Translations under genes and position numbers: made by a program
In this document: piece after piece, positions 1 to 64,000 of the stretch
How positions within the stretch are numbered: position 1 is the stretch's first letter
How the letters are laid out: each line of letters opens with the position of its first letter
The notes under the pieces: generated by a model
What the model was told of the DNA's origin: nothing
The model's input: the letters and a program-made list of their open reading frames with translations, nothing else
The model's database searches: none
Assembly (NCBI GenBank): GCA_041891055.1
Contig: CP169074.1
Location: forward strand, 1,728,001-1,792,000
Source of the DNA: Halorutilales archaeon Cl-col2-1
GTDB lineage: Archaea > Halobacteriota > Halobacteria > Halobacteriales > Afararchaeaceae
Direction of reading: 5' to 3'
DNA: 64,000 nucleotides

Positions 1-907
1 CGTCGTCCTCGACTGTGAAGAAGACGTGTCCACCTTCGACTGTGACAGGCTCACAGATCACCTCGCCCTCGACTACGTATGACCTCATGTCTTGGGTCTC
101 GCTTGCCCTCGCCTCGGTGAGATGCATGTCGGTTCCCTGGTTCGTCTTGAAGACGCTGAGGCGGTCGACCTCCCCCGTCTCGACGTACGAGTTCGCGCGC
201 CAGACACCGCCGAAGCTTCCTCTCAGACCGTAGACTACCGGACCGTCGGTCTTAGGCACAGCCACGACGCCGTCTACGTTCGTGTCGACTGTGTCCCATG
301 TCTCGGGGTAGGTCTCGGAGTCGGCGACGAAGAAGGAGTCGTAGCCGACCTGTCTCTTCTCGTCCCATCTACCGCGGTTCCTGTAGGCTATTAGCTCGTA
401 GGTGTGGTCAGTACCGGGGTCATCGAGTAGCCCCGGTGCTCCGACCGCCGCTACGGCCCCTATGACACCTCTCCTGTTCTTCCAGCCGTGGGTCTCGACG
501 CCGAACTCTTCGGCTGTCTCTACGGCTTCTTCGAGTCTTCTCACCTTTCTCACAGTCTCGAGTGTGTACTCTCTCAGTCCCTCGGGAATCTTGTCGTCGA
601 CCTCTAACTCCAAGAAGGCGACTCCGGGATTAGTGTCGTCGTCGTCGAAGACCGCCTCTTCTTCGACCTTTTCGAGGACTGTCTCTCTGACTCTCTCGGG
701 CTGATCCGTCTCGACACGGAGGCTGAGACACGCGTTTCCACGTGTCTTGTAGGGTATGTTGGGATTGAGACGTGTGAGGTAACGTCCCTCGACAGTCGCG
801 AAGCCGTCGATCTCCTCGGCGACGACTGTCGCGAGATACGTCGTACACATCCCACGTGTACGTGAGTCGGTGTCGTCGAGTCCGACCACGAGCGTCTTTG
901 TCTCCAT
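1..907 (-). CDS. tiaS: tRNA(Ile2) 2-agmatinylcytidine synthetase, 5' part (runs off window start)
   Basis: Not in the ORF track. Manual translation of the minus strand from 907 gives METKTLVVGLDDTDSRTRGMCTTYLA...TRLNPNIPYKTRGNAC, with the TiaS motifs GxDDTDS, GMCTTY and RLNPNxPxKTRGN. An alternative in-frame ATG lies at 919. Confidence 0.9.
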   Translation of the reverse strand, partial: METKTLVVGLDDTDSRTRGMCTTYLATVVAEEIDGFATVEGRYLTRLNPNIPYKTRGNACLSLRVETDQPERVRETVLEKVEEEAVFDDDDTNPGVAFLELEVDDKIPEGLREYTLETVRKVRRLEEAVETAEEFGVETHGWKNRRGVIGAVAAVGAPGLLDDPGTDHTYELIAYRNRGRWDEKRQVGYDSFFVADSETYPETWDTVDTNVDGVVAVPKTDGPVVYGLRGSFGGVWRANSYVETGEVDRLSVFKTNQGTDMHLTEARASETQDMRSYVVEGEVICEPVTVEGGHVFFTVEDD

Positions 908-1004
908 CTTTTTCCACATCTATGTCTCGCGTAGTCAAAAACACACCGAGAGCCGCCGAGGATTCCGTGCTCCTTTTCACGCGCGGCGTCTTAGCCGAGT
1001 TAAG

Positions 1005-1259
1005 ATGGACTCAGACAGAAGACAGAAGCTCAAGAAGGAGGCTCACGACCTAGACGCGACTCTCCGCGTCGGAAAGAAGGGCGTCGAGAGCGTAGCCGAC
1101 GAGCTCTCGAACCAGCTCGATAACTCAGAGATAGTCAAGGTAAAGTTCCTCAGGTCGGCGAGAGGCATGAAGGAGACGGAGGAGGTCGCCGAGGAACTCG
1201 CCGAAGCCGCCGATGCCAAGTTAGTCGAGACCCGCGGAAACACCGCAGTCTACTACTGA
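1005..1259 (+). CDS. yhbY: YhbY/CRM-domain RNA-binding protein
   Basis: MDSDRRQKLKKEAHDLDATLRVGKKG...EIVKVKFLRS...TRGNTAVYY matches the CRM domain. Start trimmed from ORF 870..1259. Confidence 0.85.
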   Translation: MDSDRRQKLKKEAHDLDATLRVGKKGVESVADELSNQLDNSEIVKVKFLRSARGMKETEEVAEELAEAADAKLVETRGNTAVYY

Positions 1260-1267
1260 CTCCCGTC

Positions 1268-1606
1268 TTACTCGCTGTCGCCGTCTTCGTCTTCCTGCTT
1301 TCCGAGACTGATCCTGATCGACGATAGATTGATCTCCTCGCCATCGTCGTCCTCTATCTGTTCGGTCGATATCTCTATGTCGTCTATGTCGACGTCCGAC
1401 ATGAACCTGCGTCGGAGTATCTCGGCGGTGTCGACTGCGGTAGATATAGCACGCCCTCGGGCTTTGACTGTGACTTCGTCGTTGCCCTCGTTGAAGGCTG
1501 TCATCGTAGCCTGTACGTAGTTCATAGGTGCCTTGTTTCCGACATAGATGATGTCGGAGTCGTCGGCTGTGTCCGTATCTGAGCTGTCGGATGTGCTTTC
1601 AGACAT
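1268..1606 (-). CDS. albA: DNA/RNA-binding protein Alba with acidic tails
   Basis: Alba signature IYVGNKAPMNYV...VTVKARGRAISTAVDTAEILRRRF...NLSSIRISL. Confidence 0.9.
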   Translation of the reverse strand: MSESTSDSSDTDTADDSDIIYVGNKAPMNYVQATMTAFNEGNDEVTVKARGRAISTAVDTAEILRRRFMSDVDIDDIEISTEQIEDDDGEEINLSSIRISLGKQEDEDGDSE

Positions 1607-1705
1607 GTCCGTTCACCGTTATTACCGTCCCGCCCGCGCTCACTTCTATCTTTCCACTTTCCGAACTGCCTTTCGCAACCCTTTTTGCGTGCGGGGATCT
1701 ACCTC

Positions 1706-2015
1706 TAATGGGCTAGCCGGGGTGGTTAGGCGCCACCTGTAACCCGCGAGATCGTCTTTAGCGGGCGGCGAGAAACCCGTGGAGGTCGGGGATGACGTCG
1801 AGGTCCCGGAAGCCGACGTCGACGCCTCGTCCGACGGGGACGGAGGGATAACGGTGCTTTCCGGAGGGAAGGTAGCGTTATTTAGCTGTGGGCAGACGGT
1901 CAGGCGCGGAAGCGAGCAGCCGACCCACTAACATCCGTCGCTCGTCGGGTCGCGGGGCTGAGGAGGCGACCGGACAAACCTCGATGTCGGAACCGGTCGA
2001 TACGGGAGCCCATTA
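1706..2015 (+). ncRNA. ffs: Archaeal SRP (7S) RNA
   Basis: About 310-nt ORF-free GC-rich region. Termini pair (taatgggct 1706-1714 / agcccatta 2007-2015). Helix-8 SRP54-binding motif GGTCAGG-CGC-GGAA-GCG-AGCAGCC at about 1898-1921. T-rich promoter box at about 1681-1687. Confidence 0.9.
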
Positions 2016-2093
2016 CAGTCTATCTACCTACATCGACGGATTCGGCTGCATAGTATAGTTAGCCTCAAGTGGTTATGACGCGATTCTTCCCTA

Positions 2094-3515
2094 ATGGATA
2101 CTCTCGACAGCGACGGTGAGACGGTCTCCCTGTCCGGGTCTTCCGAGGCGTTTCTCGTAAGCCGATCGGTTGAGCTGAGCCTCGGGGACATGTCCACGTC
2201 TGGCTTCCGTGGGTCTACTCGTCTCTTTTTCGACGCCGACCTGTCTGACGACGACGCAACTTCCTTCTTCTGGAGAAGCCGCGGCGCTGACTCCGTATTC
2301 GCCGGAAGGGGTGACTCTGTCTCCGTGGTAGCCGAGGGAAGCCGTAGGTTCGGTGAGATCCGGGACGCCGTCGACGGTATCTTCGAGGACGCCGACGTAG
2401 AGGTCGACGGTCACACAGCGCGTCCGCGACTCTTCGGCGGCTTCTCCTTCCACGATGCACACCACGAGGTGGGGATCTGGGAGGGCTTCCCGTCGGCGAG
2501 GTTCGTACTACCGAGGTACCAGCTCACTTCTACCGACGGCGGCGACTATCTGACTCTCAACGTCTATGGCACCGACGTCGATCCATCTCGGGTGGAAAAC
2601 GAGGCTGATAAGGTACGGCGACAGTTAGAAGACGCTGACACCGACACGTCTGAACTGCAGTCGAGACCCAGAATAGGACGTATACAGAGAGGGACGTCTC
2701 TCCCCGAGTGGAGACGTCAGGTGGGCGACGCACTCAGACGTATAGAGTCGGGAAGTTTAGAGAAGGTCGTACTCTCACAGTTCCTAGAGGTCGACCTCAA
2801 TTCCGATTTCGACGTCACGCGAGACACTCTCAGACTCTCTGAGAAATTCCCCGACTGTTACACGTTCGTCTTCTCGCCCGACGGCGACGCGGGCTTCTTC
2901 GGAGCACCACCCGAGAGACTCGTCTCGGTTGAGGGACGTGAAGTCGAGACGGAGGCGATAGCCGGATCGATAGGCAGGGGCGAGACAGCCGAAGAGGACA
3001 GACGTCTCGGCGACAGGCTCAGAAACAGCCAGAAGGATCTCCATGAACACGCCATAGTCGCCGACACCGTCGTCGAACAGCTCAGTCCTCTCGCGGGCTC
3101 CGTTGAGACCGACGGGATGGAGCTTCTCAAGCTCCGAAACGTCCAACATCTCAGGACTCCGGTACGTGCACGTCTCGACGACTCCGATCACGACATCCTC
3201 ACCGTAGCCGAGGCGCTCCATCCGACCCCTGCGGTAGGCGGTCTCCCGCCCGACGATGCTCTCCGTACTATACGCGAGACAGAGAGCTTCGACCGAGGCT
3301 GGTACGCCGCGCCGGTGGGCTGGGTCGACGCCGACGGAGACGGCTGTTTCGCTGTCGGACTACGGTCGGCAGTCGCTCGGGGGTCGACAGCTAAGCTCTT
3401 CGCAGGCGCAGGGATAGTCAAGGACAGCGACCCCGACGAGGAGTGGGAGGAGGTACAGCTCAAGTATGAGCCGGTTCTGAACCTCTTCAGAGGTGAGGAC
3501 ACTGACACCGCCTAA
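2094..3515 (+). CDS. menF: Isochorismate synthase
   Basis: Chorismate-binding domain motifs KVVLS, PPERL, KDLHEH, LHPTPAVGG, RGWY and FAGAGIV. First gene of the men cluster. Confidence 0.9.
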   Translation: MDTLDSDGETVSLSGSSEAFLVSRSVELSLGDMSTSGFRGSTRLFFDADLSDDDATSFFWRSRGADSVFAGRGDSVSVVAEGSRRFGEIRDAVDGIFEDADVEVDGHTARPRLFGGFSFHDAHHEVGIWEGFPSARFVLPRYQLTSTDGGDYLTLNVYGTDVDPSRVENEADKVRRQLEDADTDTSELQSRPRIGRIQRGTSLPEWRRQVGDALRRIESGSLEKVVLSQFLEVDLNSDFDVTRDTLRLSEKFPDCYTFVFSPDGDAGFFGAPPERLVSVEGREVETEAIAGSIGRGETAEEDRRLGDRLRNSQKDLHEHAIVADTVVEQLSPLAGSVETDGMELLKLRNVQHLRTPVRARLDDSDHDILTVAEALHPTPAVGGLPPDDALRTIRETESFDRGWYAAPVGWVDADGDGCFAVGLRSAVARGSTAKLFAGAGIVKDSDPDEEWEEVQLKYEPVLNLFRGEDTDTA

Positions 3516-5217
3516 CGCCAACATACTCTGGTCGGAGACAGTCGTCGACGAGCTAGTCAAAAACGGGGTCAAGGAGGTCTGTATCTCTCCAGGGAGCCGT
3601 TCGACGCCACTGACATACTCCTTCTCACAGCATCCCGAGGTACGTGTCTACTCACACTTAGATGAGAGGTCGTCGGCTTTCTTCGCGCTCGGAAGGGGAA
3701 AGGCGACTCAGAGACCCACGCCGCTCGTCTGTACGTCGGGAACCGCTGCGGCGAACTTCCATCCCGCAGTCATAGAGGCGGACGAGTCACGTGTACCCCT
3801 CCTCGTTCTCACCGCCGACCGTCCCCCTGAGCTAAGGGACACCGCCGCGAACCAGACGATCGACCAGGAGAAGCTCTACGGTGACTCAGTGCGGTGGTAC
3901 AAGGATGTCGCCGAGCCCGAGGCTGACGACAGAAAGCTCCGGTCGTTACGTGTCACGGTCAGCCGCGCAGTCTCGGAGTCGACTACCGCCGAAAGCGGAC
4001 CTGTCCATCTCAACTTTCCTTTCCGGAAGCCTCTCGAACCTACTGAGGTAGAAGATGAGGTACCCCCTGGCTTCGAGTCGAGAGCCGGAGCCGAGGGACG
4101 TGACACGAGCTATGTCGAGACCTCGCACGGACACAGAAAGCTCGACACCGAAGATCTGCGCGACATAGCCGACACGGTCGAGTCTGCCTCCTCGGGACTC
4201 TTAGTCGTAGGACCTTCCGACACCCTCGACCCCGAAGCCGTCGAGCGTTTCGCCGACTCCGTAGGCTTTGCCGTCGCCGCAGACCCCCTCTCCGGGGTTC
4301 GTTTCTCATCAGACGTGAACGTCTTGGGAGGCTACGACACCCACATAGACCTGATCGAGCCTCCCGAGGTCGTCGTCAGACTCGGCGACGCTCCGACATC
4401 GAAGAGACTCAAGAACTACCTGCGTGACTCCGACGCCGACCAGATAATAGTCAACTCGGCGGGGGAGTACACAGACGCGCGTTTTACAACCCAGAGCCTC
4501 GTAGTCGCCGACCCCAACTTCTTCTGCCGCGAAATTGCGGAGAAGGTGGAGAGATCTCCGGGAGACTGGGAGAGACGTATCCGAGAAAACGAGTCGGAGT
4601 ACTGGGACGCCTTCTCGTCACGCCACGGCTACTTCGAGGGCGGCATACTCCACGAGGTAGCGAGGCTCGTCCCCGACTCCTCGACTGTCTTCGTCTCGAA
4701 CAGCATGCCTGTACGTGACCTCGACAGGTACGGAGAGCCCCGCGACGCCAATGTAGACATCTTCGGAAACAGGGGAGCGAGCGGAATAGACGGCATTACG
4801 AGCACAGCCTTAGGAGTCGGAAGTGCTGTCGACGGCGAACTCGTCCTCGTCACAGGTGACCTCGCCTACTACCACGACACCAACGGACTCCTCGCGGTCA
4901 AGAGATGCGACGTCGACGTTACTGTAGTCGAGATAAACAACGACGGCGGCGGCATCTTCCATATGCTCCCCATCGAGGAGTACGACCCGCCGTTTACTCA
5001 GCAGTTCAAGACACCCCACGGACTCGACTTCGAACACACGACCGACCTCTATGGTCTCGGATTCGAACGTGTCGACGACCTCGACTCTTTCCGCGACGCC
5101 TTCACGCGATCAGTCTCGTCGGATGGCTCGTGTGTCATCGAGGCGGTCACCGACTCCGAGGCGAGCCACCGGAGGCGTGAAGAGGTCACCACCGAGATAC
5201 GTGACGAACTCGGATGA
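3493..5217 (+). CDS. menD: SEPHCHC synthase (ThDP-dependent)
   Basis: Motifs SPGSRSTPL, DERSSAFFALG, CTSGTAAAN, NRGASGIDG and GDLAYYHDTNGL. Confidence 0.95.
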   Translation: MRTLTPPNANILWSETVVDELVKNGVKEVCISPGSRSTPLTYSFSQHPEVRVYSHLDERSSAFFALGRGKATQRPTPLVCTSGTAAANFHPAVIEADESRVPLLVLTADRPPELRDTAANQTIDQEKLYGDSVRWYKDVAEPEADDRKLRSLRVTVSRAVSESTTAESGPVHLNFPFRKPLEPTEVEDEVPPGFESRAGAEGRDTSYVETSHGHRKLDTEDLRDIADTVESASSGLLVVGPSDTLDPEAVERFADSVGFAVAADPLSGVRFSSDVNVLGGYDTHIDLIEPPEVVVRLGDAPTSKRLKNYLRDSDADQIIVNSAGEYTDARFTTQSLVVADPNFFCREIAEKVERSPGDWERRIRENESEYWDAFSSRHGYFEGGILHEVARLVPDSSTVFVSNSMPVRDLDRYGEPRDANVDIFGNRGASGIDGITSTALGVGSAVDGELVLVTGDLAYYHDTNGLLAVKRCDVDVTVVEINNDGGGIFHMLPIEEYDPPFTQQFKTPHGLDFEHTTDLYGLGFERVDDLDSFRDAFTRSVSSDGSCVIEAVTDSEASHRRREEVTTEIRDELG

Positions 5218-5263
5218 GACGGAAACACGAGAGTTTTTGGGCGCGGCTACGGAGTATACTCTA

Positions 5264-6172
5264 ATGGTCTCGGATATATTTGACCCCGAGAGATGGGAGA
5301 CCGTCGATCTCGGACATAAGTTCGACGACATCACATACCACCGTGCCGTAGACCACGGCACCGTACGTATCGCGTTCGACCGTCCCGACGTCAGGAACGC
5401 ATTCCGACCCCAGACGGTCGACGAGCTCTACGACGCTCTTGAACACGCGAAGAGACAGACAGACGTCGGCTGTGTCCTTCTCACGGGCAACGGACCCGCC
5501 GAAGACGGAGGCTGGGCTTTCTGTTCGGGCGGTGACCAGTCGGTGAGAGGCGACTCGGGATACGGATACGGAGATCAAGACGGCGACTCCGATTCCGAAC
5601 CCGAAGACACCTCAGGAACCGGACGTCTCCATATACTCGAAGTCCAGCGTCTCATACGCCACATACCCAAGCCCGTGATCGCTGTCGTCCCGGGATGGGC
5701 GGTCGGAGGCGGACACTCTCTCCACGTCGTCTGTGACATGACTATAGCGAGCGAGGAACACGCCAAGTTCAAACAGACCGACCCCGACGTCGCGTCGTTC
5801 GACGCCGGATTCGGAAGCGCTTACCTCGCCCACCAGGTCGGACACAAGAAGGCGCGCGAGATATTCTTCGTCGGGAAGACCTACTCCGCCGACGAAGCAG
5901 ACGAGATGGGAATGGTCAACGAGACCGTCTCCCACCAAGACCTCGAAGACGTCGCCCTCGACTGGGCGGGAGAGATCAACTCGAAGAGCCCGACTGCGAT
6001 AAGGATGCTCAAGTACGGATTCAACCTCGATACCGACGGCATGGTGGGTCAGCAGGTCTTCGCGGGCGAGGCTACACGTCTTGCCTACATGACCGACGAG
6101 GCGAAGGAAGGAAGGGACGCCTTCCTCGAAGACCGCGACCCCGAGTTCGACGACTTCCCGTGGCATTACTAA
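5264..6172 (+). CDS. menB: 1,4-dihydroxy-2-naphthoyl-CoA synthase
   Basis: Crotonase fold, motifs FCSGGDQ, GWAVGGGHSLHVVCD and SFDAGFGS. Start trimmed to ATG 5264. Confidence 0.95.
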   Translation: MVSDIFDPERWETVDLGHKFDDITYHRAVDHGTVRIAFDRPDVRNAFRPQTVDELYDALEHAKRQTDVGCVLLTGNGPAEDGGWAFCSGGDQSVRGDSGYGYGDQDGDSDSEPEDTSGTGRLHILEVQRLIRHIPKPVIAVVPGWAVGGGHSLHVVCDMTIASEEHAKFKQTDPDVASFDAGFGSAYLAHQVGHKKAREIFFVGKTYSADEADEMGMVNETVSHQDLEDVALDWAGEINSKSPTAIRMLKYGFNLDTDGMVGQQVFAGEATRLAYMTDEAKEGRDAFLEDRDPEFDDFPWHY

Positions 6173-6189
6173 TCTAACCAAGCCAAGGA

Positions 6190-7140
6190 ATGACAGATAC
6201 GAACCCGAAAGACGTCTCGCGCGCCCGTGCCTGGGTCATAGCCGCACGTCCCCACACTTTTCCCGCGGGAGTCGCCCCCGTAGTCGTCGGAACAGGTCTC
6301 GCCCTACACGACGGAGTCTTCGACCCACTCGCCGCACTCGTCGCTCTCGTCTCCGCGCTCCTGATACAGATAGGTGCCAACTTCGCCAACGACTACTACG
6401 ACGCCGTCAAGGGAGCCGACACCGACGAGTCGGAGGGATACACCCGAGTGACACAGCAGGGTCTCATACCTCCCGAGACAGTAAAGAGAGGAACCGCTCT
6501 CACCTTCGGACTCGCATTCTTGATAGGACTCTATCTTGTGAAGGTCGGAGGAGCCGTGATACTCGCCGTCGGAGTCCTCAGCATAATCAGCGGTATAATC
6601 TACACGGGGGGTCCATATCCTATTGGCTACCACGGACTCGGCGACCTCTTCGTCTTCGTCTTCTTCGGTGTCGTAGGGGTCACGGGAACCTACTACGTAC
6701 AGGCGGCGTCGGCGGTCGGTGTCGCTCTCTCTACTGTAGTGCCGCCTCCCGGGACTCTCACATCCGAGGCTGTCGTGGCGAGCCTCGGTGTCGCGGGATT
6801 CGAGACGGGGATTCTCGTCGTCAACAACATACGTGACCTCGAAACCGACGCCCAAGCCGGCAAGAAGACTCTCGCTGTCCTGATCGGCTACACAGCGAGC
6901 CGGTTCGAGTACGGTCTACTCGTAGCTCTGTCGTATGCTGTCCCGCTCTACCTATTCACACGTCCCGACTTCGGCGCGTTCGTACTCCTTCCTTTCCTCA
7001 CAGTCCCCTACGCGATCAGCCTCCTCACGACCGTAGCGACCGAGTCGACCGAGGACGGTCTCAACCCCGCCCTCGAAGGCACAGGAAAGCTACTCGCAGT
7101 CTACTCGGCTCTGTTCGCAGCAGGGATGGTGGTATCTTGA
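6190..7140 (+). CDS. menA: 1,4-dihydroxy-2-naphthoate polyprenyltransferase
   Basis: UbiA family motifs ARPHT, NFANDYYDAVKGAD and NNIRDLETD, multi-TM, in the men operon. Confidence 0.92.
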   Translation: MTDTNPKDVSRARAWVIAARPHTFPAGVAPVVVGTGLALHDGVFDPLAALVALVSALLIQIGANFANDYYDAVKGADTDESEGYTRVTQQGLIPPETVKRGTALTFGLAFLIGLYLVKVGGAVILAVGVLSIISGIIYTGGPYPIGYHGLGDLFVFVFFGVVGVTGTYYVQAASAVGVALSTVVPPPGTLTSEAVVASLGVAGFETGILVVNNIRDLETDAQAGKKTLAVLIGYTASRFEYGLLVALSYAVPLYLFTRPDFGAFVLLPFLTVPYAISLLTTVATESTEDGLNPALEGTGKLLAVYSALFAAGMVVS

Positions 7141-8186
7141 CTTCCCTCGAAGCCGAGTACGCGTGTTTCTCACTCGACCTCAAGAAGCCGCTCTCAACCG
7201 CGAGGGGTGAGATAGAGTCACGCGACGGCTTCCTGATACGACTCACCGACGGAGACTACACCGGATACGGAGAGGCGACTCCCCTGCCACCGTGGACTGA
7301 GACCCACGACGAGGCGGAGAAGGCGGTCTACAGATCCCTCGAAAGTCTCAGTTCGACAGACACCGACGACCTTCGGGAATCCCTTCCGTCACACGAGACC
7401 CCAGGGGCTCGGTACGGTGTGTCTCTGGCACTCGCAGACCTGAGGGCGAAGAGGCGTGGCGTCCCCCTCTATGAGTACCTCGGCGACTCCAACGACGACA
7501 TACGGAGGACTGTACGACTCAACGCCACTGTCGGAGACGCAGACGTTGACGAGACTCTTCGGAGTGTCGGGGGATACGTTGACGACGGATATGCGACTGT
7601 CAAAATAAAGGTCGGATCGAGAGACCTTGACGAAGACATCGAACGCGTGCGCGCCATAGACGACGAGTACGACGTCAAGATACGCGCCGACGCTAACGGA
7701 GGCTGGAGCTACGACGAGGCGTCGGAGTTTGCTGACATACTCTCCGATATCGACTCCTTCGAGTACCTTGAACAGCCTCTCGACGCCGACGACCTAGAGG
7801 GACATTCGAGGATCAGGCGTTCTACTGACTTCGACATAGGCGTCGACGAAAGCCTCATAGACCACTCGGTCAGCGAGATCGTCGAGGAGGAAGCCGCCGA
7901 CTACGCCGTTCTCAAGCCCATGAGTTTCGGAGGGATAGACAAAACCCACGAAGTCGCTCTAAAGGCACGCAGAAATGGCGTTGTTCCTGTCGTCTCGAAC
8001 CTCGTAGAGACAGTCGTAGGACGCTCGGCGGGAGCACACCTCGCCGTGAGTCTACGTGTCGAGACTGCGTGTGGTCTCGGCACCGGAGATATGCTCGCAG
8101 AAGATCTCGCTAAAGACATAGTCGACGAAGGAAGTATACGTCTTTCCGACCAGCCGGGAAACTCGGAGGTGGACTGTGTCTGGTAG
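7137..8186 (+). CDS. menC: o-succinylbenzoate synthase
   Basis: Enolase superfamily motifs KIKVG, DANGGW, EQP, DES and LKP. Overlaps the menA stop. Confidence 0.88.
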   Translation: MTSLEAEYACFSLDLKKPLSTARGEIESRDGFLIRLTDGDYTGYGEATPLPPWTETHDEAEKAVYRSLESLSSTDTDDLRESLPSHETPGARYGVSLALADLRAKRRGVPLYEYLGDSNDDIRRTVRLNATVGDADVDETLRSVGGYVDDGYATVKIKVGSRDLDEDIERVRAIDDEYDVKIRADANGGWSYDEASEFADILSDIDSFEYLEQPLDADDLEGHSRIRRSTDFDIGVDESLIDHSVSEIVEEEAADYAVLKPMSFGGIDKTHEVALKARRNGVVPVVSNLVETVVGRSAGAHLAVSLRVETACGLGTGDMLAEDLAKDIVDEGSIRLSDQPGNSEVDCVW

Positions 8187-9672
8187 TTTCTACGACCTAC
8201 TCGCCCACCGCGCCGAGGCGACGCCCGATAAGACGGCGGTCATAGACGCCGAGACCGACGAGTATCTGAGTTACAGAAACCTCGACAGAAGCGTAGACAT
8301 ACTCGCTCGGAAACTCGGTGAACTCGGTGTCGAGGAAGGCGACCATCTCGGCGTCGTCATGGAGACACGTACCGAGTTTGTCTCTCTCGTCCACGCATCG
8401 ATGCGTCTCAACGCGACTCTCGTACCCATAAACGCGCGTCTCACGCCGCAGGAGGTGAGAAAGAGGGTTGAGGACGCCGATGTCTCTGTCTTAGTCTGTG
8501 ACTCCGAGACTCAGGAGAAGACAGCCGACTGTGACGTGATGATTACAGCCACAGTCGACGAGACATCGATCGAGGGTGTCGTGGAGATCGACTCGGTCTC
8601 AGTCCCCGATACTCCTGATCCTATACGCGTACATAGATGTCACTCCGAGACTGCGTGTATACCCTTCACATCGGGTACGACGGGAGATCCGAAGCCCGTT
8701 GTCCTGAGCTACGGGAACTTCGTAGCGAGTGCGACGGCGTCGGCTTTCCGTCTCGGACATCTCCCCGACGACAGACGTCTTATCTGTCTCCCGATGTACC
8801 ACATGGGTGGTCTCTCACACGTCTTCCGTGCGGCTCTCCACGGCACCGCGGCGGTCGTACAGGAGGGCTTCGACGCCGAGGAGACTGTCGAAAATATCGC
8901 CGAGTACGGCGTAACACAGGTCTCACTCGTCCCCACCACTCTCAGACGTATACTCGACACGGGGATAGACTCCCAACTCGACAGCCTGAGGTACGTTCTC
9001 CTGGGAGGCGCACCCGCCTCGGAGGACCTTCTGAGGGAGTCACGTGAAGCCGGGGTTCGTGTCTGTCCGACTTACGGCATGACTGAGACGGCTTCACAGA
9101 TAGCTACAGTCTCGCCGTACGCGTCCGAGACTGATACTGAGACCGTGGGAGTTGGACGCCCCCTCGTTTCGACACGGATCACGGTACTCGACGAAGACGA
9201 TCAGCCCGTCGAGACGGGTGAGACAGGAGAGATTGTCGTATCGGGTTCCACGGTTACAGAGGGCTACTACGGTCTCCCTGACGAGACGAGTGAGGCGTTC
9301 TGTGAACACGGATTGAGAACCGGAGACCTCGGGTACAGAGACGAGTCAGGTCGTCTCTACGTCGTCGGGAGGAAGGATGAGGTCATCATCACGGGTGGCG
9401 AGAACGTAAATCCCAACGAGGTCACAGAACTCCTCCTCGAACATCCTCGTCTCGAAGACGCCGCAGTCATCGGTGTCGACGATGAGGAGTGGGGGGAGAG
9501 GATCTGTGCGCTCGTAGTGCCTGTCGACGAGGATGAGGTCGACGTAAGGGGATACTGCCGTGAGAGACTCGCGGGCTACAAATGCCCACGTACTGTAGCC
9601 TTCGTGGACGAGATACCACGAACTGAGTCGGGGACTGTCGACAGGGCTGCGGCACGCGGCTTACTCGAATAA
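8176..9672 (+). CDS. menE: o-succinylbenzoate-CoA ligase
   Basis: ANL-family motifs FTSGTTGDPK, YGMTET, RTGDLG and GGENVNP, in the men operon. Confidence 0.9.
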   Translation: MSGSFYDLLAHRAEATPDKTAVIDAETDEYLSYRNLDRSVDILARKLGELGVEEGDHLGVVMETRTEFVSLVHASMRLNATLVPINARLTPQEVRKRVEDADVSVLVCDSETQEKTADCDVMITATVDETSIEGVVEIDSVSVPDTPDPIRVHRCHSETACIPFTSGTTGDPKPVVLSYGNFVASATASAFRLGHLPDDRRLICLPMYHMGGLSHVFRAALHGTAAVVQEGFDAEETVENIAEYGVTQVSLVPTTLRRILDTGIDSQLDSLRYVLLGGAPASEDLLRESREAGVRVCPTYGMTETASQIATVSPYASETDTETVGVGRPLVSTRITVLDEDDQPVETGETGEIVVSGSTVTEGYYGLPDETSEAFCEHGLRTGDLGYRDESGRLYVVGRKDEVIITGGENVNPNEVTELLLEHPRLEDAAVIGVDDEEWGERICALVVPVDEDEVDVRGYCRERLAGYKCPRTVAFVDEIPRTESGTVDRAAARGLLE

Positions 9673-9731
9673 TCCCGACGAAGCCGGTGTGTCGGGTAGT
9701 TTTATGTGGTGTCACGACTATACTCCGACCC

Positions 9732-10070
9732 ATGCAGGAGATAGCCGAGGTGCATATATTTGACGCCGACGAGGCACGCAGTCTGGTCGAGAGGGTCGAG
9801 TCCTCGTATGAGGGGTCTGATATCAGGTTCGAGACCGACGGTGACAGTATAGAATCTTCGGACAGACTCAAGGTACACGCTGACTCATCCACAATGAGGA
9901 CTGACCGCCTTCTCAAGATTGCGTGTCTCGCCTCCGACAGCCGTGAGACGGCACAGTTCATCTTCGACCTCGGATACAGATACGGAAAGGGCGCAGACGT
10001 AGAGGAGTACATAGACGAGGAAGCCTTCGACAAGGGATCGATTGAGTCTCTCATAAGAGAGTCCCAGTAG
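9732..10070 (+). CDS. Hypothetical acidic protein
   Basis: Host-like codon usage, fills the gap between menE and the HD gene. Start trimmed to ATG 9732. Confidence 0.65.
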   Translation: MQEIAEVHIFDADEARSLVERVESSYEGSDIRFETDGDSIESSDRLKVHADSSTMRTDRLLKIACLASDSRETAQFIFDLGYRYGKGADVEEYIDEEAFDKGSIESLIRESQ

Positions 10071-10074
10071 TCGA

Positions 10075-11259
10075 ATGTCAGCCAGTAAGACAGTAAAAGA
10101 CGCCGTTCATGACCACATACAGGTTGAGGGAGTCGCGCTCGACCTCCTCGACACCCCGGAGATGCAGCGTCTCCGACACATACGTCAGTTGGGAACTGCG
10201 TACCTCGTCTACCCGAGCGCGAACCACACGCGTTTCGAACACTCTCTGGGTGTCTACAATCTCGCTAAGAAGGCGATGAAAAGCTTAGGAGTCGACGGCA
10301 GAGACGCCGAGGCGATAAGCGCGGCTTCACTCCTCCACGACGTCGGACACACCCCCTTCTCACACACCGTAGAGGACGTCGTCGAGGAGTACACGGGGAA
10401 GAGACATGACGAGGTCGACTCAATACTCGAAGGAAACGTGTCGCGTGTCCTCGATGACTACGGTATTGACACTCGACGAGTCGCGAGTCTCATACGAGGT
10501 GAGGGAAGACTCGGACAGATAATCTCGGGGAAGTTAGACGTCGACAGGATGGACTATCTCGTGAGAGATGCCCACCACACCGGGGTTCCGTACGGCACCA
10601 TAGACTCGACACGTCTTATACTCGAACTCGAACTCCATGACGGCGAACTCGTCTTGGGTGAGGGGAACGTCCAGACCGCTGAGGCACTCCTCATAGCGCG
10701 GTCTCTGATGCATCCGACGGTCTACAACCACCACGTCGCACGTATCTCACAGGCGATGCTCAGACGTGCGACACGACGTCTGGTGGAGACTACGGATGTC
10801 GACGCCCACGACGTAAGACGGATGGATGACCACGAACTCGTCGTCGAACTCCGACGTAGCCGGGGGACGCGTGACCTAGGGAGACGCGTGACACGCAGAC
10901 GTCTCTACAAACGTGCCGTCTGGGAGCCTTACGACGAACTTCCCTTCGACTTTGACTCTGACACCGACGCTGAGACCTCGGCTTCTTCGGAGAATGTCTC
11001 TGAGATCGAGGAAGAAGTAGCCGAGAAAGCCGACATCGATCCCGACGAGGTAATACTCGATGTCTCGCCGCCCCCTGAGATAGACGAGACGTCAGCGTGT
11101 GTCTTAGTCGACGGTGAGAAGACGAGTATAGAAGATGCCTCACCTCTCGTGGGGGATCTCCATTCGTCGTTCGGAGACCAGTGGAGGTACGGCGTTTACT
11201 GTCCTGGCGAAGATGTCGGAGATGTAGCCTCGGCGTTCGAGTCGCTTTACTCTGCTTAG
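10075..11259 (+). CDS. HD-domain phosphohydrolase (dNTP triphosphohydrolase/SAMHD1-like, conserved archaeal family)
   Basis: Motifs QRLRHIRQLG, HTRFEHSLG, LLHDVGHTPFSH and DVDRMDYLVRD. Confidence 0.88.
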   Translation: MSASKTVKDAVHDHIQVEGVALDLLDTPEMQRLRHIRQLGTAYLVYPSANHTRFEHSLGVYNLAKKAMKSLGVDGRDAEAISAASLLHDVGHTPFSHTVEDVVEEYTGKRHDEVDSILEGNVSRVLDDYGIDTRRVASLIRGEGRLGQIISGKLDVDRMDYLVRDAHHTGVPYGTIDSTRLILELELHDGELVLGEGNVQTAEALLIARSLMHPTVYNHHVARISQAMLRRATRRLVETTDVDAHDVRRMDDHELVVELRRSRGTRDLGRRVTRRRLYKRAVWEPYDELPFDFDSDTDAETSASSENVSEIEEEVAEKADIDPDEVILDVSPPPEIDETSACVLVDGEKTSIEDASPLVGDLHSSFGDQWRYGVYCPGEDVGDVASAFESLYSA

Positions 11260-11264
11260 TTGAC

Positions 11265-11480
11265 TCAGAACAGATACTCGTCCTCTCCGCCCATTGTGTC
11301 CTCGTAATCCCCCAACTCGTCCTCTCCGGCTCCTGAACCTCCTGTCGTCTTGAGCGTCCGGAGACCTATCGCTATGAGGTCTTCGACTGCCTCCTGTCGG
11401 TCTATGTACTCTCCTTCGTCTATAAGCTGTGTAATCTGCATCTCCTGGTGTTCGGGTATGTCGATCTCGATCTTACTCAT
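11265..11480 (-). CDS. Small ribbon-helix-helix-like protein (conserved haloarchaeal family)
   Basis: MSKIEIDIPEHQEMQITQLIDEGEYIDRQEAVEDL has a beta-strand/helix/helix RHH pattern and an acidic tail ending DEYLF. Confidence 0.75.
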   Translation of the reverse strand: MSKIEIDIPEHQEMQITQLIDEGEYIDRQEAVEDLIAIGLRTLKTTGGSGAGEDELGDYEDTMGGEDEYLF

Positions 11481-11563
11481 CAACTGATTGTGTTCCACCC
11501 ACTCGTATTAAGCTTGCGGGGGAAACCCGTTACCCGTTTCTTGGACGAGTGTGTAACCAGTCC

Positions 11564-12409
11564 ATGGCTACGGATACTAGACTACTCCTTTCCCACGAGT
11601 CTGACTCCAACTCCCGCGTCTCACGCCATCTTTCGGAGTACGGTATCGACTGCGTGGTATTCGACCCGACCGGGCACGTCTACTCACTCGATTCCGACGG
11701 TGTTCCGGACTCAGACGTCGGACTCGTCTATCCCAGCAGACTCATAGAAGGCGGAGTCGTAACTCCACTCGGTGAGATAGACTGGGTCAATGGGTTAGAG
11801 GAAGTCGCAGCTGCGAGAAACAAAGCCGAGACGGTCGCGCATCTGAGACGTGACGGCTTACCAGTCCCCGAGACCTACTTCGTCTCGAACCCAGTCGGTG
11901 ACGACGACGTCGTGGCGGCTTTCGAGGAGATAGACGGAAAGGCGGTCGTCAAGCCCAACTCGTCGACTCGCGGAAACGGTGTCACTGTCGTCGAAGACCC
12001 TGACTCGCTCTTAGGCGTTACCGACTACCTCGACGTCATACACGAGTCGCCGCTCGTCTACGACAGGACATTCCTCGTACAGGAGTACATCGAGGACGCG
12101 CGCGACTACCGGGTCATGGTAGTAGACGGAGAGTACGTCGGCGCGGTCGAGAGACGTTCGGAGGGTTGGAAACACAATGTCCACAGGGGAGCCGAAGCAG
12201 TCTCTGTCACTCCCGACGACGAGGTCGTACAGCTCGCCGAGGAAGCCGCCGAGTCGCTCGGCATACGTTTCTGCGGGGTCGATCTCCTCCGGAACGAGGG
12301 CCGGACGGTCGTCAACGAGGTCAACGCGCGTCCGACAGTCGACACGCGCGACAAGTACGAGGACGCGTTCTATCCGCGTCTCGCGCGCCTCATCGAGAGC
12401 ACCGCCTAA
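11564..12409 (+). CDS. RimK-family ATP-grasp ligase
   Basis: Motifs LPVPET, VVKPNS..RGNGV, LVQEYI..ARDYRV and GVDLL..NEVNARP. Confidence 0.85.
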   Translation: MATDTRLLLSHESDSNSRVSRHLSEYGIDCVVFDPTGHVYSLDSDGVPDSDVGLVYPSRLIEGGVVTPLGEIDWVNGLEEVAAARNKAETVAHLRRDGLPVPETYFVSNPVGDDDVVAAFEEIDGKAVVKPNSSTRGNGVTVVEDPDSLLGVTDYLDVIHESPLVYDRTFLVQEYIEDARDYRVMVVDGEYVGAVERRSEGWKHNVHRGAEAVSVTPDDEVVQLAEEAAESLGIRFCGVDLLRNEGRTVVNEVNARPTVDTRDKYEDAFYPRLARLIESTA

Positions 12410-12501
12410 TACAAAAAATCCCTCAGAATTCCGCTTAAACTTTATAAAACTTTCTCGCGGCGTCTTTAATCCAGGTGTACTGTTTGAGTCTGTTCAAGGA
12501 G

Positions 12502-12540
12502 TTCGAACGTTAATGGGTATTTAACATCTCCACGTTCGAA
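12502..12540. promoter_or_regulatory. 9-bp inverted repeat flanking a TATA box upstream of the HTH-like gene
   Basis: TTCGAACGT (12502-12510), N21 containing TATTTAA, then ACGTTCGAA (12532-12540). Confidence 0.45.
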
Positions 12541-12563
12541 GGTAGAGATACGAGGTAACAGAA

Positions 12564-12875
12564 ATGTCCGCAGCTAAGACCGTCTCCGAAACTGAAGCCC
12601 GAACCGACGCCGAAACATCCGCTGAGGAGTTCAACGAGAAGCAGTCGAAGCTAGCGTCGTACCTTGAGGAGAGGGTCGCAGACGGAAAGATATTCTTTAA
12701 GAGCAAGTTCATGACCGACGACCTCGGCATGTCGACGAAGGAAATCGGTTCTAACATGCTCCGTCTAGCCGAGGAGTACGATGGTCTCTCGATACAGAAA
12801 TGGAGCTACTCGGGCGCGACGACGTGGAGGGTCGAGAAAGAGAAAGGCTCCCAGGCACCGAAGCAGACGGCTTGA
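12564..12875 (+). CDS. Conserved haloarchaeal small winged-helix-like protein
   Basis: FFKSKFMTDDLGMSTKEIG...IQKWSYSGATTWRV resembles a widespread haloarchaeal small HTH family. Confidence 0.75.
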   Translation: MSAAKTVSETEARTDAETSAEEFNEKQSKLASYLEERVADGKIFFKSKFMTDDLGMSTKEIGSNMLRLAEEYDGLSIQKWSYSGATTWRVEKEKGSQAPKQTA

Positions 12876-12929
12876 TTCGACCAGGCTCAGGTTTAGGCTT
12901 ATAAGCCTACGTTATCTACTCTATTTCGA

Positions 12930-14054
12930 ATGGACAGCCCGACACAGACACATACACCGTCACGTATCCCGGTGTCTACATCGGATGAAGACGTCGGCGA
13001 CCGTGACGCCCTCCTCGGACGTGTGCGACGTGTCTTCGACGTCTACGAGGTGCGTGAACTCGAAAACGGCTACAAGTTCTACGGCGAGCCACTCGTAGAC
13101 ACAGAGGCTCTCTACAAGACCCTCTACTCCGACTTCGACGACCTCGGTTACAGCCTCGAACTCGACACTGAGTACGGCGAGAACGTCGTTGTAGCCGAGG
13201 AGCCCGAGGAGTCGTTCCCGTGGATCAACCTCGTCCTAGCCGTCGCGACATTTGTCACGACTCTAGTCGCGGGTAGCATCTGGTACTCCGCGAATCCGAT
13301 CCAGAACCCCGCGTCTGTCTTCCGTGGAGTTCCGTTTGCCCTGAGCGTGATGTTTGTACTCGGCTCCCACGAGTTCGGACATTACTTGATGTCGAGGTAC
13401 CACGGTGTCGACGCGACTCTGCCCTACTTCATCCCCTTCCCATCTATAATAGGAACTATGGGTGCGGTGATACGTGTCAAGGGAGTCATTCCCGACCGTA
13501 AGGCACTCTTCGACATAGGCGTAGCGGGTCCCTTACTCGGTCTCGTCGCCACACTCGGCGTGACAGCGGTTGGTCTGACACTCCATCCTGTTCCCACGAC
13601 AGTCCCCGTACAGCTACATTACCCGCCACTCTACGACCTCATAAAGTCGTTCGTACCGACATCGCCCGCTCTTGACCAGCCCGGAGTCATACCCAACCCC
13701 GTCGTGATAGGCGGCTGGGTGGGTATGTTCGTGACCTTCCTCAACCTTATACCCGCGGGACAGCTAGACGGCGGACATATAGTAAAGTCGGTTCTCGGGG
13801 ACGCGTCACGTTTCGTCTCACGTGCCGTCCCCGTCGTCCTCTTCGGACTCGGGGCGTATGTCGAGTACGTCAGAGGTCTTCCAGGGACTGTCTGGTTCGT
13901 CTGGGGTATCTTTTCTCTCCTCGTCACAGTCGCTGGAGGTGCGCGTCTCATAGATGACTCGGGTAGAGTGGGATGGAAACGGTCGGCTCTCGCGGTCGTC
14001 GTCTTCGGCTTGGGTATTCTGTCGTTCACGCCGGTTCCGGTCACGATGCCTTAA
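12930..14054 (+). CDS. Site-2 protease (peptidase M50)
   Basis: HEFGH zinc motif and NLIPAGQLDGGH, multi-TM. Confidence 0.9.
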   Translation: MDSPTQTHTPSRIPVSTSDEDVGDRDALLGRVRRVFDVYEVRELENGYKFYGEPLVDTEALYKTLYSDFDDLGYSLELDTEYGENVVVAEEPEESFPWINLVLAVATFVTTLVAGSIWYSANPIQNPASVFRGVPFALSVMFVLGSHEFGHYLMSRYHGVDATLPYFIPFPSIIGTMGAVIRVKGVIPDRKALFDIGVAGPLLGLVATLGVTAVGLTLHPVPTTVPVQLHYPPLYDLIKSFVPTSPALDQPGVIPNPVVIGGWVGMFVTFLNLIPAGQLDGGHIVKSVLGDASRFVSRAVPVVLFGLGAYVEYVRGLPGTVWFVWGIFSLLVTVAGGARLIDDSGRVGWKRSALAVVVFGLGILSFTPVPVTMP

Positions 14055-14121
14055 GACGGTCATCTTAGAACATGGTTTTTGACAACATTTATCTGTGGCT
14101 CAAGCCCTCTTTTCGACTGAC

Positions 14122-15672
14122 ATGAGTATCGACGACAAGATAGACGAACTCCGCGAGAGGAGAGAAGAGTCGAGGCTCGGAGGAGGCGAGGAGAGGATCG
14201 AGAAGCAGCACGACAAGGGCAAGATGACAGCCCACGAGAGGATAGAGTACTTCCTTGACGAGGACTCTTTCGTCGAGATAGACCCGTTTGTCGAACACGA
14301 CTGTACCAACTTCGAGATGGAGGACAAGAAGTTCCCCGGAGACGCCGTCGTGGTCGGATACGGCGAGGTCGACGGCAGGAAGGTCTTCGTCTTTGCCCAC
14401 GACTTCACCGTCTTAGGCGGGTCGGTGAGCAAGGTCGTCGCCGACAAGATAAACAAGATAATGGATAAGGCGATAGAGAACGGCGTCCCCGTCATAGGTC
14501 TCAACGACTCTGCGGGTGCGAGGATACAGGAGGGAATCACCTCGCTCGTCGGCTTCGCACAGCTCTTCCGTCGTAACACGAAGGCGAGCGGAGTCGTGCC
14601 CCAGATCTCGGCGATAATGGGACCGTGTGCGGGAGGCTCCGTCTACTCACCCGCCCTCACCGACTTCATATTCATGACGAAGGAGACGTCCCATATGTTC
14701 ATCACGGGACCCGACGTCATAGAGACAGTCACGGGAGAACAGGTCACATTTGAGGAGCTCGGTGGGGCGAACGCTCATACATCGAAGAGCGGCGTCGCAC
14801 ATTTCGCCTACGACACCGAGGAGGAGGTTCTCGACGGAATACGTGAGCTTCTCTCCTACGTTCCTCTCAACAACATGGAGGACCCGCCCGAGGTCGAACC
14901 TGACGACGAACCCGACAGACAGGACGACTCTCTCAACAACGTCGTCCCCGACGAGCCCAAGAAACCCTACGACATGACAAACGCGATAGAGGGAGTCATG
15001 GACGAGGGATCGTTCTTCGAGGTTCACGGCTCGTACGCTCAGAACATCGTCGTCGGATTTGCGCGTCTCGACGGAAGACCCGTCGGAGTCGTCGCCAACC
15101 AGCCACGTGTCAACGCCGGAACACTCGACATAGAGGCGAGCGAGAAGGGAGCGCGTTTCGTGCGTTTCTGTGACGCCTTCAACATACCCATCGTGACATT
15201 CGTCGATGTCCCGGGATTCATGCCTGGAACCGACCAGGAGCACAACGGTATAATCAACAGGGGCGCGAAGCTGATATACGCCTACGCAGAGGCGACAGTC
15301 CCGCTCCTCACCGTGATGACGAGAAAGGCTTACGGAGGAGCCTACATCGTGATGGCTTCGAAGTACCTCGGAGCCGACGTCAACTACGCCTGGCCCACTG
15401 CCGAGGCGGCTGTGATGGGACCGAGAGGCGCGGTCAACATACTCAACTCCGACGAGCTTGAGGAGGCGGAGAACACAGAGGAGAGGAGACAGGAGCTCAT
15501 AGACGAGTACAGGGAGACCTTCGCCAACCCGTACAGGGCTGCTGAGGACGGCTACATAGACGACATCATAGAGCCCAAGAAGACACGACCGCGTCTCATA
15601 AACGACCTCGAACTCCTCGAGTCGAAGAGAAAGGAGAATCCCCCCAAGAAACACGGCAACATCCCACTTTAA
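14122..15672 (+). CDS. pccB: Acyl-CoA (propionyl-CoA) carboxylase carboxyltransferase subunit
   Basis: Motifs DSAGARIQEG, GPCAGG, DVPGFMPG, RKAYGGAY and C-terminal KKHGNIPL. Confidence 0.92.
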   Translation: MSIDDKIDELRERREESRLGGGEERIEKQHDKGKMTAHERIEYFLDEDSFVEIDPFVEHDCTNFEMEDKKFPGDAVVVGYGEVDGRKVFVFAHDFTVLGGSVSKVVADKINKIMDKAIENGVPVIGLNDSAGARIQEGITSLVGFAQLFRRNTKASGVVPQISAIMGPCAGGSVYSPALTDFIFMTKETSHMFITGPDVIETVTGEQVTFEELGGANAHTSKSGVAHFAYDTEEEVLDGIRELLSYVPLNNMEDPPEVEPDDEPDRQDDSLNNVVPDEPKKPYDMTNAIEGVMDEGSFFEVHGSYAQNIVVGFARLDGRPVGVVANQPRVNAGTLDIEASEKGARFVRFCDAFNIPIVTFVDVPGFMPGTDQEHNGIINRGAKLIYAYAEATVPLLTVMTRKAYGGAYIVMASKYLGADVNYAWPTAEAAVMGPRGAVNILNSDELEEAENTEERRQELIDEYRETFANPYRAAEDGYIDDIIEPKKTRPRLINDLELLESKRKENPPKKHGNIPL

Positions 15673-15743
15673 TATTAATAATTTCCGGTTTTTTCGGGGT
15701 GTTACATCGCAAGAGATATATGTGTAATAGACAATCGTGAAAT

Positions 15744-16532
15744 ATGATGTTAGATAATAAGGTTGCAATAGTCACGGGAGGCAGCCAAGGTCTCGGAAAG
15801 GAGATCTCTTTCCAGTTTGCCGAGGAAGGTGCCGACGTGGTTCTAGCCGCGCGTAGCGAGGACAAGATACAGGAGAATGCCGACGAGATAAACGGGAGCG
15901 ACGAGTACGAGGGGAATGCGATGGCAGTTCCGACCGACATATCCGACGAAAGCGAAGTCGAGGATCTAGTCGACGCGGCTGTCGACGAGTACGGTACTGT
16001 CGATATTCTCGTCAACAACGCCGCGATAGGCGGACCCTCGAAGTACATAGAGAACCTCGAATCCGAGAAGTGGAGACAGATTCTCGATATCAATCTGACG
16101 GGCTCCTACTACTGCACGAAACACGTCGTCCCTATACTCAAGGAGAAGGAGGACGGACGTATCATAAACATCTCCTCAACCGGAGGAAAGAAGCCTTACC
16201 CGCTTCGCTGTGCGTACGCCACGACAAAGACGGGAATAATAGGCTTCGGACGTTCGATAGCCGACGAGCTCGGTCAGTGGGGGATCAACGTCAACACCGT
16301 CTGCCCGGGTCCGATCAAGTCGCCGCGTATCGACCGCATGATAGAGAACCGCGCCGAGGAGCGTGATATCTCGTTCGAGAAGGCTAAGAAGGCATACACT
16401 AAGGGATCGATGTTCAGGAGATTCGTCACCAATGAGGAGGTCGCTAACATGGTCACCTTCCTCGCTTCCGAGAAGGGCAAGGGAGTCACGGGACAGGACA
16501 TTAACGTCTCAGTCGGAATGTACTCCGACTAA
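15744..16532 (+). CDS. SDR family NAD(P)-dependent oxidoreductase
   Basis: Motifs TGGSQGLG, NNAA and YATTK. AT-rich upstream region. Confidence 0.9.
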   Translation: MMLDNKVAIVTGGSQGLGKEISFQFAEEGADVVLAARSEDKIQENADEINGSDEYEGNAMAVPTDISDESEVEDLVDAAVDEYGTVDILVNNAAIGGPSKYIENLESEKWRQILDINLTGSYYCTKHVVPILKEKEDGRIINISSTGGKKPYPLRCAYATTKTGIIGFGRSIADELGQWGINVNTVCPGPIKSPRIDRMIENRAEERDISFEKAKKAYTKGSMFRRFVTNEEVANMVTFLASEKGKGVTGQDINVSVGMYSD

Positions 16533-16611
16533 GTCGATCTTACGTTCTCGTTCCGGTTCTTTCTTTCTCACGTACCGATACACAGAAGCCGTCTTAGACA
16601 TAGCTTAGTCT

Positions 16612-17835
16612 GTGAACACCTCTGAGGATACTGTCGGAAACGGATATGCCTACTTAGTCCTCGGTCTCGCCGTACTTGCCAACTTCAGCCAGTTCGGAGC
16701 GAGAGTAGTCGTAAGTCCTCTCGTTCCCGACATCATCGCTGACTTCGGAGTCACAAAGTCGGAGGTCGGCTTAGTCCTCACCGGAATCTGGGGGGTCTAC
16801 GCTCTACTACAGTTCCCGAGCGGAATCCTCGCCGACAGGTTCGGCGAAAAGAGGGTGATAGCCACGTCGCTCGTCCTCGTAACCGTAGGAAGCGTAGCCC
16901 TACACATCTCGTCGACTTTCGTCACGTTCGCAGTCTTCGCTCTCTTCCTCGGTGCTGGTGCGGGACTCTACTTCTCGGTGGGGACGTCCCTCCTCACGAA
17001 GATATTCGGTGCATCGGAACGCGGGCAGGCACTCGGTATACATTCGACGGGGGGACCTCTTGCGGGAGTCGTGGCTCCGCCTGTCGGAGCGTACGTTGCG
17101 GCGCGGTACGGCTGGAGGACGGCACTCCTCTTTGGAGGCGTCGTAGCCCTCCCCGTCTTAGTCGGCTTCGTCTACACCGTGCGCCCTGTGTCTAACCCCA
17201 ACTCTGACTCTGTCTCCGAGACTGAGACTCAGAGTATCGAAGCCTCGCCGAGCCTCCTCGAACGTGTCAAGAGCCTTGCGACACGTCCGAGACTCGTCTA
17301 CACGACGTTACTCGGCGTCTCTCTGTCGTTCGCGTGGCAGTCTTTCTCGTCGTTCTTCCCTACCTTCGTCGTCGAGGAGATGGGAGCCACAAAACAGACG
17401 GCTAGCCTCTACTTCGGAGCCGTCTTTCTCCTGACTGCCGTCTTCCTTCCCGTGATGGGAAGACTATCTGACTCGCTCGGACGTGACAGACTTCTCGGCT
17501 TCTCGTTCGTGAGTATGTCTACGGGTATTCTCCTATTCATCGTCGGCGAGGGTACTGTCACGGTCTATGCCGGGATTCTCGTCTTAGGCGTGGGGATGAG
17601 CTGGGGAGGCGTTTTACAGTCGCGCGCTATGGACATCATCTCTGACTCTGAGAGAGGCACGGGTTTCGGTCTCGTGCGTACAGTCTACATGCTGATCGGA
17701 GCCACCGGAAGTGCCGTCACGGGAACCGTAGCCGAGTTCGCGGGATGGGGGGTATCTTGGGGAATAGTCGTGGGTCTGCTTCTCGTCGCTCTACTTAGTC
17801 TCGGGGTCAACAGAACTCTCAGGCTGGGTCTTTAG
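16612..17835 (+). CDS. MFS transporter
   Basis: About 12 TM segments, motif A GILADRFGEKR and GRLSDSLGRDR. Confidence 0.9.
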   Translation: MNTSEDTVGNGYAYLVLGLAVLANFSQFGARVVVSPLVPDIIADFGVTKSEVGLVLTGIWGVYALLQFPSGILADRFGEKRVIATSLVLVTVGSVALHISSTFVTFAVFALFLGAGAGLYFSVGTSLLTKIFGASERGQALGIHSTGGPLAGVVAPPVGAYVAARYGWRTALLFGGVVALPVLVGFVYTVRPVSNPNSDSVSETETQSIEASPSLLERVKSLATRPRLVYTTLLGVSLSFAWQSFSSFFPTFVVEEMGATKQTASLYFGAVFLLTAVFLPVMGRLSDSLGRDRLLGFSFVSMSTGILLFIVGEGTVTVYAGILVLGVGMSWGGVLQSRAMDIISDSERGTGFGLVRTVYMLIGATGSAVTGTVAEFAGWGVSWGIVVGLLLVALLSLGVNRTLRLGL

Positions 17836-18227
17836 GATCGGTAGATGTAGACAGCCCTTCCCTCGTAGCTCACCAGCTCGAAGCCGTGGCGCGGAGTCTC
17901 GTCGGCTAGCGGAACTACGAGAAGATCCGTCTCGACTGCCTCGGCGACTTCCTTTAGCGCCGAATGTAACTCGTAAGGCGGTCTTACCGAGTAGATCACC
18001 GACGCGTCGTCGTAGACTCTCATATCGGGGTCTGTCACGTCGTCGACGGCGAAGTCGAGCCCGTCGGGAGCTTCGTTTTTGGCTTCGGTGTCGATGTCGG
18101 TGACCGTGACCTCGATACCGTCACACGAGCCGAGATACTCGGCGACTTCGGTCTGTCTTCCGACTCCGACTTCGATTACTTTCCCCGTGTACTTCGACTC
18201 TATGAACTCGGATACTCTCTCCATCAC
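17832..18227 (-). CDS. UPF0146 family protein
   Basis: Motifs VIEVGVG, DDVTDP and IYSVRPPYELH. Confidence 0.8.
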   Translation of the reverse strand: MMERVSEFIESKYTGKVIEVGVGRQTEVAEYLGSCDGIEVTVTDIDTEAKNEAPDGLDFAVDDVTDPDMRVYDDASVIYSVRPPYELHSALKEVAEAVETDLLVVPLADETPRHGFELVSYEGRAVYIYRS

Positions 18228-18301
18228 GTCTCTCTCGGTTATAGGTTTGTTAACTTATCTAAGGGCAGAACTTATTATCTCTTAGGATCTAAATCTCTTC
18301 A

Positions 18302-18823
18302 ATGCGAATCGACGTTGTTCCCGTGGGGAACGTCGAGACGGATCTCCTGGAGGAGTCGCGTGATGTTCTCGAACACATATACGGAACTGACGTTGTTCTG
18401 AGATCGTCTGTCTCGATACCGCCCGACGCGTACGACGAGAAACACGAGCAGTACCACGCCGAGGACTTCATAGACATAGCCACTTCCGCTGGTAACGGCG
18501 ACAAGAACATAGCCGTCACACCCGTCGACATATACTACCGACGCCGCAACTATGTCTTCGGTCTCGCCTACCTCGACGGAAAGGGCTGTGTCGTCTCGAC
18601 CAACCGTCTCAGGATGACAGCAGACGGCGGTGAGCTTGAGAAGCCGAAACAGACAGGTATAGTCGGGGATCGCGTTAGGACTGAGGTCGTCCACGAGATA
18701 GGACACACATTCGGTCTCCAGCACTGTGACGACGAGACGTGTGTGATGAGCTTCTCGCCCACCGTCCGCGAGGTCGACTCGAAGTTCGAGAGACCGTGTC
18801 CGACGTGTGACGCGAAGCTGTGA
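18302..18823 (+). CDS. amzA: Archaemetzincin zinc metalloprotease
   Basis: HEIGHTFGLQHC...CVMSFS...CPTC. Confidence 0.9.
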   Translation: MRIDVVPVGNVETDLLEESRDVLEHIYGTDVVLRSSVSIPPDAYDEKHEQYHAEDFIDIATSAGNGDKNIAVTPVDIYYRRRNYVFGLAYLDGKGCVVSTNRLRMTADGGELEKPKQTGIVGDRVRTEVVHEIGHTFGLQHCDDETCVMSFSPTVREVDSKFERPCPTCDAKL

Positions 18824-19254
18824 CTGTGCCTGTCAGAACGGCGCGTCCCCATGACATAGACGCCCTCATTAGTCTTGAAAATAGCTGTTTCGAGAGTCCC
18901 AATACTCGACTCCTTATACGTCTGTGTGGCTCGTCCGACGGCCTTCTCGTCTACGAGACTGACGGCGATGTCGTCGGATATATACTCGCTGTCCCCATCG
19001 GACGTCGTGACGCACGTGTACTCTCGTTCTGTGTCGACGACGAGTACAGACGTGAGGGATACGGAAGGTCGCTGATGCTCGAAGCCGTGAGACGTCTCCA
19101 CGACAAGGAGTTCGAGAGACTCAGCTTGGAGGTACGTGTCTCGAACTCGCCCGCGATCAGACTCTACGAGGATTTCGGCTTCGTGAGGACAGGAACTGAA
19201 GAAGATTATTACGAGGACGGCGAGGACGCCTACGTGATGGAGAAGTCACTGTAG
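18820..19254 (+). CDS. rimI: RimI-like GNAT N-acetyltransferase
   Basis: RREGYGRSL, LEVRVSNSPAIRLY and YYEDGEDAYVM. Confidence 0.85.
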   Translation: MTVPVRTARPHDIDALISLENSCFESPNTRLLIRLCGSSDGLLVYETDGDVVGYILAVPIGRRDARVLSFCVDDEYRREGYGRSLMLEAVRRLHDKEFERLSLEVRVSNSPAIRLYEDFGFVRTGTEEDYYEDGEDAYVMEKSL

Positions 19255-19321
19255 TGTTATAGTATATAGTAGAATTAGTTAGGTCAGAAAATCCGTTGAC
19301 TGAACTGAGCCGGATTTCGTT

Positions 19322-19594
19322 TCAGTCAGCGTTCTCCTCGGCGAGCTCCTCCATTCGCGCGCCGACACGTCCTGTCTCGGAGAATACGTCCTCTGACATG
19401 GTCTCTGCGAGCTGTTCACCCAGAACGAAGATGGCGTGTTTGTGTTCGGACTTCGACTTGTGAATATGTACGGGGCTCGTACCGAGAGAGTCGTAGTCCT
19501 CGAAGGGATTGCCCTCTACGTTCTCGTTCTCCTCGAAATACTTCCTGACTTCGACCATCAGCGAGTGTAAGTGTATGAGTTCGTCCTTATGCAT
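19322..19594 (-). CDS. UPF0058 family metal-binding protein
   Basis: MHKDELIHLH...PVHIHKSKSEHKHAIFVLG. Confidence 0.8.
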   Translation of the reverse strand: MHKDELIHLHSLMVEVRKYFEENENVEGNPFEDYDSLGTSPVHIHKSKSEHKHAIFVLGEQLAETMSEDVFSETGRVGARMEELAEENAD

Positions 19595-19686
19595 CTTAAA
19601 TCCACCTTTCTCACTTCTACAAAAGTAGTATAATTACTAAAACGTTACGCAGTGACAAATGTTGACATACGAAGAGTATATAGTCT

Positions 19687-20022
19687 TTATACGATCTGGT
19701 TTTCGTCGTCGACCTTGATGACAGTCGGATCGGGGTCTTCGTCCTCGGCGTAGACGCCGTATGAGATTATTATGACGGTGTCGCCGACCTCTCCGAGACG
19801 TGCCGCCGCGCCGTTAGTACAGATCTCGCCGTCTTCTCCCTCTATGGTGTAGGTCTCGAACCTCTCTCCGTTCGTGACGTTGACGACCTGTACCCTCTCG
19901 TACTCGGAGATTCCCGCGGCTTCGAGTAGGTCTCTGCCTACTGTGATGCTCCCCTCGTACGATAGATCGGTCTCAGTGATCGTGGCGCGGTGTATCTTCG
20001 ATTTGAACTTCTCGACCTGCAT
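19687..20022 (-). CDS. panD: Pyruvoyl-dependent aspartate 1-decarboxylase (bacterial type)
   Basis: [15 protein letters not shown]|SIT (Gly-Ser autocleavage site), NGERFETY and NGAAARL. Confidence 0.92.
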
Positions 20023-20068
20023 CTGTCAGAAAGTAGTTGTTAAGGATTTATCCTCTTTGTTGTTTGCT

Positions 20069-22357
20069 TCAGTTGCCCCTCGCCTCGTCGAGCATTATAC
20101 GTCTCTCGACCCTTGCTGTTCTGTCACGTATCTCGCCGACTGCGTCTATGTTAGCCGAGACGCTCGTGACGCCGTTCTCGATCAGGAACTCGACCATCTC
20201 GGGCTTGCTTCCCGCCTGACCACAGATGCTCGACTTGACGTCGTTTGCGTTACATTTCTCTATGACGTCCTCTATGAGAGACAGGACGGCGGGATGCATC
20301 TCGTCGTAGAGGTGTGCGACGTTCTCGTTGTTCCTGTCGACTGCGAGGGTGTACTGTGTGAGGTCGTTTGTCCCGAAGCTCACGAAGTCTATTCCCTCGT
20401 CTATCACGTCGTCTATCACGAGGGCGCTTGCGGGTGTCTCGACCATCACACCCCACGAGATGTCTTCGAGGTCGAGTCCTGCCCTCTGTATCAGACTCTT
20501 CGCCTCACGTACCTGTGACGCGTCGTGGACGAGGGGAAGCATTATCTCGACGTTGTCGTACCCCATGTCGTAGAGCTTCCTGAATGCACGGAGTTCAAGG
20601 CTGAAGAGGTCGGGCTCATCAAGTGACCTTCTTATTCCGCGGTATCCGAGCATCGGGTTGTGTTCGACGGGCTCCTCGTCTCCTCCTTCTAGGTTCCTGA
20701 ACTCGTCGCTCGGAGCGTCGAGTGTCCTGACACGTACCGGGCGCGGGTAGAATGCATCGGCTACTTCCTGTACCCCCTGTACTATTCGGTCTATGTAGGC
20801 GCGCTCGCCGTTGTCACGTATGTAACGTCCCGGAGTCTTCCCGAGGTTGAGTATCATATGTTCCATCCTCAGGAGACCCACTCCGTCGGCTCCCGTCTCC
20901 GCTGCCCTGTCGGCGGCGTCGGGTATGGAGACGTTAACCTTGACCTCGGTCGCTGTAACGGGCTGGTGGGACGACGGCTCCGTAGTCTCTGTCTCCACAT
21001 GCTTCTCGGCTTCGGTCTCTACTGTCTCACTTCTACCCCTCTTGACTGTACCTTTCTCTCCGTCTATGGTTATTACGTCGCCGTCTTCGAGGACTTCGAG
21101 AGCATTTCCGGTTCCTACGACAGCCGGACTTCCGAGTTCACGTGAGACTATCGCTGCGTGGCTCGTGAGACCCCCCTCGTTAGTCACTATACCGCCCGCG
21201 CGTTTCATCGCGGGAACCATGTCGGGGGTCGTCTGGTGGGCTACGAGTATGTTGTTTTCCTCGACCTTGTCTAGCTCGTCGAGTGTCTCGACTACACGTA
21301 CCTCACCGCTCACGAGACCCGGTGAGACGCCGAGTCCCTCCACGAGAGTCTCAGCCTCTCCCTCGGCTTCTGCCCCTGTCTCGGCAGTCGTCTCTGTCTC
21401 ATCGGACTCGGAGATTGTTGTGATTGGACGTGACTGAAGGACATAAGTCTCACCGTCCTTCATAGCCCACTCGACGTCCTGTGGCTGGTCGTAGTGGTCT
21501 TCGAGGTTCTCACCTATTTCGAGGAGTTCGAGAAGCTCGTCCTCGTCGAGAACCTGTTGGTCACGTTTGTCCTCGGGGACTTCCTCCTCGACTGTCTCCC
21601 CCTGTGCGTTCTTGACATGCATTATTCGTTTCGATGAGACTGTCGTCGAGGTGACATCCTTCGTCTCCCTGTCTATGTTGTACTTGTCGGGCGAGACAGC
21701 GCCGCTGACGACTGACTCGCCGAGACCCCACGCCGCCTCGACCACCATCTGTGGCTCTCCAGTAGAGGGATGAGAGGTAAACATGACCCCACTCTTGTCT
21801 GCGTCTATCATCTCCTGTACTACGACGGCGATGTCTACCTTGTCGTGTGGGAAGCCCTGTTCGTTCCTGTAGTAGATCGCTCTCTGTGTGAAGAGAGAAG
21901 CCCAGCACTCCCTGACGTGTTCGAGGACGTCGTCGCCGCCGTCTATGTTGAGGAAGGTCTCCTGCTGCCCCGCGAACGACGCGTCGGGGAGATCCTCCGC
22001 TGTCGCCGACGAACGTACGGCGGTGAATGCGTCGCCGTCGCCGAGAGAAGAGTAGGCTTCCTTTATGTCGTCCTCCATGTCGTCGGGGACGTCTGCCCCG
22101 AGTATGAGGTCGCGCGCCCTCGACTCCGCCTCTGCGAGAGCCTCGGAGTCGTCGGAGTCTATGTCGACAGCCTCGAAGAGCTCTTCCTCTATTCCTGTCT
22201 CCTGTATGAACCTCCTGTACGCCTGAGCCGTCACCACGAAGCCTCCGGGTACGGGAAGGTCGACCTTGAGCATCTCGCCGAGCGAAGCCGCCTTGCCCCC
22301 TACTTTGTCGAGGTCTTCCTTGCCGACCTCGTCGAGCCACAAGACTGATGGTTTCAT
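20069..22357 (-). CDS. ppsA: Phosphoenolpyruvate synthase
   Basis: Motifs VGGKAASLGE, AVRSSATAEDL, phospho-His GGLTSHAAIV and SFGTNDLTQY. Confidence 0.95.
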   Translation of the reverse strand: MKPSVLWLDEVGKEDLDKVGGKAASLGEMLKVDLPVPGGFVVTAQAYRRFIQETGIEEELFEAVDIDSDDSEALAEAESRARDLILGADVPDDMEDDIKEAYSSLGDGDAFTAVRSSATAEDLPDASFAGQQETFLNIDGGDDVLEHVRECWASLFTQRAIYYRNEQGFPHDKVDIAVVVQEMIDADKSGVMFTSHPSTGEPQMVVEAAWGLGESVVSGAVSPDKYNIDRETKDVTSTTVSSKRIMHVKNAQGETVEEEVPEDKRDQQVLDEDELLELLEIGENLEDHYDQPQDVEWAMKDGETYVLQSRPITTISESDETETTAETGAEAEGEAETLVEGLGVSPGLVSGEVRVVETLDELDKVEENNILVAHQTTPDMVPAMKRAGGIVTNEGGLTSHAAIVSRELGSPAVVGTGNALEVLEDGDVITIDGEKGTVKRGRSETVETEAEKHVETETTEPSSHQPVTATEVKVNVSIPDAADRAAETGADGVGLLRMEHMILNLGKTPGRYIRDNGERAYIDRIVQGVQEVADAFYPRPVRVRTLDAPSDEFRNLEGGDEEPVEHNPMLGYRGIRRSLDEPDLFSLELRAFRKLYDMGYDNVEIMLPLVHDASQVREAKSLIQRAGLDLEDISWGVMVETPASALVIDDVIDEGIDFVSFGTNDLTQYTLAVDRNNENVAHLYDEMHPAVLSLIEDVIEKCNANDVKSSICGQAGSKPEMVEFLIENGVTSVSANIDAVGEIRDRTARVERRIMLDEARGN

Positions 22358-22476
22358 TCTTGTTCTAAGAAAGCTTCACGCTGAATATAATGGTTTCGTT
22401 CAGGATGTCTGAGAGTCAGTTATAATAACCTGGGACGCCAACTACCCGCATTAAGAGACCAGACCCTCTTAGGTTC

Positions 22477-23532
22477 GTGGTGAGACGTCTCCCGGTATGG
22501 CTAGTCAGTCTCGGAACCGTAGCTCTCTTCGTATTCTCCGTACAGCTACTCGGTGGCGCGACACAGAGTCTCGCGCCTGTGATAGAGTCTATTCTCGAGG
22601 AGGTTGTGACTGGAGACGGTTCGGCTCTGGGTCTGGGCTGGATAGCCTCCTACCTCATAGCTAACGGCTCCGTCGTCGCGGCTGTCGCAGTCTCGTTCGT
22701 CTCGGTGGATCTACTGACCCCGTCACAGACGTACCTCATGGTGGCAGGTTCGCGTCTTGGCGGCGCGGGTATCGTGATGGTTATAGGTGGAGTGGACTAC
22801 CTGCTTGATAGACAGCATCCCTTCGGAGAGTCGGTCAGCCTCGGAAGCCTGAGCTTCGTTCTGACTTACTCCGTGTATCTCCCCGCGACAGTCCTCGGCT
22901 ACTTAGGCAAAGACAGTCTTTACCCTGTCTTCGAGACCGGAGTCAGTTCGGGATACGCGTATCTGGGAGGAGGTCTCTCTGTGAGTCCTTTTCGGTATCT
23001 CATCCGTCTATCACTCGAATTCTTCGGCGGCTTTGCCTCGGCGGTGCTGGCTGTCTTTCTTCTCTTTGGAAGCCTCAGGATACTCGACAGCCTCTCCGAA
23101 ACTATCGACATAAATCTGTTCCGGAAGAACTACCTCGACCATCTCCGCAACAGATGGCTCTGGCTACTCTTCGGTCTTATTGTGACAGCTGTCACAGCGA
23201 GTGTCGCCTTCTCGATAGGCATAACTGTGCCCTTCTACAACAGAGGCTACGTCAAACGCAAGGAGATGGTACCCTACATACTCGGCGCGAACATCAGCAC
23301 TCTCTTCGACACATTCGTAGCTAGCCTCGCACTCACTTCCCCCAAGGGAACCACCGTCATTGTCTACCTCTTCGCAGTCTCGACAGTCGTCACAGTCGGC
23401 ATACTCGTCTTCTACGACAGTTACTACGCCGGCGTCGAGTACGTACACGACCGTCTCGTCGAGGACACACGGTTCCTCGCGGGCTTCTTAGTCGTGATAC
23501 TCGGTCTGCCTCTCGGTCTCTTACTCGTCTGA
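22477..23532 (+). CDS. Putative Na+/phosphate symporter-like membrane protein
   Basis: Multi-TM with a PYILGANISTL motif typical of PNaS/NptA-like repeats. Confidence 0.6.
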   Translation: MVRRLPVWLVSLGTVALFVFSVQLLGGATQSLAPVIESILEEVVTGDGSALGLGWIASYLIANGSVVAAVAVSFVSVDLLTPSQTYLMVAGSRLGGAGIVMVIGGVDYLLDRQHPFGESVSLGSLSFVLTYSVYLPATVLGYLGKDSLYPVFETGVSSGYAYLGGGLSVSPFRYLIRLSLEFFGGFASAVLAVFLLFGSLRILDSLSETIDINLFRKNYLDHLRNRWLWLLFGLIVTAVTASVAFSIGITVPFYNRGYVKRKEMVPYILGANISTLFDTFVASLALTSPKGTTVIVYLFAVSTVVTVGILVFYDSYYAGVEYVHDRLVEDTRFLAGFLVVILGLPLGLLLV

Positions 23533-23591
23533 GACTACACGGTACGACATAATCCACATTTTTATGGCTCGTCTCCGCATAGGCGTACCCA

Positions 23592-25667
23592 ATGACCGAA
23601 GACACACCGACTGTAGTCACGTGTGCACTTCCGTATGCCAACGGGAAGGCGCATCTGGGACATCTCCGAACCTACATACCCGGCGACGCTCTCACGCGTT
23701 CACTCCGGAAGCTCGGACGTGACGTCATACTCGTCGGCGGAAGCGACATGCACGGAACCCCGATAGTCGTCAACTCGGAGGAGGAAGGCGTCGAGCCCGA
23801 GGAGTTCGCGATGAGGTACCACGAGTACTTCGAGGAGACATTCCCCGAGATAGGCGTCGAGTTCGACAGCTACGGACACACCAACCAGGACTCCAACATA
23901 AACAGGACACAGGAGATAGTCTCGACACTCCACGACGAGGGATATGTCTACGAGGACACGATGCTCGTGGCGTACGACCCCGAGGAGGACAGGACTCTCC
24001 CCGACAGGTACGTCGAGGGTACGTGTCCCTACTGTGGAGAGGAGGGCGCGAGAGGGGACGAGTGTGATGAATGTGGGCGCCATCTCGAACCCGGCGAGAT
24101 AGAAGATCCAAGATCGACTATAAGCGGAGCGCCGGCGGAGTACGTCGAACAGGAGCACTACTTCTTCGCGCTCTCGGAGTTCAAGGAGTACCTCTCGGGA
24201 TTCATAGAACGGTTAGAGGGCACATCGAACGCACAGAACCAGCCCAAGCAGTGGATCGAGGAGGGTCTCCAGGACTGGTGTATAACACGTGACATGGACT
24301 GGGGAGTACCCTTCCCCGAAGACGGTCATCAATCTTCGATTGATGAGCCTGCTGATCAGAGATCCACAGACGATGACCTCGTTCTCTACGTCTGGGTTGA
24401 CGCTCCGATAGAGTACATCGCATCGACCGAGGAGTGGGCTAAAAACAGAGGAGACGAAGACGCGTGGGAGACCTACTGGAGGGACGATGACTCCGACATA
24501 ATACACGTCATAGGCGGCGACATAATACAGCACCACACCGTCTTCTGGCCTGCGATGCTCCACGGCGCGGGCTACTCGGAGCCCGACGCTATCATGGCTT
24601 CGGGACTCGTCAAGATAAACGACAAGGCGTTCTCGACGTCGCGCGGACGCGCCGTCTGGCTCGACGACGACTACCTCGACGAGGGATTCGATCCTGACCT
24701 CATACGTTACTACATAGTCTCGTACACGGGATTCGAGAACGACCTCAACTTCTCGTGGGATCTCTTCCAGGAGAGGGTCAACAACGAGTTAGTCGGTATA
24801 CTCGGTAACTTCGTCTACAGGTCACTCCTCCTCACGAACGACCATTTCGACGAGGCTCCCGACGGAGAGATAGACGACGAGGTACGTGAGGCTATCGAGG
24901 ACGTCCGTGACCGTTTCGAGGACGCCATAGACGACTACGACCTCAAGGAGTCGGTCGATGCCGCTATGGCACTCGCCGCCTTCGGAAACGAGTACATACA
25001 GAAGAAGGAGCCGTGGCATCTCGTCGACGAAGACCCCGAAGAGGCGGGTGAGGTTCTCTTCAACTGTCTCCAGATATCGAAGGCACTCGGTCTCTTCATA
25101 GAGCCCGTGATGCCGTCTTCCGCCGAGGAGATCTGGGATCAGCTCAGAGAGGACGGCGACGTCCACGACGCCGAGTTCGACCGCGCACTCGAACCAGTCT
25201 CGGGCGAGATAGACGAGCCGCGCCAGCTATTCGAGAAGGTGAGCGACGACAAGGTCGACGAGCTCAAGTCGAGGCTAGACGAGAGGATAGGTGACGAAGA
25301 GGGAGACAAGGAAGACGACGAAGCCGTCGAACTCGAACCAGTCTCCGACGAGACCGTGAGCTTCGACGACTTCAAGAGCCTCGACCTACGTGTCGGAGAG
25401 ATACTCTCCGCCGATCCGATAGAGGACTCCGACAAGCTCGTGAAGCTTCAGGTCGACATAGGGGTCGAGGAGAGACAGTTAGTAGCCGGGGTCAAACAGC
25501 TTCACGACGTCGACGACCTGGAGGGACAGAGGATAATTGTCGTCGCCAACCTCGAACCCACCGAGATATTCGGACACGAGAGTCAGGGTATGCTCTTAGC
25601 GGCGGGCGACGAGGCTGACCTACTCACGACGGTCGGCGACGCAGAGCCCGGCGAGAGGGTGCAGTAG
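23592..25667 (+). CDS. metG: Methionine--tRNA ligase with C-terminal tRNA-binding OB domain
   Basis: Motifs LPYANG.AHLGH, CPYC/CDEC knuckle, LYVWVDAP and FSTSRG. Carries a 16-aa palindrome-derived insert. Confidence 0.95.
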   Translation: MTEDTPTVVTCALPYANGKAHLGHLRTYIPGDALTRSLRKLGRDVILVGGSDMHGTPIVVNSEEEGVEPEEFAMRYHEYFEETFPEIGVEFDSYGHTNQDSNINRTQEIVSTLHDEGYVYEDTMLVAYDPEEDRTLPDRYVEGTCPYCGEEGARGDECDECGRHLEPGEIEDPRSTISGAPAEYVEQEHYFFALSEFKEYLSGFIERLEGTSNAQNQPKQWIEEGLQDWCITRDMDWGVPFPEDGHQSSIDEPADQRSTDDDLVLYVWVDAPIEYIASTEEWAKNRGDEDAWETYWRDDDSDIIHVIGGDIIQHHTVFWPAMLHGAGYSEPDAIMASGLVKINDKAFSTSRGRAVWLDDDYLDEGFDPDLIRYYIVSYTGFENDLNFSWDLFQERVNNELVGILGNFVYRSLLLTNDHFDEAPDGEIDDEVREAIEDVRDRFEDAIDDYDLKESVDAAMALAAFGNEYIQKKEPWHLVDEDPEEAGEVLFNCLQISKALGLFIEPVMPSSAEEIWDQLREDGDVHDAEFDRALEPVSGEIDEPRQLFEKVSDDKVDELKSRLDERIGDEEGDKEDDEAVELEPVSDETVSFDDFKSLDLRVGEILSADPIEDSDKLVKLQVDIGVEERQLVAGVKQLHDVDDLEGQRIIVVANLEPTEIFGHESQGMLLAAGDEADLLTTVGDAEPGERVQ
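24325..24372 (+). repeat. 48-bp double-hairpin element inserted in frame in metG
   Basis: CATCAATC-TTC-GATTGATG-AGC-CTGCTGATC-AGA-GATCCACAG-ACG, with GACG repeated at 24321-24324 and 24369-24372. Confidence 0.85.
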
Positions 25668-25668
25668 G

Positions 25669-26292
25669 TTGCTAGTCTTAGGTGACGCACACGCCGACGA
25701 CCCCGAGAAGAGGCGCGCTCTCCTAGACGCATACGAAAGTACTGACGACGATGTCGCTTTACAGGTCGGCGACCTACTCTACTACGACCTGCCGTACGAC
25801 ACTTATTTTATAGCCGGAAACAACGAGGAGTTCGATGTCATAGACATACTCAGACGCGGCGAGACAGTCGATAATCTGTGTCTCGTGAGCCAGAGACAGA
25901 CTGTCGAGGTCGAGGGTCTGAGGATCGCGGGTCTCTCGGGCAACTACGCCCCCACGAAGTACGCCTCAAAGAGGGACGAACTCGAAGGCGACGACAGACG
26001 CCATTTCACGAGAGGGGAGGTCGAGGCGGCGAAACGTCTCGAAGACGTCGACCTCTTCTTAGCACACGAGGCTCCCCACGGTCTTTTAGAGAAAAACGGC
26101 TACGACGTCGGAAAAACTCCGATAGACGAGATTCTGCGGTCGGTCGAGCCCCAACTGTGTCTCGTGGGACACCACCACAAACACGCCGAGTCAGTCTTCG
26201 GAGAGACACGTGTCGTGAGTCTCGCTCCTGTCTGGGAGTCTTATTACAGACTCGACCCCGAGAGTCTGATACTGAAGGACAAAAGAACGTGA
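25669..26292 (+). CDS. Metallophosphoesterase
   Basis: Motifs GDAH, GDL, GNNE and GHHH. Confidence 0.85.
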   Translation: MLVLGDAHADDPEKRRALLDAYESTDDDVALQVGDLLYYDLPYDTYFIAGNNEEFDVIDILRRGETVDNLCLVSQRQTVEVEGLRIAGLSGNYAPTKYASKRDELEGDDRRHFTRGEVEAAKRLEDVDLFLAHEAPHGLLEKNGYDVGKTPIDEILRSVEPQLCLVGHHHKHAESVFGETRVVSLAPVWESYYRLDPESLILKDKRT

Positions 26293-26387
26293 ATACGAAC
26301 TCCTCCTATGAGTGGGATACAGAGAATAATACAGGTACGCATCCGACTTCCTTCGAGAAGACTGTATTCAATCTTTATTTATTTTTG

Positions 26388-26436
26388 TAACAAGATCTTT
26401 GATCTTGCTTACTCACAAAGCTTCGCTTTGTGAATG
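26388..26436. repeat. Intergenic double-hairpin element
   Basis: CAAGATC-TTT-GATCTTG-CTTAC-TCACAAAGC-TTC-GCTTTGTGA, the same architecture as the metG and bioF inserts. Confidence 0.65.
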
Positions 26437-26467
26437 TCCTTCAGTATGAGTCTCGAAAGGTTCTGAT

Positions 26468-27730
26468 TCACGTCCCGTGGCTCCAAGACTCCATGTACTC
26501 CTCCTGTTCGTCCGTGAGGCTGTCTATCTCGATTCCGAGAGAGTCGAGTTTGGTCTCGGCTAGCTCCCTGTCGACAGAGTCGGGTACCTCGTGGACTCCC
26601 GCGTCTAAGTCCTCACCGTTCTCTATGAGGTACTCGACCGACCTCGCCTGTACGCCGAACGACTGATCCATGACCTCTATGGGATGTCCCAAGCTCACAG
26701 GAGTCGCGAGGTTGACGAGACGTCCCTCGGCGAGTACGTTTATACGTCGTCCGTCCTCGGTCTCGTACTCGACTATCCCGTCACGTACCTCGCGCGTTCC
26801 GACCGAGATCTCTTCGAGCTTTTCGAGGTCTATCTCTATGTCGAAATGACCCGCGTTCGCGAGTACGGCTCCGTCTTTCATCTTCTCGAAGTGTTCCTCG
26901 ACTATCACGTCTCTGTTTCCGGTGACTGTCACGAATATGTCGCCGATCTCCGCCGCCTCGTCCATGCTCTTGACATCGTAGCCCTCCATGTGGGCTTCGA
27001 GTGCTCGTCTCGGGTCGACCTCGGTGACTATGACGTTGGCGTTGAGACCCTCCGCCTTCTTCGCGACGCCCTTGCCGCAGTTTCCGTATCCACCCACGAC
27101 GACGTTCTTACCCGCGAATAGGAGATTGGTCGTCATAGCTATGCTCGACAGAGAAGCCTCGCCCGTTCCGTGGACGTTGTCGAACTGTCTCTTCATCGGC
27201 GTGTCGTTGACCGCAAACATCGGGTAGTTGAGAGCGCCGTCTTCCTCCATCGCGCGGAGACGGTGGACTCCCGTCGTCGTCTCCTCACAGCCTCCTATAA
27301 TCGAGTCTATCATCTCGGGACGCTCCTCGTGGACGCGTAGAACGAGGTCGCCGCCGTCATCTACCGTGATGTCGGGGTCATGGTCTAGGACGGCGTCTAT
27401 CGCGTCGTAGTACTCGTCCTTGTCGACTCCGTGCTTGGCGTAGCTCGTGACGTTGTCGTTGGCATCGAGTGCCGCCGAGACGTCGTCGTGTGTCGAGAGT
27501 GGGTTACAGCCCGTGATTGCGACCTCAGCACCTCCCTCGGCTAAGAGCTCCGCGAGGACTGCTGTCTTCGCCTCGACGTGGAGTGCCATCCCTACGACGT
27601 AGCCGTCGAGCGGCTTCTCGTCCTCGAAACGGCTGCGTATCTCAGAGAGTATAGGCATGTGTTCGCGCGCCCAGTCGATCTTACGCCTTCCCGACTCACG
27701 ATCGGAGTCGGCGTGTATGTCTTCGTCCAT
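26468..27730 (-). CDS. ahcY: Adenosylhomocysteinase
   Basis: Motifs [29 protein letters not shown] and AEGRLVNL. Confidence 0.95.
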
Positions 27731-27830
27731 GTCTCTAACTGGCTCTCAGCGGTGTAAATCCTTCCGGTCACTCACTCCCTGAGCATCAGCATCAAAAATG
27801 TGTTATACTACCCCACCGTCTGTATATGAC

Positions 27831-28292
27831 ATGTCTCGGAAGACAGCCTTAGTTACGGTCGGTCTTCTCGTAGCATCGTTGGCGTTCGCGGGAGCCGCGG
27901 GCGCTAAGACGACAGGAGCGGGTGTCTCTAACGGGGTTCTCCCACAGCAGGACAACACCACGGAGAACCTCGTCGACCAGCTTCAGGAGCTCAACAGGAC
28001 ACTAAACCAGCTTCAGGACGAGAACGAGAGACTCAGAAACCAGACACAGGAGCTGAGCCAGAGAAACGACGAGCTTGAACAGAGGCTCAACAACGTAACT
28101 ACCCAGAACGACCAGCTACGCGGTGAGCTAGAGTCGGAGCGTGAGAGGAACCAAGAGCTTCAGAGCGAGCTTAACAACACGACTTCGAACGGAGGCGGCA
28201 GCCCCCTCCCCGGATTCGGTCCCGTAGTCGCCCTCGTAGCCCTCGTGGGAGCGGGTCTCTACTCGGTCGCGCGACGCCAGACACAGAAGTAG
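27831..28292 (+). CDS. Secreted coiled-coil protein with PGF-CTERM (archaeosortase) anchor
   Basis: Signal peptide, Q/N/E heptads, then C-terminal LPGFG, TM helix and RR. Confidence 0.85.
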   Translation: MSRKTALVTVGLLVASLAFAGAAGAKTTGAGVSNGVLPQQDNTTENLVDQLQELNRTLNQLQDENERLRNQTQELSQRNDELEQRLNNVTTQNDQLRGELESERERNQELQSELNNTTSNGGGSPLPGFGPVVALVALVGAGLYSVARRQTQK

Positions 28293-28332
28293 GGTAGAAA
28301 ACTGTTTTCTTAGTTCCGTTTCGTTTCGTTTT

Positions 28333-29229
28333 TCACCAGATCTTCTCGTAGCCGTCGGCATCGACGACGACGTGGTCGGACTCCAGAAATACGTCGTCTT
28401 TCCTTACTTTACCCACACAGACAGCCTCGCCGTCTCCCGAAACAGCCACGGCTGTGTCACCGTTGTCTACTTCCTGACTCACGGTCACGACACCCGGCTC
28501 GTAGACGGGGGCACCGTGTGCAACCGCGGCGACGGCTTCGTCGGTGATCTCTATTACGGGATACTTCTCGAGAAGAACGTCTTCGAGAGGCTCCACTATC
28601 CGGCGTAGCTCCGTCTCGTCGCCCTCCTCGCGCCAGAGATGGAGAGCGTCGGAGAGATCCTGGAGGTAGACGGCGGCTTCGACGCAGAAGCCGCCGCTCG
28701 CAGTCCTTCTGAGCTCCTCCATGTGCCCTCCGGTTCCGAGAGCCAAGCCGATGTCGTGACACAGCTTACGTATGTAGGTTCCCGCGCCGCATCTCACCCT
28801 TCCGAGGACACGTCGTTCGCCTGCGCCTCCGTCGATGTCTGTCTCAAGTACATCGAGAGACTCTATCTCGCGCGTCCTGACACGTCGTCTCACGGAGCTT
28901 TTCTTCGGCGGTCGCTGGTATATCTCGCCCTCGAACTCGTCGAAGACCTCGCGGATGCGTTTCTCGTAAGTATCACCGTGAAGATTCAGAACGAAGACGT
29001 ACTCCTTGTCGGCACCCCTGAAGATACCCGAGATGCGCGCCGACTTGCCTAGGAGTACAGGAAGACAGCCTGTAACTGCAGGATCAAGAGTTCCCGTGTG
29101 TGCCGCCTTCCCGACGCCTGTCATTTCCTTGACCCACGAGACGACTTCGTGGCTCGTCGGACCCGGCGGCTTGTCCAGAATGACGTAGCCCTTACCGAGA
29201 AGGTCTTCAGGATCAGGAGTCTTCTTCAT
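28333..29229 (-). CDS. cbf5: tRNA/rRNA pseudouridine synthase Cbf5 (TruB family) with PUA domain
   Basis: Motifs DKPPGPTSHEV, HTGTLDPAVTG and GTYIRKLCHD. Confidence 0.92.
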   Translation of the reverse strand: MKKTPDPEDLLGKGYVILDKPPGPTSHEVVSWVKEMTGVGKAAHTGTLDPAVTGCLPVLLGKSARISGIFRGADKEYVFVLNLHGDTYEKRIREVFDEFEGEIYQRPPKKSSVRRRVRTREIESLDVLETDIDGGAGERRVLGRVRCGAGTYIRKLCHDIGLALGTGGHMEELRRTASGGFCVEAAVYLQDLSDALHLWREEGDETELRRIVEPLEDVLLEKYPVIEITDEAVAAVAHGAPVYEPGVVTVSQEVDNGDTAVAVSGDGEAVCVGKVRKDDVFLESDHVVVDADGYEKIW

Positions 29230-29749
29230 CGAGCCTTCTCGCCGCTGTCGCGATTATCTCCGTGACGTTCTCGGCGTTCCATTTCGATGTGTCGATCACG
29301 ATGTCGTAGACCGAGAGATCTGAGATATCGATGCCGTGGATCTCCTCGTAACGTTTCGCCTCCGACTCCTCTCTCTGTCGCAACTCCTCCCTCGCTGTCT
29401 CCGTGTCAACCTCCTCCCTGTCGGAGACACGTCTGACCCTCTCGTCGAAGGGAGCCTTGAGCCAGACCTTGAGGTCGGCGTCCTCGACCATCCAGCCCGA
29501 GAGACGTCCTTCGAGGATTATGTTGTCGCGCTCCCTTCCTATCTCCTTCTGTCTCAGATCTATCTCCTTGTCTATCTCGGGGTCTTCCTCGGCGATCTGG
29601 TTGAACTCTCCGAGTGAGACGCCGTGCTCCTTTGCGAGAGAACGGAAGACGTCGCCGCTTGAGACGTGATCCATGTCGAATACCGGAGCCAGAGCGCGTG
29701 ACGCGGTCGTGGTTCCGCTTCCGGGTGGGCCGCTGACTGTTATTATCAT
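29213..29749 (-). CDS. cmk: Cytidylate kinase
   Basis: P-loop SGPPGSGTTT and EGRLSGW. Adjacent to cbf5. Confidence 0.9.
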   Translation of the reverse strand: MIITVSGPPGSGTTTASRALAPVFDMDHVSSGDVFRSLAKEHGVSLGEFNQIAEEDPEIDKEIDLRQKEIGRERDNIILEGRLSGWMVEDADLKVWLKAPFDERVRRVSDREEVDTETAREELRQREESEAKRYEEIHGIDISDLSVYDIVIDTSKWNAENVTEIIATAARRLDEEDS

Positions 29750-29770
29750 GTACTGTCTTCGGCGGTTTTC

Positions 29771-30427
29771 CTAATCAAATCTTGTGTTTTGCTCGGCTTC
29801 TCCCCCAGAGGGTCTCATCCAGAGCCAAGCAGCGCCGACCGAGACCCCCGTGAGGACGACTGTCGCCGCGGGAAGTACGAGACCCGGGTCGTAACGGAGA
29901 GGAGGATGTAGACCAGCGGCGTAGTCGACTAAGTCGTTGAGGAGGAGTAGAACTGTCGAGGTCACGAGAGCACCCCGTGTCGCCTCCGAGTAAGCCGAAA
30001 GGACGTAAGCCTCGGGTAGGAAGAGGAGATGTGTCGCCATTATTCCCCAGTAGTTCCAGACCTCGGGGTAGTACTCGCCGAATCCGAGATTTAACGCCAC
30101 GACGGTCCAGACGGAGTACTTGACGAGCCAGACGACCGCGACTGTGTGTAGGTACGTCACTGCTGTGTTGGTCTCTGTCTCTGTCGCGTCGAAGTCCTCG
30201 CTGGCTCTCGGGAGTAGTGTGGTGAGACTCAGGAGGGCTAAGAAGAGAGCCGCGGGTGAGTCGAGGTAGAATATCCACGCGAACGGTGAGTAGTCAGGCA
30301 TCGTCTCGACGTAGAAGTCGACGCCTATCAGGAGGGCGACGAAGTTACTGAGTATGAGCCAGACGAGCGTGAGAGGCTTCGACATGAGTCTCCGAGCGTA
30401 GACGTGTTTCCGATCTGTGGGTTTCAT
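29771..30427 (-). CDS. DUF1405-like membrane protein
   Basis: Multi-TM with motifs DSPAAL, LVKYSVWT and LNDLVDY..GLHP. Start trimmed to ATG 30427. Confidence 0.7.
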   Translation of the reverse strand: MKPTDRKHVYARRLMSKPLTLVWLILSNFVALLIGVDFYVETMPDYSPFAWIFYLDSPAALFLALLSLTTLLPRASEDFDATETETNTAVTYLHTVAVVWLVKYSVWTVVALNLGFGEYYPEVWNYWGIMATHLLFLPEAYVLSAYSEATRGALVTSTVLLLLNDLVDYAAGLHPPLRYDPGLVLPAATVVLTGVSVGAAWLWMRPSGGEAEQNTRFD

Positions 30428-30526
30428 CCTAGAGTTTCGTAGTCGAGTCGGGGACGCCGGGACGAAAAGGCTTTCCACGTCAAACGAAAGAACAATCAGT
30501 TTACGCGGCTTAGAGACACCAACGAG

Positions 30527-31597
30527 ATGAAGATCGGAAACTTCGAAGCCGAACGCGGCGAGGTCTCTAAGGGCTACATAGACCTCGTTTCGTTCCCGAC
30601 CGGAGGAACTGAGAGAGCCCCCGTGATGGTCGCCAGGGGCGAGGAGGATGGGCCCGTCCTCTGGCTCACAGCGAACGTCCACGGAAATGAGGTCACTGGA
30701 ATACCTCTTATACACAGGATAGTCACAAATGAGATAGCCGAGTCGATACGTGGTGCAGTCGTCGGAGTTGTCTCGCTCAACCCGAGCGGTCTGAGGAGAA
30801 CGAGGAGAGAGTCGGAGTACGACTCACGTGATCCCAACCGTCTCTTCCCTGACTTCAGGTACGACAGAGAGCCGGGATCGACACAGGAGATCATAAACAG
30901 ACGTGTCTTCTCCGAGATAGCCGACTCAGCCGACGCGGTCATAGACCTACACTGTTCGAACGTCGGAAGCGTTCCCTTCACGATACTCCCGCGAGTTATC
31001 GCTGAGGAGTCGGAGATTGAAGAAGCAGAAGAGATCGCTGACGAGATGGAACGGATGGCTGATGCTTTCGGATTTACGCCAATCAACTCTCCCGGGATGG
31101 AGACTGTCTGGGAGGAGTGTCTACACAGGTCGCTTGGGGGATCCGTCGTCAACTCCGCTAAAATACCTTCGATCACAGTCGAACTCGGCTCCGACTACAT
31201 AGTCGAGTCCGAGGTCGTCGACGCCGCTGTCAAGGGCGTCAGAAACGTGATGAGAACCCTCGATATGTTCGTCGACGACGAGGAGAACCAGAGGACTGAG
31301 CCCGTCTCGGGTATACCCCGGTTCAACCCCAACTACGACTTCAGGAGATGCACTGTCGAGTCTCCTGTCTCGGGAATTCTCAGAAAACGCGTCGAGACGG
31401 GAGAGTTCGTCGAGGAGGGCGATCCAATCTGTGAGATAACCGACCCGTTCGGCGAGACCAAACACGTCATAGAGGCGGAGGTCGACGGCTGGGTCACCGC
31501 ATTCCAGCTCGGCTTAGGTGTCGAGGAGGGGTCGAGGATCTGTTACTACGCCGGACGCGCCGACGGCGACACGATAGTCGAGACTTATGAGCCCTGA
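30527..31597 (+). CDS. Succinylglutamate desuccinylase/aspartoacylase family (M14) hydrolase
   Basis: Motifs HGNE, DPNRLFP, DLH and VELG, with a C-terminal barrel-sandwich domain. Confidence 0.85.
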   Translation: MKIGNFEAERGEVSKGYIDLVSFPTGGTERAPVMVARGEEDGPVLWLTANVHGNEVTGIPLIHRIVTNEIAESIRGAVVGVVSLNPSGLRRTRRESEYDSRDPNRLFPDFRYDREPGSTQEIINRRVFSEIADSADAVIDLHCSNVGSVPFTILPRVIAEESEIEEAEEIADEMERMADAFGFTPINSPGMETVWEECLHRSLGGSVVNSAKIPSITVELGSDYIVESEVVDAAVKGVRNVMRTLDMFVDDEENQRTEPVSGIPRFNPNYDFRRCTVESPVSGILRKRVETGEFVEEGDPICEITDPFGETKHVIEAEVDGWVTAFQLGLGVEEGSRICYYAGRADGDTIVETYEP

Positions 31598-31889
31598 TTA
31601 CGAGGCAGACGCCGACAGATTCGTTGACGAGGCGAGTTCGACGTCTTTCGGGGACAAGACACGGAAGGAGACGAAGCTCTGGTTCTTCCGTCTCAAGAAG
31701 TATCTGTCGGAGAGGTACGAGATAGAGGTCGAGAGTCGGAGTGACACAGACTACGTCGTGAGTCTTACAGCCGAGGACAGTGGTACTAAGGCAGAGTACG
31801 TCGTCGACAGGAGAGGCGACGAGGTCGAGGCCAACGCACATCTCGTCGTCGAGGACGAACCCGTTATACATGAGGTCTGGAAGGAGTGA
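31587..31889 (+). CDS. Hypothetical protein
   Basis: Overlaps the upstream stop and has host-like acidic composition. Confidence 0.6.
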   Translation: MSPDYEADADRFVDEASSTSFGDKTRKETKLWFFRLKKYLSERYEIEVESRSDTDYVVSLTAEDSGTKAEYVVDRRGDEVEANAHLVVEDEPVIHEVWKE

Positions 31890-32377
31890 GTCTCTACTAC
31901 TTCGACGGGCGCGAACTCGTCGCCGACGACAGGGAGAGCTACGACGAGGTCAGCCGTGAGATAGCTTCGAGGGTCGTCGAGTCGCGCGATGTCGAAAGCG
32001 CCGATTTCCGGGGTCTGTGTGACGGTCTCAGAGACGAAGACCCCGACCTCTTCGGGAAAGTCGTCGAAGCCGCGGGGATACAAGACACTACGGGATGGTG
32101 TGATGGAGAAGTTGAGACGGCTTTCGACTCGCTCATACGACTTTTCAGCCCGTCTCTGACACGCGTCGTCTTCGAGTCCGAGAACCAGACCGTATTCGGG
32201 CGTTATCCCGACGGACAGGTAATCTTCCGTCTCTCACAGAGAGAGGTGGAGTCGTTGCCCGCCGACGTCGACGTGAATCCGATATCAGAGACACGTGTCT
32301 CGGGAGCTGAGGGCGACGGTATAAACCGGGGTGTCCTCCAGGCTCTTATGGAGGAGACGCCGTACGAACACGACTGA
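31886..32377 (+). CDS. Hypothetical protein
   Basis: GTGA overlap with the previous ORF and host-like composition. Confidence 0.6.
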   Translation: MSLYYFDGRELVADDRESYDEVSREIASRVVESRDVESADFRGLCDGLRDEDPDLFGKVVEAAGIQDTTGWCDGEVETAFDSLIRLFSPSLTRVVFESENQTVFGRYPDGQVIFRLSQREVESLPADVDVNPISETRVSGAEGDGINRGVLQALMEETPYEHD

Positions 32378-32379
32378 GT

Positions 32380-33351
32380 CTAGTCTATCTTCTCGCGTCC
32401 TTCCGATACGAGACGGTCGAGGTACTCGACGAGAGCTGTCTTGGCGTCCTGTGGATGTAGCTCACCTGACTCGAGATCCTCCGCGAGCCGGCTGTACTCG
32501 GTGTATTCGAGGTTGCCGCCGTACTTCTCGGGACGTTCGACTACGACCTCGTCGAACCTCGGGAAGACGTGGTATCTGTAGATCTCGGCGACGGGGTTTC
32601 CTTCGATCTCGGGCGGACAGTAGGCGCTCTGTACCTTCTCCTCGATCTCTTCGCGTGAGTCGTCCATCGCGATCAGATTACCTTTGCTCGAAGACATCTT
32701 CTCGCCTCCGCCTTCGAGACCAGTGAGTATCGGCATATGTACAGCAGTCGGAGAGTCGTAGCCTATACTCGGAAGACCCTCACGCGCGAGCATATGTATC
32801 TTCCTCTGGTCGATGCCTCCGACTGCGAGGTCGACGTCTAAGTGGGCGATGTCGACAGCCTGCATCAGTGGGTAGATCGCCTGGCTGACCTTGGGGTTGT
32901 CTGCGTTCCTCGCGACCTCCGACATGCTTCTCTCCGCCCTGTTGAGCGTGGTGTCTACGGCGAGCGAGTAGACGTCTAAGACGTACTCCCTGTCGAACTG
33001 GAAGTCGCTTCCCATCACGAACTCGGTCTTGTCGGGGTCGAGACCGAATGCGATGAACTGTTCTTTCATCGACTCGGCTATCTCCTCTATCTCATCGAAA
33101 CTACCCTTCTCGTTGAGGTAGGCGTGGACGTCTGCGAGGAGAACCACGACGTCTATACCCGCTTCCTGGAGGTCGATGAGCTTGTTCGCCGTCAGCATAT
33201 GTCCGAGATGGAGCGCGCCGCTCGGCTCATAGCCGACGTAGGCTCTTCTTCCCTCGGTGTCCTCGGCAATCTCACGCGCCTCGTCGTCGGTCACGACCTC
33301 CTCGGTGTTCCGTGTGATGAGGTCGTACGGGTCGGCGTCTGTATTATCCAT
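32380..33351 (-). CDS. tyrS: Tyrosine--tRNA ligase
   Basis: Motifs YVGYEPSGALHLGH, YPLMQAVD, GGIDQRK and KMSSS. Confidence 0.95.
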   Translation of the reverse strand: MDNTDADPYDLITRNTEEVVTDDEAREIAEDTEGRRAYVGYEPSGALHLGHMLTANKLIDLQEAGIDVVVLLADVHAYLNEKGSFDEIEEIAESMKEQFIAFGLDPDKTEFVMGSDFQFDREYVLDVYSLAVDTTLNRAERSMSEVARNADNPKVSQAIYPLMQAVDIAHLDVDLAVGGIDQRKIHMLAREGLPSIGYDSPTAVHMPILTGLEGGGEKMSSSKGNLIAMDDSREEIEEKVQSAYCPPEIEGNPVAEIYRYHVFPRFDEVVVERPEKYGGNLEYTEYSRLAEDLESGELHPQDAKTALVEYLDRLVSEGREKID

Positions 33352-33462
33352 ACTCGAAATCAGTCTCGGGGTTAAAAAACAGTTTCACCTTCCTCGCGCC
33401 ACGCCGCGGTACGGTAATGTAAAGAAACGTTTATCGCTCCACTGGGATTAAGGTACAACTAC

Positions 33463-33756
33463 ATGGCAGACACTGTCACGGTCACGGTCGACGTACGTCT
33501 CTTCGCTGATCTAGCCGAGGTAGTCGGGGAGGACAAGACGGAGCTAAGAGTTGAGTCAGAGTCGTCGAAGGTAACTGTGGGGGAAGCCGTAGACTCACTC
33601 GTGTCTGAGTACCCCGACCTCGAAGACAGGATACTCGACTCCGAAGGTATACGTGGACACATAAATCTCTTAGTCAACGGCGATGACGCCGGAGCACAGA
33701 CGCCCGTCGAAGACGGCGACGAACTCGGGGTCTTTCCTCCCGTGAGCGGCGGCTGA
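33463..33756 (+). CDS. samp1: Ubiquitin-like small archaeal modifier protein (MoaD/SAMP1)
   Basis: Beta-grasp pattern LFADLAE...INLLVNG...FPPVSGG with a C-terminal diglycine. Confidence 0.85.
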   Translation: MADTVTVTVDVRLFADLAEVVGEDKTELRVESESSKVTVGEAVDSLVSEYPDLEDRILDSEGIRGHINLLVNGDDAGAQTPVEDGDELGVFPPVSGG

Positions 33757-33757
33757 G

Positions 33758-34756
33758 TTATACGCCCACAGTCGCGCGGAGGAAGTCACGTGACCCGGGT
33801 CCTAAGCCGACCATCAGAACCGCGACGAGGAGTATGTACGACAGGCGCTTGAACTCCTCGAACGACTTCTCGTCGAAGAGATAGAGGACGACGAGAACTG
33901 CGACAGCCTTTACGAGTATGAATGTGTAGGTCGTACCCGAGGTCTGTATTATAGCCTGTACGACGGGGTGTTTCTGGCTGTATCCGAGGTATTCTATCCC
34001 TATCGTTGTCGCCGATCCGTCGACGAGATGTCCCCAGAGTATGACCGCTCCCATCTTACCCGTACCCTCGTTTATAGACGGAGCGAAGGTCTTGATCCCG
34101 TACCAGACTACCGTCCAGATCGCAGTTGCCATCCCGAAGGTCGCGAACGGAACCCAAGGCACGAGTGTGCCGTTAGAGACGCCGAACCAGACGAGGAACG
34201 AGAGGAGTCCGACGAGCCAGACTACGCCGAGAGCCGCAAGAGGCTTCGTGTAGGAGTCGACATATCCCGATCTTTCGAGACGCAGGGAGACAAAGAGGAA
34301 GAGTACGACGACCGCGAACATCACGAAGTAGATGATCGGAGAGATCACGAAGAAGTTTATGGGCCAGTCTAGTACGCCCGTGTCCTCGACGACACGGAAG
34401 GCTCCTCCGACGAATGCGTACGGGAAGAGAGCGTAGAAGAAGCTGTCGGAGGTCGCTATCTCCCATCTCCTGACGAGACGCACGACACCGAAAGCCGCGA
34501 CACCGAGACTGTAGGCGTATCCTGCCTCGCTCACGAGTGTGTATCCCGGATACGCAGTCACTCCGTTACGTGTTATGCTCGACTGACCTAATGCGTCCGC
34601 CCTCACGGGACCGTAGAAGTACTTCCAGATGAACCTGTCGTAGAACAAGTCGGGAGCGACTACGAGACCCACAGCTAAGATACCCGCGGGGACTGCTACC
34701 GCGAGTGTCCAGAGGCTCGGGACTGAGAGGGAACGTGGTTCGGACTCGGAGGACAT
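33758..34756 (-). CDS. DUF63 family membrane protein
   Basis: Multi-TM with motifs GGAFRVVED, HLVDG, KHP and GLGPGSRD. Confidence 0.8.
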   Translation of the reverse strand: MSSESEPRSLSVPSLWTLAVAVPAGILAVGLVVAPDLFYDRFIWKYFYGPVRADALGQSSITRNGVTAYPGYTLVSEAGYAYSLGVAAFGVVRLVRRWEIATSDSFFYALFPYAFVGGAFRVVEDTGVLDWPINFFVISPIIYFVMFAVVVLFLFVSLRLERSGYVDSYTKPLAALGVVWLVGLLSFLVWFGVSNGTLVPWVPFATFGMATAIWTVVWYGIKTFAPSINEGTGKMGAVILWGHLVDGSATTIGIEYLGYSQKHPVVQAIIQTSGTTYTFILVKAVAVLVVLYLFDEKSFEEFKRLSYILLVAVLMVGLGPGSRDFLRATVGV

Positions 34757-34800
34757 TGTAGTGCTTAGGATACGTGTACCTCTGTTGTATAGTGCTTACG

Positions 34801-36261
34801 TTAGTCATTACACGAGTACTCGCCGAGCTTACGGCGTAGGATCGGCTCGGGCTCGCCGAAGCGCGTCGGCTGTTCGACGTAGTAGACGGTGACATTTCTG
34901 AGCCGGGTCTCGGTCGCGCGCCCGTCCCATCTCTCACAGACGTAGCCGCCGAAGTAGGGACGCAGGTCAGCGTACTCACGCCTCTGGAGGTCGACGAGAT
35001 AGACCATCCATCTGTGGCTCGGATAGGTCGAGTCGACGTCGGGCGGCTTTTCGAAGCTCTCCGAGACGGGGAAGGCGTTAACCGTCTCAGGTTCAAGGGA
35101 CTCCGATCCTGACGCTGATCCTGACACCGAACCACGGACGACGTACCAGCCGTCCGACTCCGGCGGTTTGGCGAACATGTCCCAAGCGCGTTTCTCGGGA
35201 TCGACGGGAGAGTCCTCGGAGACGTCGACGTATCCTAGGGACGCGGCGTTCCAGAATACGAGGAAGCCGATGAGCACAACTACGACTGCCGACGCCGGAC
35301 GCAGCCGTGACTTCACGACGCCGTGTCCCGTCTCCGAGGCGACTGACACGTCAGTACCTATCCTTTCAGAGACGTGGTTCCAGAACGAAGTCGGAACGAA
35401 GGGTATCAGTCCGGCTATCGATATCAGAGGGAAGAGACCGAGATTGAGACTCCCCAACATTCCGAGGTGTGCGAGAACGAAGACTGAGACGAGGAGTCCG
35501 CGTCTGCGCCCTTTGAGTACCAGGAGGAGGGGTGACGAGACGACCAAGCCGAGCCAGAAGTAATCGGTGACTCCAAGGAGACCGATATCGGGATGTTGTG
35601 CGAGTACCTCTCCGACCCCGACTGTGAGACGGTCTATGCTGAAGACGTACCGCCCGGCGTCGCCTCCCATCCATACGTCGTTCCTGAGCTTGAAGACGGC
35701 GTTGACCGAGTAGATTACGACGACCTGTATCAGAACTGCGGCTGTCGCGGGGGTGGCTATACGTGTCGGGACTTCTCTCTCACGCCGCGACGAGTCGACC
35801 GACCATACCCCTCCGAGAGGCAGGAAGAGGCTCCAGATGAGGAGTCTTCTCAGAACCGAGTCGCCGCCGTTGAGTACCACGGGGTTCCTCATCTGTAACG
35901 AGACGAGTAGGACGACTGTGACGAGGGCTGCGAGACGTGTCGCGTGTCCGATAGCTAGAAGGATCGCCGCGACGCCCGCAACGACGAAGAGAGCCGCGAC
36001 GAACCACGTCTCACCCGAGACGGCGTGGAGGGGGAGCTGAGAGAAGACGGGGCTGAAATCCCTGAGAGCCGAACGAGGGAAGACACCCGAGTCGGTGTAA
36101 TGGGCGACGAGATCGCGTGAACGGAGTACGAGGTCGGCTACCACGAGCAGACCCAGGCTGAGACGTAGAGCCGCAAGTGATCTGACATCGACCGAGAGAC
36201 GTCTCTCTACCCCGGATCTGACAGTTTTCCAATCGAAACCGAAGTCGAAATCGACTTTCAT
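34801..36261 (-). CDS. HTTM domain membrane protein
   Basis: Motifs DVRSLAALR, YTDSGVFPR, RNPVVLNGGD and WDMFA. Confidence 0.8.
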   Translation of the reverse strand: MKVDFDFGFDWKTVRSGVERRLSVDVRSLAALRLSLGLLVVADLVLRSRDLVAHYTDSGVFPRSALRDFSPVFSQLPLHAVSGETWFVAALFVVAGVAAILLAIGHATRLAALVTVVLLVSLQMRNPVVLNGGDSVLRRLLIWSLFLPLGGVWSVDSSRREREVPTRIATPATAAVLIQVVVIYSVNAVFKLRNDVWMGGDAGRYVFSIDRLTVGVGEVLAQHPDIGLLGVTDYFWLGLVVSSPLLLVLKGRRRGLLVSVFVLAHLGMLGSLNLGLFPLISIAGLIPFVPTSFWNHVSERIGTDVSVASETGHGVVKSRLRPASAVVVVLIGFLVFWNAASLGYVDVSEDSPVDPEKRAWDMFAKPPESDGWYVVRGSVSGSASGSESLEPETVNAFPVSESFEKPPDVDSTYPSHRWMVYLVDLQRREYADLRPYFGGYVCERWDGRATETRLRNVTVYYVEQPTRFGEPEPILRRKLGEYSCND

Positions 36262-36349
36262 CCGTCTCGGTTCTTATCTCTCAGTTTCGTCACATAAACT
36301 CTGGTGTGAGACACGAGTCTTTTATACGCGCCCGCCGTCTCTCCCGTAG

Positions 36350-37159
36350 ATGCTGACTTCACGAGTGATTCCGTGTCTCGACGTCACAATAGAGGACGGA
36401 GAGCCGAATGTCGTCAAGGGCGAGCAGTTCGAGGAGCTGAGGTACGCGGGCGATCCCGTCGAGTTAGCGAAGAAATACAACCGACAGGGAGCCGACGAGC
36501 TAGTCTTCTTAGACATAACAGCGAGCTCCGAGGGACGTGACACTATGCTCGATGTCGTGAGAAGGACTGCGGACGAGGTCTTCATACCCCTCACGGTCGG
36601 CGGAGGCATCTCGTCGGTCGAGGACATAAAGGAGACACTCAGGGCGGGAGCCGACAAGACGAGCATGAACACGGGCGCGATAAAGAACCCCGACGTCGTC
36701 GACGAGGGTGCCGAGAAGTTCGGGTCACAGTGTATAGTCGTCGCGATAGACGCACGACGCAACACGAGCGACGAGGGTGAGTACTACTTCGAGGTCGACG
36801 GGGACGAGGTCTGGTTCGAAGCAGTAATATACGGCGGAAGTGAGCCCACCGGAATCGACGCCGTCTCTTGGGCACAGGAGGTTGAGGAACGAGGAGCGGG
36901 GGAGATACTCCTCACGAGCATGTACGGCGATGGAACCAAGGACGGCTATGACATACCTCTAACGAGAGCGGTGAGCCAGAACGTTTCTATACCTGTCATA
37001 GCGAGCGGCGGAGCCGGAGAACCCAAACACATGGTCGAGGCGTTTACCGACGGGAGCGCGGACGCCGCCCTCGCCGCCTCTATATTCCATTTCGACGAGT
37101 ACACGGTCGAAGAGGTGAAGGAGTACCTCGACGACTCGGGTATAAACGTCCGTCTGTAA
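36350..37159 (+). CDS. hisF: Imidazole glycerol phosphate synthase cyclase subunit
   Basis: Motifs [18 protein letters not shown] and IASGGAG. Confidence 0.95.
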
Positions 37160-37185
37160 TCGACAGGAAAGATATGTTCTTATGA

Positions 37186-37326
37186 CTACGCTCCTCTGCT
37201 AGCTTCGGTGTCCATGCCTCTACTCCTCTCACACTCGGGACAGGCGTAGACCTCGTCCTGGTTGTTTCCGAACACCCTGGAGTAGCTATCGCTGACGTAA
37301 GACCCGCATGTCTTGCACTCTGCCAT
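37186..37326 (-). CDS. Small CxxC...CPxC zinc-finger microprotein (46 aa)
   Basis: Below the ORF-track cutoff. Manual translation gives MAECKTCGSYVSDSYSRVFGNNQDEVYACPECERSRGMDTEASRGA. Confidence 0.8.
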   Translation of the reverse strand: MAECKTCGSYVSDSYSRVFGNNQDEVYACPECERSRGMDTEASRGA

Positions 37327-37388
37327 AGAAGATCCTTGTTCGAGATTTATCGCGTCGTTTTAAAAAGACTGTGGTTCTTAGCCACGGA

Positions 37389-37952
37389 TCAGTCTCTCCT
37401 GCGTACCTCATCTATCACGGATCGTATCTCGTCACGGAACTCTTCGAGACTAGACGTGTTCTCGACAGTGACCTCGGCGTTCTCGATAGCCTCGTCCATA
37501 CCGTAGCCTATCTCCCTCTCGTCTCTCTGTCTGAGATCGTCTGCTTCGGTGACGTCGTCCGAACGTCCCCTCTCACGTATACGTCCGAGACGCGTCTCGA
37601 AGGGTGCCTCGATAGCTACGAGGATGAAGTCATCTCCGAACTCGTCACGGAACCTCTCGGCTTCCGCCCATCCTCTCAAGCCGTCGACTAAGACGACTTG
37701 GATGTCACCGTCTTCGAGCTCTGACTCTATGAGGTCGACACATCTCTCGGCGACAGCGTCTTCTCCTTCTTCCTCCCTGAGACTCGTTGCGACCTGACCG
37801 AGACTCTCGTCGGTCTCGTCTGCGTCCCTCTTCTCGGCTTCTCGGCGTATGACATCTCCCATCGTCACGACGGGAATACCCATCTCTTCGGCTACCTCCG
37901 CTGCCTCACTCTTGCCGCTTCCCGGCATACCCACCGTACCTATGACACGCAT
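37389..37952 (-). CDS. UPF0200 family P-loop nucleotide kinase (dephospho-CoA kinase-like)
   Basis: MRVIGTVGMPGSGKS, VDGLR and RGRSDD. Start trimmed to ATG 37952. Confidence 0.8.
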   Translation of the reverse strand: MRVIGTVGMPGSGKSEAAEVAEEMGIPVVTMGDVIRREAEKRDADETDESLGQVATSLREEEGEDAVAERCVDLIESELEDGDIQVVLVDGLRGWAEAERFRDEFGDDFILVAIEAPFETRLGRIRERGRSDDVTEADDLRQRDEREIGYGMDEAIENAEVTVENTSSLEEFRDEIRSVIDEVRRRD

Positions 37953-38195
37953 ACTCGCGTCTATTCGCGCACCCCGTATCTGAGTACCGGTTCGCTCTGG
38001 CACAATCCGAAATCTTTTTACATAAGTGCTACTAAGAATGTAGTAGCACCGGTTGATTACCCCCCTTCCCCCACCATACATCAAACCGGTGTCACCCCTT
38101 ACCCCCCACCCCACCAGTACAGTACTCGTTTTCTATTTCCCCCTTATACGTAGTACAGGAGAATACCTGACTCCTTCAGGGTCAGGATGAATCCG

Positions 38196-38242
38196 TTCTC
38201 GAAGTTACCACTTCGAGGGCTGTTGAGCTTCGCTCAACAACG
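38196..38242. repeat. Double-hairpin element inside the IS left end
   Basis: CTCGAAG-TTACCA-CTTCGAG-GGC-TGTTGAGC-TTC-GCTCAACA, bounded by CG at both sides. Confidence 0.65.
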
Positions 38243-38347
38243 TTAAACTACTCACCAAATCATTCTAATAGACACAAACGGATATTCAACGAAGCTCATA
38301 TTCAAGTAAGATTTAATAATATACATATACAATAACTACGTGTAGTC

Positions 38348-39646
38348 ATGGAGACCAACCTAACGATAACAGCCGAGATACTAAATCACTCTCAAGTAGA
38401 GAGTGATTTAGACAGGCATGGTTGGTCTGCCTCGAAACTATGGAATATTGCCAGATACTACACTAGAGAAGTCTGGGAAAAGACAGGAGAGATCCCTGAG
38501 GAAGATACGTTGAAGACCGAGTTGAAAGAACACGAAAGATACGAGGACTTACACAGTCAGTCCAGTCAGAAAGTTCTAGAAGAGCTTTCTGAGGCGTACC
38601 AGTCTTGGTACGGCTCCGACGACGACAGGGATAATCCTCCTGGCTACCGCAAACGTTGGTACTACGACGGCTCAGGTAATCTAGTCCACGAAGAACATCC
38701 TAGGAGTACGGTCACATGGAAGAATCGTGGCATAAGACACGATTCTGACAATAACAGAGTACGTCTCTCTAAAGGCAAGAATCACAAACAAGTAGAAGAA
38801 CGTAGCGACTTCATCCTCATAGAGTACGACTTACACAGACCATACAACGAGATAGACGGAAGTATACAGCAGGTTCGTGCTGTATACGACGAAAAGGAAG
38901 AAAAGTGGGAGTTACACCTAGTCGTACAGAAAGAGATAGAAGTAGAAGACTCAGGAGAAGAGACTGTAGGGATCGATCTAGGTATCAGTAACTTCGCTGC
39001 GCTCTCGTTCGAGAACGGCGATACCGTTCTTTACCCCGGCAACGAACTCAGCCAGAACAACTACTACTTCGAGAAAGAGAAGGCTAAACTCGATAAGTCG
39101 GACGGTAGAGAACGTACTCGTCTAGATCATCTACAGTCAGAGAGACGTAGACACTTCCTCCATTCGTTGTCTAAGCATATCGTAGAGGAGTGTAAGAAGA
39201 GAGACGTTGGAAAGATCGCCGTAGGCGATCTTGAGGACATTCGTCAGGACGACGATGGAGAAGCCAGAAACTGGAGAGACTCAGGTAATTTAAACCTGCA
39301 CAAGTGGGCGTTCGACCGCTTTACCGGGATGCTAGAGTACAAGGCGAGGCTGAGTGGTATTGAGCTAGAGAGGATAGACGAAGAGAACACGTCGAAGACG
39401 TGTTGTGTCTGTGGTAAGCTCGATGGTGACCAGAGAGTCGAACGTGGTCTGTACGTCTGTGATGACTGTGATACGGTAGCTAACTCAGACGTTAACGGAG
39501 CTGAAAACATAAGACAGAAGTCTGAAGGTAACTCCGAGTCTTCTTGCTTTGATCAAGAAGATAGGAGTATCGGTTGTTTGGCACAACCTGGAGTCTACCT
39601 GTATGATCGGTCTTGCGGATTCGAACCGCAAGAAGCCGTTGGGTAG
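38348..39646 (+). CDS. tnpB: RNA-guided endonuclease TnpB
   Basis: RuvC-I GIDLG, zinc finger TSKTCCVCG...YVCDDC and RuvC-III DVNGAENI. Confidence 0.92.
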   Translation: METNLTITAEILNHSQVESDLDRHGWSASKLWNIARYYTREVWEKTGEIPEEDTLKTELKEHERYEDLHSQSSQKVLEELSEAYQSWYGSDDDRDNPPGYRKRWYYDGSGNLVHEEHPRSTVTWKNRGIRHDSDNNRVRLSKGKNHKQVEERSDFILIEYDLHRPYNEIDGSIQQVRAVYDEKEEKWELHLVVQKEIEVEDSGEETVGIDLGISNFAALSFENGDTVLYPGNELSQNNYYFEKEKAKLDKSDGRERTRLDHLQSERRRHFLHSLSKHIVEECKKRDVGKIAVGDLEDIRQDDDGEARNWRDSGNLNLHKWAFDRFTGMLEYKARLSGIELERIDEENTSKTCCVCGKLDGDQRVERGLYVCDDCDTVANSDVNGAENIRQKSEGNSESSCFDQEDRSIGCLAQPGVYLYDRSCGFEPQEAVG

Positions 39647-39683
39647 GCTTCAAACCTTAATATCCCAACTGGGATTCACCCCG

Positions 39684-39781
39684 TTCGTGAATCTTTGATT
39701 CACGAGCATGCTGAGGGAACCTCAGCATACGTCTCCAGATCTTTGATCTGGATGGCTAACGAATTCGAAGAATTCGTACCG
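39684..39781. repeat. Two tandem double-hairpin elements (48 + 50 bp) in the IS right end / omegaRNA region
   Basis: Four hairpins: CGTGAATC-TTT-GATTCACG, ATGCTGAG-GGAAC-CTCAGCAT, CCAGATC-TTT-GATCTGG and ACGAATTC-GAA-GAATTCGT. They split the terminal stem TCACC...CGCC/GGCGGGTGA. Confidence 0.8.
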
Positions 39782-39801
39782 CCTTCAGGCGGGTGAGGAT
39801 G

Positions 39802-41232
39802 TCAAGATATAAGAGATATGACTCTAACTCCGTCCTTAGATAGTAGACTGCTTATCTTAGAAGATGCTTTTACTACTCTGTCCGCGGACTCTTCAGCGAA
39901 TACGTCAGGATCACATGACTCTATCAGAGATGGTAGTTTTTCGACGCCGGTTACTCTCTGACCTCCCGTGAGGTTCGAGACTCCGTCGTTGAGTATCACA
40001 ACGAGGATGTCCTCATCTCTCTCAGACGCCTCCAAGAGACCCTGTATACCCGAGTGAATGAATGCGGTGTCTCCGACGAAAGCTACGGCATCCTCGGGAT
40101 GTCCGGACGCGAGGCTTATCGCAGATCCGAGCGCCGAAGCACCGTCGGCGAACTCGAACGGAGGACGTCCCGTGAGTGCTACCGAGCCTATGTCGACCGC
40201 GACGAAGACGTCCAGAAGATCATCGACGACACCCTTGTAGATCTCGTAGAAAGGATTCGACTCAGGTAGGGGACGTCCGCTTTTCTCTATATCTGGGCTG
40301 ACGGGTGAGGGGTCGGTGAAAGCAGTCTCGATACCTCTCTCCACGGCTTCCTCGGTCAGTCTTCCGTACCGCGGCAGGTGTCCAGTCTCCTTACCCACCA
40401 CGTTTTGGGTGTCGAGGAAATTTTCTATCAGAGGATCACCGTCTTCCACTACGAGGACTCTGTCGTGTCTCCCGACGAAACGTTCCGCCTCGGACGGTAC
40501 TGGATACGAGTATCCGAGCGAGAGATGTGAGACGTCGTCGGGAACCACCTCCGAGGCGTCGCCACACGACAGTACGCCGAGGTCAGTACCCCCGTCTCTC
40601 AGACTGTGTAGATCCGAACTGTCGACGTACCTCCGTATCTCGGGACGTATCTCTTCCTCGAAGACCTTTCTGCGTCTGACTACGGGACCTTTCCACGCCC
40701 TCTGTCTGTCGAACTCGCCCGTTTCTTCTATTCTGTCGAATCTCAGTCTCTCGACTGCAGTCTCAGATTCGAGAAGACGCGAGGTCACGCGTACTATACA
40801 CGGCACACCTACGTCTTCTGAGAGTCTCAGACCCTCCTCGACTGACTCGAGTAATCCGTCTACTCCTGAGGGAGTCAGAACCGGAACCCGCGCCTTGAAA
40901 CCTAACGAGCGTGAGTCTCCCTCGTCCTGTGACTTGACAGCTCCGGGATCGTCGCCCGCGATGACTAAGACACCGCCGCCCGTCCCGAAGGTGGCTGAGC
41001 TCGCGAGGGGGTCGAGTGCGACGTTGACACCCACGTGTTTGGCTATGAGACAGCCCCTCTCGCCAGCGAACGACCTTCCTATGGCTTTCTCTACCCCCAC
41101 CATCTCGTTTGGAACCACGTCGGAATCGGTCTCCTCGACCAGATCCGTGACAGGATATCCCACGACTCCCGCCGTGTATACGTCGTTTTTCTTGAGACAA
41201 CGCGCGACCGCTTCAGCGCCGCTTATCCTCAT
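39802..41232 (-). CDS. IorA-like ThDP-dependent enzyme lacking Fe-S cysteines (putative 2-oxoacid decarboxylase)
   Basis: IorA N-terminal motifs (GYP, NEMVGVE, KHVGVNVALDPL, GDDPG..SQ.E.DSR) and ThDP motif GDTAFIHSG...ILND. No ferredoxin domain. Confidence 0.8.
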   Translation of the reverse strand: MRISGAEAVARCLKKNDVYTAGVVGYPVTDLVEETDSDVVPNEMVGVEKAIGRSFAGERGCLIAKHVGVNVALDPLASSATFGTGGGVLVIAGDDPGAVKSQDEGDSRSLGFKARVPVLTPSGVDGLLESVEEGLRLSEDVGVPCIVRVTSRLLESETAVERLRFDRIEETGEFDRQRAWKGPVVRRRKVFEEEIRPEIRRYVDSSDLHSLRDGGTDLGVLSCGDASEVVPDDVSHLSLGYSYPVPSEAERFVGRHDRVLVVEDGDPLIENFLDTQNVVGKETGHLPRYGRLTEEAVERGIETAFTDPSPVSPDIEKSGRPLPESNPFYEIYKGVVDDLLDVFVAVDIGSVALTGRPPFEFADGASALGSAISLASGHPEDAVAFVGDTAFIHSGIQGLLEASERDEDILVVILNDGVSNLTGGQRVTGVEKLPSLIESCDPDVFAEESADRVVKASSKISSLLSKDGVRVISLIS

Positions 41233-42191
41233 ATGTACGGACTGTCCTTCGTGAGTTCGTCTATCACTGCTTCGACTACTTCCTCAGTCGATGACTCTCC
41301 TCCTAAGTCGGGCGTCGGCGCGCGTCTGACCCCCTCATAGGTTGCTTCTTCGAGCCTCCTACTCCTCTTCTCGAAGCCGAGGTAATCGAGCATCATAGAT
41401 GCGCTCAGAAGACAGCCCGCGGGATTGGCTACTCCTTCGCCGGCTATGTCGGGGGCACTCCCGTGGACGGGCTCGAACATCCCGAAGTCGTCGCCTATGT
41501 TCGCGCTCGGTGCTACTCCTAACCCGTCTCCGAGTCCGGCTGTGAGGTCGCTGAGTATGTCTCCGTACAGATTCGGCGTGAGTAAGACGTCGAACTCCTC
41601 ACCATCTGCGAGGTCGTGGGCTACGGAGTCGACGAGCCTTTCGTCGTACTCGACGTACGAATCCTCGATGACTTCTCTGCTCACGTCTCTGAAGAGACGG
41701 TCCGAACCCACGACGTTGGCTTTGTGGACTACGGTGACTTCTGACTCCGCCTCTTCGACGGCTTTTACCGCCGTCTTCCGTGTCGCCTCCGTTGTCACTG
41801 AACGGACTGTCTCACACGCGCCTTCCTTTGATATCTCCTCCCCTGAGTAAAGACCCTCAGTGTTTTCCCTGACTACTGTCCCAGTCCGCGAGGGGCGTAC
41901 GTTGGCATAGAGTCCTAGCTCGTTTCTCAGACGGAGGACGGTGCTCTCGTACTTCGGGTCGTCGGGACTCTCGACGGCTCCGAGAAGAAGGGCATCACAG
42001 TCACGTATACGTTCGAGCGTCTCCTCGGTCACGCCTGTGTCGACCTCCTCTGACTCCCAGACAGACCTCCCGACATCGAGGCTCACGGTCTCGATACCCA
42101 CGTCGAGACATCTCAGAGACTCGACCGTAGCAGGCACGACCTCTCTGCCTACTCCGTCTCCCTCAGCCACTCCTAAAGTGATATCAGCCAT
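41229..42191 (-). CDS. aksF: Isocitrate/isopropylmalate dehydrogenase family, AksF-like homoisocitrate dehydrogenase
   Basis: Motifs GDGVGREV, RENTEGLY, HKANV, NLYGDILSD and EPVHGSAPDIAG. Specificity inferred from context. Confidence 0.75.
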   Translation of the reverse strand: MADITLGVAEGDGVGREVVPATVESLRCLDVGIETVSLDVGRSVWESEEVDTGVTEETLERIRDCDALLLGAVESPDDPKYESTVLRLRNELGLYANVRPSRTGTVVRENTEGLYSGEEISKEGACETVRSVTTEATRKTAVKAVEEAESEVTVVHKANVVGSDRLFRDVSREVIEDSYVEYDERLVDSVAHDLADGEEFDVLLTPNLYGDILSDLTAGLGDGLGVAPSANIGDDFGMFEPVHGSAPDIAGEGVANPAGCLLSASMMLDYLGFEKRSRRLEEATYEGVRRAPTPDLGGESSTEEVVEAVIDELTKDSPYI

Positions 42192-42669
42192 TCTTTCTCC
42201 TCCAGCTTAGCAAGCCACCCGCTTCGAGAACCTCACGAAGCCTCTCGGGAAGCTCCTCACACTCGTGCCTCGTCTTCCCGGGCTCCGACTCCACTACCAC
42301 GGTGCCTTCTGACAGATCCAGTGAGACGCGGTCACCGTCGTCGGTGTCTTCGGCGACAGATGCTGTTGCTATCGGGAGACCAACGTTGATCGCGTTTCGG
42401 TAGAATATACGTGCGAACGACTCGGCGACTACCCCTCTGATCCCGGCTGCCTTTATCGCCCTCGGTGCCTGTTCACGTGACGATCCGTACCCGAAGTTCT
42501 CACCCGCTACTATAACGACTCCCTCGCTGTCGTCCGCAAACCGGGGATCTACGCCCTCCATTACGTGGTCAGCCCACACGTCCTCGTCACGCCGGAGGTA
42601 CTTTCCGGGTATTATCTCGTCGGTGCTGATGTCGTCTCCGAATGTCCTCGCTTCTCCTTTGACCCTCAT
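42184..42669 (-). CDS. aksE: Homoaconitase small subunit (LeuD/AksE family)
   Basis: Motifs FGDDISTDEIIPGKYLR, GENFGYGSSRE and SFARIFYRN. The YLR loop is homoaconitase-like. Start at ATG 42669. Confidence 0.8.
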   Translation of the reverse strand: MRVKGEARTFGDDISTDEIIPGKYLRRDEDVWADHVMEGVDPRFADDSEGVVIVAGENFGYGSSREQAPRAIKAAGIRGVVAESFARIFYRNAINVGLPIATASVAEDTDDGDRVSLDLSEGTVVVESEPGKTRHECEELPERLREVLEAGGLLSWRRKNG

Positions 42670-43913
42670 ACTACCTCCGCTGGGTTGGTTATCTCCCCTT
42701 CTACTGCACTCGCAGCGACGGTCTCGGGCGACCCGAGATACACGTCTCCCGATCCCATTCTCCCGTCGAAGTTCCTGTTGCCCGACGAGATACAGACCTC
42801 CCCGTCTCCGACGACTCCCTGGTGGTATCCCATACACGGACCACATCCGGGGTTGAGTATAGTCGCGCCGGCTTCCATAAGCACGTTCGAGATGCCCTCC
42901 TCGTTGGCTCTCATCAGGGCTTCCTTCGTGGCGGGAACTAATATCAGACGCGTCTCGGGTGCTACCTCGCTGCCTTCGAGGATTTCAGCCGCGGCGGCTA
43001 GGTCGGAGAAGCCCCCGTTCGTACAAGTTCCTATATGTGCCTGATCCACAGCCGTACCTTCGACTTCGTCGACTGGAACGGCGTCCTCGGGAGCACCCGG
43101 ACGTGCTACGAGGGGTGACTCGGGAGCCTGTATACGTATCTCCTCGTCCCAAGACCCCGGGTCGGAGTAGACGGGGTTCGCGTCCTCCTTTCCGGTGTAC
43201 TCGAAGGTAGTCTCATCGGGTGGTATCACCGCCGACTTCGCGTCCATTTCGACACCCATGTTACACAGGGTTATCCTCTCCTCTACGCTGAGATCCTCTA
43301 TACAGTCGCCGTGGTACTCTATCACGCTGTAGTTAGCACCGCTCGCCCCCAGCTCCGAGACGATCTTGAGAGTCAGATCCTTGGGTGTAATACGGCTCCG
43401 GCTCGGGTCGAATTCCTCAATCTCTACCTTAATTGTCTCTGGGACACGGAACCACAGCTTTCCCGAGATGAGTGCCTCGGCGATATCAGTGCTTCCCACA
43501 CCCGTCGAGAATGCTCCGAGTGCACCGAAGCTACACGTGTGTGAGTCGCCCCCGACTACAATATCTCCGGGGTTTATGTAGTCTTTCTCGGGAAGTACCC
43601 TGTGACATATCCCCTCACCCTCGTGTCTGTCGATGCCATTCTCGGTGGTCCAGTCCCTTATCTCAGACTGCTGTTCGGCGACGTCCTCGTCGGGTGCCGG
43701 GAAGTAGTGGTCGAAGGGAACAACCACCTTGTCGGAGTCCCACGGCTCTTCATCCATCTCCTTCATAGCCTCGACGGCTAGGACGCTCGAACCGTCGTGA
43801 GCCATCACGAGGTCGAGATCAGCCTCAACAACGTCTCCTGCTCGCGCTTCCTCACCCGACGCGTCCGAGAGCACCTTCTCCGCCATCGTCGTAGGCTCTG
43901 TCGCCCGCGTCAT
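42666..43913 (-). CDS. aksD: Homoaconitase large subunit (LeuC/AksD family)
   Basis: Motifs GDSHTC, IGTCTNG, PGCGPCMG and NRNFDGRMG. Confidence 0.8.
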   Translation of the reverse strand: MTRATEPTTMAEKVLSDASGEEARAGDVVEADLDLVMAHDGSSVLAVEAMKEMDEEPWDSDKVVVPFDHYFPAPDEDVAEQQSEIRDWTTENGIDRHEGEGICHRVLPEKDYINPGDIVVGGDSHTCSFGALGAFSTGVGSTDIAEALISGKLWFRVPETIKVEIEEFDPSRSRITPKDLTLKIVSELGASGANYSVIEYHGDCIEDLSVEERITLCNMGVEMDAKSAVIPPDETTFEYTGKEDANPVYSDPGSWDEEIRIQAPESPLVARPGAPEDAVPVDEVEGTAVDQAHIGTCTNGGFSDLAAAAEILEGSEVAPETRLILVPATKEALMRANEEGISNVLMEAGATILNPGCGPCMGYHQGVVGDGEVCISSGNRNFDGRMGSGDVYLGSPETVAASAVEGEITNPAEVV

Positions 43914-45052
43914 CTTCCTCTCACCTCCTCGACCAGCTCGGATATGCTGACTGTGTCTCTTCCCGACTTGAGACTCTCGACTACCTCCTCAATCTCGTCC
44001 TCGATCTCTATACCCTCTCTCTCGGCGATGAACTCTACTGCCTTTCTACCTGAATGTTTCCCGATCTCGAACTCCCTCTCTCGTCCGACTTTCTCGGGAG
44101 GGTATACCTCGTAAGTCCCGGGATCGTTGGCTATCCCCTCGACGTGGACACCGCTCTCGTATCTGAAGGCGTTTTTCCCGACTACCGGCTTCGTAGGGCT
44201 GACCTCTATTCCCGATCTCTCTTCGACGACTTCCGAGAGACGGCTCAGTTTCTCAGTCTCTACCACCTCGAACGAGTACTGTGTCGAGAGGACGACTGCG
44301 ACCTCTTCTAGGGGAGTGTTGCCCGCGTTCTCACCTATGCCGTTCACAGTCGTGTGTAGCTGTACTGCGCCCTCCTCGGCTGCGGCAACTGTGTTCGCGA
44401 CTGAAAGACCCAGGTCGTCGTGGCAGTGTACCGAGACGGGTACCTCGACCCAGTCTCTGACCTTAGTCACCATCGTTCGTGTCGTCGGTGGGGTTAGAGC
44501 ACCCACAGTGTCGGCTATACCTACCATGTCGGCTCCTCTCTCCTCGGCACCCGTGTAGAGACGTCTGAGGAAGCCGGGGTCGGATCGTGTAGAGTCCTCG
44601 ATGGCGAAACGCACCTCTATCCCATGATCAGACGCGTACTCGACCGTCCTGAACGCCTTCTCAGCCGCCTCTTGCCTCGTTATACCGTACTTCTGACTCA
44701 GATGGCGGTCGCTCCCGGCTATGAATACACCTACTGCGTCGGCTCCCGTCTCGATTACGGAGTCTATGTCGTCTTCCATACACCGCGCGAGACACGAGAT
44801 CTTAGCGTCTGTTCCGAGACTCACGACCTCCTCGACGGCTCTTCTCTCGTCGTCGCTTACAGCCGGAAATCCCGCCTCTATGTATCCTACTCCTGCTTCG
44901 TCAAGCAGACGCGCTATCTCCTTCTTGTCCTCGACCGAGAACGAGACTCCGGGTGTCTGTTCTCCGTCTCTTAACGTGACATCGTATATATGAAGATCAT
45001 CAGTTAGTTGGGGTCTGTCGACGAAGTTCGAGAAGCTGTTGGCTTGGGTCAT
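43910..45052 (-). CDS. aksA: Homocitrate synthase family (AksA-like), no C-terminal regulatory domain
   Basis: Motifs DVTLRDGEQTPG, HCHDDLG, NGIGE.AGN and GKHSG. About 380 aa. Start at ATG 45052. Confidence 0.8.
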   Translation of the reverse strand: MTQANSFSNFVDRPQLTDDLHIYDVTLRDGEQTPGVSFSVEDKKEIARLLDEAGVGYIEAGFPAVSDDERRAVEEVVSLGTDAKISCLARCMEDDIDSVIETGADAVGVFIAGSDRHLSQKYGITRQEAAEKAFRTVEYASDHGIEVRFAIEDSTRSDPGFLRRLYTGAEERGADMVGIADTVGALTPPTTRTMVTKVRDWVEVPVSVHCHDDLGLSVANTVAAAEEGAVQLHTTVNGIGENAGNTPLEEVAVVLSTQYSFEVVETEKLSRLSEVVEERSGIEVSPTKPVVGKNAFRYESGVHVEGIANDPGTYEVYPPEKVGREREFEIGKHSGRKAVEFIAEREGIEIEDEIEEVVESLKSGRDTVSISELVEEVRGR

Positions 45053-45071
45053 TGTGGTTGTCGTGTTTACT

Positions 45072-45752
45072 TTACTCTCCGAATACCTCTGTCGTGAGGC
45101 TCTTTCTGACGGATTTGGCGGCTTCCTCGGGTGTGACTCTCTCCTCTGAGACACCGATATCAGGTATCTTTCCGACGACGTCAATGCCTGTCATCATCTC
45201 AATTTCGTCGGGGTTTGTCCTCTCGGCTGTGTCGGGATTCTCAGGATATCTGTTGATAACTATTCCCGAGACATCGAGGCTTCTTCTCTCGACTGCCTCG
45301 ACGGTGAGCGCTGTGTGGTTGAGGGTTCCGAGGCTCGGGCGCGTGACAATGAGAACGGGGACTCCGAGGTCTTCTATCAGGTCTATTACCTCCTTACCGT
45401 CGTCGAGAGGCACTCTCACACCTCCGATACCCTCTACGACGGTGAAGCCGTCCTCGGATAACCTCGATACGACGTGTTCGAGTACACTGTCGTAGCCCAG
45501 GTCACACCCCTCTATCTCCGCCGCGACTCTCGGAGCCAAGGGCTCTTCGAGTACCGACGCGCAGACTTCGTCTACGGGGTCGCCTGACGCCGCACTAAGA
45601 AACTCGGCGTCGTCACTCCCGCCTGACTCGACGGGCTTTACTGCGTTCACGTCGAATCCCTTGTCTTTCAGGTATCTTACTATTCCTCCCGCGACTACTG
45701 TCTTACCCACTCCTGTGTCGGTTCCGGCTACGAATATCCCGTTCGTGTTCAT
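45072..45752 (-). CDS. bioD: Dethiobiotin synthase
   Basis: Motifs GTDTGVGKT, KPVESG, VEGIGG and LGTLNHT. Confidence 0.93.
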   Translation of the reverse strand: MNTNGIFVAGTDTGVGKTVVAGGIVRYLKDKGFDVNAVKPVESGGSDDAEFLSAASGDPVDEVCASVLEEPLAPRVAAEIEGCDLGYDSVLEHVVSRLSEDGFTVVEGIGGVRVPLDDGKEVIDLIEDLGVPVLIVTRPSLGTLNHTALTVEAVERRSLDVSGIVINRYPENPDTAERTNPDEIEMMTGIDVVGKIPDIGVSEERVTPEEAAKSVRKSLTTEVFGE

Positions 45753-46960
45753 ATCACTCCCACCTCTTTGCCTGCCTCCTCGAACGCGTCCACGACTTTT
45801 CGGATTTCGTCATCTGTATGGGTCGCCATCGCGCTCACACGTATCCTACTCGTACCTTCGGGGACTGTCGGAGGACGTACTGCGGGAGCGAAGATGCCTC
45901 TCTCCTCGAGCTTATCCCCTAGACTTACTGCGTCTTCGGCGTCGCCTACGAGAACCGGGATTATCTGTGACTCACGGCTGAGTATCTCATATCCGAGGTC
46001 GCTCAGACTCTCTCTCAAGAACTCGACGTTCGACCATAGATCTTCTCTCAGATTCTCTCCCTCACCACTCCTTACGAGATTTACTGCCTCGCGTGAGACC
46101 TCGGCGTCTATCGGGCTCAGACCCGTGCTGAAGACGAACGACCTCGCCTCGTTCACGAGGAGGTCGATAAGCTCTGAGGATCCAGCGACAAAGCCGCCCT
46201 GGCTTCCGAGGGCTTTGCTCATCGTACCCATCTGAATATCTATGTCGTCCACAAGCCCCTCGCGTCTGACTACTCCAGAACCTTCCTCGCCTACTACACC
46301 TGTGGCATGCGCCTCGTCGACCATTACGAAGCCACCGTCGTCGCGCGCTATCTCCGATATTTCCTTGAGGGGAGCTATGTCGCCGTCCATCGAGAATACC
46401 GAGTCGGTCACAATCAGCTTACGTCTTCCGTCGTGTTTCTTCCATTTTTCACGGAGGTCGTCGGGATCGCAATGGTCGTACACAACGGTTTTGGCGTCTG
46501 AGAGGCGGCATCCGTCTATTATGCTCGCGTGGTTGAGTTCGTCGCTGAATATAACGTCCCTCTCGTCTGCAGATCCCTGATCTCCAGGCTCGGAAATCAA
46601 AGATTTCCGAACGTCGGTGACTGCGGTGATCGTTCCGACGTTCGCGGCATATCCCGACGAAAAAACCAGAGCGTCTTGTGTTCTCTTGTACTCGGCAATC
46701 TCGTCCTCGAGACGCCGGTGTGGCTCCAGATTGCCCGATAGTAGACGCGACGCTCCTGCCCCAGTGCCGTACTTATCGCTCGCTCTGCACGCCGCCTCCT
46801 TCAGACGTCTATGGCTTCCGAGCCCGAGGTACGAGTTGGAGGAGAGAACCAAGGTTCTGTCATCCTCGCCGTCGACCGTCGCTGTCTTTCCAAAGCCGCC
46901 GAGTTCCCTCATCGACCTGTAGAGTCCCCGGCGTTTCCTGACCTCAACCTCCTCGAACAT
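45749..46960 (-). CDS. bioF: 8-amino-7-oxononanoate synthase
   Basis: Motifs SNSYLGL, SDELNHASIIDG, SVFSMDGD, DEAH and PLP lysine TMSKALG. Carries a 16-aa insert. Confidence 0.93.
   Translation of the reverse strand: MFEEVEVRKRRGLYRSMRELGGFGKTATVDGEDDRTLVLSSNSYLGLGSHRRLKEAACRASDKYGTGAGASRLLSGNLEPHRRLEDEIAEYKRTQDALVFSSGYAANVGTITAVTDVRKSLISEPGDQGSADERDVIFSDELNHASIIDGCRLSDAKTVVYDHCDPDDLREKWKKHDGRRKLIVTDSVFSMDGDIAPLKEISEIARDDGGFVMVDEAHATGVVGEEGSGVVRREGLVDDIDIQMGTMSKALGSQGGFVAGSSELIDLLVNEARSFVFSTGLSPIDAEVSREAVNLVRSGEGENLREDLWSNVEFLRESLSDLGYEILSRESQIIPVLVGDAEDAVSLGDKLEERGIFAPAVRPPTVPEGTSRIRVSAMATHTDDEIRKVVDAFEEAGKEVGVI
46564..46611 (-). repeat. 48-bp double-hairpin element inserted in frame in bioF
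   Basis: Minus strand TTCGGAAATC-TTT-GATTTCCG-AGC-CTGGAGATC-AGG-GATCTGCAG-ACG with GACG duplicated. 35/48 identical to the metG copy. Confidence 0.85.
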
Positions 46961-46963
46961 CTA

Positions 46964-47962
46964 CTAGAATCCGGGCATTATCTCGCTCGGATCGAAGAGG
47001 CCGTAGAGTCCGTTTTGGTTGAGGAAGACCCCTTTCTTGAGGTATCCGAGCGCGGGACCGTTGACGTTCGCTGCCATGCTCGTGTTGTCGTCTAGCTTGA
47101 ATGTGTTGGTGCCCTCGTCGCCCTCGAAGGTCGTACCCGTCACACGTACGGTCGTCGTCGTGGGTTTCTCGTCCTGTGTGACGTCGAGTATTCCTCCTAC
47201 CTTGACGTCGGCGGAGTCACATATTCCCGCCTTTTCGAGGAGTACCTCGTCGGCGTGTTCCATGTCCTCGAACTCAAGACGTCCGTCGTGTTCCTCTATT
47301 ATCTCCTCTATCTCGTCGTCGGACATCTCGGAGACCTTTTCGAGGTCGTACTCCGGGAGATGTGCGATGTCCTCTCTCACGGTTCCCTTGTTCTCCTCGT
47401 ATCCGCTCGCTATGCCTACTCCCCACCATATCTCTATCTCGTCGACCTCTACGAAGCTCTGTGAAGCGATTGCGGCGGCTCCCGTGAGGAAGCCGGGCGT
47501 CGCACCTGCGCCACAGATGAAGGTAATTCCCGATGCCTCTATCTTCGACTCCATATCTTCGAGCATGCCGATCACACGCGACCTCTTGAGGACGTCAATC
47601 ATGACTCCCGAGTAGCCCGCGTCTGCGAATCTGTCGACGGTATCGGGTATGAACGAATGGGGGATGTTGGGAAGAGCCATCAGGACGGCGTCTATACGGT
47701 CGCTGACCTCGATGACCTCCTGTATCGAGTCGTTCGCGGGAGTCCCACCGGGAGCCTTCGCGACTGTTCCTCCGTCGGCTTCGACCGCATCGACGATGTC
47801 GTCGACTTCGAGACCGTCGAAGTCTATTGCCACACCTTCTTTGTCACACACCGCGACCGGATTGAGGTCGTCCTTGTACTCCGAGACTTCGAGTGTTCGT
47901 TTGCCTATTCCACCTGTACCAAGTACGGCTATGTTCTTTGTATCTGCGTCTGTTTCAGACAT
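46964..47962 (-). CDS. bioU: BioU (NAD(P)H-dependent suicide enzyme replacing BioA)
   Basis: Rossmann motif VLGTGGIG, MALPNIP, DVLKR (conserved Lys), GAGATPGFLTG and DMEHAD. Located in a bio operon with no bioA. Confidence 0.85.
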   Translation of the reverse strand: MSETDADTKNIAVLGTGGIGKRTLEVSEYKDDLNPVAVCDKEGVAIDFDGLEVDDIVDAVEADGGTVAKAPGGTPANDSIQEVIEVSDRIDAVLMALPNIPHSFIPDTVDRFADAGYSGVMIDVLKRSRVIGMLEDMESKIEASGITFICGAGATPGFLTGAAAIASQSFVEVDEIEIWWGVGIASGYEENKGTVREDIAHLPEYDLEKVSEMSDDEIEEIIEEHDGRLEFEDMEHADEVLLEKAGICDSADVKVGGILDVTQDEKPTTTTVRVTGTTFEGDEGTNTFKLDDNTSMAANVNGPALGYLKKGVFLNQNGLYGLFDPSEIMPGF

Positions 47963-48725
47963 ATTTATCGAGTTCTTTGGGTTTTATACTGTAGAAATCC
48001 GACACTCCGTCAACCAGAAACGGCGTAGTCTCAAGACTGTCTATATAGCTGTTCAGATCCGTGTCGGGAGAGACGAAGTAGACGCGTCCTCCCGAAGAGC
48101 CGTCAGGCTTCATCCTCGGAAAACGGAAGTAAGTCGCGTCCACAGCTACGTATCCGGGCTTATAGCCGGGGTTGTCCGACCAGCAGATTTCCCCGACTGT
48201 TCCCTCGACCCACTGTGTCTTCGTAGACAGAACGACTGCGTCCTTGACACGTGTTCCGCCGAGACCCGCGTCGTGTATACACTCTTCGAGTCCCTCCTCG
48301 CCTTCATCTGTCGTGCCGACGTAAGAGGTTCTCACTCCTCGACTCTCGTCGGGTTCGAGCCTCTCGCCAGTCTCGGAGTCGACGACTGCAGCACCTCTCA
48401 TCGCCGTCTCGGAGCGGAGTATCTCGAACCCTCTTTCGGTAGCCTCCTTAGAGATGTGTTCCTGAAGTATACTCCTCGCTGTCGCGTGACTCTCTTTGAG
48501 GCTCGATGTCTCGACCGTGACGACATCGACTGTGTCGCTTCTCTCGGGCTTTTGTTCGATCTCTTCTATTGAGATCTCTACGGAGTCGGGCGTCTCTCTC
48601 GGGTGGTTCATCGCTCTCGCCGTCATAGACGAGACTGTGTCGTCTATCTCGTCGTCGACGACTATGTCCTCCGCGCCCGAGACGTGTTCGTCGTTCAGAG
48701 AAGCCCTCATCCGTACGCTGTACAT
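47955..48725 (-). CDS. bioW: 6-carboxyhexanoate (pimelate)--CoA ligase
   Basis: Motifs MYSVRMRAS, HVSGAE, RAMNHPR, MRGAA, RGVRTS, WSDNPGY..GYVA and GGRVYF. Confidence 0.92.
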   Translation of the reverse strand: MYSVRMRASLNDEHVSGAEDIVVDDEIDDTVSSMTARAMNHPRETPDSVEISIEEIEQKPERSDTVDVVTVETSSLKESHATARSILQEHISKEATERGFEILRSETAMRGAAVVDSETGERLEPDESRGVRTSYVGTTDEGEEGLEECIHDAGLGGTRVKDAVVLSTKTQWVEGTVGEICWSDNPGYKPGYVAVDATYFRFPRMKPDGSSGGRVYFVSPDTDLNSYIDSLETTPFLVDGVSDFYSIKPKELDKYV

Positions 48726-48728
48726 ACT

Positions 48729-49727
48729 CTATTCGAGGTCTTCGACGCGTCTTCCCGCGTTCTGGATCATCTCTATGTCTTCCTGAGCGTTCTGTCCCTC
48801 AGTCGTGAGGTAGTCGCCTATTAGGAGACCGTTGGCTCCCGATTCGAGTATCTCGGGCTGTCTGTCCTTGAGGTTCTCCTCGCGCCCTCCGGTGATCCGT
48901 ATCACCTTCTCGGGCATCATGAACCGGTAGATGGAGACCGACCGGAGTATCTCGTCGACGGTGATCTTCGAGTACGACTCGAACGGCGTTCCGGGTACGG
49001 GATTGAGTATGTTGACAGGTATCGAGTCGACATCGAGCCTCCTAAGCTCGGAAGCCGCCTCTATCCTGTGCTCCATCTCCTCACCCATTCCGAATATCAC
49101 TCCGACACACGTCTTGAGACCGACCTCCTGTGCGATCTGAATAGTCCTGACCCTGTCGTCGTAGTCGTGTGTGGATATGACCTCGTCGAAGTACGACGGC
49201 GCGGTCTCTATGTTGTGGTTGTAATGCTGAAGACCCGCCTCTGCGAGATCCTCCGCCTCCTCGCGCGTGAGAACTCCGAGGGAGCCGTCGGGTTCTACGT
49301 CTGTCTCGTCCCTGATGAGACGTATCGACTCTAAGACCTTCTCGAACTCGTCGGGGCGTTTCTGCTTGTCGATTCCGCGCTCGGCGACCACGATACCAAA
49401 CCTGTTCGAGCCGTCTTCCTCTGCCCTCTTCGCGGCTTCGAGTATCTCCTCGGGGTCGAGGTAGTCGTACTCGTCGACGCCCGTGTCGTAATGGTTCGAC
49501 TGGGCACAGAAGCCACAGTCCTCGGCACATCCGCCGCTCTTGGCGTTGATGATAGAGCACGTATCGACGCCGTCGCCCATATTCGACTCACGTATCTCGT
49601 CGGCGGCGTCAACGAGGGGTTCGAGGGGAGCGTCGGCGAGACGGAGAGCCTCTTCCTCCGAGACTCCCTCACCCCTCAGAGCCTTCGTCTTCAGATGACC
49701 TATCTCCTCAGCTAACTCGTTAACCAT
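48729..49727 (-). CDS. bioB: Biotin synthase
   Basis: Radical SAM motif CAEDCGFCAQS, plus YNHNIET and GANGLLIGDYLTT. Confidence 0.95.
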   Translation of the reverse strand: MVNELAEEIGHLKTKALRGEGVSEEEALRLADAPLEPLVDAADEIRESNMGDGVDTCSIINAKSGGCAEDCGFCAQSNHYDTGVDEYDYLDPEEILEAAKRAEEDGSNRFGIVVAERGIDKQKRPDEFEKVLESIRLIRDETDVEPDGSLGVLTREEAEDLAEAGLQHYNHNIETAPSYFDEVISTHDYDDRVRTIQIAQEVGLKTCVGVIFGMGEEMEHRIEAASELRRLDVDSIPVNILNPVPGTPFESYSKITVDEILRSVSIYRFMMPEKVIRITGGREENLKDRQPEILESGANGLLIGDYLTTEGQNAQEDIEMIQNAGRRVEDLE

Positions 49728-49746
49728 GCAGACGAGCTTGGTTGAC
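49719..49746. promoter_or_regulatory. BirA-type operator overlapping the bioB start
   Basis: GTTAAC-N16-GTTGAC, lying between the minus-strand TATA-like box (about 49752-49761) and the bioB ATG, which it overlaps. Confidence 0.65.
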
Positions 49747-49997
49747 GAGATAGTATAATACTTATGGTAGTTGATTATAGTCTCACCCTCTCAGCCGGCT
49801 GTCTGTCTGTGACTTACCTTTTCGTAAGGTTAATTTTACTTCGGCAACTTCTAACAGTTGACACACGCTCCCGCAGCCAGCCCATCCTTCTGATCCGAGT
49901 GTGTGTCACGACACGCCCATGTCACCACGTCCACATCCAGTCTATTTTTGACCGAAACACGAAAGGAGTTAGACACGGAATCCGTACCCAGAGCCGG

Positions 49998-51584
49998 ATG
50001 GACGACTCGTCTGACATAGACACCGGGAGTCTGAGACCGAGAGAGTTAGCCAAGGTCGTTGTTCGTGTGTGGCGTGAGAGAGGACACAGAGCCGCTGTCA
50101 AGACACACGACTCCGACGTATTCGTCGTCACGAGAAGCCGATCCGAGTCATACCCAGACTCCGGGTACGATCGTCTTATCTTGGTCAAGACGTCGGGTAG
50201 CTTCGGTCAAGACGACGCCGAGTACCTACTCAGGACTGCGTCGCGAGCAAATGCGTCTAAGGCTTACGTCGTCCACACCGACACTGTCGAATTACTCGTC
50301 GACACCGACGACATACAGTTCGTTCCCGCGCGGCGTCTGTTGGACGAAGTCGACCCCGACGACGTGACAGATCTCAGCGCGGATGACTCCATACTTATCG
50401 ACAGACGCCGACTCCTCCTCGCAGCAGCCACAGTAGCGGGTCTCGGGATTGGAGTTACTCTCGTACTCAACCTCTTAAACTCCCCGAATGAGGTAAATCC
50501 TGGCTCGACGTCTTCCGGGACAGTCCCATCGGATGATCCGTCGGCGTGGTCACAGTTCCAGCACGACGCCGCGAACACGGGATACATCTCCTACGGTACC
50601 GAGGACAGTCTTACGGATACGTGGAGTTACCCGACCCGGGGCTCCCTCGTCTCGTCGCCCGCAGTCGCCGACGGTAGAGTCTTCTTCGGAAGTAAAGACG
50701 GAAGCCTCTACGCCGTAGACTCCGAGACGTCTGAGACGGCTTGGAGTTACAGTACTCGGGCTGGGATTGCCTCGTCGCCCGCAGCCGTCGGCGATCGAGT
50801 CTATGTCGGGAGCAATGACGGAAGTCTCTACGCAGTCGACGCCGAGTCGGGCGACCGAATCTGGGAACACTCCACGGACGGAGGCGTCGTCTCGTCACCC
50901 GCAGTCGTCGGAGGAACTGTCTTCTTCGGAAGCAGGGACGCGAGTCTCTACGCAGTCGACGCCGAGTCAGGCGACCGTCTCTGGAGCTACGAGACGGGGT
51001 TCGACGTCGTCTCGTCACCCGCAGTCGTCGGAGGAACTGTCTTCTTCGGAAGTAGGGACGCGAGTCTCTATGCAGTCGACGCCGAGTCGGGCGACCGTCT
51101 CTGGAGATACGAGACCGGAGAGCCCGTCAACTCGTCTCCGGCAGCTGTCGACGGCACTGTCTACTTCGGGGGTCTCGACTCGAACCTCTACGCAGTCGAC
51201 GCTGATACGGGCGAGGAGACCTGGAGAAAATCGACAGATGGTCAGATCAGATCCTCGCCGGCTGTCGATGTCGAGGATGACAGGATATACGTCTCTTCTC
51301 TCGACCGACGTCTCTACTGTCTGACCTTGGACGGTGACGAGGTCTGGACCTACGACGCCCGAAGCCAGATGAGACCTTCTCCAGCCGTCACACGTAACAC
51401 CGTCTATGTCGGCGACTCCGACGGTGTGCTACACGCCGTCGACGCCGAGTCGGGGGATCGAGTTACGACACATTCACTTGGCGAAAGGATAATTTCATCT
51501 CCCGCTGTTGTTGAGGGCTCGCTCTATGTCGGGGACGACTCCGGCGAGCTACATTCTCTCGGACTCGTGGAGACTGACGGCTGA
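49998..51584 (+). CDS. Membrane-anchored PQQ-like beta-propeller protein with N-terminal Mrr-like domain
   Basis: TM helix after DRRRLLL and about 8 repeats of SSPAVxxGxVxxGxxDxxLYAVDAxSG. Start trimmed to ATG 49998. Confidence 0.8.
   Translation: MDDSSDIDTGSLRPRELAKVVVRVWRERGHRAAVKTHDSDVFVVTRSRSESYPDSGYDRLILVKTSGSFGQDDAEYLLRTASRANASKAYVVHTDTVELLVDTDDIQFVPARRLLDEVDPDDVTDLSADDSILIDRRRLLLAAATVAGLGIGVTLVLNLLNSPNEVNPGSTSSGTVPSDDPSAWSQFQHDAANTGYISYGTEDSLTDTWSYPTRGSLVSSPAVADGRVFFGSKDGSLYAVDSETSETAWSYSTRAGIASSPAAVGDRVYVGSNDGSLYAVDAESGDRIWEHSTDGGVVSSPAVVGGTVFFGSRDASLYAVDAESGDRLWSYETGFDVVSSPAVVGGTVFFGSRDASLYAVDAESGDRLWRYETGEPVNSSPAAVDGTVYFGGLDSNLYAVDADTGEETWRKSTDGQIRSSPAVDVEDDRIYVSSLDRRLYCLTLDGDEVWTYDARSQMRPSPAVTRNTVYVGDSDGVLHAVDAESGDRVTTHSLGERIISSPAVVEGSLYVGDDSGELHSLGLVETDG
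50826..51105 (+). repeat. 120-bp intragenic tandem repeats encoding propeller blades
   Basis: Near-identical units at about 50886-50986 and 51006-51105. Confidence 0.8.
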
Positions 51585-51617
51585 CTCAGCCCCAGCCCCT
51601 TTCTCTAAGCGGAAGGA

Positions 51618-51639
51618 ATTTTTTGGTTTACCAAAAAAT
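51618..51639. promoter_or_regulatory. 9-4-9 palindrome upstream of the ZIP transporter (candidate metal-regulator operator, or terminator)
   Basis: ATTTTTTGG-TTTA-CCAAAAAAT, followed by a related half-site ATTTTTAGG. Confidence 0.55.
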
Positions 51640-51683
51640 CCTTGGCAATTTTTAGGTAGCTGGAGAACATACGGATTACTGAG

Positions 51684-52481
51684 ATGGGACTGATAGCCAA
51701 CCTCAGCCTGGTCTTCGTAGCCGGGTTCATTACGGCGTTAGCCACAGGCGTAGGAGCGCTCCCTTTCTTCATATTCGACGAGATAGAGGATCGGTGGAAC
51801 GTCGTCCTCTGGGGACTCGCCTCGGGGATCATGGTATCTGCGTCCGTCTTCGGTCTCGTCGAGGAGGGTCTGAACGAGGGAACTGTCTGGGAGATACTCC
51901 CCGGAGTCGGAGTCGGTATCCTCCTCGTCGTCGTTAGCCACCATTTCATAGTCAACGCCGACGTCGACCCGCGTGAGTACGAGGAGGCTGACTTCAAGAA
52001 GCTTCTCATCATACTCGGAATACTCACCGTACACAGCTTTCCCGAGGGAGTCGCGGTCGGTGTCTCTTTCGCTGACCTCAACCTCGGTGTCGGGCCCGAG
52101 ATCCTCGGTTTCACAGTTCCCGCCCTCGCTGTCTTCATGACTCTCGCTATCTCGATACACAACGTCCCAGAGGGAACCGCGGTGGCGATACCCCTTAAGA
52201 CGATGGGTGTCTCGAAATGGAAGATGGTCTGGTGGGCTGTATTCTCAAGCCTTCCCCAGCCGATAGGTGCTGTGATAGCATTCGCCTTCGTCCGTATCGC
52301 GCGTGAGTTCCTGCCGTTCGGCTTCGGCTTCGCGGCGGGTGCGATGGTCTTCCTCGTACTCACTGAGTTCATACCCGAAGCTCTCGAAACCGGCGAGGAC
52401 CTCCCTAGAGGCGGAAAGGTCGAGTTACTCTCAGGGATCGCCCTCGGAGTCCTCATAATGCTTCCCCTCAACATGGTCTGA
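51684..52481 (+). CDS. ZIP family (GufA/ZupT) metal transporter
   Basis: Motifs TVHSFPEG and SIHNVPEG, multi-TM. Confidence 0.9.
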   Translation: MGLIANLSLVFVAGFITALATGVGALPFFIFDEIEDRWNVVLWGLASGIMVSASVFGLVEEGLNEGTVWEILPGVGVGILLVVVSHHFIVNADVDPREYEEADFKKLLIILGILTVHSFPEGVAVGVSFADLNLGVGPEILGFTVPALAVFMTLAISIHNVPEGTAVAIPLKTMGVSKWKMVWWAVFSSLPQPIGAVIAFAFVRIAREFLPFGFGFAAGAMVFLVLTEFIPEALETGEDLPRGGKVELLSGIALGVLIMLPLNMV

Positions 52482-52544
52482 TCATCCCAACCCAAGACTT
52501 AGTACCGTAGGCGACTAATCCGGACTCGGACTAATTAGACACAG

Positions 52545-53852
52545 ATGTTTGACCGCCTTCTAGATATCTTCGGGAGCGAGGAAGACCAAGCCCTCGAAAC
52601 CACATACTCCGACGCAGCCGACGACTTCAGGACTCTCCGGGAAGACGATATAAAGAAAGCAAAGGACGAGTACGCACGTCTCAGGGATGAGATCGAGGAC
52701 ACACTCGTGAGACTCGACGACGAACTCGCGGAGATGCAAGGACAGAGCTACGATGAGTCGGTTATCGAGGACGTCATGCAGAATGTCTTGAGACAGAGAC
52801 GCGGACTGATAGACAGCGTCGATGTCTCAGATTCGGCTTCTGAGGACGGGACACGACCCAGCCCACGTCCTCGTGATCTGCGCGCCGAACTCGCCGACTT
52901 CATAGACGGCTTCCGTGACATGAACCGGAAGGAGATGGCTGTCATCAACGAGGTCGACCTTCCCGAGGGATTCTACTCAAGACTCGAGGAGATAGAGGAG
53001 TACTACGAGAAGCTCGGCGAACTCGTCGAGTCGGAGTTCTCGGCTGTCGAGACCTATGAGTCGCTAGACGACGCCGTCGAGAGACGCACCTCCCTTATCG
53101 ACGAGGCCGAGGAGCTCCGTGGTGAGATAGACGATCTTGGGATCGAGGAAGATGAGGACGAGATACAGAGTAGACGTCAGAGGATAGACGAGTTAGAGGG
53201 TTCGGAGGACTGGGAGGATCTCCAGGAACTCAGGCAAGATCTCCAGGATCTCAGAGACGAGATAGACGCCGAAACCTCGGCACTCTCGAAGGCTGCCTCC
53301 GACGCGAACAGGGGTCTCAAGAAACTCCTCTACGAAGCCGAGAACTCCGACCTGTCATTCGCCTCCAACGTCGACACACGCGTCCTTCAGAGGCTCCGCG
53401 ACTCGGAGGTTTCGGATCTTCTCGACATCCAGCCCGCGACTGTCGAGGAGACCGTCGAGAGTCTCAGACGTGACCTCGAAGACGGCTTCGGCTCCGATGT
53501 TCTCGGGGAAAAGGGGACTCAGAAGCTGATCGACGCGTTGAGTGTCTTCGAGAACTTCTCCGAGACTGTCGAGACCATCGAGTCTGCGCGTGAGAGAGCC
53601 GATGAGATCGAGGAGAGGATTGAGGATCACGAGGTACGTGAGGAGAGGCGACGTCTCGAAGACGAGATCGAGAACCTCGAACGCACTGTCGAGAGGAAAC
53701 GTGAGACGCGCGAGTCTCTACGTGACCGTGTCGACGAGAAACACGACGAGATCGCCGAGGTCGAGGACAGGATAAGGAACATACTTGAGTCCGAGGCTGA
53801 CCGCGAAGTCGTACTCGAAGACGAGTACACTGACGGAGACAGGGAGGAATAG
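52545..53852 (+). CDS. Acidic coiled-coil hypothetical protein
   Basis: Long E/D/R heptad stretches with no Walker motifs. Confidence 0.75.
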   Translation: MFDRLLDIFGSEEDQALETTYSDAADDFRTLREDDIKKAKDEYARLRDEIEDTLVRLDDELAEMQGQSYDESVIEDVMQNVLRQRRGLIDSVDVSDSASEDGTRPSPRPRDLRAELADFIDGFRDMNRKEMAVINEVDLPEGFYSRLEEIEEYYEKLGELVESEFSAVETYESLDDAVERRTSLIDEAEELRGEIDDLGIEEDEDEIQSRRQRIDELEGSEDWEDLQELRQDLQDLRDEIDAETSALSKAASDANRGLKKLLYEAENSDLSFASNVDTRVLQRLRDSEVSDLLDIQPATVEETVESLRRDLEDGFGSDVLGEKGTQKLIDALSVFENFSETVETIESARERADEIEERIEDHEVREERRRLEDEIENLERTVERKRETRESLRDRVDEKHDEIAEVEDRIRNILESEADREVVLEDEYTDGDREE

Positions 53853-53853
53853 T

Positions 53854-56181
53854 ATGCACGAGGGACATATCACCGAGGACGAGAGGTACATAGAAGCCTT
53901 CCTCGACGCATTCGACGACTTGCTCTACACACACACAGCCGACGGCGAACTTCTCGACTGGAACGGGGCAGTCAACGAGGTCACGGGCTACTCCGACGAT
54001 GAGATAGAGGAGATGAACGCTCTCGACTTCTTCGACGGCGAAGACAGGCAGACGATACGTGACGGGATCGAGGAGGCTGTCGAGACGGGAGACGCGAGGA
54101 GAGAGGCTAAAATCACTACTAAACACGGCGATGAGATTCCCTACGACTTCAGGGCTAAGGCGGTGAGTGAGTCCGACGACATAGTCATAGGCATAGGAAG
54201 GGGCGTCTCGGAGGCGAAGGACCGCGAGCACGAACTCGTCGAAGAGAGGGAGTACACCCGGCGTATACTCGATGCTGTCGACGACGTCTTCTACATACTC
54301 GACTCCGAAGGCGACGTCTCGCGGTGGAACGAGAGCTTCTTGGAGGTCACGGGGTACACGGAAGAAGAGATAGAGGGGATGAACGCAGTCGAGTTCTTCG
54401 AGGGCGAAGACAGGCACAGAATACGTGAGGTGGTCGACGAGATACTCGAAACCGGCAGCCGGAAGATCGAGGCGGATCTCGTGACTAAGCACGGCGACGG
54501 GATTTCCTATGAGTTCGTCGCCAACAGACTCGAAGACCCCGACGGAAACACAGTAATCGCTGGGATAGGGAGGGATATCACCGAACGCAGTGAGTATGAG
54601 GAGGAGCTAGAGAGGACGCGTGACCGTCTTGAGGAGGCACAGAGGGTTGCGGGCATGGGACACTGGTTATCTGACTTCGAGGATATCGACTGGTCAGACG
54701 AGGTATACAGGATATTTGGTGTCGACAAGGACGGCTTCGACCCGACACACGAAAGCTGGCTCGAACTCGTGCATCCCGACGACCGCGAAAGGGTAGAGAA
54801 GGCTTTCGAGGAGGCTCTCGAAAAAGACAATTACGACATAGATCACCGTATAATACGTCCTGACGGAGAGGTACGTGTAGTCCACGAGAGGGGCGACGTA
54901 CAGTACGAGGACGGTGAGCCCGTACGTATGCTCGGAACCGTGCAGGACGTCACGCGTGAGAGACGTATCAGGAGCCTACTCAACTCTATAAGGGATATAG
55001 CCCAGGCTGTTCTCGAAGCCGAGACAGCCGAGGAGGTCTACGGTTCGACTATGGAGGTTCTGTCTACGAGGAACGACTTAGGACACGACTACGCCTGTAC
55101 GTCGATAGGCGTCTTCGGTGACGACGGACACGAGGTCGAGGATATATATGACGCAGGAGAGATAGCCGACAACGCCGAAGACTGTGATGCGAGGTGGCGC
55201 GACGTCTATACCCGTGACTACGTAGACGAGGTCTTTGAGAAAGATGTCCTCGTCATAGATGACGTCACACAGCCGCCGTACCAGCAACACGAGAGGTCGA
55301 AGACACCCGTTCACGGTGCTGTCTCGGTACCCCTGAGACACAGAGGTGACGAGTACGGTATTATGACACTCCATCTCCCGCCCGACTCCGACTCCGACGT
55401 AGGAGACGACGACAGAGGCGTCTCGGAGGAGGTGACACGTCTCGTAGAGGAGATGGCTCACGACGTCTCTCTCGGTGTCTACTCGGTTGTGGCTGAGGAA
55501 AGGCTCGAACGTGAGAGGGACGAGCTAGCCCTGCTCAACCGGATAGTGAGACATGACATACGTAACGACATGAACCTCGTCTTAGGCTGGGGGGATATAC
55601 TCAGGGAACACGTCGACGACGACGGCGAGGAGTACCTCGACACTGTTCTCGACACGAGCCGTCACGTCGTCGATCTCACGAAGACGGCGAGGGACTACGT
55701 CGAGTCAATCGATATGGACGACGAGGTCGATGTAGAGCCGATCAGTCTTCGTGAGACTCTGGAGAAGTCGGTCGAAAAGAGACGTGAGACCTATCCCGGA
55801 GCCGAGTTTGTCGTCGAAGAAATCCCCGATGTCGAAGTCAAGGCGAACGATCTACTCTCGACTATCTTCAGGAATATACTCAACAACGCAGTACACCACA
55901 GCGACGCCGAAGTTCCGAGGATCGAGGTTTCAGCAGAGGAGGGAGACGGCGAAGTAGTAGTCTCTGTCGCCGACAACGGCTCCGGGATACCCGACGACCG
56001 GAAGGACGAGATCTTCGGAAAGGGCGAGAGGGGACTCGAAAGTGAGGGAACCGGAGTCGGTCTCTACCTCGTGAAGACACTCGTTGAGGGCTACGGCGGT
56101 GAGGTCTGGGTCGAGGACTCCGACCTCGGCGGTGCCGACTTCAAGGTCAGGCTCAGAATCACAGAGACTTCCCTCAGCTAA
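53854..56181 (+). CDS. PAS/PAS/PAS/GAF sensor histidine kinase
   Basis: PAS repeats, H-box RHDIRNDM, N-box NILNNAVHH and G-boxes DNGSGI and GTGVGL. Confidence 0.9.
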   Translation: MHEGHITEDERYIEAFLDAFDDLLYTHTADGELLDWNGAVNEVTGYSDDEIEEMNALDFFDGEDRQTIRDGIEEAVETGDARREAKITTKHGDEIPYDFRAKAVSESDDIVIGIGRGVSEAKDREHELVEEREYTRRILDAVDDVFYILDSEGDVSRWNESFLEVTGYTEEEIEGMNAVEFFEGEDRHRIREVVDEILETGSRKIEADLVTKHGDGISYEFVANRLEDPDGNTVIAGIGRDITERSEYEEELERTRDRLEEAQRVAGMGHWLSDFEDIDWSDEVYRIFGVDKDGFDPTHESWLELVHPDDRERVEKAFEEALEKDNYDIDHRIIRPDGEVRVVHERGDVQYEDGEPVRMLGTVQDVTRERRIRSLLNSIRDIAQAVLEAETAEEVYGSTMEVLSTRNDLGHDYACTSIGVFGDDGHEVEDIYDAGEIADNAEDCDARWRDVYTRDYVDEVFEKDVLVIDDVTQPPYQQHERSKTPVHGAVSVPLRHRGDEYGIMTLHLPPDSDSDVGDDDRGVSEEVTRLVEEMAHDVSLGVYSVVAEERLERERDELALLNRIVRHDIRNDMNLVLGWGDILREHVDDDGEEYLDTVLDTSRHVVDLTKTARDYVESIDMDDEVDVEPISLRETLEKSVEKRRETYPGAEFVVEEIPDVEVKANDLLSTIFRNILNNAVHHSDAEVPRIEVSAEEGDGEVVVSVADNGSGIPDDRKDEIFGKGERGLESEGTGVGLYLVKTLVEGYGGEVWVEDSDLGGADFKVRLRITETSLS

Positions 56182-56243
56182 TATCATGATATTTATAGAT
56201 TAAAGATAAATTTAATACAATACGTAGGTAATATTATAAATGT

Positions 56244-56756
56244 GTGACACAGATCGAACTTTCATCGAGTCAGTACCGTATACTTTCGTCGCTCGTGAGC
56301 CTCCACAGGGCGCGCGGTGAGCCTGTCAAGGGAAAGGAGATAGCCGAGGCGGTCGACAGAAACCCCGGGACTATACGTAATAAGATGCAGTCTCTCAAGG
56401 ATCTGAGCCTCGTCGAGGGCGTCGTGGGTCCCAATGGGGGGTACAAGCCGACCCAAGACGCCTACGAACTCCTCGAACTCGACGAGTCGGGCGACCTCAA
56501 CAGCCTGCCTCTTCTCAGAAACGGCTACCCCGTTGAGGGCGCGACTGTCGCCGAGATCGATCTCAAGAGCGTACACCATCCGACCCTCTGTCGAGCCGAG
56601 ATGAACATAAAGGGCGACATACACGAGTTCCACGAGAACGATAAGATAAAGATAGGTCCGACTATCTACGGCTTCATAATCTACGGAACCGTCGACATCA
56701 AGGACGACGACAGCCGTAGGATAGTAGTCGGAGTCGACGAGATGAAGGTCGTCTGA
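56244..56756 (+). CDS. Winged-HTH transcriptional regulator (COG2524 N-terminal-like, no CBS domains)
   Basis: VKGKEIAEAVDRNPGTIRNKMQSLKDLSLVEGVVGPNGGYKPT. Confidence 0.8.
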   Translation: MTQIELSSSQYRILSSLVSLHRARGEPVKGKEIAEAVDRNPGTIRNKMQSLKDLSLVEGVVGPNGGYKPTQDAYELLELDESGDLNSLPLLRNGYPVEGATVAEIDLKSVHHPTLCRAEMNIKGDIHEFHENDKIKIGPTIYGFIIYGTVDIKDDDSRRIVVGVDEMKVV

Positions 56757-56874
56757 GATCCACTCGTCGTCGACATCTTGGATTTTTCCGGTCTTTTCTA
56801 CTTATTAGAAAAGGTTTAAAATAGCCAAGGACTAGTGTGTCTTAGACTTGACCGCCGTTCGATCCGAGTAAATA

Positions 56875-59462
56875 ATGAAGCTGACACAGACTGAAGAGAA
56901 GATAGAAATTATTCTCGTCGAGGAGGAGTCGGAGTTCGCCTCGAAGATACGTGACGACATCTCCGAGGCGGGAAGATTTCTTTTCGACCCCGACTACCGG
57001 CTCACACACGTCGAGACGGTCTCGGAGGCACGGAGACGTCTTGAAGACTCCACCGACGTAGTTCTTCTCGACATCGAGACCGGGACGGGGGTCGGAAGCT
57101 TTGACAGCCTCGACCGACTCACCGACACGGATGTACCTGTGGTCGTACTCACGGATCTCACCAATAAGGAGAACGCAGTCGAGGCTATCGAGAGGGGTGC
57201 TCAGGACTACCTCGATAGAAAGGAGGTGAGTCCCGAGGCACTTGCGCGTTCGATACGTTACGCAGTCGAGAGAAACACGCAGAGACGTGAGCTGAGACGG
57301 ACTAAGACGAAGTACGAGTCGCTCTTCGAGGGATCTCCCGACCCTGTCATTCTCTCCGACAGAACTACGGGAGAGATAGTCGAGGCGAACTTGAAGGCTT
57401 CGAGCCTCGTAGGCTACTCCGACCACGAGATAGTCGGGATGAATCAGTCGGAGCTACATCCCGATGAAGAGAGATATAAGAGCCTGTTTGAGAGGGTCAA
57501 GGAGGACGACAGCCCCGTGTCGGAGTTCGAGGACGGCTCGCAGATATACGTGGTTACCGCCGACGGTGAGAGGATACCCGTCGAGATCTCCGTCTCGGAG
57601 GTCGGCGTCGACGGCAGAGACCTCATATACGGTGTCTTCCGCGATATATCCGACAGGAGAGACCGTGAGTCTGACCTAGAGAGGTACGAGGACGTCGTTG
57701 AGAGCCTACGTGTCGGCGTCTACAGAAACACTCCCGGAGAAGAAGGTGACTTTATCGAGGTTAACTCGGCTATGGTCGACCTCTTCGACGCCGACTCGGA
57801 GGAGGAGCTACTCGAAACCCATGTCTCGGATCTCTATGTAGACCCCGAGAAGAGAACCGAGTTGAGTGACGAACTCATGCAGAAGGGCTACGTCGAGGGC
57901 AGAGAGGTTAGACTCAGGACGCTTGAAGGCAACGAGTTCTGGGCTTCGGTAACCGCCACGAGAGAGTTCGACACCGACGGCGAGGTCTACTTCGACGGAA
58001 CTCTGAGGGACGTGACCGAGAGGAAGAAACGCACGAGGGATCTCCGGCGTGTCAAGAGAGTCGTAGACGAGGCTCCTATCAGCGTGAGTATAACCGACCC
58101 AAGGTACGACGACAACCCCATAGTCTATGTCAACGACAGGTTCACCGAGATCACGGGGTACACTAAGGATGAGGTCGTGGGAAGGAACTGCCGTTTCCTA
58201 CAGGGAGACGACACCGACGACGAGACTGTCGCCGAGATACGTGAGGCGATAGAAGACGAGCGCCCAATAAAGACAGAGGTACTCAATTACCGGAAGAACG
58301 GCGTCGAATTCTGGAATGAGCTACATATAGCGCCTATATACGGCTCCGACGGTCAACTCACTAACTTTGCCGGTTTCCAGATCGACGTTACTGACGAGGT
58401 GAGGAGGGAACGCAGGCTGGAGAGGTACCATAGTCTCGTCGAGAACCTTCCGGTGGGCATCTACCGTAAGATGCCCGAGAAGGACGGACGTCTCGTCGAG
58501 GTCAACCCGGCTCTTGCGTCGATATTTGGGGCTGATTCTGAGATAGACCTACTCGGGGTTCCTCTCAAGAACCTCTACTCCAACGTCGAGGATTACGACG
58601 ACTTCCTAACTGAGATCGACTCCGAGGGCGTCGCGACGAAGGAGCTACGTATGAAGACAGTCGACGGAGACGAGTTCTGGGCGATGATGACGGCTTACCA
58701 GTTCGAGTCGGACGAAGGTGAGACGTATATCGACGGCATGGTTCACGATATTACCGAGAGAAAGGAGTACGAGAGGGAGCTAGAGGAGAGGAACTCCGAG
58801 CTTGAGCTTCTCAACCGGATAGTCAGACACGACATACGTAACGACATGCAGGTCGTACTTGGGATGAGCCAGGCTCTCGAAGCCGACATAGACGACGACA
58901 GACTCGACCGTGTCATAGAGAACAGCCAGACGTGATAGAGCTAACGAAGACGATGCGTGATCTGATGGAGACTATGATGTCGGAGTCCGAGGAAGTCGAT
59001 CTCGAAGCCGTGAACCTCCGACAGATCATCGAGAATCAGGTCGACGAGGTCATGAGCTCGTACGAGAGGGCTGAGGTCACGACCGAGAAGACCGACATCG
59101 ACTCTACTGTCGAAGCTGACAGTATGATCTCGTCGGTCTTCAGGAACCTGCTGGAGAACGCAGTACACCACAACGACGCCGAAGTTCCGAGGATCGAGGT
59201 TTCAGCAGAGGAGGAAGACGGTGAAGTAGTAGTCTCTGTCGCCGACAACGGTCCGGGTGTCCCCGACGACCGGAAGGACGAGATCTTCGGAAAGGGCGAG
59301 AGGGGGCTCGAAAGCGAGGGAACCGGAGTCGGTCTCTACCTTGTGAAGACACTCGTCGACAGGTACGGCGGTGAGGTCTGGGTCGAGGACTCCCAACTCG
59401 GCGGTGCCGACTTCAAGGTCAGGCTCAGAATCACAGAGACAGGAGCCGAGATAGAGACGTGA
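56875..59462 (+). pseudogene. REC-PAS-PAS-LOV-PAS hybrid histidine kinase split by a 1-nt deletion at about 58930 (or a sequencing error)
   Basis: ORF 56875..58935 (REC, PAS, LOV motif GRNCRFLQG, H-box RHDIRNDM) continues in ORF 58932..59462 (HATPase). The paralog reads agc-cgt-CAC-gtc-gtc-gat where this gene reads agc-cag-_AC-gtg-ata-gag. Confidence 0.8.
59157..59440 (+). repeat. Near-identical copy of 55885-56168 (HATPase coding region)
   Basis: About 285 bp with only scattered substitutions between the two kinase 3' ends. Confidence 0.85.
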
Positions 59463-60674
59463 CTATCCGATGTATCCCTGTGTCGAAGCCGTCGATACTG
59501 GGGCGAACCTGACACTCACCACGGTTCCTGTCTCCGACGACTCCGCCTCGACCTCGGCGTCGAGAATCTTCGAGACGTAGTAGACTAGCGACAGTCCGAG
59601 ACCGCTCCCGTGTCTCAGAGGCTCCTCGTCGCCTCGTGACAGAACCGAGAGATCCTGTTCCGACATACCGGGACCGTCATCCGAGACAGTGACTGTGACC
59701 CCTGATTCAGAGGCTTCGACTTCCACGTCTACCTTGACAGTCGGGGACTCGCCCGCGTGCTCGGCGGCGTTCTCCAGAAGCTCCTTGAATACCAGCTTCG
59801 CCCTCGGTGCGGCGAGAGCCACAGCCTCCGAGGATTCGGGCGGTATGACCGAGACCGAAACAGAGGCGTTGGGGTACTTGTCGCGAGCTTCATCTACGGC
59901 TTCCTCGACGAGACTCAGAACATCGGTCGGACGTGGTATCGGAGGCTCCGTGATCTGGTCTTCGAGCCTCCTCGCCTTCTCACTTAGACTGAGTATCTCG
60001 TCGGTCTTCTCACGTATCATCGCCGCCGCCTCGGCGTCTCTATCACCCTCCCGCGTCTCCTCGATCATATCCGCGTATCCCGAGATCACGTTCATGCCGT
60101 TTCTGAGGTTGTGGCGCAGGACACGGTTGAGTACGCTTATAAGCTCGTCGCGGCGAGTTATCTCTGAGGTGTATCTGTGGTTCCGTATCACCGACCCGAC
60201 GAGTTCGCCGACGAGTTCGACGAATACTCTCTCTGTCTCGGTGAAAGGATCACAGGCTTCGGACGAAGAGAAACACGCCGTGCCGTACGGCTCGCCGTCG
60301 ACTAGTACCGGGGTTCCGTGGTAACATCTCATACCCGATTTCTCGTACGCCGGATCGTTCTCCCAGCCCTCGTTGGGCGCGTCACTGATGTCGATCCGTG
60401 ACCTCGTACGTACGACTTCACGGCAGTAGGTCTCTCCGAGTTCGCGCTCTTTTCCCTCTGCGACCTTGCCGTCGGGAGGATCGGTGCTCACGACCGTCTC
60501 CCATCTGTCTTCGTCGATGTCGGTACGTGCCAAGTAGCCGTGGTCGACTCCGAGATAGTCGCGCCCGACCGAGAGGAGACGTCTGATCTTATCCTTGACC
60601 GGGAGGCTCTCACGCATTACTGCGTAGAGCTCTCGGCGTGCCTCGCCTGGGTCTCTCTCGGTGTCTCGGATCAT
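59463..60674 (-). CDS. GAF sensor histidine kinase
   Basis: GAF motifs ETYCRE and CYHGTPV..DGEPYGT, H-box RHNLRN, ENAAEH, DDGPG and HGSGLGL. Confidence 0.9.
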   Translation of the reverse strand: MIRDTERDPGEARRELYAVMRESLPVKDKIRRLLSVGRDYLGVDHGYLARTDIDEDRWETVVSTDPPDGKVAEGKERELGETYCREVVRTRSRIDISDAPNEGWENDPAYEKSGMRCYHGTPVLVDGEPYGTACFSSSEACDPFTETERVFVELVGELVGSVIRNHRYTSEITRRDELISVLNRVLRHNLRNGMNVISGYADMIEETREGDRDAEAAAMIREKTDEILSLSEKARRLEDQITEPPIPRPTDVLSLVEEAVDEARDKYPNASVSVSVIPPESSEAVALAAPRAKLVFKELLENAAEHAGESPTVKVDVEVEASESGVTVTVSDDGPGMSEQDLSVLSRGDEEPLRHGSGLGLSLVYYVSKILDAEVEAESSETGTVVSVRFAPVSTASTQGYIG

Positions 60675-60679
60675 GTCAG

Positions 60680-61822
60680 TTACTCAAGAAATCCACTAAC
60701 TGCTGGACCCACGTTCTCTGGCTCGACGAGAAAGGCATCGTGTCCGTAGTCACTCTCCTGTACCGTGTGTTCGACGTCGACGTCTGCCTCCTCGAACGCC
60801 TTCTCCAGGCTCCTCGACTGTTCGACCGTGAAGTGCCAGTCGCCCGTGAAGCTGATTATGAGAGCCTCGCCGTCGAATGCGGCTAAGGCGTCGGCGTCGG
60901 ACTCGTAGCCCTGTGAGAGGTCGTAGTCGTCCATCGCCCTGAGGAGGTATATGTAGCTGTTGGGGTCGAACCTCTCGGCGAACTTCTCCGACTGGTAGTC
61001 GAGGTACGACTCGACGTCCCTGTACTTGAAGAAGTCGCTCGTGGGGTCTGACGAGACTATCTCGTCGTCGGTGGGGTCACGTCTCGCCGACCTCCTCCCG
61101 AACTTGTCCTCCATCGAGTCCTTCGAGAGGTACATTATGTGCCCGATCTGTCTCGCGAGACGCAGACCGTCCTTCGGCGGGTCGGGCTCGCCGTCGTCTC
61201 CCGCGGAGTAGTAACGTCCGCCCCTCCATTTGGGGTCGTTGAGTATCGCTCTCCTCGCTACGGAGTCGAGCGCGAGTGCCTGTGGATCGAGACGCGCCGC
61301 CGTCGCGATAGGGACGACCTTCTCGACGAAGTCGGGGTAGAGCTTCGCCCACTCTAAGACGTTCATGCCGCCGACGCTTCCTCCCACGACTGCGTGGAGG
61401 CTGTCGACCCCGAGTATCTCGAGAAGCATGCTCTGGGCACGTGTCCAGTCTGTGATGGTCACGGGAGGGAAGTCGGGCCCGTAGGGCTCCCCCGTCTCGG
61501 GGTTCTCGCTCGCTGGTCCCGTACTGCCGTAACACGAACCCGGGACGTTCGCACAGACTATGTAGTAGTCGGAGGGATCTATCGGCTTACCGGGACCGAC
61601 TATGTCGTCCCACCACGCCGCAGCCTGCCCGCTCGTCCCAGCGTCACGCCCCCTTCCAGCGACGTGTGAGCTTCCCGTGAGGGCGTGACAGATCAGGACG
61701 GCGTTGTCACCCGTGTACTCGCCGTAGGTCTCGTACGCGACCTCTAGCTCGGGTATCGACTCGCCACACTCGAACTCGAACCGCCCGAGACTCACGGTGT
61801 CACGGGTCACGTCTATCTCCAT
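60680..61822 (-). CDS. metX: Homoserine O-acetyltransferase
   Basis: Motifs [21 protein letters not shown] and GHDAFL. Confidence 0.93.
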
Positions 61823-61825
61823 CTA

Positions 61826-63124
61826 CTACGACACCTCTCTTATCGCGTTATCTATGTCGTCTACTATGTCGTCGGCGTCCTCGATGCCGACCGAGAGACG
61901 TACCATGTCGGGAGTCACACCGCTTGCCTCCTGTTCCTCCTCCGTAAGCTGCTGGTGTGTCGTGCTCGCGGGATGTATCACGAGCGTCTTCGAGTCACCG
62001 ACGTTTGCGAGGAGTGTAGCCAACTCGGTCGCCTCACAGAACCCCCTTCCGGCATCGTAGCCTCCCTCTAAGCCGAAGGTTATCATTCCGCCGTAGCCTC
62101 CGTCGAGGTACTCGGTCGCCTCCTCGTGTGTCTCGTGGCTTTCGAGACCGGGGTAGTTTACCCACGCGACCTCGTCGTGGTCTTCGAGGAACTCGGCGAC
62201 CTCCAAGGCGTTCTCCGACTGCTTCTCCATCCTGAGTGGGAGGGTTTCGAGCTTCTGGGCGGTGTTCCACGCGTCGAAGGGCGACTGCTGGTTCCCGAGG
62301 TCTCTCATCCCCCTCGTCCTCGCGGCGTAGGCGAAGGCTGCGTCTCCGAAACGCTCCTTGAAGTTGACGCCGTGGTAGGCGGGATTGTCACCAGCGACCT
62401 CTGGGTAGTCGTCGGCGTCCCAGTCGAAGCTCCCTCCGTCGACGACGACTCCGCCGACAGTCGTGCCGCTTCCGTGTATCCATTTCGTCGTCGACTCCCA
62501 GACTATGTCAGCTCCGTGGTCGAGAGGGTTGGACAGGAAGGGCGTAGCGAAGGTGTTGTCGATAACGAGAGGAACCCCGTTTTCGTGTGCTACCTCGGCT
62601 AGCCTCTCGATGTCGGGGGTCACGAGAGCGGGGTTGCCGATGGTCTCGGCGTGGACGTACGCGGTGTCGTCGTCTATCTTCTCGCCGAATCCCTCGTAGT
62701 CTAGCGGGTCGACGAAACGTGACTCGACGCCTCGTCTGGGTGCTGTGTGAGTGAAGTAGGTGAACGTACCGCCGTAGAGAGCCGAAGACGTCACGACGTT
62801 GTCTCCCGCAGACGCGAGTATGAAGGTCAGAAGGTCGAGAGACGCCATCCCGCTCGCAGTCGCGACCGCGGCGACTCCGTTTTCGAGACTCGCCATCCTC
62901 TTCTCGAGGACGGCGTTCGTGGGGTTCATTATCCTGCTGTATATGTTGCCCGCCTCTTCGAGACCGAAGAGCTTCGCGGCGTGTTCGGCGTCCTCGAACT
63001 CGTAGGAGGTAGTCTGGTAGATCGGCGGTGCTACCGAACCCGTCGTTGGGTCGGGGTCGTAGCCGTCGTGTACGCTCCGTGTCCTGAACCCGTCGCTTTC
63101 ATCAGATGAGTCTGAGTCAGTCAT
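61826..63124 (-). CDS. metY: O-acetylhomoserine aminocarboxypropyltransferase (sulfhydrylase)
   Basis: Motifs PIYQTTSY, YSRIMNPT, STTKWIHG, HPASTTHQQL and RLSVGIED. Coupled to metX. Confidence 0.9.
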   Translation of the reverse strand: MTDSDSSDESDGFRTRSVHDGYDPDPTTGSVAPPIYQTTSYEFEDAEHAAKLFGLEEAGNIYSRIMNPTNAVLEKRMASLENGVAAVATASGMASLDLLTFILASAGDNVVTSSALYGGTFTYFTHTAPRRGVESRFVDPLDYEGFGEKIDDDTAYVHAETIGNPALVTPDIERLAEVAHENGVPLVIDNTFATPFLSNPLDHGADIVWESTTKWIHGSGTTVGGVVVDGGSFDWDADDYPEVAGDNPAYHGVNFKERFGDAAFAYAARTRGMRDLGNQQSPFDAWNTAQKLETLPLRMEKQSENALEVAEFLEDHDEVAWVNYPGLESHETHEEATEYLDGGYGGMITFGLEGGYDAGRGFCEATELATLLANVGDSKTLVIHPASTTHQQLTEEEQEASGVTPDMVRLSVGIEDADDIVDDIDNAIREVS

Positions 63125-63249
63125 TGTTACTGTAGTAGTATCGTACTTCTTCGGTTATAAATGCGGTGTACGTACCGGTGTATGACACGGGTCTGACTGA
63201 GATTTATACGTACGGATATATAGTCTCAAACGCGCGGGAATCCGAGCGA

Positions 63250-63379
63250 TGGGTATGCAGGGACTTGAACCCCGGGCTTCCCGTGGCTGTAACCGGGCGG
63301 AGTGCCGCGCGGACTCACTCCGTCCGTGGCTCTACAGTACACAACAGTCACGGGCGTTCTTCCGCTGAACTACATACCC
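63250..63379 (-). tRNA. tRNA-like RNA with a ~58-nt insert and no resolvable anticodon loop
   Basis: Acceptor GGGTATG/CATACCC+A, D-arm GTTC-AGCGGAA-GAAC, anticodon stem CCCGT/ACGGG and T-arm CGGGG-TTCAAGT-CCCTG. There are 65 nt between the anticodon stem strands. Confidence 0.65.
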
Positions 63380-63452
63380 CGAGCCAACTCTCTAGCCGGA
63401 GACCACAAAAATCTATCCCCATTATTATGAGGGAGCCACGACGACTTAGAGT

Positions 63453-64000
63453 ATGAGTCTGAGTCTCCCTGTCGACCCCGGAAAACTCGAAGAAGCAGCC
63501 GAGGAGTTCGGCACACCCGTCTATGTCACCGACTCCGAGACGATACGCGATAGATACTCCGAGATGAGTGACGCCTTCCCCGACGCGAGGATACAGTACG
63601 CCGCGAAGGCAAATACCAACCCTCGTATACTCGAAGTTCTGAGGGACGAGGGCGCGGCGGTCGATGCCGTATCGCTCGGCGAGGTCGTAGCAGCCGAGAA
63701 AGCAGGGTTTGAGCCCGACGAAATAATGTATACGGGGGTCAACCCGCCCGAAGAAGAGTTACGGCGTGTCATCGAGAAGGACGTCAGGCTAAACGCCGAC
63801 TCGGTAAGCGGAATAGAGAGGATCGCCGAGATAGACCCCGGTAGGGAGATAGGTATACGTGTCAACCCTTCGGTGGGCGCAGGACACCACGAGAAGGTCA
63901 TCACGGGGGGCGAGGGATCGAAGTTCGGAGTACCCGAGGAGGCGATAGTCGAGGCGTACGAACGCGCCGACGAAGTCGGTCTCGAAGCCGTTGGCGTACA
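63453..64000 (+). CDS. lysA: Diaminopimelate decarboxylase, 5' part (runs off window end)
   Basis: Manual translation gives FGTPVYV...YAAKANTN...DAVSLGE...IGIRVNP..GAGHHEKVITGG..SKFG. Confidence 0.9.
   Translation, partial: MSLSLPVDPGKLEEAAEEFGTPVYVTDSETIRDRYSEMSDAFPDARIQYAAKANTNPRILEVLRDEGAAVDAVSLGEVVAAEKAGFEPDEIMYTGVNPPEEELRRVIEKDVRLNADSVSGIERIAEIDPGREIGIRVNPSVGAGHHEKVITGGEGSKFGVPEEAIVEAYERADEVGLEAVGV

Follow-up and report, generated by a model that had tools for sequence, protein, structure and literature searches.

A ten-gene operon of a 2.06 Mb non-methanogenic haloarchaeon looks like a hitherto unrecognised way of making pimelate, the precursor of biotin. The minus strand of the window (the whole 64,000-nt stretch of DNA analysed) carries, at positions 39802–49727, ten co-oriented ORFs to which Pfam and NCBIfam assign the order bioB-bioW-bioU-bioF-bioD-aksA-aksD-aksE-aksF-ThDP enzyme. 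The first-pass annotation had placed the same ten genes exactly there, joined by 4- to 8-nt overlaps or gaps of at most 19 nt, and all nine junctions fall within those limits: from bioB to the ThDP gene, they are a gap of 3, an overlap of 8, a gap of 3, an overlap of 4, a gap of 19 and overlaps of 4, 4, 8 and 4 nt, computed with in-frame ATGs that agree with the homologues for aksA (45052) and aksE (42669). All ten genes are under purifying selection (dN/dS of 0.06–0.39 against a sister species, G001). Literature searches returned no description of a bio-aks-ThDP operon.

The pathway that these genes probably encode would start from 2-oxoglutarate and acetyl-CoA and yield biotin independently of fatty-acid synthesis: (i) the AksA-like, AksD/E-like and AksF-like proteins would carry out three elongation rounds, from 2-oxoglutarate to 2-oxoadipate, 2-oxopimelate and 2-oxosuberate; (ii) the cluster-less IorA-like ThDP enzyme, which we propose to be a 2-oxosuberate decarboxylase, would remove C1 non-oxidatively to give pimelate semialdehyde (7-oxoheptanoate); (iii) an aldehyde dehydrogenase encoded outside the operon would convert the semialdehyde into free pimelate; (iv) BioW would form pimeloyl-CoA, from which BioF, BioU (standing in for BioA), BioD and BioB would build the rings. 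We infer each enzymatic step, and the chain length, from the sequence.

Features of the predicted pimelate–biotin operon (positions in the window)
Feature	Position	Strand	Supporting match or description
TATA-like AT-rich box	~49751-49758		~26-33 nt upstream of bioB ATG
Candidate BirA operator	49716..49749	.	Two 10-nt inverted arms (9/10 complementary), 14-nt spacer, across bioB ATG
bioB, biotin synthase, 332 aa	48729..49727	-	TIGR00433 382.6 bits (cut-off 225); Radical_SAM + BATS
bioW, pimelate (6-carboxyhexanoate)-CoA ligase, 256 aa	47955..48725	-	PF03744 236.7 bits; NF002360 240.6 bits (cut-off 226)
bioU-like, 332 aa	46964..47962	-	NF047886 342 bits, under cut-off 600
bioF	45749..46960	-	TIGR00858 437.7 bits (cut-off 426.45)
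bioD, dethiobiotin synthase, 226 aa	45072..45752	-	TIGR00347 138.6 bits (cut-off 83.3)
aksA-like homocitrate-type synthase, 380 aa from ATG 45052	43910..45052	-	HMGL-like + HCS_D2
aksD/hacA-like homoaconitase large subunit, 415 aa	42666..43913	-	TIGR01343 hacA_fam 485 bits, over cut-off
aksE/hacB-like small subunit, 161 aa from ATG 42669	42184..42669	-	YLRR loop; PDB 2pkp best
aksF-like homoisocitrate-type dehydrogenase, 320 aa	41229..42191	-	Iso_dh
Short IorA-like ThDP enzyme, 476 aa	39802..41232	-	TPP_enzyme_C; TIGR03336 203 bits (cut-off 650.9)

In the biotin half of the operon, the bioU-like product matches Slr0355/BioU over its full length (PDB 6ir4, E 2.4e-87) and retains the lysine of the LKR motif; the genome holds no bioA match over the cut-off, and the BioU-like gene appears to replace BioA. 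The absence of bioC, bioI and the like, as first annotated, holds across the whole genome for BioC (no match over the cut-off) and for P450 (none). The BirA-like operator claimed for the front of the operon is indeed present as an inverted repeat over the bioB start, the arms of which are conserved in the sister species while the spacer has changed. G173, a member of another haloarchaeal genus, has a similar inverted repeat ahead of its bioB. A relaxed operator pattern finds three sites in the genome, where shuffles give about 0.6, and the two sites besides this one fall inside ORFs; the BirA of this genome (HTH_11 + BPL + BPL_C) has a DNA-binding domain. The position of the TATA-like box is consistent with a leaderless bioB transcript. 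Altogether, it is reasonably probable that the ten genes are co-transcribed as one BirA-controlled operon and, jointly with this, that the whole biotin route operates as outlined.

The four aks genes are, judging from their relatives, of the methanogen coenzyme-B type. The best 120 database matches of the AksA-like synthase are all methanogen-type homocitrate synthases (47–54% identical), and in the tree it falls, with a long branch (0.86), in the methanogen AksA clade, apart from its LeuA/CimA paralogues (SH-aLRT 91). The LeuA regulatory domain, already reported as missing, is not among the domains found. The other three proteins give their top scores to homoaconitase or homoisocitrate-dehydrogenase models and structures. 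The AksD-like subunit is 46–48% identical to aksD products encoded next to ThDP homologues, versus 31–34% to the two paralogues of its own genome, and scores 430.7 bits against NF040615 (HacA_Meth; cut-off 550); the AksE-like subunit best matches the homoaconitase small subunit of Methanocaldococcus jannaschii (2pkp, E 2.2e-40); the AksF-like protein has AksF2_Meth as its best equivalog-type model (267.7 bits, cut-off 540) and homoisocitrate dehydrogenases as its best PDB matches (E 2e-65, versus 1e-46 for IPMDH). Note that all four genes score under the NCBIfam methanogen equivalog cut-offs, which we count against the pathway.

If the four genes were instead an additional set for leucine or citramalate (isoleucine) synthesis, with the ThDP protein an inactive remnant, this would fit the presence of only one other HMGL-type synthase in the genome, compared with four to six HMGL-like matches in each of five Mcr-bearing archaeal genomes. 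This reading is, however, extremely improbable. The homoaconitase-type YLR loop noticed earlier is borne out by the alignment: it contains an Arg in the AksE-like subunit (YLRR) as in 2pkp (YLRT), and is not the YLVY of isopropylmalate/citramalate isomerase (small subunit 3vba). Moreover, a separate leuA-like/leuC/leuD set lies at 141–148 kb of contig C1, with other Iso_dh paralogues elsewhere, and the ThDP gene has a dN/dS of 0.18 and retains its motifs. We also consider it very unlikely that the module ends at 2-oxoadipate, for α-aminoadipate lysine synthesis or for a C5 unit (glutarate/glutaryl-CoA) as in the BioZ route. It is true, and counts against the pathway, that the best solved relatives of the AksA- and AksF-like proteins are lysine-pathway enzymes, a homocitrate synthase (6ktq, E 6e-85) and homoisocitrate dehydrogenases, which end at 2-oxoadipate. 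Yet the closest sequences are methanogen AksA and not lysine enzymes; a partial lysA at 63453, correctly reported for the window by the first-pass annotation, implies a diaminopimelate route; an α-aminoadipate route does not need a ThDP enzyme; the operon lacks a BioZ-type gene; and BioW is expected to be selective for pimelate. Elongation as far as 2-oxosuberate, rather than an end at C6 or C7, is our preferred reading. The men genes are confirmed too. The organism, surmised before to make menaquinone, has no mcrA in its genome, so coenzyme B is not an obvious product of the aks genes. All computational checks suggested by the first-pass annotation agree with its hypothesis of a 2-oxoacid-elongation route to pimelate: the family placement of the aks genes and the separate leu set with lysA favour it, as does the lack of mcrA.

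The ThDP protein has neither a ferredoxin domain nor, by domain search, a flavin domain. Alignments show the Glu of the PYR domain and the ThDP motif in place but none of the four cysteines that would bind the proximal [4Fe-4S] cluster, a loss that the first-pass annotation does not mention. Its AF2 model has a pLDDT of 83.7 and a pTM of 0.80. The closest relative beyond its own cluster, among 1.84 billion representatives, is 41% identical; in the tree, its long branch falls between canonical IorA, a clade lacking the cysteines and a stand-alone family that bears them, a position that speaks against the pathway. The loss of the iron-sulfur ligands points specifically to a non-oxidative, semialdehyde-forming variant, and hence to an aldehyde dehydrogenase from outside the operon. 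The sole canonical one in the genome is succinate-semialdehyde-dehydrogenase-like (G000 C1:1481675-1483036). That the operon itself has none weighs against the pathway and, like the derivation of the ThDP protein from 2-oxoacid:ferredoxin oxidoreductase-type enzymes, would suit an oxidative variant of the route, in which an unknown acceptor or O2 is used to make pimelate or pimeloyl-CoA and no aldehyde dehydrogenase is required. This variant is quite unlikely, considering the missing cluster ligands, ferredoxin domain and flavin domain and the lack of an adjoining CoA-binding IorB-like gene; in addition, pimeloyl-CoA as the product would leave BioW redundant.

Within a sample of 401 Halobacteriales genomes, only this genus has the aks and ThDP genes. 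Similar bio+aks+IorA-like neighbourhoods, which the first-pass annotation suggested looking for, exist in the same-genus sister species; none was found outside the genus in the Halobacteriales sample or at the genome and metagenome loci of ThDP homologues. In G001, the bio half and the aks-ThDP half lie at contig ends, with flanks that match the junction of the window base for base, and contigs from a second study end at the same junction. The ten-gene arrangement is ancestral in the genus. The aks-ThDP module, taken by the first-pass annotation as possibly repurposed from ancestral coenzyme B genes, may have been either retained or acquired by horizontal transfer. A mobile element separates bioD from aksA in G001 and in the contigs of the second study. 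The two halves can thus be uncoupled, which we hold against the pathway, as we do the presence of bioW in two other haloarchaea that lack aks and ThDP genes. In favour of the pathway, 5 of the 16 nearest loci in genomes have a ThDP homologue adjoining aksA-aksD(-aksE-aksF), as does 1 of 80 loci in metagenomes; cysteine-bearing relatives adjoin aksADEF or methanogenesis marker 11 in Mcr-bearing archaea. This pairing without bio genes, the split in G001 and the bioB-bioU-bioF-bioD-bioW order of G173, whose genome sample lacks aks and ThDP genes, could mean that the two halves are merely adjacent, aks and ThDP making another 2-oxoacid product (e.g. as a coenzyme-B-type relic or transfer) while bioBWUFD uses scavenged pimelate. 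We regard this as unlikely, since the genes are co-oriented and the promoter-less 19-nt bioD-aksA spacer is too small for a terminator plus a promoter; mcrA is absent and the marker 11 match in the genome is weak and TiaS-type; the arrangement is ancestral, with every gene under selection; and BioW takes as its substrate exactly the C7 compound that the module is predicted to make.

Compared to known systems, the proposed elongation is closest to the coenzyme B pathway of M. jannaschii, which comprises three rounds and uses the same four families (AksA, AksD-AksE or HacAB, and AksF), with the same AksA clade and the same HacB Arg loop. Here, by contrast, mcrA is missing, aks is joined to a bio operon with a BirA-type operator, and the route would end in pimelate instead of 7-mercaptoheptanoate. 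A published proposal, in a passage of PMC9796705, already has 2-oxosuberate feeding into biotin as well. As in Bacillus subtilis (BioI-BioW) and the Methanococcales (bioW-F-A-D-B), BioW would activate free pimelate ahead of BioF, BioD and BioB; unlike in those clusters, the pimelate source would be encoded within the operon and is not a P450, and BioU takes the place of BioA. In the section of PMC6138646 concerned, the archaeal group with bioW is the Methanococcales, and its table gives bioW in 0 of 31 Halobacteria; we found it in only 4 of the 401 Halobacteriales genomes sampled. The recognised pimeloyl routes, as listed in PMC12704756, are BioC-BioH, BioI-BioW, BioZ and BioE, and that list does not name 2-oxoacid elongation. 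All four hand a C7 diacid thioester to BioF, as would the present one, but do so from fatty-acid synthesis or cleavage, or from lysine catabolism together with malonyl-ACP, instead of by 2-oxoacid elongation and C1 loss. An elongation route, if true, would suit an organism without ACP-type fatty-acid synthesis. The ThDP enzyme shares its PYR-middle-PP order, ThDP motif and 31–41% identity with IorA (TIGR03336) and the stand-alone IorA-like proteins of ~500 aa in Mcr-bearing archaea, and the stand-alone form also lacks the C-terminal ferredoxin domain and adjoins aks genes; the enzyme differs in having no cluster cysteines, a shorter C-terminus and no adjoining IorB. Finally, the part of PMC4666358 describing an engineered Escherichia coli pathway to 6-aminocaproate/adipate (NifV, AksD/E/F and KdcA) reports formation of the aldehyde, the diacid arising as a by-product. 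As proposed here, 2-oxoacid elongation is followed by a ThDP decarboxylase giving an ω-oxo acid, but that pathway is artificial, has two rounds where three are proposed here, and relies on a decarboxylase of another ThDP family.

Ten open reading frames follow one another on the minus strand in the order bioB-bioW-bioU-bioF-bioD-aksA-aksD-aksE-aksF-ThDP enzyme, the successive junctions being a gap of 3 nt, an overlap of 8, a gap of 3, an overlap of 4, a gap of 19 and overlaps of 4, 4, 8 and 4 nt, with the aksA and aksE start codons set at in-frame ATGs matching the starts of their homologues. The first-pass annotation had described a ten-gene operon with overlaps and short gaps, and open reading frame calls, Pfam and NCBIfam matches and junctions bear this out in each detail that could be checked. 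All ten proteins are acidic (D+E 17–22%). The BioU-like protein aligns over its full length with the solved BioU Slr0355 (6ir4; E 2.4e-87, residues 10–332 versus 22–341), its donor-lysine motif LKR facing the LKR of 6ir4; the donor lysine of BioU is given as K124 in PMC12704756. The absence of the usual pimelate genes, proposed from the window, holds genome-wide for BioC (none above cut-off) and is accompanied by the absence of any P450. Nor was a bioA above cut-off found in the genome.

Positions and assignments of the features discussed (window coordinates unless a genome, contig or locus is named; G000, source genome; G001, sister species of the same genus; G173, a haloarchaeal genome of a different genus; L numbers, compared loci)
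Feature	Position	Strand	Assignment
menF-menD-menB-menA-menC-menE	2094–9672		complete, classical menaquinone cluster
TnpB-type gene	38348–39800		gene of 432 aa (OrfB_IS605 and Cas12f-like TNB domains) together with the hairpins that follow it
Ten-gene operon	39802–49727	minus	
BioB		minus	TIGR00433, above cut-off (NCBIfam)
BioW		minus	NF002360, above cut-off (NCBIfam)
BioU-like		minus	NF047886, 342 bits, below cut-off of 600 (NCBIfam)
BioF, BioD		minus	both above NCBIfam cut-off
AksA-like synthase	start codon 45052	minus	HMGL-like and HCS_D2 (Pfam PF00682, 263.6 bits; PF22617, 66.5 bits); no LeuA_dimer
AksD-like		minus	aconitase-family large subunit (Pfam/NCBIfam)
AksE-like	start codon 42669	minus	aconitase-family small subunit (Pfam/NCBIfam)
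AksF-like		minus	Iso_dh-family dehydrogenase (Pfam/NCBIfam)
ThDP protein		minus	476 aa; TPP_enzyme_C the sole Pfam match; best NCBIfam match IorA (TIGR03336), 203 bits, cut-off 650.9
Site corresponding to the G001 element	45069–45073		
Inverted repeat at bioB	49716–49749		candidate BirA operator
Divergent gene	49764–51584	plus	606-aa PQQ/beta-propeller repeat protein
lysA	begins 63453		
leuA-like gene, leuC, leuD	G000 C1:141–148 kb		separate leucine genes
Canonical aldehyde dehydrogenase	G000 C1:1481675–1483036		succinate-semialdehyde dehydrogenase-like
30-nt palindromic sequence	G000 C2 39222–96222; C1:1302960		six copies; one copy
G173 bio genes	L096 (G173 C3:29000–48900), 11540–16751		bioB-bioU-bioF-bioD-bioW, no aks or ThDP genes
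~280-aa protein after aksF	L011:10616–11455; L013:16035–16871; L015:16266–17120		

The four aks-like genes had been read as a 2-oxoacid elongation module, partly on the grounds that the synthase lacks the LeuA regulatory domain and that the small subunit has a homoaconitase-type YLR loop; both features are confirmed. The closest solved structure to the synthase is a homocitrate synthase (E 6e-85, versus 1e-60 for isopropylmalate synthase) and, the sister-species orthologue (94%) apart, its best 120 relatives among 5.8 billion clusters are 47–54% identical to it; within these 120, all that bear an organism name come from methanogen genera or lineages and many are called 'methanogen homocitrate synthase' by JGI. 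A quick tree of 32 rows, computed without bootstrap, covered every HMGL-like paralogue from five Mcr-bearing archaeal genomes plus the host's second synthase: the operon synthase falls, on a long stem (0.86), in a clade of short paralogues (365–395 aa; SH-aLRT 91) that takes in copies adjoining ThDP homologues, and the host's other, leuA-like synthase groups with ~500-aa LeuA/CimA-type sequences. Phylogeny thus sets the synthase with methanogen AksA, apart from the LeuA/CimA paralogues. Note that its G001 orthologue (P0047), an HMGL-type synthase, is named 'homoaconitate hydratase' by its public source; the name belongs to the enzyme encoded next to it, and its use here looks like an annotation slip.

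The best solved relative of the AksE-like subunit is the small subunit of Methanocaldococcus jannaschii homoaconitase (2pkp), whose loop YLRT stands opposite YLRR in our protein, versus YLVY in the isopropylmalate/citramalate isomerase 3vba; in homoaconitase small subunits, the arginine of this loop has a part in recognizing the distal carboxylate. Likewise, the AksF-like protein is closest to solved homoisocitrate dehydrogenases (E 2e-65, versus 1e-46 for isopropylmalate dehydrogenase). All four proteins miss the NCBIfam methanogen equivalog cut-offs (HacA_Meth, 430.7 bits against 550; HacB_Meth and HacB2_Meth, 158.2 and 162.1 against 230; AksF2_Meth, 267.7 against 540; AksF_Meth, 237.9 against 500), which speaks against counting them as full members of these families; two wider models, hacA_fam and LEUD_arch, do reach their cut-offs. 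We know of no sequence rule for the chain length of AksADEF elongation. The genome carries separate leuA-like, leuC and leuD genes elsewhere, along with another aconitase-like pair and two additional Iso_dh genes, so that the module is not the leucine set of the cell; nor is it needed for lysine, since lysA is present, as the first reading of the window had pointed out.

The nearest relatives of the ThDP protein (31–41% identity) are stand-alone proteins of 480–530 aa that resemble the alpha subunit of indolepyruvate:ferredoxin oxidoreductase (IorA) without its C-terminal ferredoxin domain. These relatives retain the pattern CxxC...GDxGC...CP(K/R)Y, which, from what is known of 2-oxoacid:ferredoxin oxidoreductases, we take to hold, in its four cysteines, the [4Fe-4S] cluster adjacent to ThDP. 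In the window protein, three of the cysteine positions are occupied by Pro, Asn and Ser, and the chain ends before the fourth. The four cysteines are kept in 78 of 82 other homologues, the exceptions being the orthologue from G001, a fragment, a poorly aligned sequence and a distant one, and in 93 of 97 further loci, the other four being cut by contig ends. Pfam detects no C-terminal 2x[4Fe-4S] ferredoxin domain, and no IorB-like open reading frame adjoins the gene at the locus. The ThDP signature itself is kept, the residues of the GD...N motif (G387, D388, N416) and the PYR-domain glutamate (E43) occupying columns that are invariant, or almost so, across 33 sequences. In the AF2 model of the protein, which is confident (pLDDT 83.7, pTM 0.80), the sole very low-confidence segment comprises residues 314–319, just upstream of the CxxC of the relatives. 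Foldseek against the PDB finds no more than a domain-level likeness to decarboxylase-family ThDP enzymes (TM ~0.3, rmsd ~20 Å), and a profile search of PDB sequences gives only weak matches (best E 8e-6).

HMMER, run exhaustively against 1.84 billion representatives, returned no sequence between 41% and 99% identity to the ThDP protein. Among the best 33 representatives, 18 have all four cysteines, 3 have some and 12 have none; the latter (P0177, P0180, P0183–P0185, P0189–P0192, P0195, P0197 and P0199; 506–554 aa) all carry Ser at the third position, are mostly also truncated and form one clade (SH-aLRT 97), the named members of which are aerobic Bacillales (Marininema halotolerans, Mechercharimyces, Paenibacillus polymyxa). 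One quick tree puts the window protein on the branch between this clade and the rest and another puts it between the stand-alone family and canonical IorA; with a branch length of 1.14–1.34 in the two trees and a position between groups, no donor or sister group is drawn from them.

With no cluster, no ferredoxin domain and no adjacent CoA-binding partner, non-oxidative decarboxylation is the simplest chemistry left to a ThDP protein of this lineage, and we infer from these sequence features that it would act as a non-oxidative decarboxylase. Non-oxidative decarboxylation is a side activity of Pyrococcus pyruvate:ferredoxin oxidoreductase. In the pathway that we propose, three Aks rounds would convert 2-oxoglutarate into 2-oxosuberate, which the cluster-less ThDP enzyme would decarboxylate to pimelate semialdehyde; a dehydrogenase encoded outside the operon would then yield pimelate, and BioW, BioF, BioU, BioD and BioB would complete biotin. 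This elongation–decarboxylation–BioW pathway is the best-supported reading of the operon and, judging from gene content and sequence, a fairly probable one. A variant in which the route is the same and the ThDP step follows a different decarboxylation chemistry appears improbable to us. A main weakness of the elongation–decarboxylation–BioW pathway is that the dehydrogenase is missing from the ten operon genes. Our candidate was chosen as the one canonical aldehyde dehydrogenase of the genome; the family that it resembles most is NADP-dependent succinate-semialdehyde dehydrogenase, at 603 bits against a cut-off of 730.

The ten genes are also found in G001, at 88–98% protein identity, with bioB-bioW-bioU-bioF-bioD opening one contig (C27, L098) and aksA-aksD-aksE-aksF-ThDP closing another (C50, L099). 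The two contig ends match the window junction base for base; beyond the match lies a 13-nt terminal inverted repeat, and 5 bp of the target are duplicated. Traces of the element occupy the last ~75 nt of L099 and the first ~50 nt of L098. In a second study (runs X2 and X3), the contigs break at the identical place with the same loose ends, and the 13-nt repeat is absent from G000. Hence a mobile element occupies the 19-nt bioD–aksA spacer of the G001 species. It follows that the bio–aks adjacency was ancestral in the genus and is no assembly artefact, that G000 carries the uninterrupted form and that the bio and aks+ThDP halves can be uncoupled. Between the two species, dN/dS is 0.06–0.39 over all ten genes (0.18 for the ThDP gene), at a low divergence (dS 0.06–0.23).

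At the other end of the operon, a low-GC stretch (46.5%) contains the TnpB-type gene and, after it, a run of five hairpins (166 nt, −74 kcal/mol, z −7.2). The TnpB-type and ThDP genes are convergent, and the run stops two bases short of the ThDP stop codon. Gene and hairpins together look like an element of the IS200/IS605 family plus its guide or end RNA. Elsewhere in G000, a 30-nt palindromic sequence is present in seven copies, all but one on the 116-kb second contig.

A BirA-like operator had been proposed at the front of the operon, and a candidate is indeed found there: two 10-nt arms (9/10 complementary) separated by a 14-nt spacer lie over the bioB start codon, and the biotin ligase of the genome, BirA, has the repressor–ligase architecture (HTH_11, BPL_LplA_LipB and BPL_C). 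In G001 both arms are identical and the spacer carries several substitutions; upstream of bioB in G173 lies a repeat similar in sequence, the 10-nt arms of which are perfectly complementary and 16 nt apart. A relaxed operator pattern matches 3 sites in the genome, versus ~0.6 in block shuffles; the two further sites both lie within open reading frames and were taken as chance. A TATA-like AT-rich box ~26–33 nt upstream of the bioB ATG fits a leaderless bioB transcript. The ATG listed for the divergent gene is 36 nt from that of bioB, so either the promoters of the two genes overlap or the true start of the former lies further downstream.

The host genome (2.06 Mb in four contigs, 99.5% complete; the window is C1:1728001–1792000) contains an archaeal SRP RNA and no mcrA, and, as expected of the menaquinone maker described by the first-pass annotation, a menaquinone cluster is there in full. 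We regard the organism as a Halobacteriales member with a small genome. Its order comprises at least 18 families of 2–4 Mb genomes, and its family is represented in our collection by one genus with two species, G000 and G001. Among 401 sampled Halobacteriales genomes, close ThDP homologues and aksA orthologues (E ≤1e-100) are confined to these two; three other ThDP matches (32–34% identity) are two Cys-bearing proteins of the canonical type and one fragment. BioW is found in 4 of the 401 genomes, namely G000, G001, G173 and G230. A gene for a DASS-type transporter (Na_sulph_symp/CitMHS) that might serve pimelate uptake lies ~2.3 kb from bioW in G173. The bio+aks+IorA-like neighbourhood to be sought in other genomes recurs in the sister species, and none was found outside the genus in the 80 genome and 80 metagenome loci among the matches listed or in the 401 Halobacteriales genomes. 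On the trees built here, the module may have been transferred from an Mcr-bearing relative or retained by this genus alone.

In Mcr-bearing archaea, the ThDP homologues keep similar company. The homologue adjoins aksA-aksD in 5 of the 16 nearest genome loci listed (L010, L011, L013, L015 and L017, from two groups of related genomes; 44–55% identity to the window proteins), three of which also hold aksE and aksF, and the aks+ThDP arrangement occurs in 1 of 80 metagenome loci among the matches listed (L102). A ~280-aa protein follows aksF in L011, L013 and L015; that of L013 has a weak XcbA-family match (78 bits, cut-off 150). In 8 of the 16 nearest loci listed (L007, L008, L009, L012, L014, L020, L021 and L022, labelled Methanoperedens, an uncultured archaeon, Methanosarcinaceae, Methanolobus and Methanosarcinales), a co-oriented gene for a ~300-aa protein takes up the ~900 nt directly upstream of the ThDP homologue. 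The two of these eight that were scanned encode methanogenesis marker protein 11 (TIGR03280, 350–356 bits), a family without assigned function. Marker 11 and the stand-alone IorA-like gene may form a conserved pair tied to coenzyme B synthesis.

The stand-alone form, defined by a score of at least 480 bits and an open reading frame of ~500 aa, is present in 86 of 301 sampled genomes of the phylum, G000 and G001 included, as counted from the matches listed. It occurs in 37 of 37 genomes of family f19, 23 of 24 of f23 (one counted from two fragments on separate contigs), 15 of 15 of f26, 7 of 8 of f35 and one each of f42 and f45; these six families besides that of the host are all Mcr-bearing. 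Only canonical IorA (~600 aa) is found in the Mcr-bearing families f20, f25, f27, f28, f29, f31, f33, f36, f37, f38, f40 and f41. This patchy distribution ties the stand-alone family to a subset of coenzyme-B users; it supports a 2-oxosuberate-related function and is evidence against a universal role among coenzyme-B users. Note that the TIGR03336 search matched 13 of 14 control genomes and is hence uninformative on M. jannaschii.

Labelling work had shown by the late 1980s that 2-oxosuberate is decarboxylated on the way to coenzyme B; to our knowledge, no gene has been assigned to this step. Archaea are not known to have ACP-based fatty-acid synthesis. Tentatively, the stand-alone IorA-like family could be the long-missing 2-oxosuberate decarboxylase and its Fe-S-free version, together with AksADEF and BioW, could constitute a fifth natural pimelate route, independent of fatty-acid synthesis, in this aerobic haloarchaeon. 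If so, Methanosarcinales-type, Methanoperedens and ANME-type archaea would owe to this family the 7-oxoheptanoate used in coenzyme B, and its location next to aksADEF and immediately after marker 11 would be accounted for.

A full-text literature search, with subscription journals largely outside its scope, found no bio operon with aks genes and no gene for 2-oxosuberate decarboxylation. What is new here is an early biotin module within a bio operon; the enzyme families from which it is built are known. The operon would represent a complete alternative pimelate route in one predicted transcription unit and hence lends itself to cloning and testing in one piece. It points to a candidate gene family for 2-oxosuberate decarboxylation, would offer a natural enzyme set for C7 diacids from central metabolism and makes two old open questions directly testable. 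The coenzyme B pathway is outlined in PMC3087415, and PMC9796705 has elongation to 2-oxosuberate serve coenzyme B 'as well as' biotin, so that the published proposal of 2-oxosuberate as a biotin precursor, invoked at the outset, is stated there. PMC6138646 treats the early archaeal steps of biotin synthesis as unknown, and many Halobacteria in its table carry bioF, bioD and bioB and lack bioW; for the late steps, PMC13336041 names haloarchaea as one of the exceptions. The pimelate routes recognized in PMC12704756, which also describes BioU, are BioC-BioH, BioI-BioW, BioZ and the new BioE; unlike the route proposed here, all of these rely on fatty-acid or lysine metabolism. Finally, the proposed scheme follows the same logic as an engineered Escherichia coli pathway combining NifV, AksDEF and the ThDP decarboxylase KdcA, with adipic acid as a side product (PMC4666358), which shows that the scheme is chemically workable.

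What the first reader, a model, noticed from the sequence alone, without database searches (positions are those of the whole stretch)
39802..41232. IorA-derived ThDP enzyme that has lost all Fe-S ligands: candidate 2-oxosuberate decarboxylase
Seen: the IorA fold and ThDP motif are intact. The usual CPGC reads PESN (GRPLPESNPF), DIGC reads DIGS, there is no C-terminal PC or 2x[4Fe-4S] ferredoxin domain, and there is no adjacent iorB. Established: those cysteines ligate the proximal cluster in 2-oxoacid:ferredoxin oxidoreductases, and the enzyme that decarboxylates 2-oxosuberate to 7-oxoheptanoate in coenzyme B synthesis has to my knowledge not been identified. Inference: an oxidoreductase converted into a non-oxidative decarboxylase yielding pimelate semialdehyde. 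This would explain why BioW is needed, and it requires an aldehyde dehydrogenase not encoded in this window. Homologs in methanogens would be candidates for the missing coenzyme B step.
Basis: partly seen in the sequence, partly recalled or inferred. Interest (0 to 1): 0.82.

Follow-up and report, generated by a model that had tools for sequence, protein, structure and literature searches.

The report
Cluster-free IorA-like decarboxylase in biotin operon
A salt-loving archaeon carries, at the end of its biotin operon, a thiamine-dependent enzyme descended from a methanogen enzyme family and stripped of its iron-sulfur site, which most likely cuts the eight-carbon acid 2-oxosuberate down to the seven-carbon precursor of biotin and points to the long-missing matching step of coenzyme B synthesis in methanogens.

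Summary
The 476-aa ORF (39802-41232, minus strand) is a divergent IorA homolog. It has P323/N326 for CxxC and S350 for DxGC, ends two residues before the fourth Cys, and has no ferredoxin domain. No IorB is found anywhere in the 99.5%-complete genome.

It is not decaying. A sister-species ortholog is 96% identical with the same substitutions and end, and pN/pS is 0.19.

It is the last gene, start overlapping the previous stop, of a ten-gene operon: bioB-bioW-bioU-bioF-bioD-aksA-hacA-hacB-aksF-iorA-like.

New here: it belongs to a clade of short, ferredoxin-less IorA-like proteins present in nearly all methanogen/ANME families sampled. All 20 examined keep the four Cys. They lie beside aksA/hacAB/aksF (10 of 20 loci) or directly downstream of methanogenesis marker protein 11 (12 of 20).

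Best reading (about 0.6): a ThDP-dependent, non-oxidative 2-oxosuberate decarboxylase. It yields 7-oxoheptanoate, which an SSADH-like dehydrogenase encoded elsewhere oxidises to pimelate for BioW.

No activity was tested. No paper naming this enzyme was found.

The parts
39802..41232 (-). IorA-like ThDP protein, 476 aa, without Fe-S ligands. It has a Pyr domain (E43), a middle domain, and a PP domain (G387-D388 ... N415-D416, T422-G-G-Q425). The former Cys positions are P323, N326 and S350. The protein ends two residues before the fourth Cys column.
41229..42191 (-). AksF-like homoisocitrate/isopropylmalate-type dehydrogenase. Its stop overlaps the start of the IorA-like gene (ATGA).
   Evidence: (AksF2_Meth 268 bits, LEU3_arch 302 bits, both below cut-off)
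42184..42669 (-). HacB-like small subunit of homoaconitase/isopropylmalate isomerase. The likely start is M60 of the ORF, at 42669, directly after the hacA stop.
   Evidence: (LEUD_arch 185 bits, over cut-off)
42666..43913 (-). HacA-like large subunit of homoaconitase/isopropylmalate isomerase
   Evidence: hacA_fam 485 bits, over cut-off
43910..45052 (-). AksA-like homocitrate/isopropylmalate-type synthase. The likely ATG is at 45052; the ORF is open to 45184.
45072..45752 (-). BioD (dethiobiotin synthetase family)
   Evidence: AAA_26, E 2.2e-41; named bioD from its operon position
45749..46960 (-). BioF-type alpha-oxoamine synthase
   Evidence: Aminotran_1_2, E 8e-59; named bioF from its operon position
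46964..47962 (-). BioU-like protein
   Evidence: NF047886 BioU, 342 bits, below cut-off 600
47955..48725 (-). BioW, 6-carboxyhexanoate (pimelate)-CoA ligase
   Evidence: PRK01322 241 bits, over cut-off; Pfam BioW E 3.5e-70
48729..49727 (-). BioB, biotin synthase; first gene of the operon
   Evidence: TIGR00433 383 bits, over cut-off
38348..39801 (+). IS200/IS605-family TnpB gene (38348-39646) with a hairpin-rich 3' tail. It is low in G+C and abuts the stop codon of the IorA-like gene. It is absent from the sister species and is not part of the pathway.

Best explanation
The gene encodes a stand-alone, thiamine-diphosphate/Mg-dependent, non-oxidative 2-oxoacid decarboxylase built on the IorA (2-oxoacid:ferredoxin oxidoreductase) scaffold.

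Proposed pathway: AksA-, HacAB- and AksF-like enzymes extend 2-oxoglutarate by three carbons to 2-oxosuberate. The IorA-like enzyme removes C1 as CO2 and releases 7-oxoheptanoate (pimelate semialdehyde). An aldehyde dehydrogenase encoded elsewhere, with the genome's single SSADH-like enzyme as the candidate, oxidises it to pimelate. BioW makes pimeloyl-CoA, and BioF, BioU, BioD and BioB finish biotin.

Shown: the anatomy, the loss of the cluster ligands, the absence of partner subunits, purifying selection, the operon structure, and the kinship and shared gene neighbourhood with a methanogen family.

Inferred: the substrate, the product, the aldehyde dehydrogenase step, and that the methanogen relatives catalyse the same reaction for coenzyme B.
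For: (1) Operon. Ten genes on one strand have overlaps or gaps of at most 19 nt, and the aksF stop overlaps the iorA-like start. This joins a full C7-consuming biotin set, including BioW, to a full 2-oxoacid elongation set. Only a C8 2-oxodiacid losing one carbon gives the C7 diacid that BioW uses (established chemistry).

(2) No redox apparatus. All four cluster Cys, the ferredoxin domain and IorB are missing. No PF01558 or PF01855 match exists in a 99.5%-complete genome.

(3) ThDP machinery kept. The AF2 model is confident (pLDDT 85.7, pTM 0.84), and its only segments of pLDDT under 50, 314-320 and 351-357, adjoin the former Cys positions.

(4) Under selection. The G001 ortholog is 96% identical. 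pN/pS is 0.19, against 0.09-0.35 for five neighbouring genes, and it has the same substitutions and the same end without the IS.

(5) Kinship. The protein lies inside a 50-row clade (FastTree local support 99) that holds all 12 methanogen short IorA-like proteins included.

(6) Independent synteny. Of 20 methanogen/ANME loci from 6 GTDB family codes, 10 have aksA within the 20 kb. In 6 it is the adjacent gene, with hacA/hacB/aksF beside it. In 12 the gene follows methanogenesis marker protein 11 on the same strand. Only 1 of 20 has neither. The same is seen in named Methanoperedens, ANME-2 and Methanosarcinaceae records.

(7) The window's AksA-like protein is sister to the methanogen AksA proteins (SH-aLRT 93). 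It is 46-53% identical to them, against at most 46% to any protein in 149 other Halobacteriales genomes.

(8) One SSADH-like aldehyde dehydrogenase is present in the genome.
Against: No activity, cofactor content or product was measured; everything on function is inference from context.

The Mg-ligand Asn of the ThDP motif is Asp here, so ThDP binding is assumed, not shown.

The protein sits on a long branch (1.38), and its exact sister is unreliable (warns of a long-branch join).

The methanogen relatives keep a full set of cluster ligands. The ancestral enzyme may therefore do redox chemistry, and the shared neighbourhood does not by itself prove a non-oxidative reaction.

The aldehyde dehydrogenase is unlinked, and its score is below the SSADH family cut-off (603 against 730).

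NCBIfam scores of the aksA- and aksF-like genes are below the equivalog cut-offs, so their chain-length specificity is unknown.

The distribution in class I methanogens (Methanobacteriota) was not tested.
Confidence: 0.6

Rival explanations
1. It decarboxylates or joins a different substrate of the same pathway. Examples are 2-oxopimelate or 2-oxoadipate, or a ThDP carboligation. The link to pimelate would then be indirect.
For: Chain-length specificity of the Aks-like enzymes and of this protein cannot be read from sequence. The aks-like genes score below the equivalog cut-offs. ThDP enzymes often have broad or shifted specificity (general knowledge).
Against: The operon contains BioW and BioF, which need a C7 diacid. 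Shorter 2-oxodiacids would give C5 or C6 products of no use to the other eight genes.
Confidence: 0.14
2. It performs an oxidative decarboxylation directly to pimelate or pimeloyl-CoA, using an external acceptor or an unrecognised partner. No aldehyde dehydrogenase would then be needed.
For: Its ancestors are oxidoreductases, and the methanogen relatives keep the proximal-cluster Cys. As I recall it, not checked here, White's 1989 labelling work derived methanogen pimelate from 2-oxosuberate by oxidative decarboxylation.
Against: It has no Fe-S ligands, no ferredoxin domain and no flavin domain. No CoA-binding IorB/gamma domain is found in the genome. The presence of BioW implies free pimelate rather than pimeloyl-CoA.
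Confidence: 0.12
3. It is a decaying remnant of an IorA-like gene, carried along in the operon without function.
For: It has lost four otherwise near-invariant Cys and the last residues. An IS element abuts its stop codon. The branch is long. Pfam detects only one domain.
Against: The reading frame is intact in two species. pN/pS is 0.19 (21.5 non-synonymous against 38.5 synonymous differences), like its neighbours. The catalytic and ThDP residues are kept. The start is translationally coupled. The fold prediction is confident. The end is the same in the species without the IS.
Confidence: 0.06

Closest known systems
IorA, alpha subunit of indolepyruvate:ferredoxin oxidoreductase (NCBIfam TIGR03336; 2-oxoacid:ferredoxin oxidoreductase superfamily)
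   Same: It is the best-scoring curated family (203 bits). The domain order is the same, Pyr, middle, PP. The conserved Glu, the GD...N-type ThDP motif and TGGQ are shared.
   Different: The score is far below the cut-off of 651. All four proximal-cluster Cys are absent. There is no 2x[4Fe-4S] tail and no IorB in the genome. The context is biotin and 2-oxoacid elongation, not aromatic amino-acid metabolism.
Short, ferredoxin-less IorA-like proteins of methanogens and ANME (named by sources only as 'thiamine pyrophosphate-dependent enzyme' or 'IorA')
   Same: Same clade, same length class and architecture, 33-40% identity, and the same aksA/hacA/hacB/aksF neighbourhood.
   Different: All 20 of 20 examined keep the CxxC, DxGC and C-terminal Cys. 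Twelve of 20 are co-oriented directly behind methanogenesis marker protein 11, which the window's genome lacks. Their hosts make coenzyme B, and the window's host is a haloarchaeon with a bio operon. No function has been published for them in the papers I could search.
AksA/AksD/AksE/AksF 2-oxoacid elongation pathway of coenzyme B biosynthesis
   Same: The four upstream genes are homologs, and the AksA-like protein is sister to methanogen AksA proteins. The pathway is described as running from 2-oxoglutarate to 2-oxosuberate, with CDS known only for the synthase, isomerase and dehydrogenase (PMC3087415, passage of section 14.5).
   Different: Here the module is fused to bioBWUFD in one operon. 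The end product is presumably pimelate for biotin rather than 7-mercaptoheptanoate.
ThDP-dependent non-oxidative 2-oxoacid decarboxylases of the PDC/ALS type (pyruvate and indolepyruvate decarboxylases, sulfopyruvate decarboxylase ComDE)
   Same: The proposed chemistry is the same. Foldseek ranks such enzymes first, because one chain carries Pyr, middle and PP domains.
   Different: TM-scores are only about 0.3 with 10-16% identity, and the sequence kinship is with the OFOR family instead. This would be a decarboxylase that arose independently from an oxidoreductase scaffold.
Known routes to the pimelate moiety of biotin (BioC/BioH, BioI, BioZ, BioE, BioW salvage)
   Same: It delivers a C7 diacid to BioF through BioW.
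   Different: None of these uses 2-oxoacid elongation plus decarboxylation. Passages of two recent papers on biotin synthesis list only the fatty-acid-derived or lysine-derived routes (PMC13336041; PMC11089781).

Membership tests
IorA (TIGR03336, indolepyruvate:ferredoxin oxidoreductase alpha) | Whole-protein score at or above the curated cut-off (650.9 bits) | tested here: not met
   202.9 bits, covering profile positions 51-472 of 595
IorA (TIGR03336, indolepyruvate:ferredoxin oxidoreductase alpha) | Four Cys ligating the proximal [4Fe-4S] cluster (CxxC, DxGC, C-terminal Cys) | tested here: not met
   P323, N326 and S350; the chain ends before the fourth Cys
IorA (TIGR03336, indolepyruvate:ferredoxin oxidoreductase alpha) | C-terminal 2x[4Fe-4S] ferredoxin domain | tested here: not met
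   No Fer4 match. The alignment shows that the tail is absent.
IorA (TIGR03336, indolepyruvate:ferredoxin oxidoreductase alpha) | Partner subunit IorB (PF01558 domain) | tested here: not met
   No PF01558 match in the genome at E<=0.01. tblastn with an IorB finds nothing.
IorA (TIGR03336, indolepyruvate:ferredoxin oxidoreductase alpha) | ThDP-binding Pyr and PP domains with the catalytic Glu and the GD...N motif | tested here: met
   E43 and G387-D388 are kept. The Asn column is Asp416, next to N415. TGGQ is kept. TPP_enzyme_C scores E 7.8e-9.
Short IorA-like clade of methanogens/ANME (unnamed) | Falls inside the clade in a family tree | tested here: met
   A 50-row clade with local support 99 holds it and all 12 methanogen proteins included. 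The tree is FastTree only and the branch is long.
Short IorA-like clade of methanogens/ANME (unnamed) | About 480-550 aa, no ferredoxin domain, no adjacent IorB | tested here: met
   476 aa here. The 20 relatives are 482-547 aa, and none of their loci has an IorB match.
Short IorA-like clade of methanogens/ANME (unnamed) | Neighbourhood of aksA/hacA/hacB/aksF | tested here: met
   The window operon. Ten of 20 relatives have aksA within 20 kb.
Short IorA-like clade of methanogens/ANME (unnamed) | Four conserved Cys | tested here: not met
   20 of 20 relatives keep them; the window protein keeps none.
Short IorA-like clade of methanogens/ANME (unnamed) | Linkage to methanogenesis marker protein 11 (TIGR03280) | tested here: not met
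   Twelve of 20 relatives have it directly upstream. The own genome has only a 56-bit match in a 433-aa frame, which I take to be TiaS; it was not annotated.
PDC/ALS-type ThDP decarboxylases | Sequence membership (TPP_enzyme_N / TPP_enzyme_M domains) | tested here: not met
   No such Pfam match even at E<=10. Foldseek TM is about 0.3.
2-oxosuberate decarboxylase (activity, no family defined) | Converts 2-oxosuberate to 7-oxoheptanoate without CoA or an acceptor | not testable with these tools
   Needs an enzyme assay

The most novel reading that the evidence does not exclude
The short IorA-like family as a whole is the long-missing 2-oxosuberate decarboxylase of coenzyme B biosynthesis in methanogens and methane/alkane-oxidising archaea. 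Methanogenesis marker protein 11 would then act in a neighbouring step. The haloarchaeal operon is that module recruited, and made iron-sulfur-free, to form a previously unrecognised gene-encoded route to the pimelate of biotin. It would be the first OFOR-superfamily enzyme shown to work with no Fe-S cluster.
Probability: 0.45. Interest if true: 0.9.

Novelty: new variant of a known kind. Interest (0 to 1): 0.8.

Why it matters
Two gaps would become directly testable with one small soluble protein.

First, the enzyme that turns 2-oxosuberate into 7-oxoheptanoate in coenzyme B synthesis has no gene assigned in anything I could search. Coenzyme B is needed by every methanogen and anaerobic methane oxidiser. 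The 2011 inventory lists CDS only for the synthase, isomerase and dehydrogenase (PMC3087415, passage).

Second, how archaea make the pimelate of biotin is not covered by the routes listed in passages of two recent papers on biotin synthesis.

The haloarchaeal version has no iron-sulfur ligands, so it should be oxygen-tolerant and easier to assay than its methanogen relatives (inference).

It would also show that an oxidoreductase scaffold can be stripped down to a plain decarboxylase. It would provide a natural medium-chain 2-oxodiacid decarboxylase for engineered C6/C7 monomer pathways. One such pathway paper was seen only as a search listing (PMC4666358).

Tried and rejected
IS-caused truncation was rejected. 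G001 lacks the IS and its protein has the same C-terminus.

A pseudogene was rejected on pN/pS and residue conservation.

A hidden IorB, or any classical OFOR partner, was not found in the genome.

phmmer of the single protein against PDB sequences gave only chance-level hits to biotin carboxylase fragments. The profile search gave remote OFOR alpha and beta hits.

Only L054-L063 and L148-L149 were useful.

L097 (IorA, IorB and a BioF-like gene) looked promising, but it is a canonical IorAB next to an alpha-oxoamine synthase and a PAP2 protein, so it was dropped. L191 and L201 (canonical-type IorA near leu-like genes) were not followed.

In the pN/pS script the aksA pair was out of frame at the contig end (nt identity 0.28). 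That row was discarded. The other six gene pairs are reported.

In the family tree I left out P0001, the 99% twin of the query, and 13 proteins of 700 aa or more. That left 194 rows, including 12 of the 20 methanogen proteins.

No RNA holder was listed for the stretch, and read laying was not used. Complex prediction, the protein-atlas search and the second structure job were not used.

The presence of the family in class I methanogens could not be tested, because no handle outside the phylum was available.

Literature: seven searches found no paper that names a 2-oxosuberate decarboxylase or that links IorA-like proteins or marker protein 11 to coenzyme B or pimelate. Subscription journals and supplementary files were not searchable. 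White's 1989 labelling papers, the Graham and White review, and the description of BioU as a replacement for BioA are recalled, not read here.

Full report
What is there. The window comes from a 2.06-Mb haloarchaeal genome that is 99.5% complete. On the minus strand, from 49727 down to 39802, lie ten tightly packed genes. Family searches name them BioB, BioW, a BioU-like protein, a BioF-type synthase, BioD, an AksA-like homocitrate-type synthase, HacA- and HacB-like isomerase subunits, an AksF-like dehydrogenase, and the 476-aa protein of the finding. Neighbouring genes overlap by 4-8 nt or are at most 19 nt apart. The aksF-like stop overlaps the start of the last gene as ATGA.

The observation. 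Pfam sees only the ThDP-binding PP domain. NCBIfam places the protein nearest IorA, at 203 bits against a cut-off of 651.
- In alignments, the CxxC, DxGC and C-terminal Cys of its relatives read P323/N326 and S350 in the window protein. The chain stops two residues before the last Cys column, and the ferredoxin tail of canonical IorA is missing.
- Of 194 other family members, 155 have all four Cys.
- The residues expected for ThDP catalysis are kept: E43, K65, D106, R108, R148, G387-D388, H393 and TGGQ.
- One deviation: the metal-ligand Asn of the ThDP motif is Asp416. Nine other proteins share this, and all nine are also Cys-less. I read it as a tolerated and perhaps coupled change.
- No IorB or any classical OFOR domain (PF01558, PF01855) is found in the genome.

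Is it alive? A sister species (G001) has a 96% identical ortholog with the same substitutions. pN/pS is 0.19, within the range of five neighbouring genes, 0.09-0.35. G001 lacks the IS605-type TnpB element that abuts the stop codon in the window, yet its protein ends at the same residue, so the short C-terminus is not an insertion artefact. AlphaFold2 with a 34-row alignment gives pLDDT 85.7 and pTM 0.84. The only segments of pLDDT under 50, 314-320 and 351-357, adjoin the former Cys positions.

Relatives. A HMMER scan of 1.84 billion representatives finds no protein above 41% identity other than the window's own cluster representative, P0001, at 99%. No ortholog was found in 39 other same-order genomes, and none in the haloarchaeal families of a 401-genome phylum sample. 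In that sample, a paralog of about 480-550 aa occurs in nearly all methanogen/ANME families, for example 52 of 52, 24 of 24, 15 of 15 and 12 of 12. A FastTree of 194 rows puts the window protein inside a 50-row clade (local support 99) with all 12 methanogen proteins included. It is the only member lacking the Cys, and it sits on a long branch. Twenty-six other Cys-less IorA-like proteins lie outside that clade, so cluster loss has happened more than once.

The decisive comparison. I fetched 20 kb around the gene in 20 methanogen/ANME genomes from six family codes.
- aksA lies within the stretch in 10 of 20. It is the adjacent gene in 6, with hacA, hacB and aksF beside it.
- In 12 of 20 the gene directly follows methanogenesis marker protein 11 (TIGR03280, 323-359 bits) on the same strand.
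- Three loci have both features, and one has neither.
- All 20 proteins keep the four Cys, and none of the loci holds an IorB.
- Named records of Methanoperedens, ANME-2 and Methanosarcinaceae show the same arrangements, as do two metagenome contigs.
- Sources call these proteins only 'thiamine pyrophosphate-dependent enzyme' or 'IorA'.
- The window's AksA-like protein is sister to the methanogen AksA proteins (SH-aLRT 93), apart from the haloarchaeal LeuA/CimA paralogs. In 150 other Halobacteriales genomes, only G001 has an ortholog.

Mechanism. The elongation enzymes can build 2-oxosuberate from 2-oxoglutarate (pathway as in PMC3087415). BioW needs free pimelate. One non-oxidative decarboxylation and one aldehyde oxidation connect the two. 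A ThDP enzyme with no electron-transfer cofactor and no CoA-binding subunit fits the first step. The genome's only broad aldehyde dehydrogenase is SSADH-like and fits the second. These steps are inferred.

The methanogen relatives had already lost the ferredoxin domain and IorB, so the change of role predates the Cys loss. The Cys loss is plausibly an adaptation to oxygen. The genome's lack of any classical OFOR is in line with that.

Known or new. Seven literature searches found nothing that assigns a gene to 2-oxosuberate decarboxylation or that describes this route to pimelate. Passages of two recent papers on biotin synthesis list other routes only. Subscription literature and supplements were out of reach.

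Verdict.

Noticed in passing
L034-L053 (for example L034:9105-9995 followed by L034:9992-11440): Methanogenesis marker protein 11 (TIGR03280, with a weak likeness to the TiaS N-terminal part) lies directly upstream of the short IorA-like gene, on the same strand and often overlapping it, in 12 of 20 methanogen/ANME genomes. This hints that marker protein 11 acts in coenzyme B synthesis.
   Followed up: partly
L035:3893-4729 and its counterparts in 7 of the 20 loci: An XcbA-family protein (NF052538, 79 bits, below the cut-off) sits next to aksF in the aks clusters that adjoin the short IorA-like gene.
   Followed up: no
window 38348-39801: An IS200/IS605-type TnpB gene with a hairpin-rich 3' tail is low in G+C (0.465 over 38001-40000). 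It is inserted right at the stop codon of the IorA-like gene. The sister species lacks it and has TAA where the window has TGA.
   Followed up: partly
whole genome G000: No PF01855 or PF01558 match was found, so this haloarchaeon appears to lack classical pyruvate and 2-oxoglutarate:ferredoxin oxidoreductases, which the Haloferax volcanii control genome has.
   Followed up: partly
proteins P0057, P0069, P0071, P0072, P0075, P0079, P0119, P0134, P0159 and 17 others: Twenty-six further IorA-like proteins of about 490-555 aa, outside the methanogen clade, also lack the cluster Cys, mostly with Ser at the DxGC position. Nine of them share the Asn-to-Asp change at the ThDP metal-ligand column. None of the Cys-bearing proteins has Asp at that column. 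Their sources and gene contexts are unknown.
   Followed up: partly
window 36350-43913 against L005: Synonymous divergence from the sister species is lower inside the cluster (pS 0.06-0.11 for hacA, hacB, aksF and the IorA-like gene) than in the flanking hisF and the kinase-like gene (0.21-0.24). This could mean recent exchange of the cluster between the two species.
   Followed up: no
L097:8654-13238: In a Thermodesulfobacteriota MAG, a canonical IorA-IorB pair is followed by a BioF/serine-palmitoyltransferase-type alpha-oxoamine synthase and a PAP2 protein. This may be an acyl-CoA supply for a lipid-like product.
   Followed up: partly
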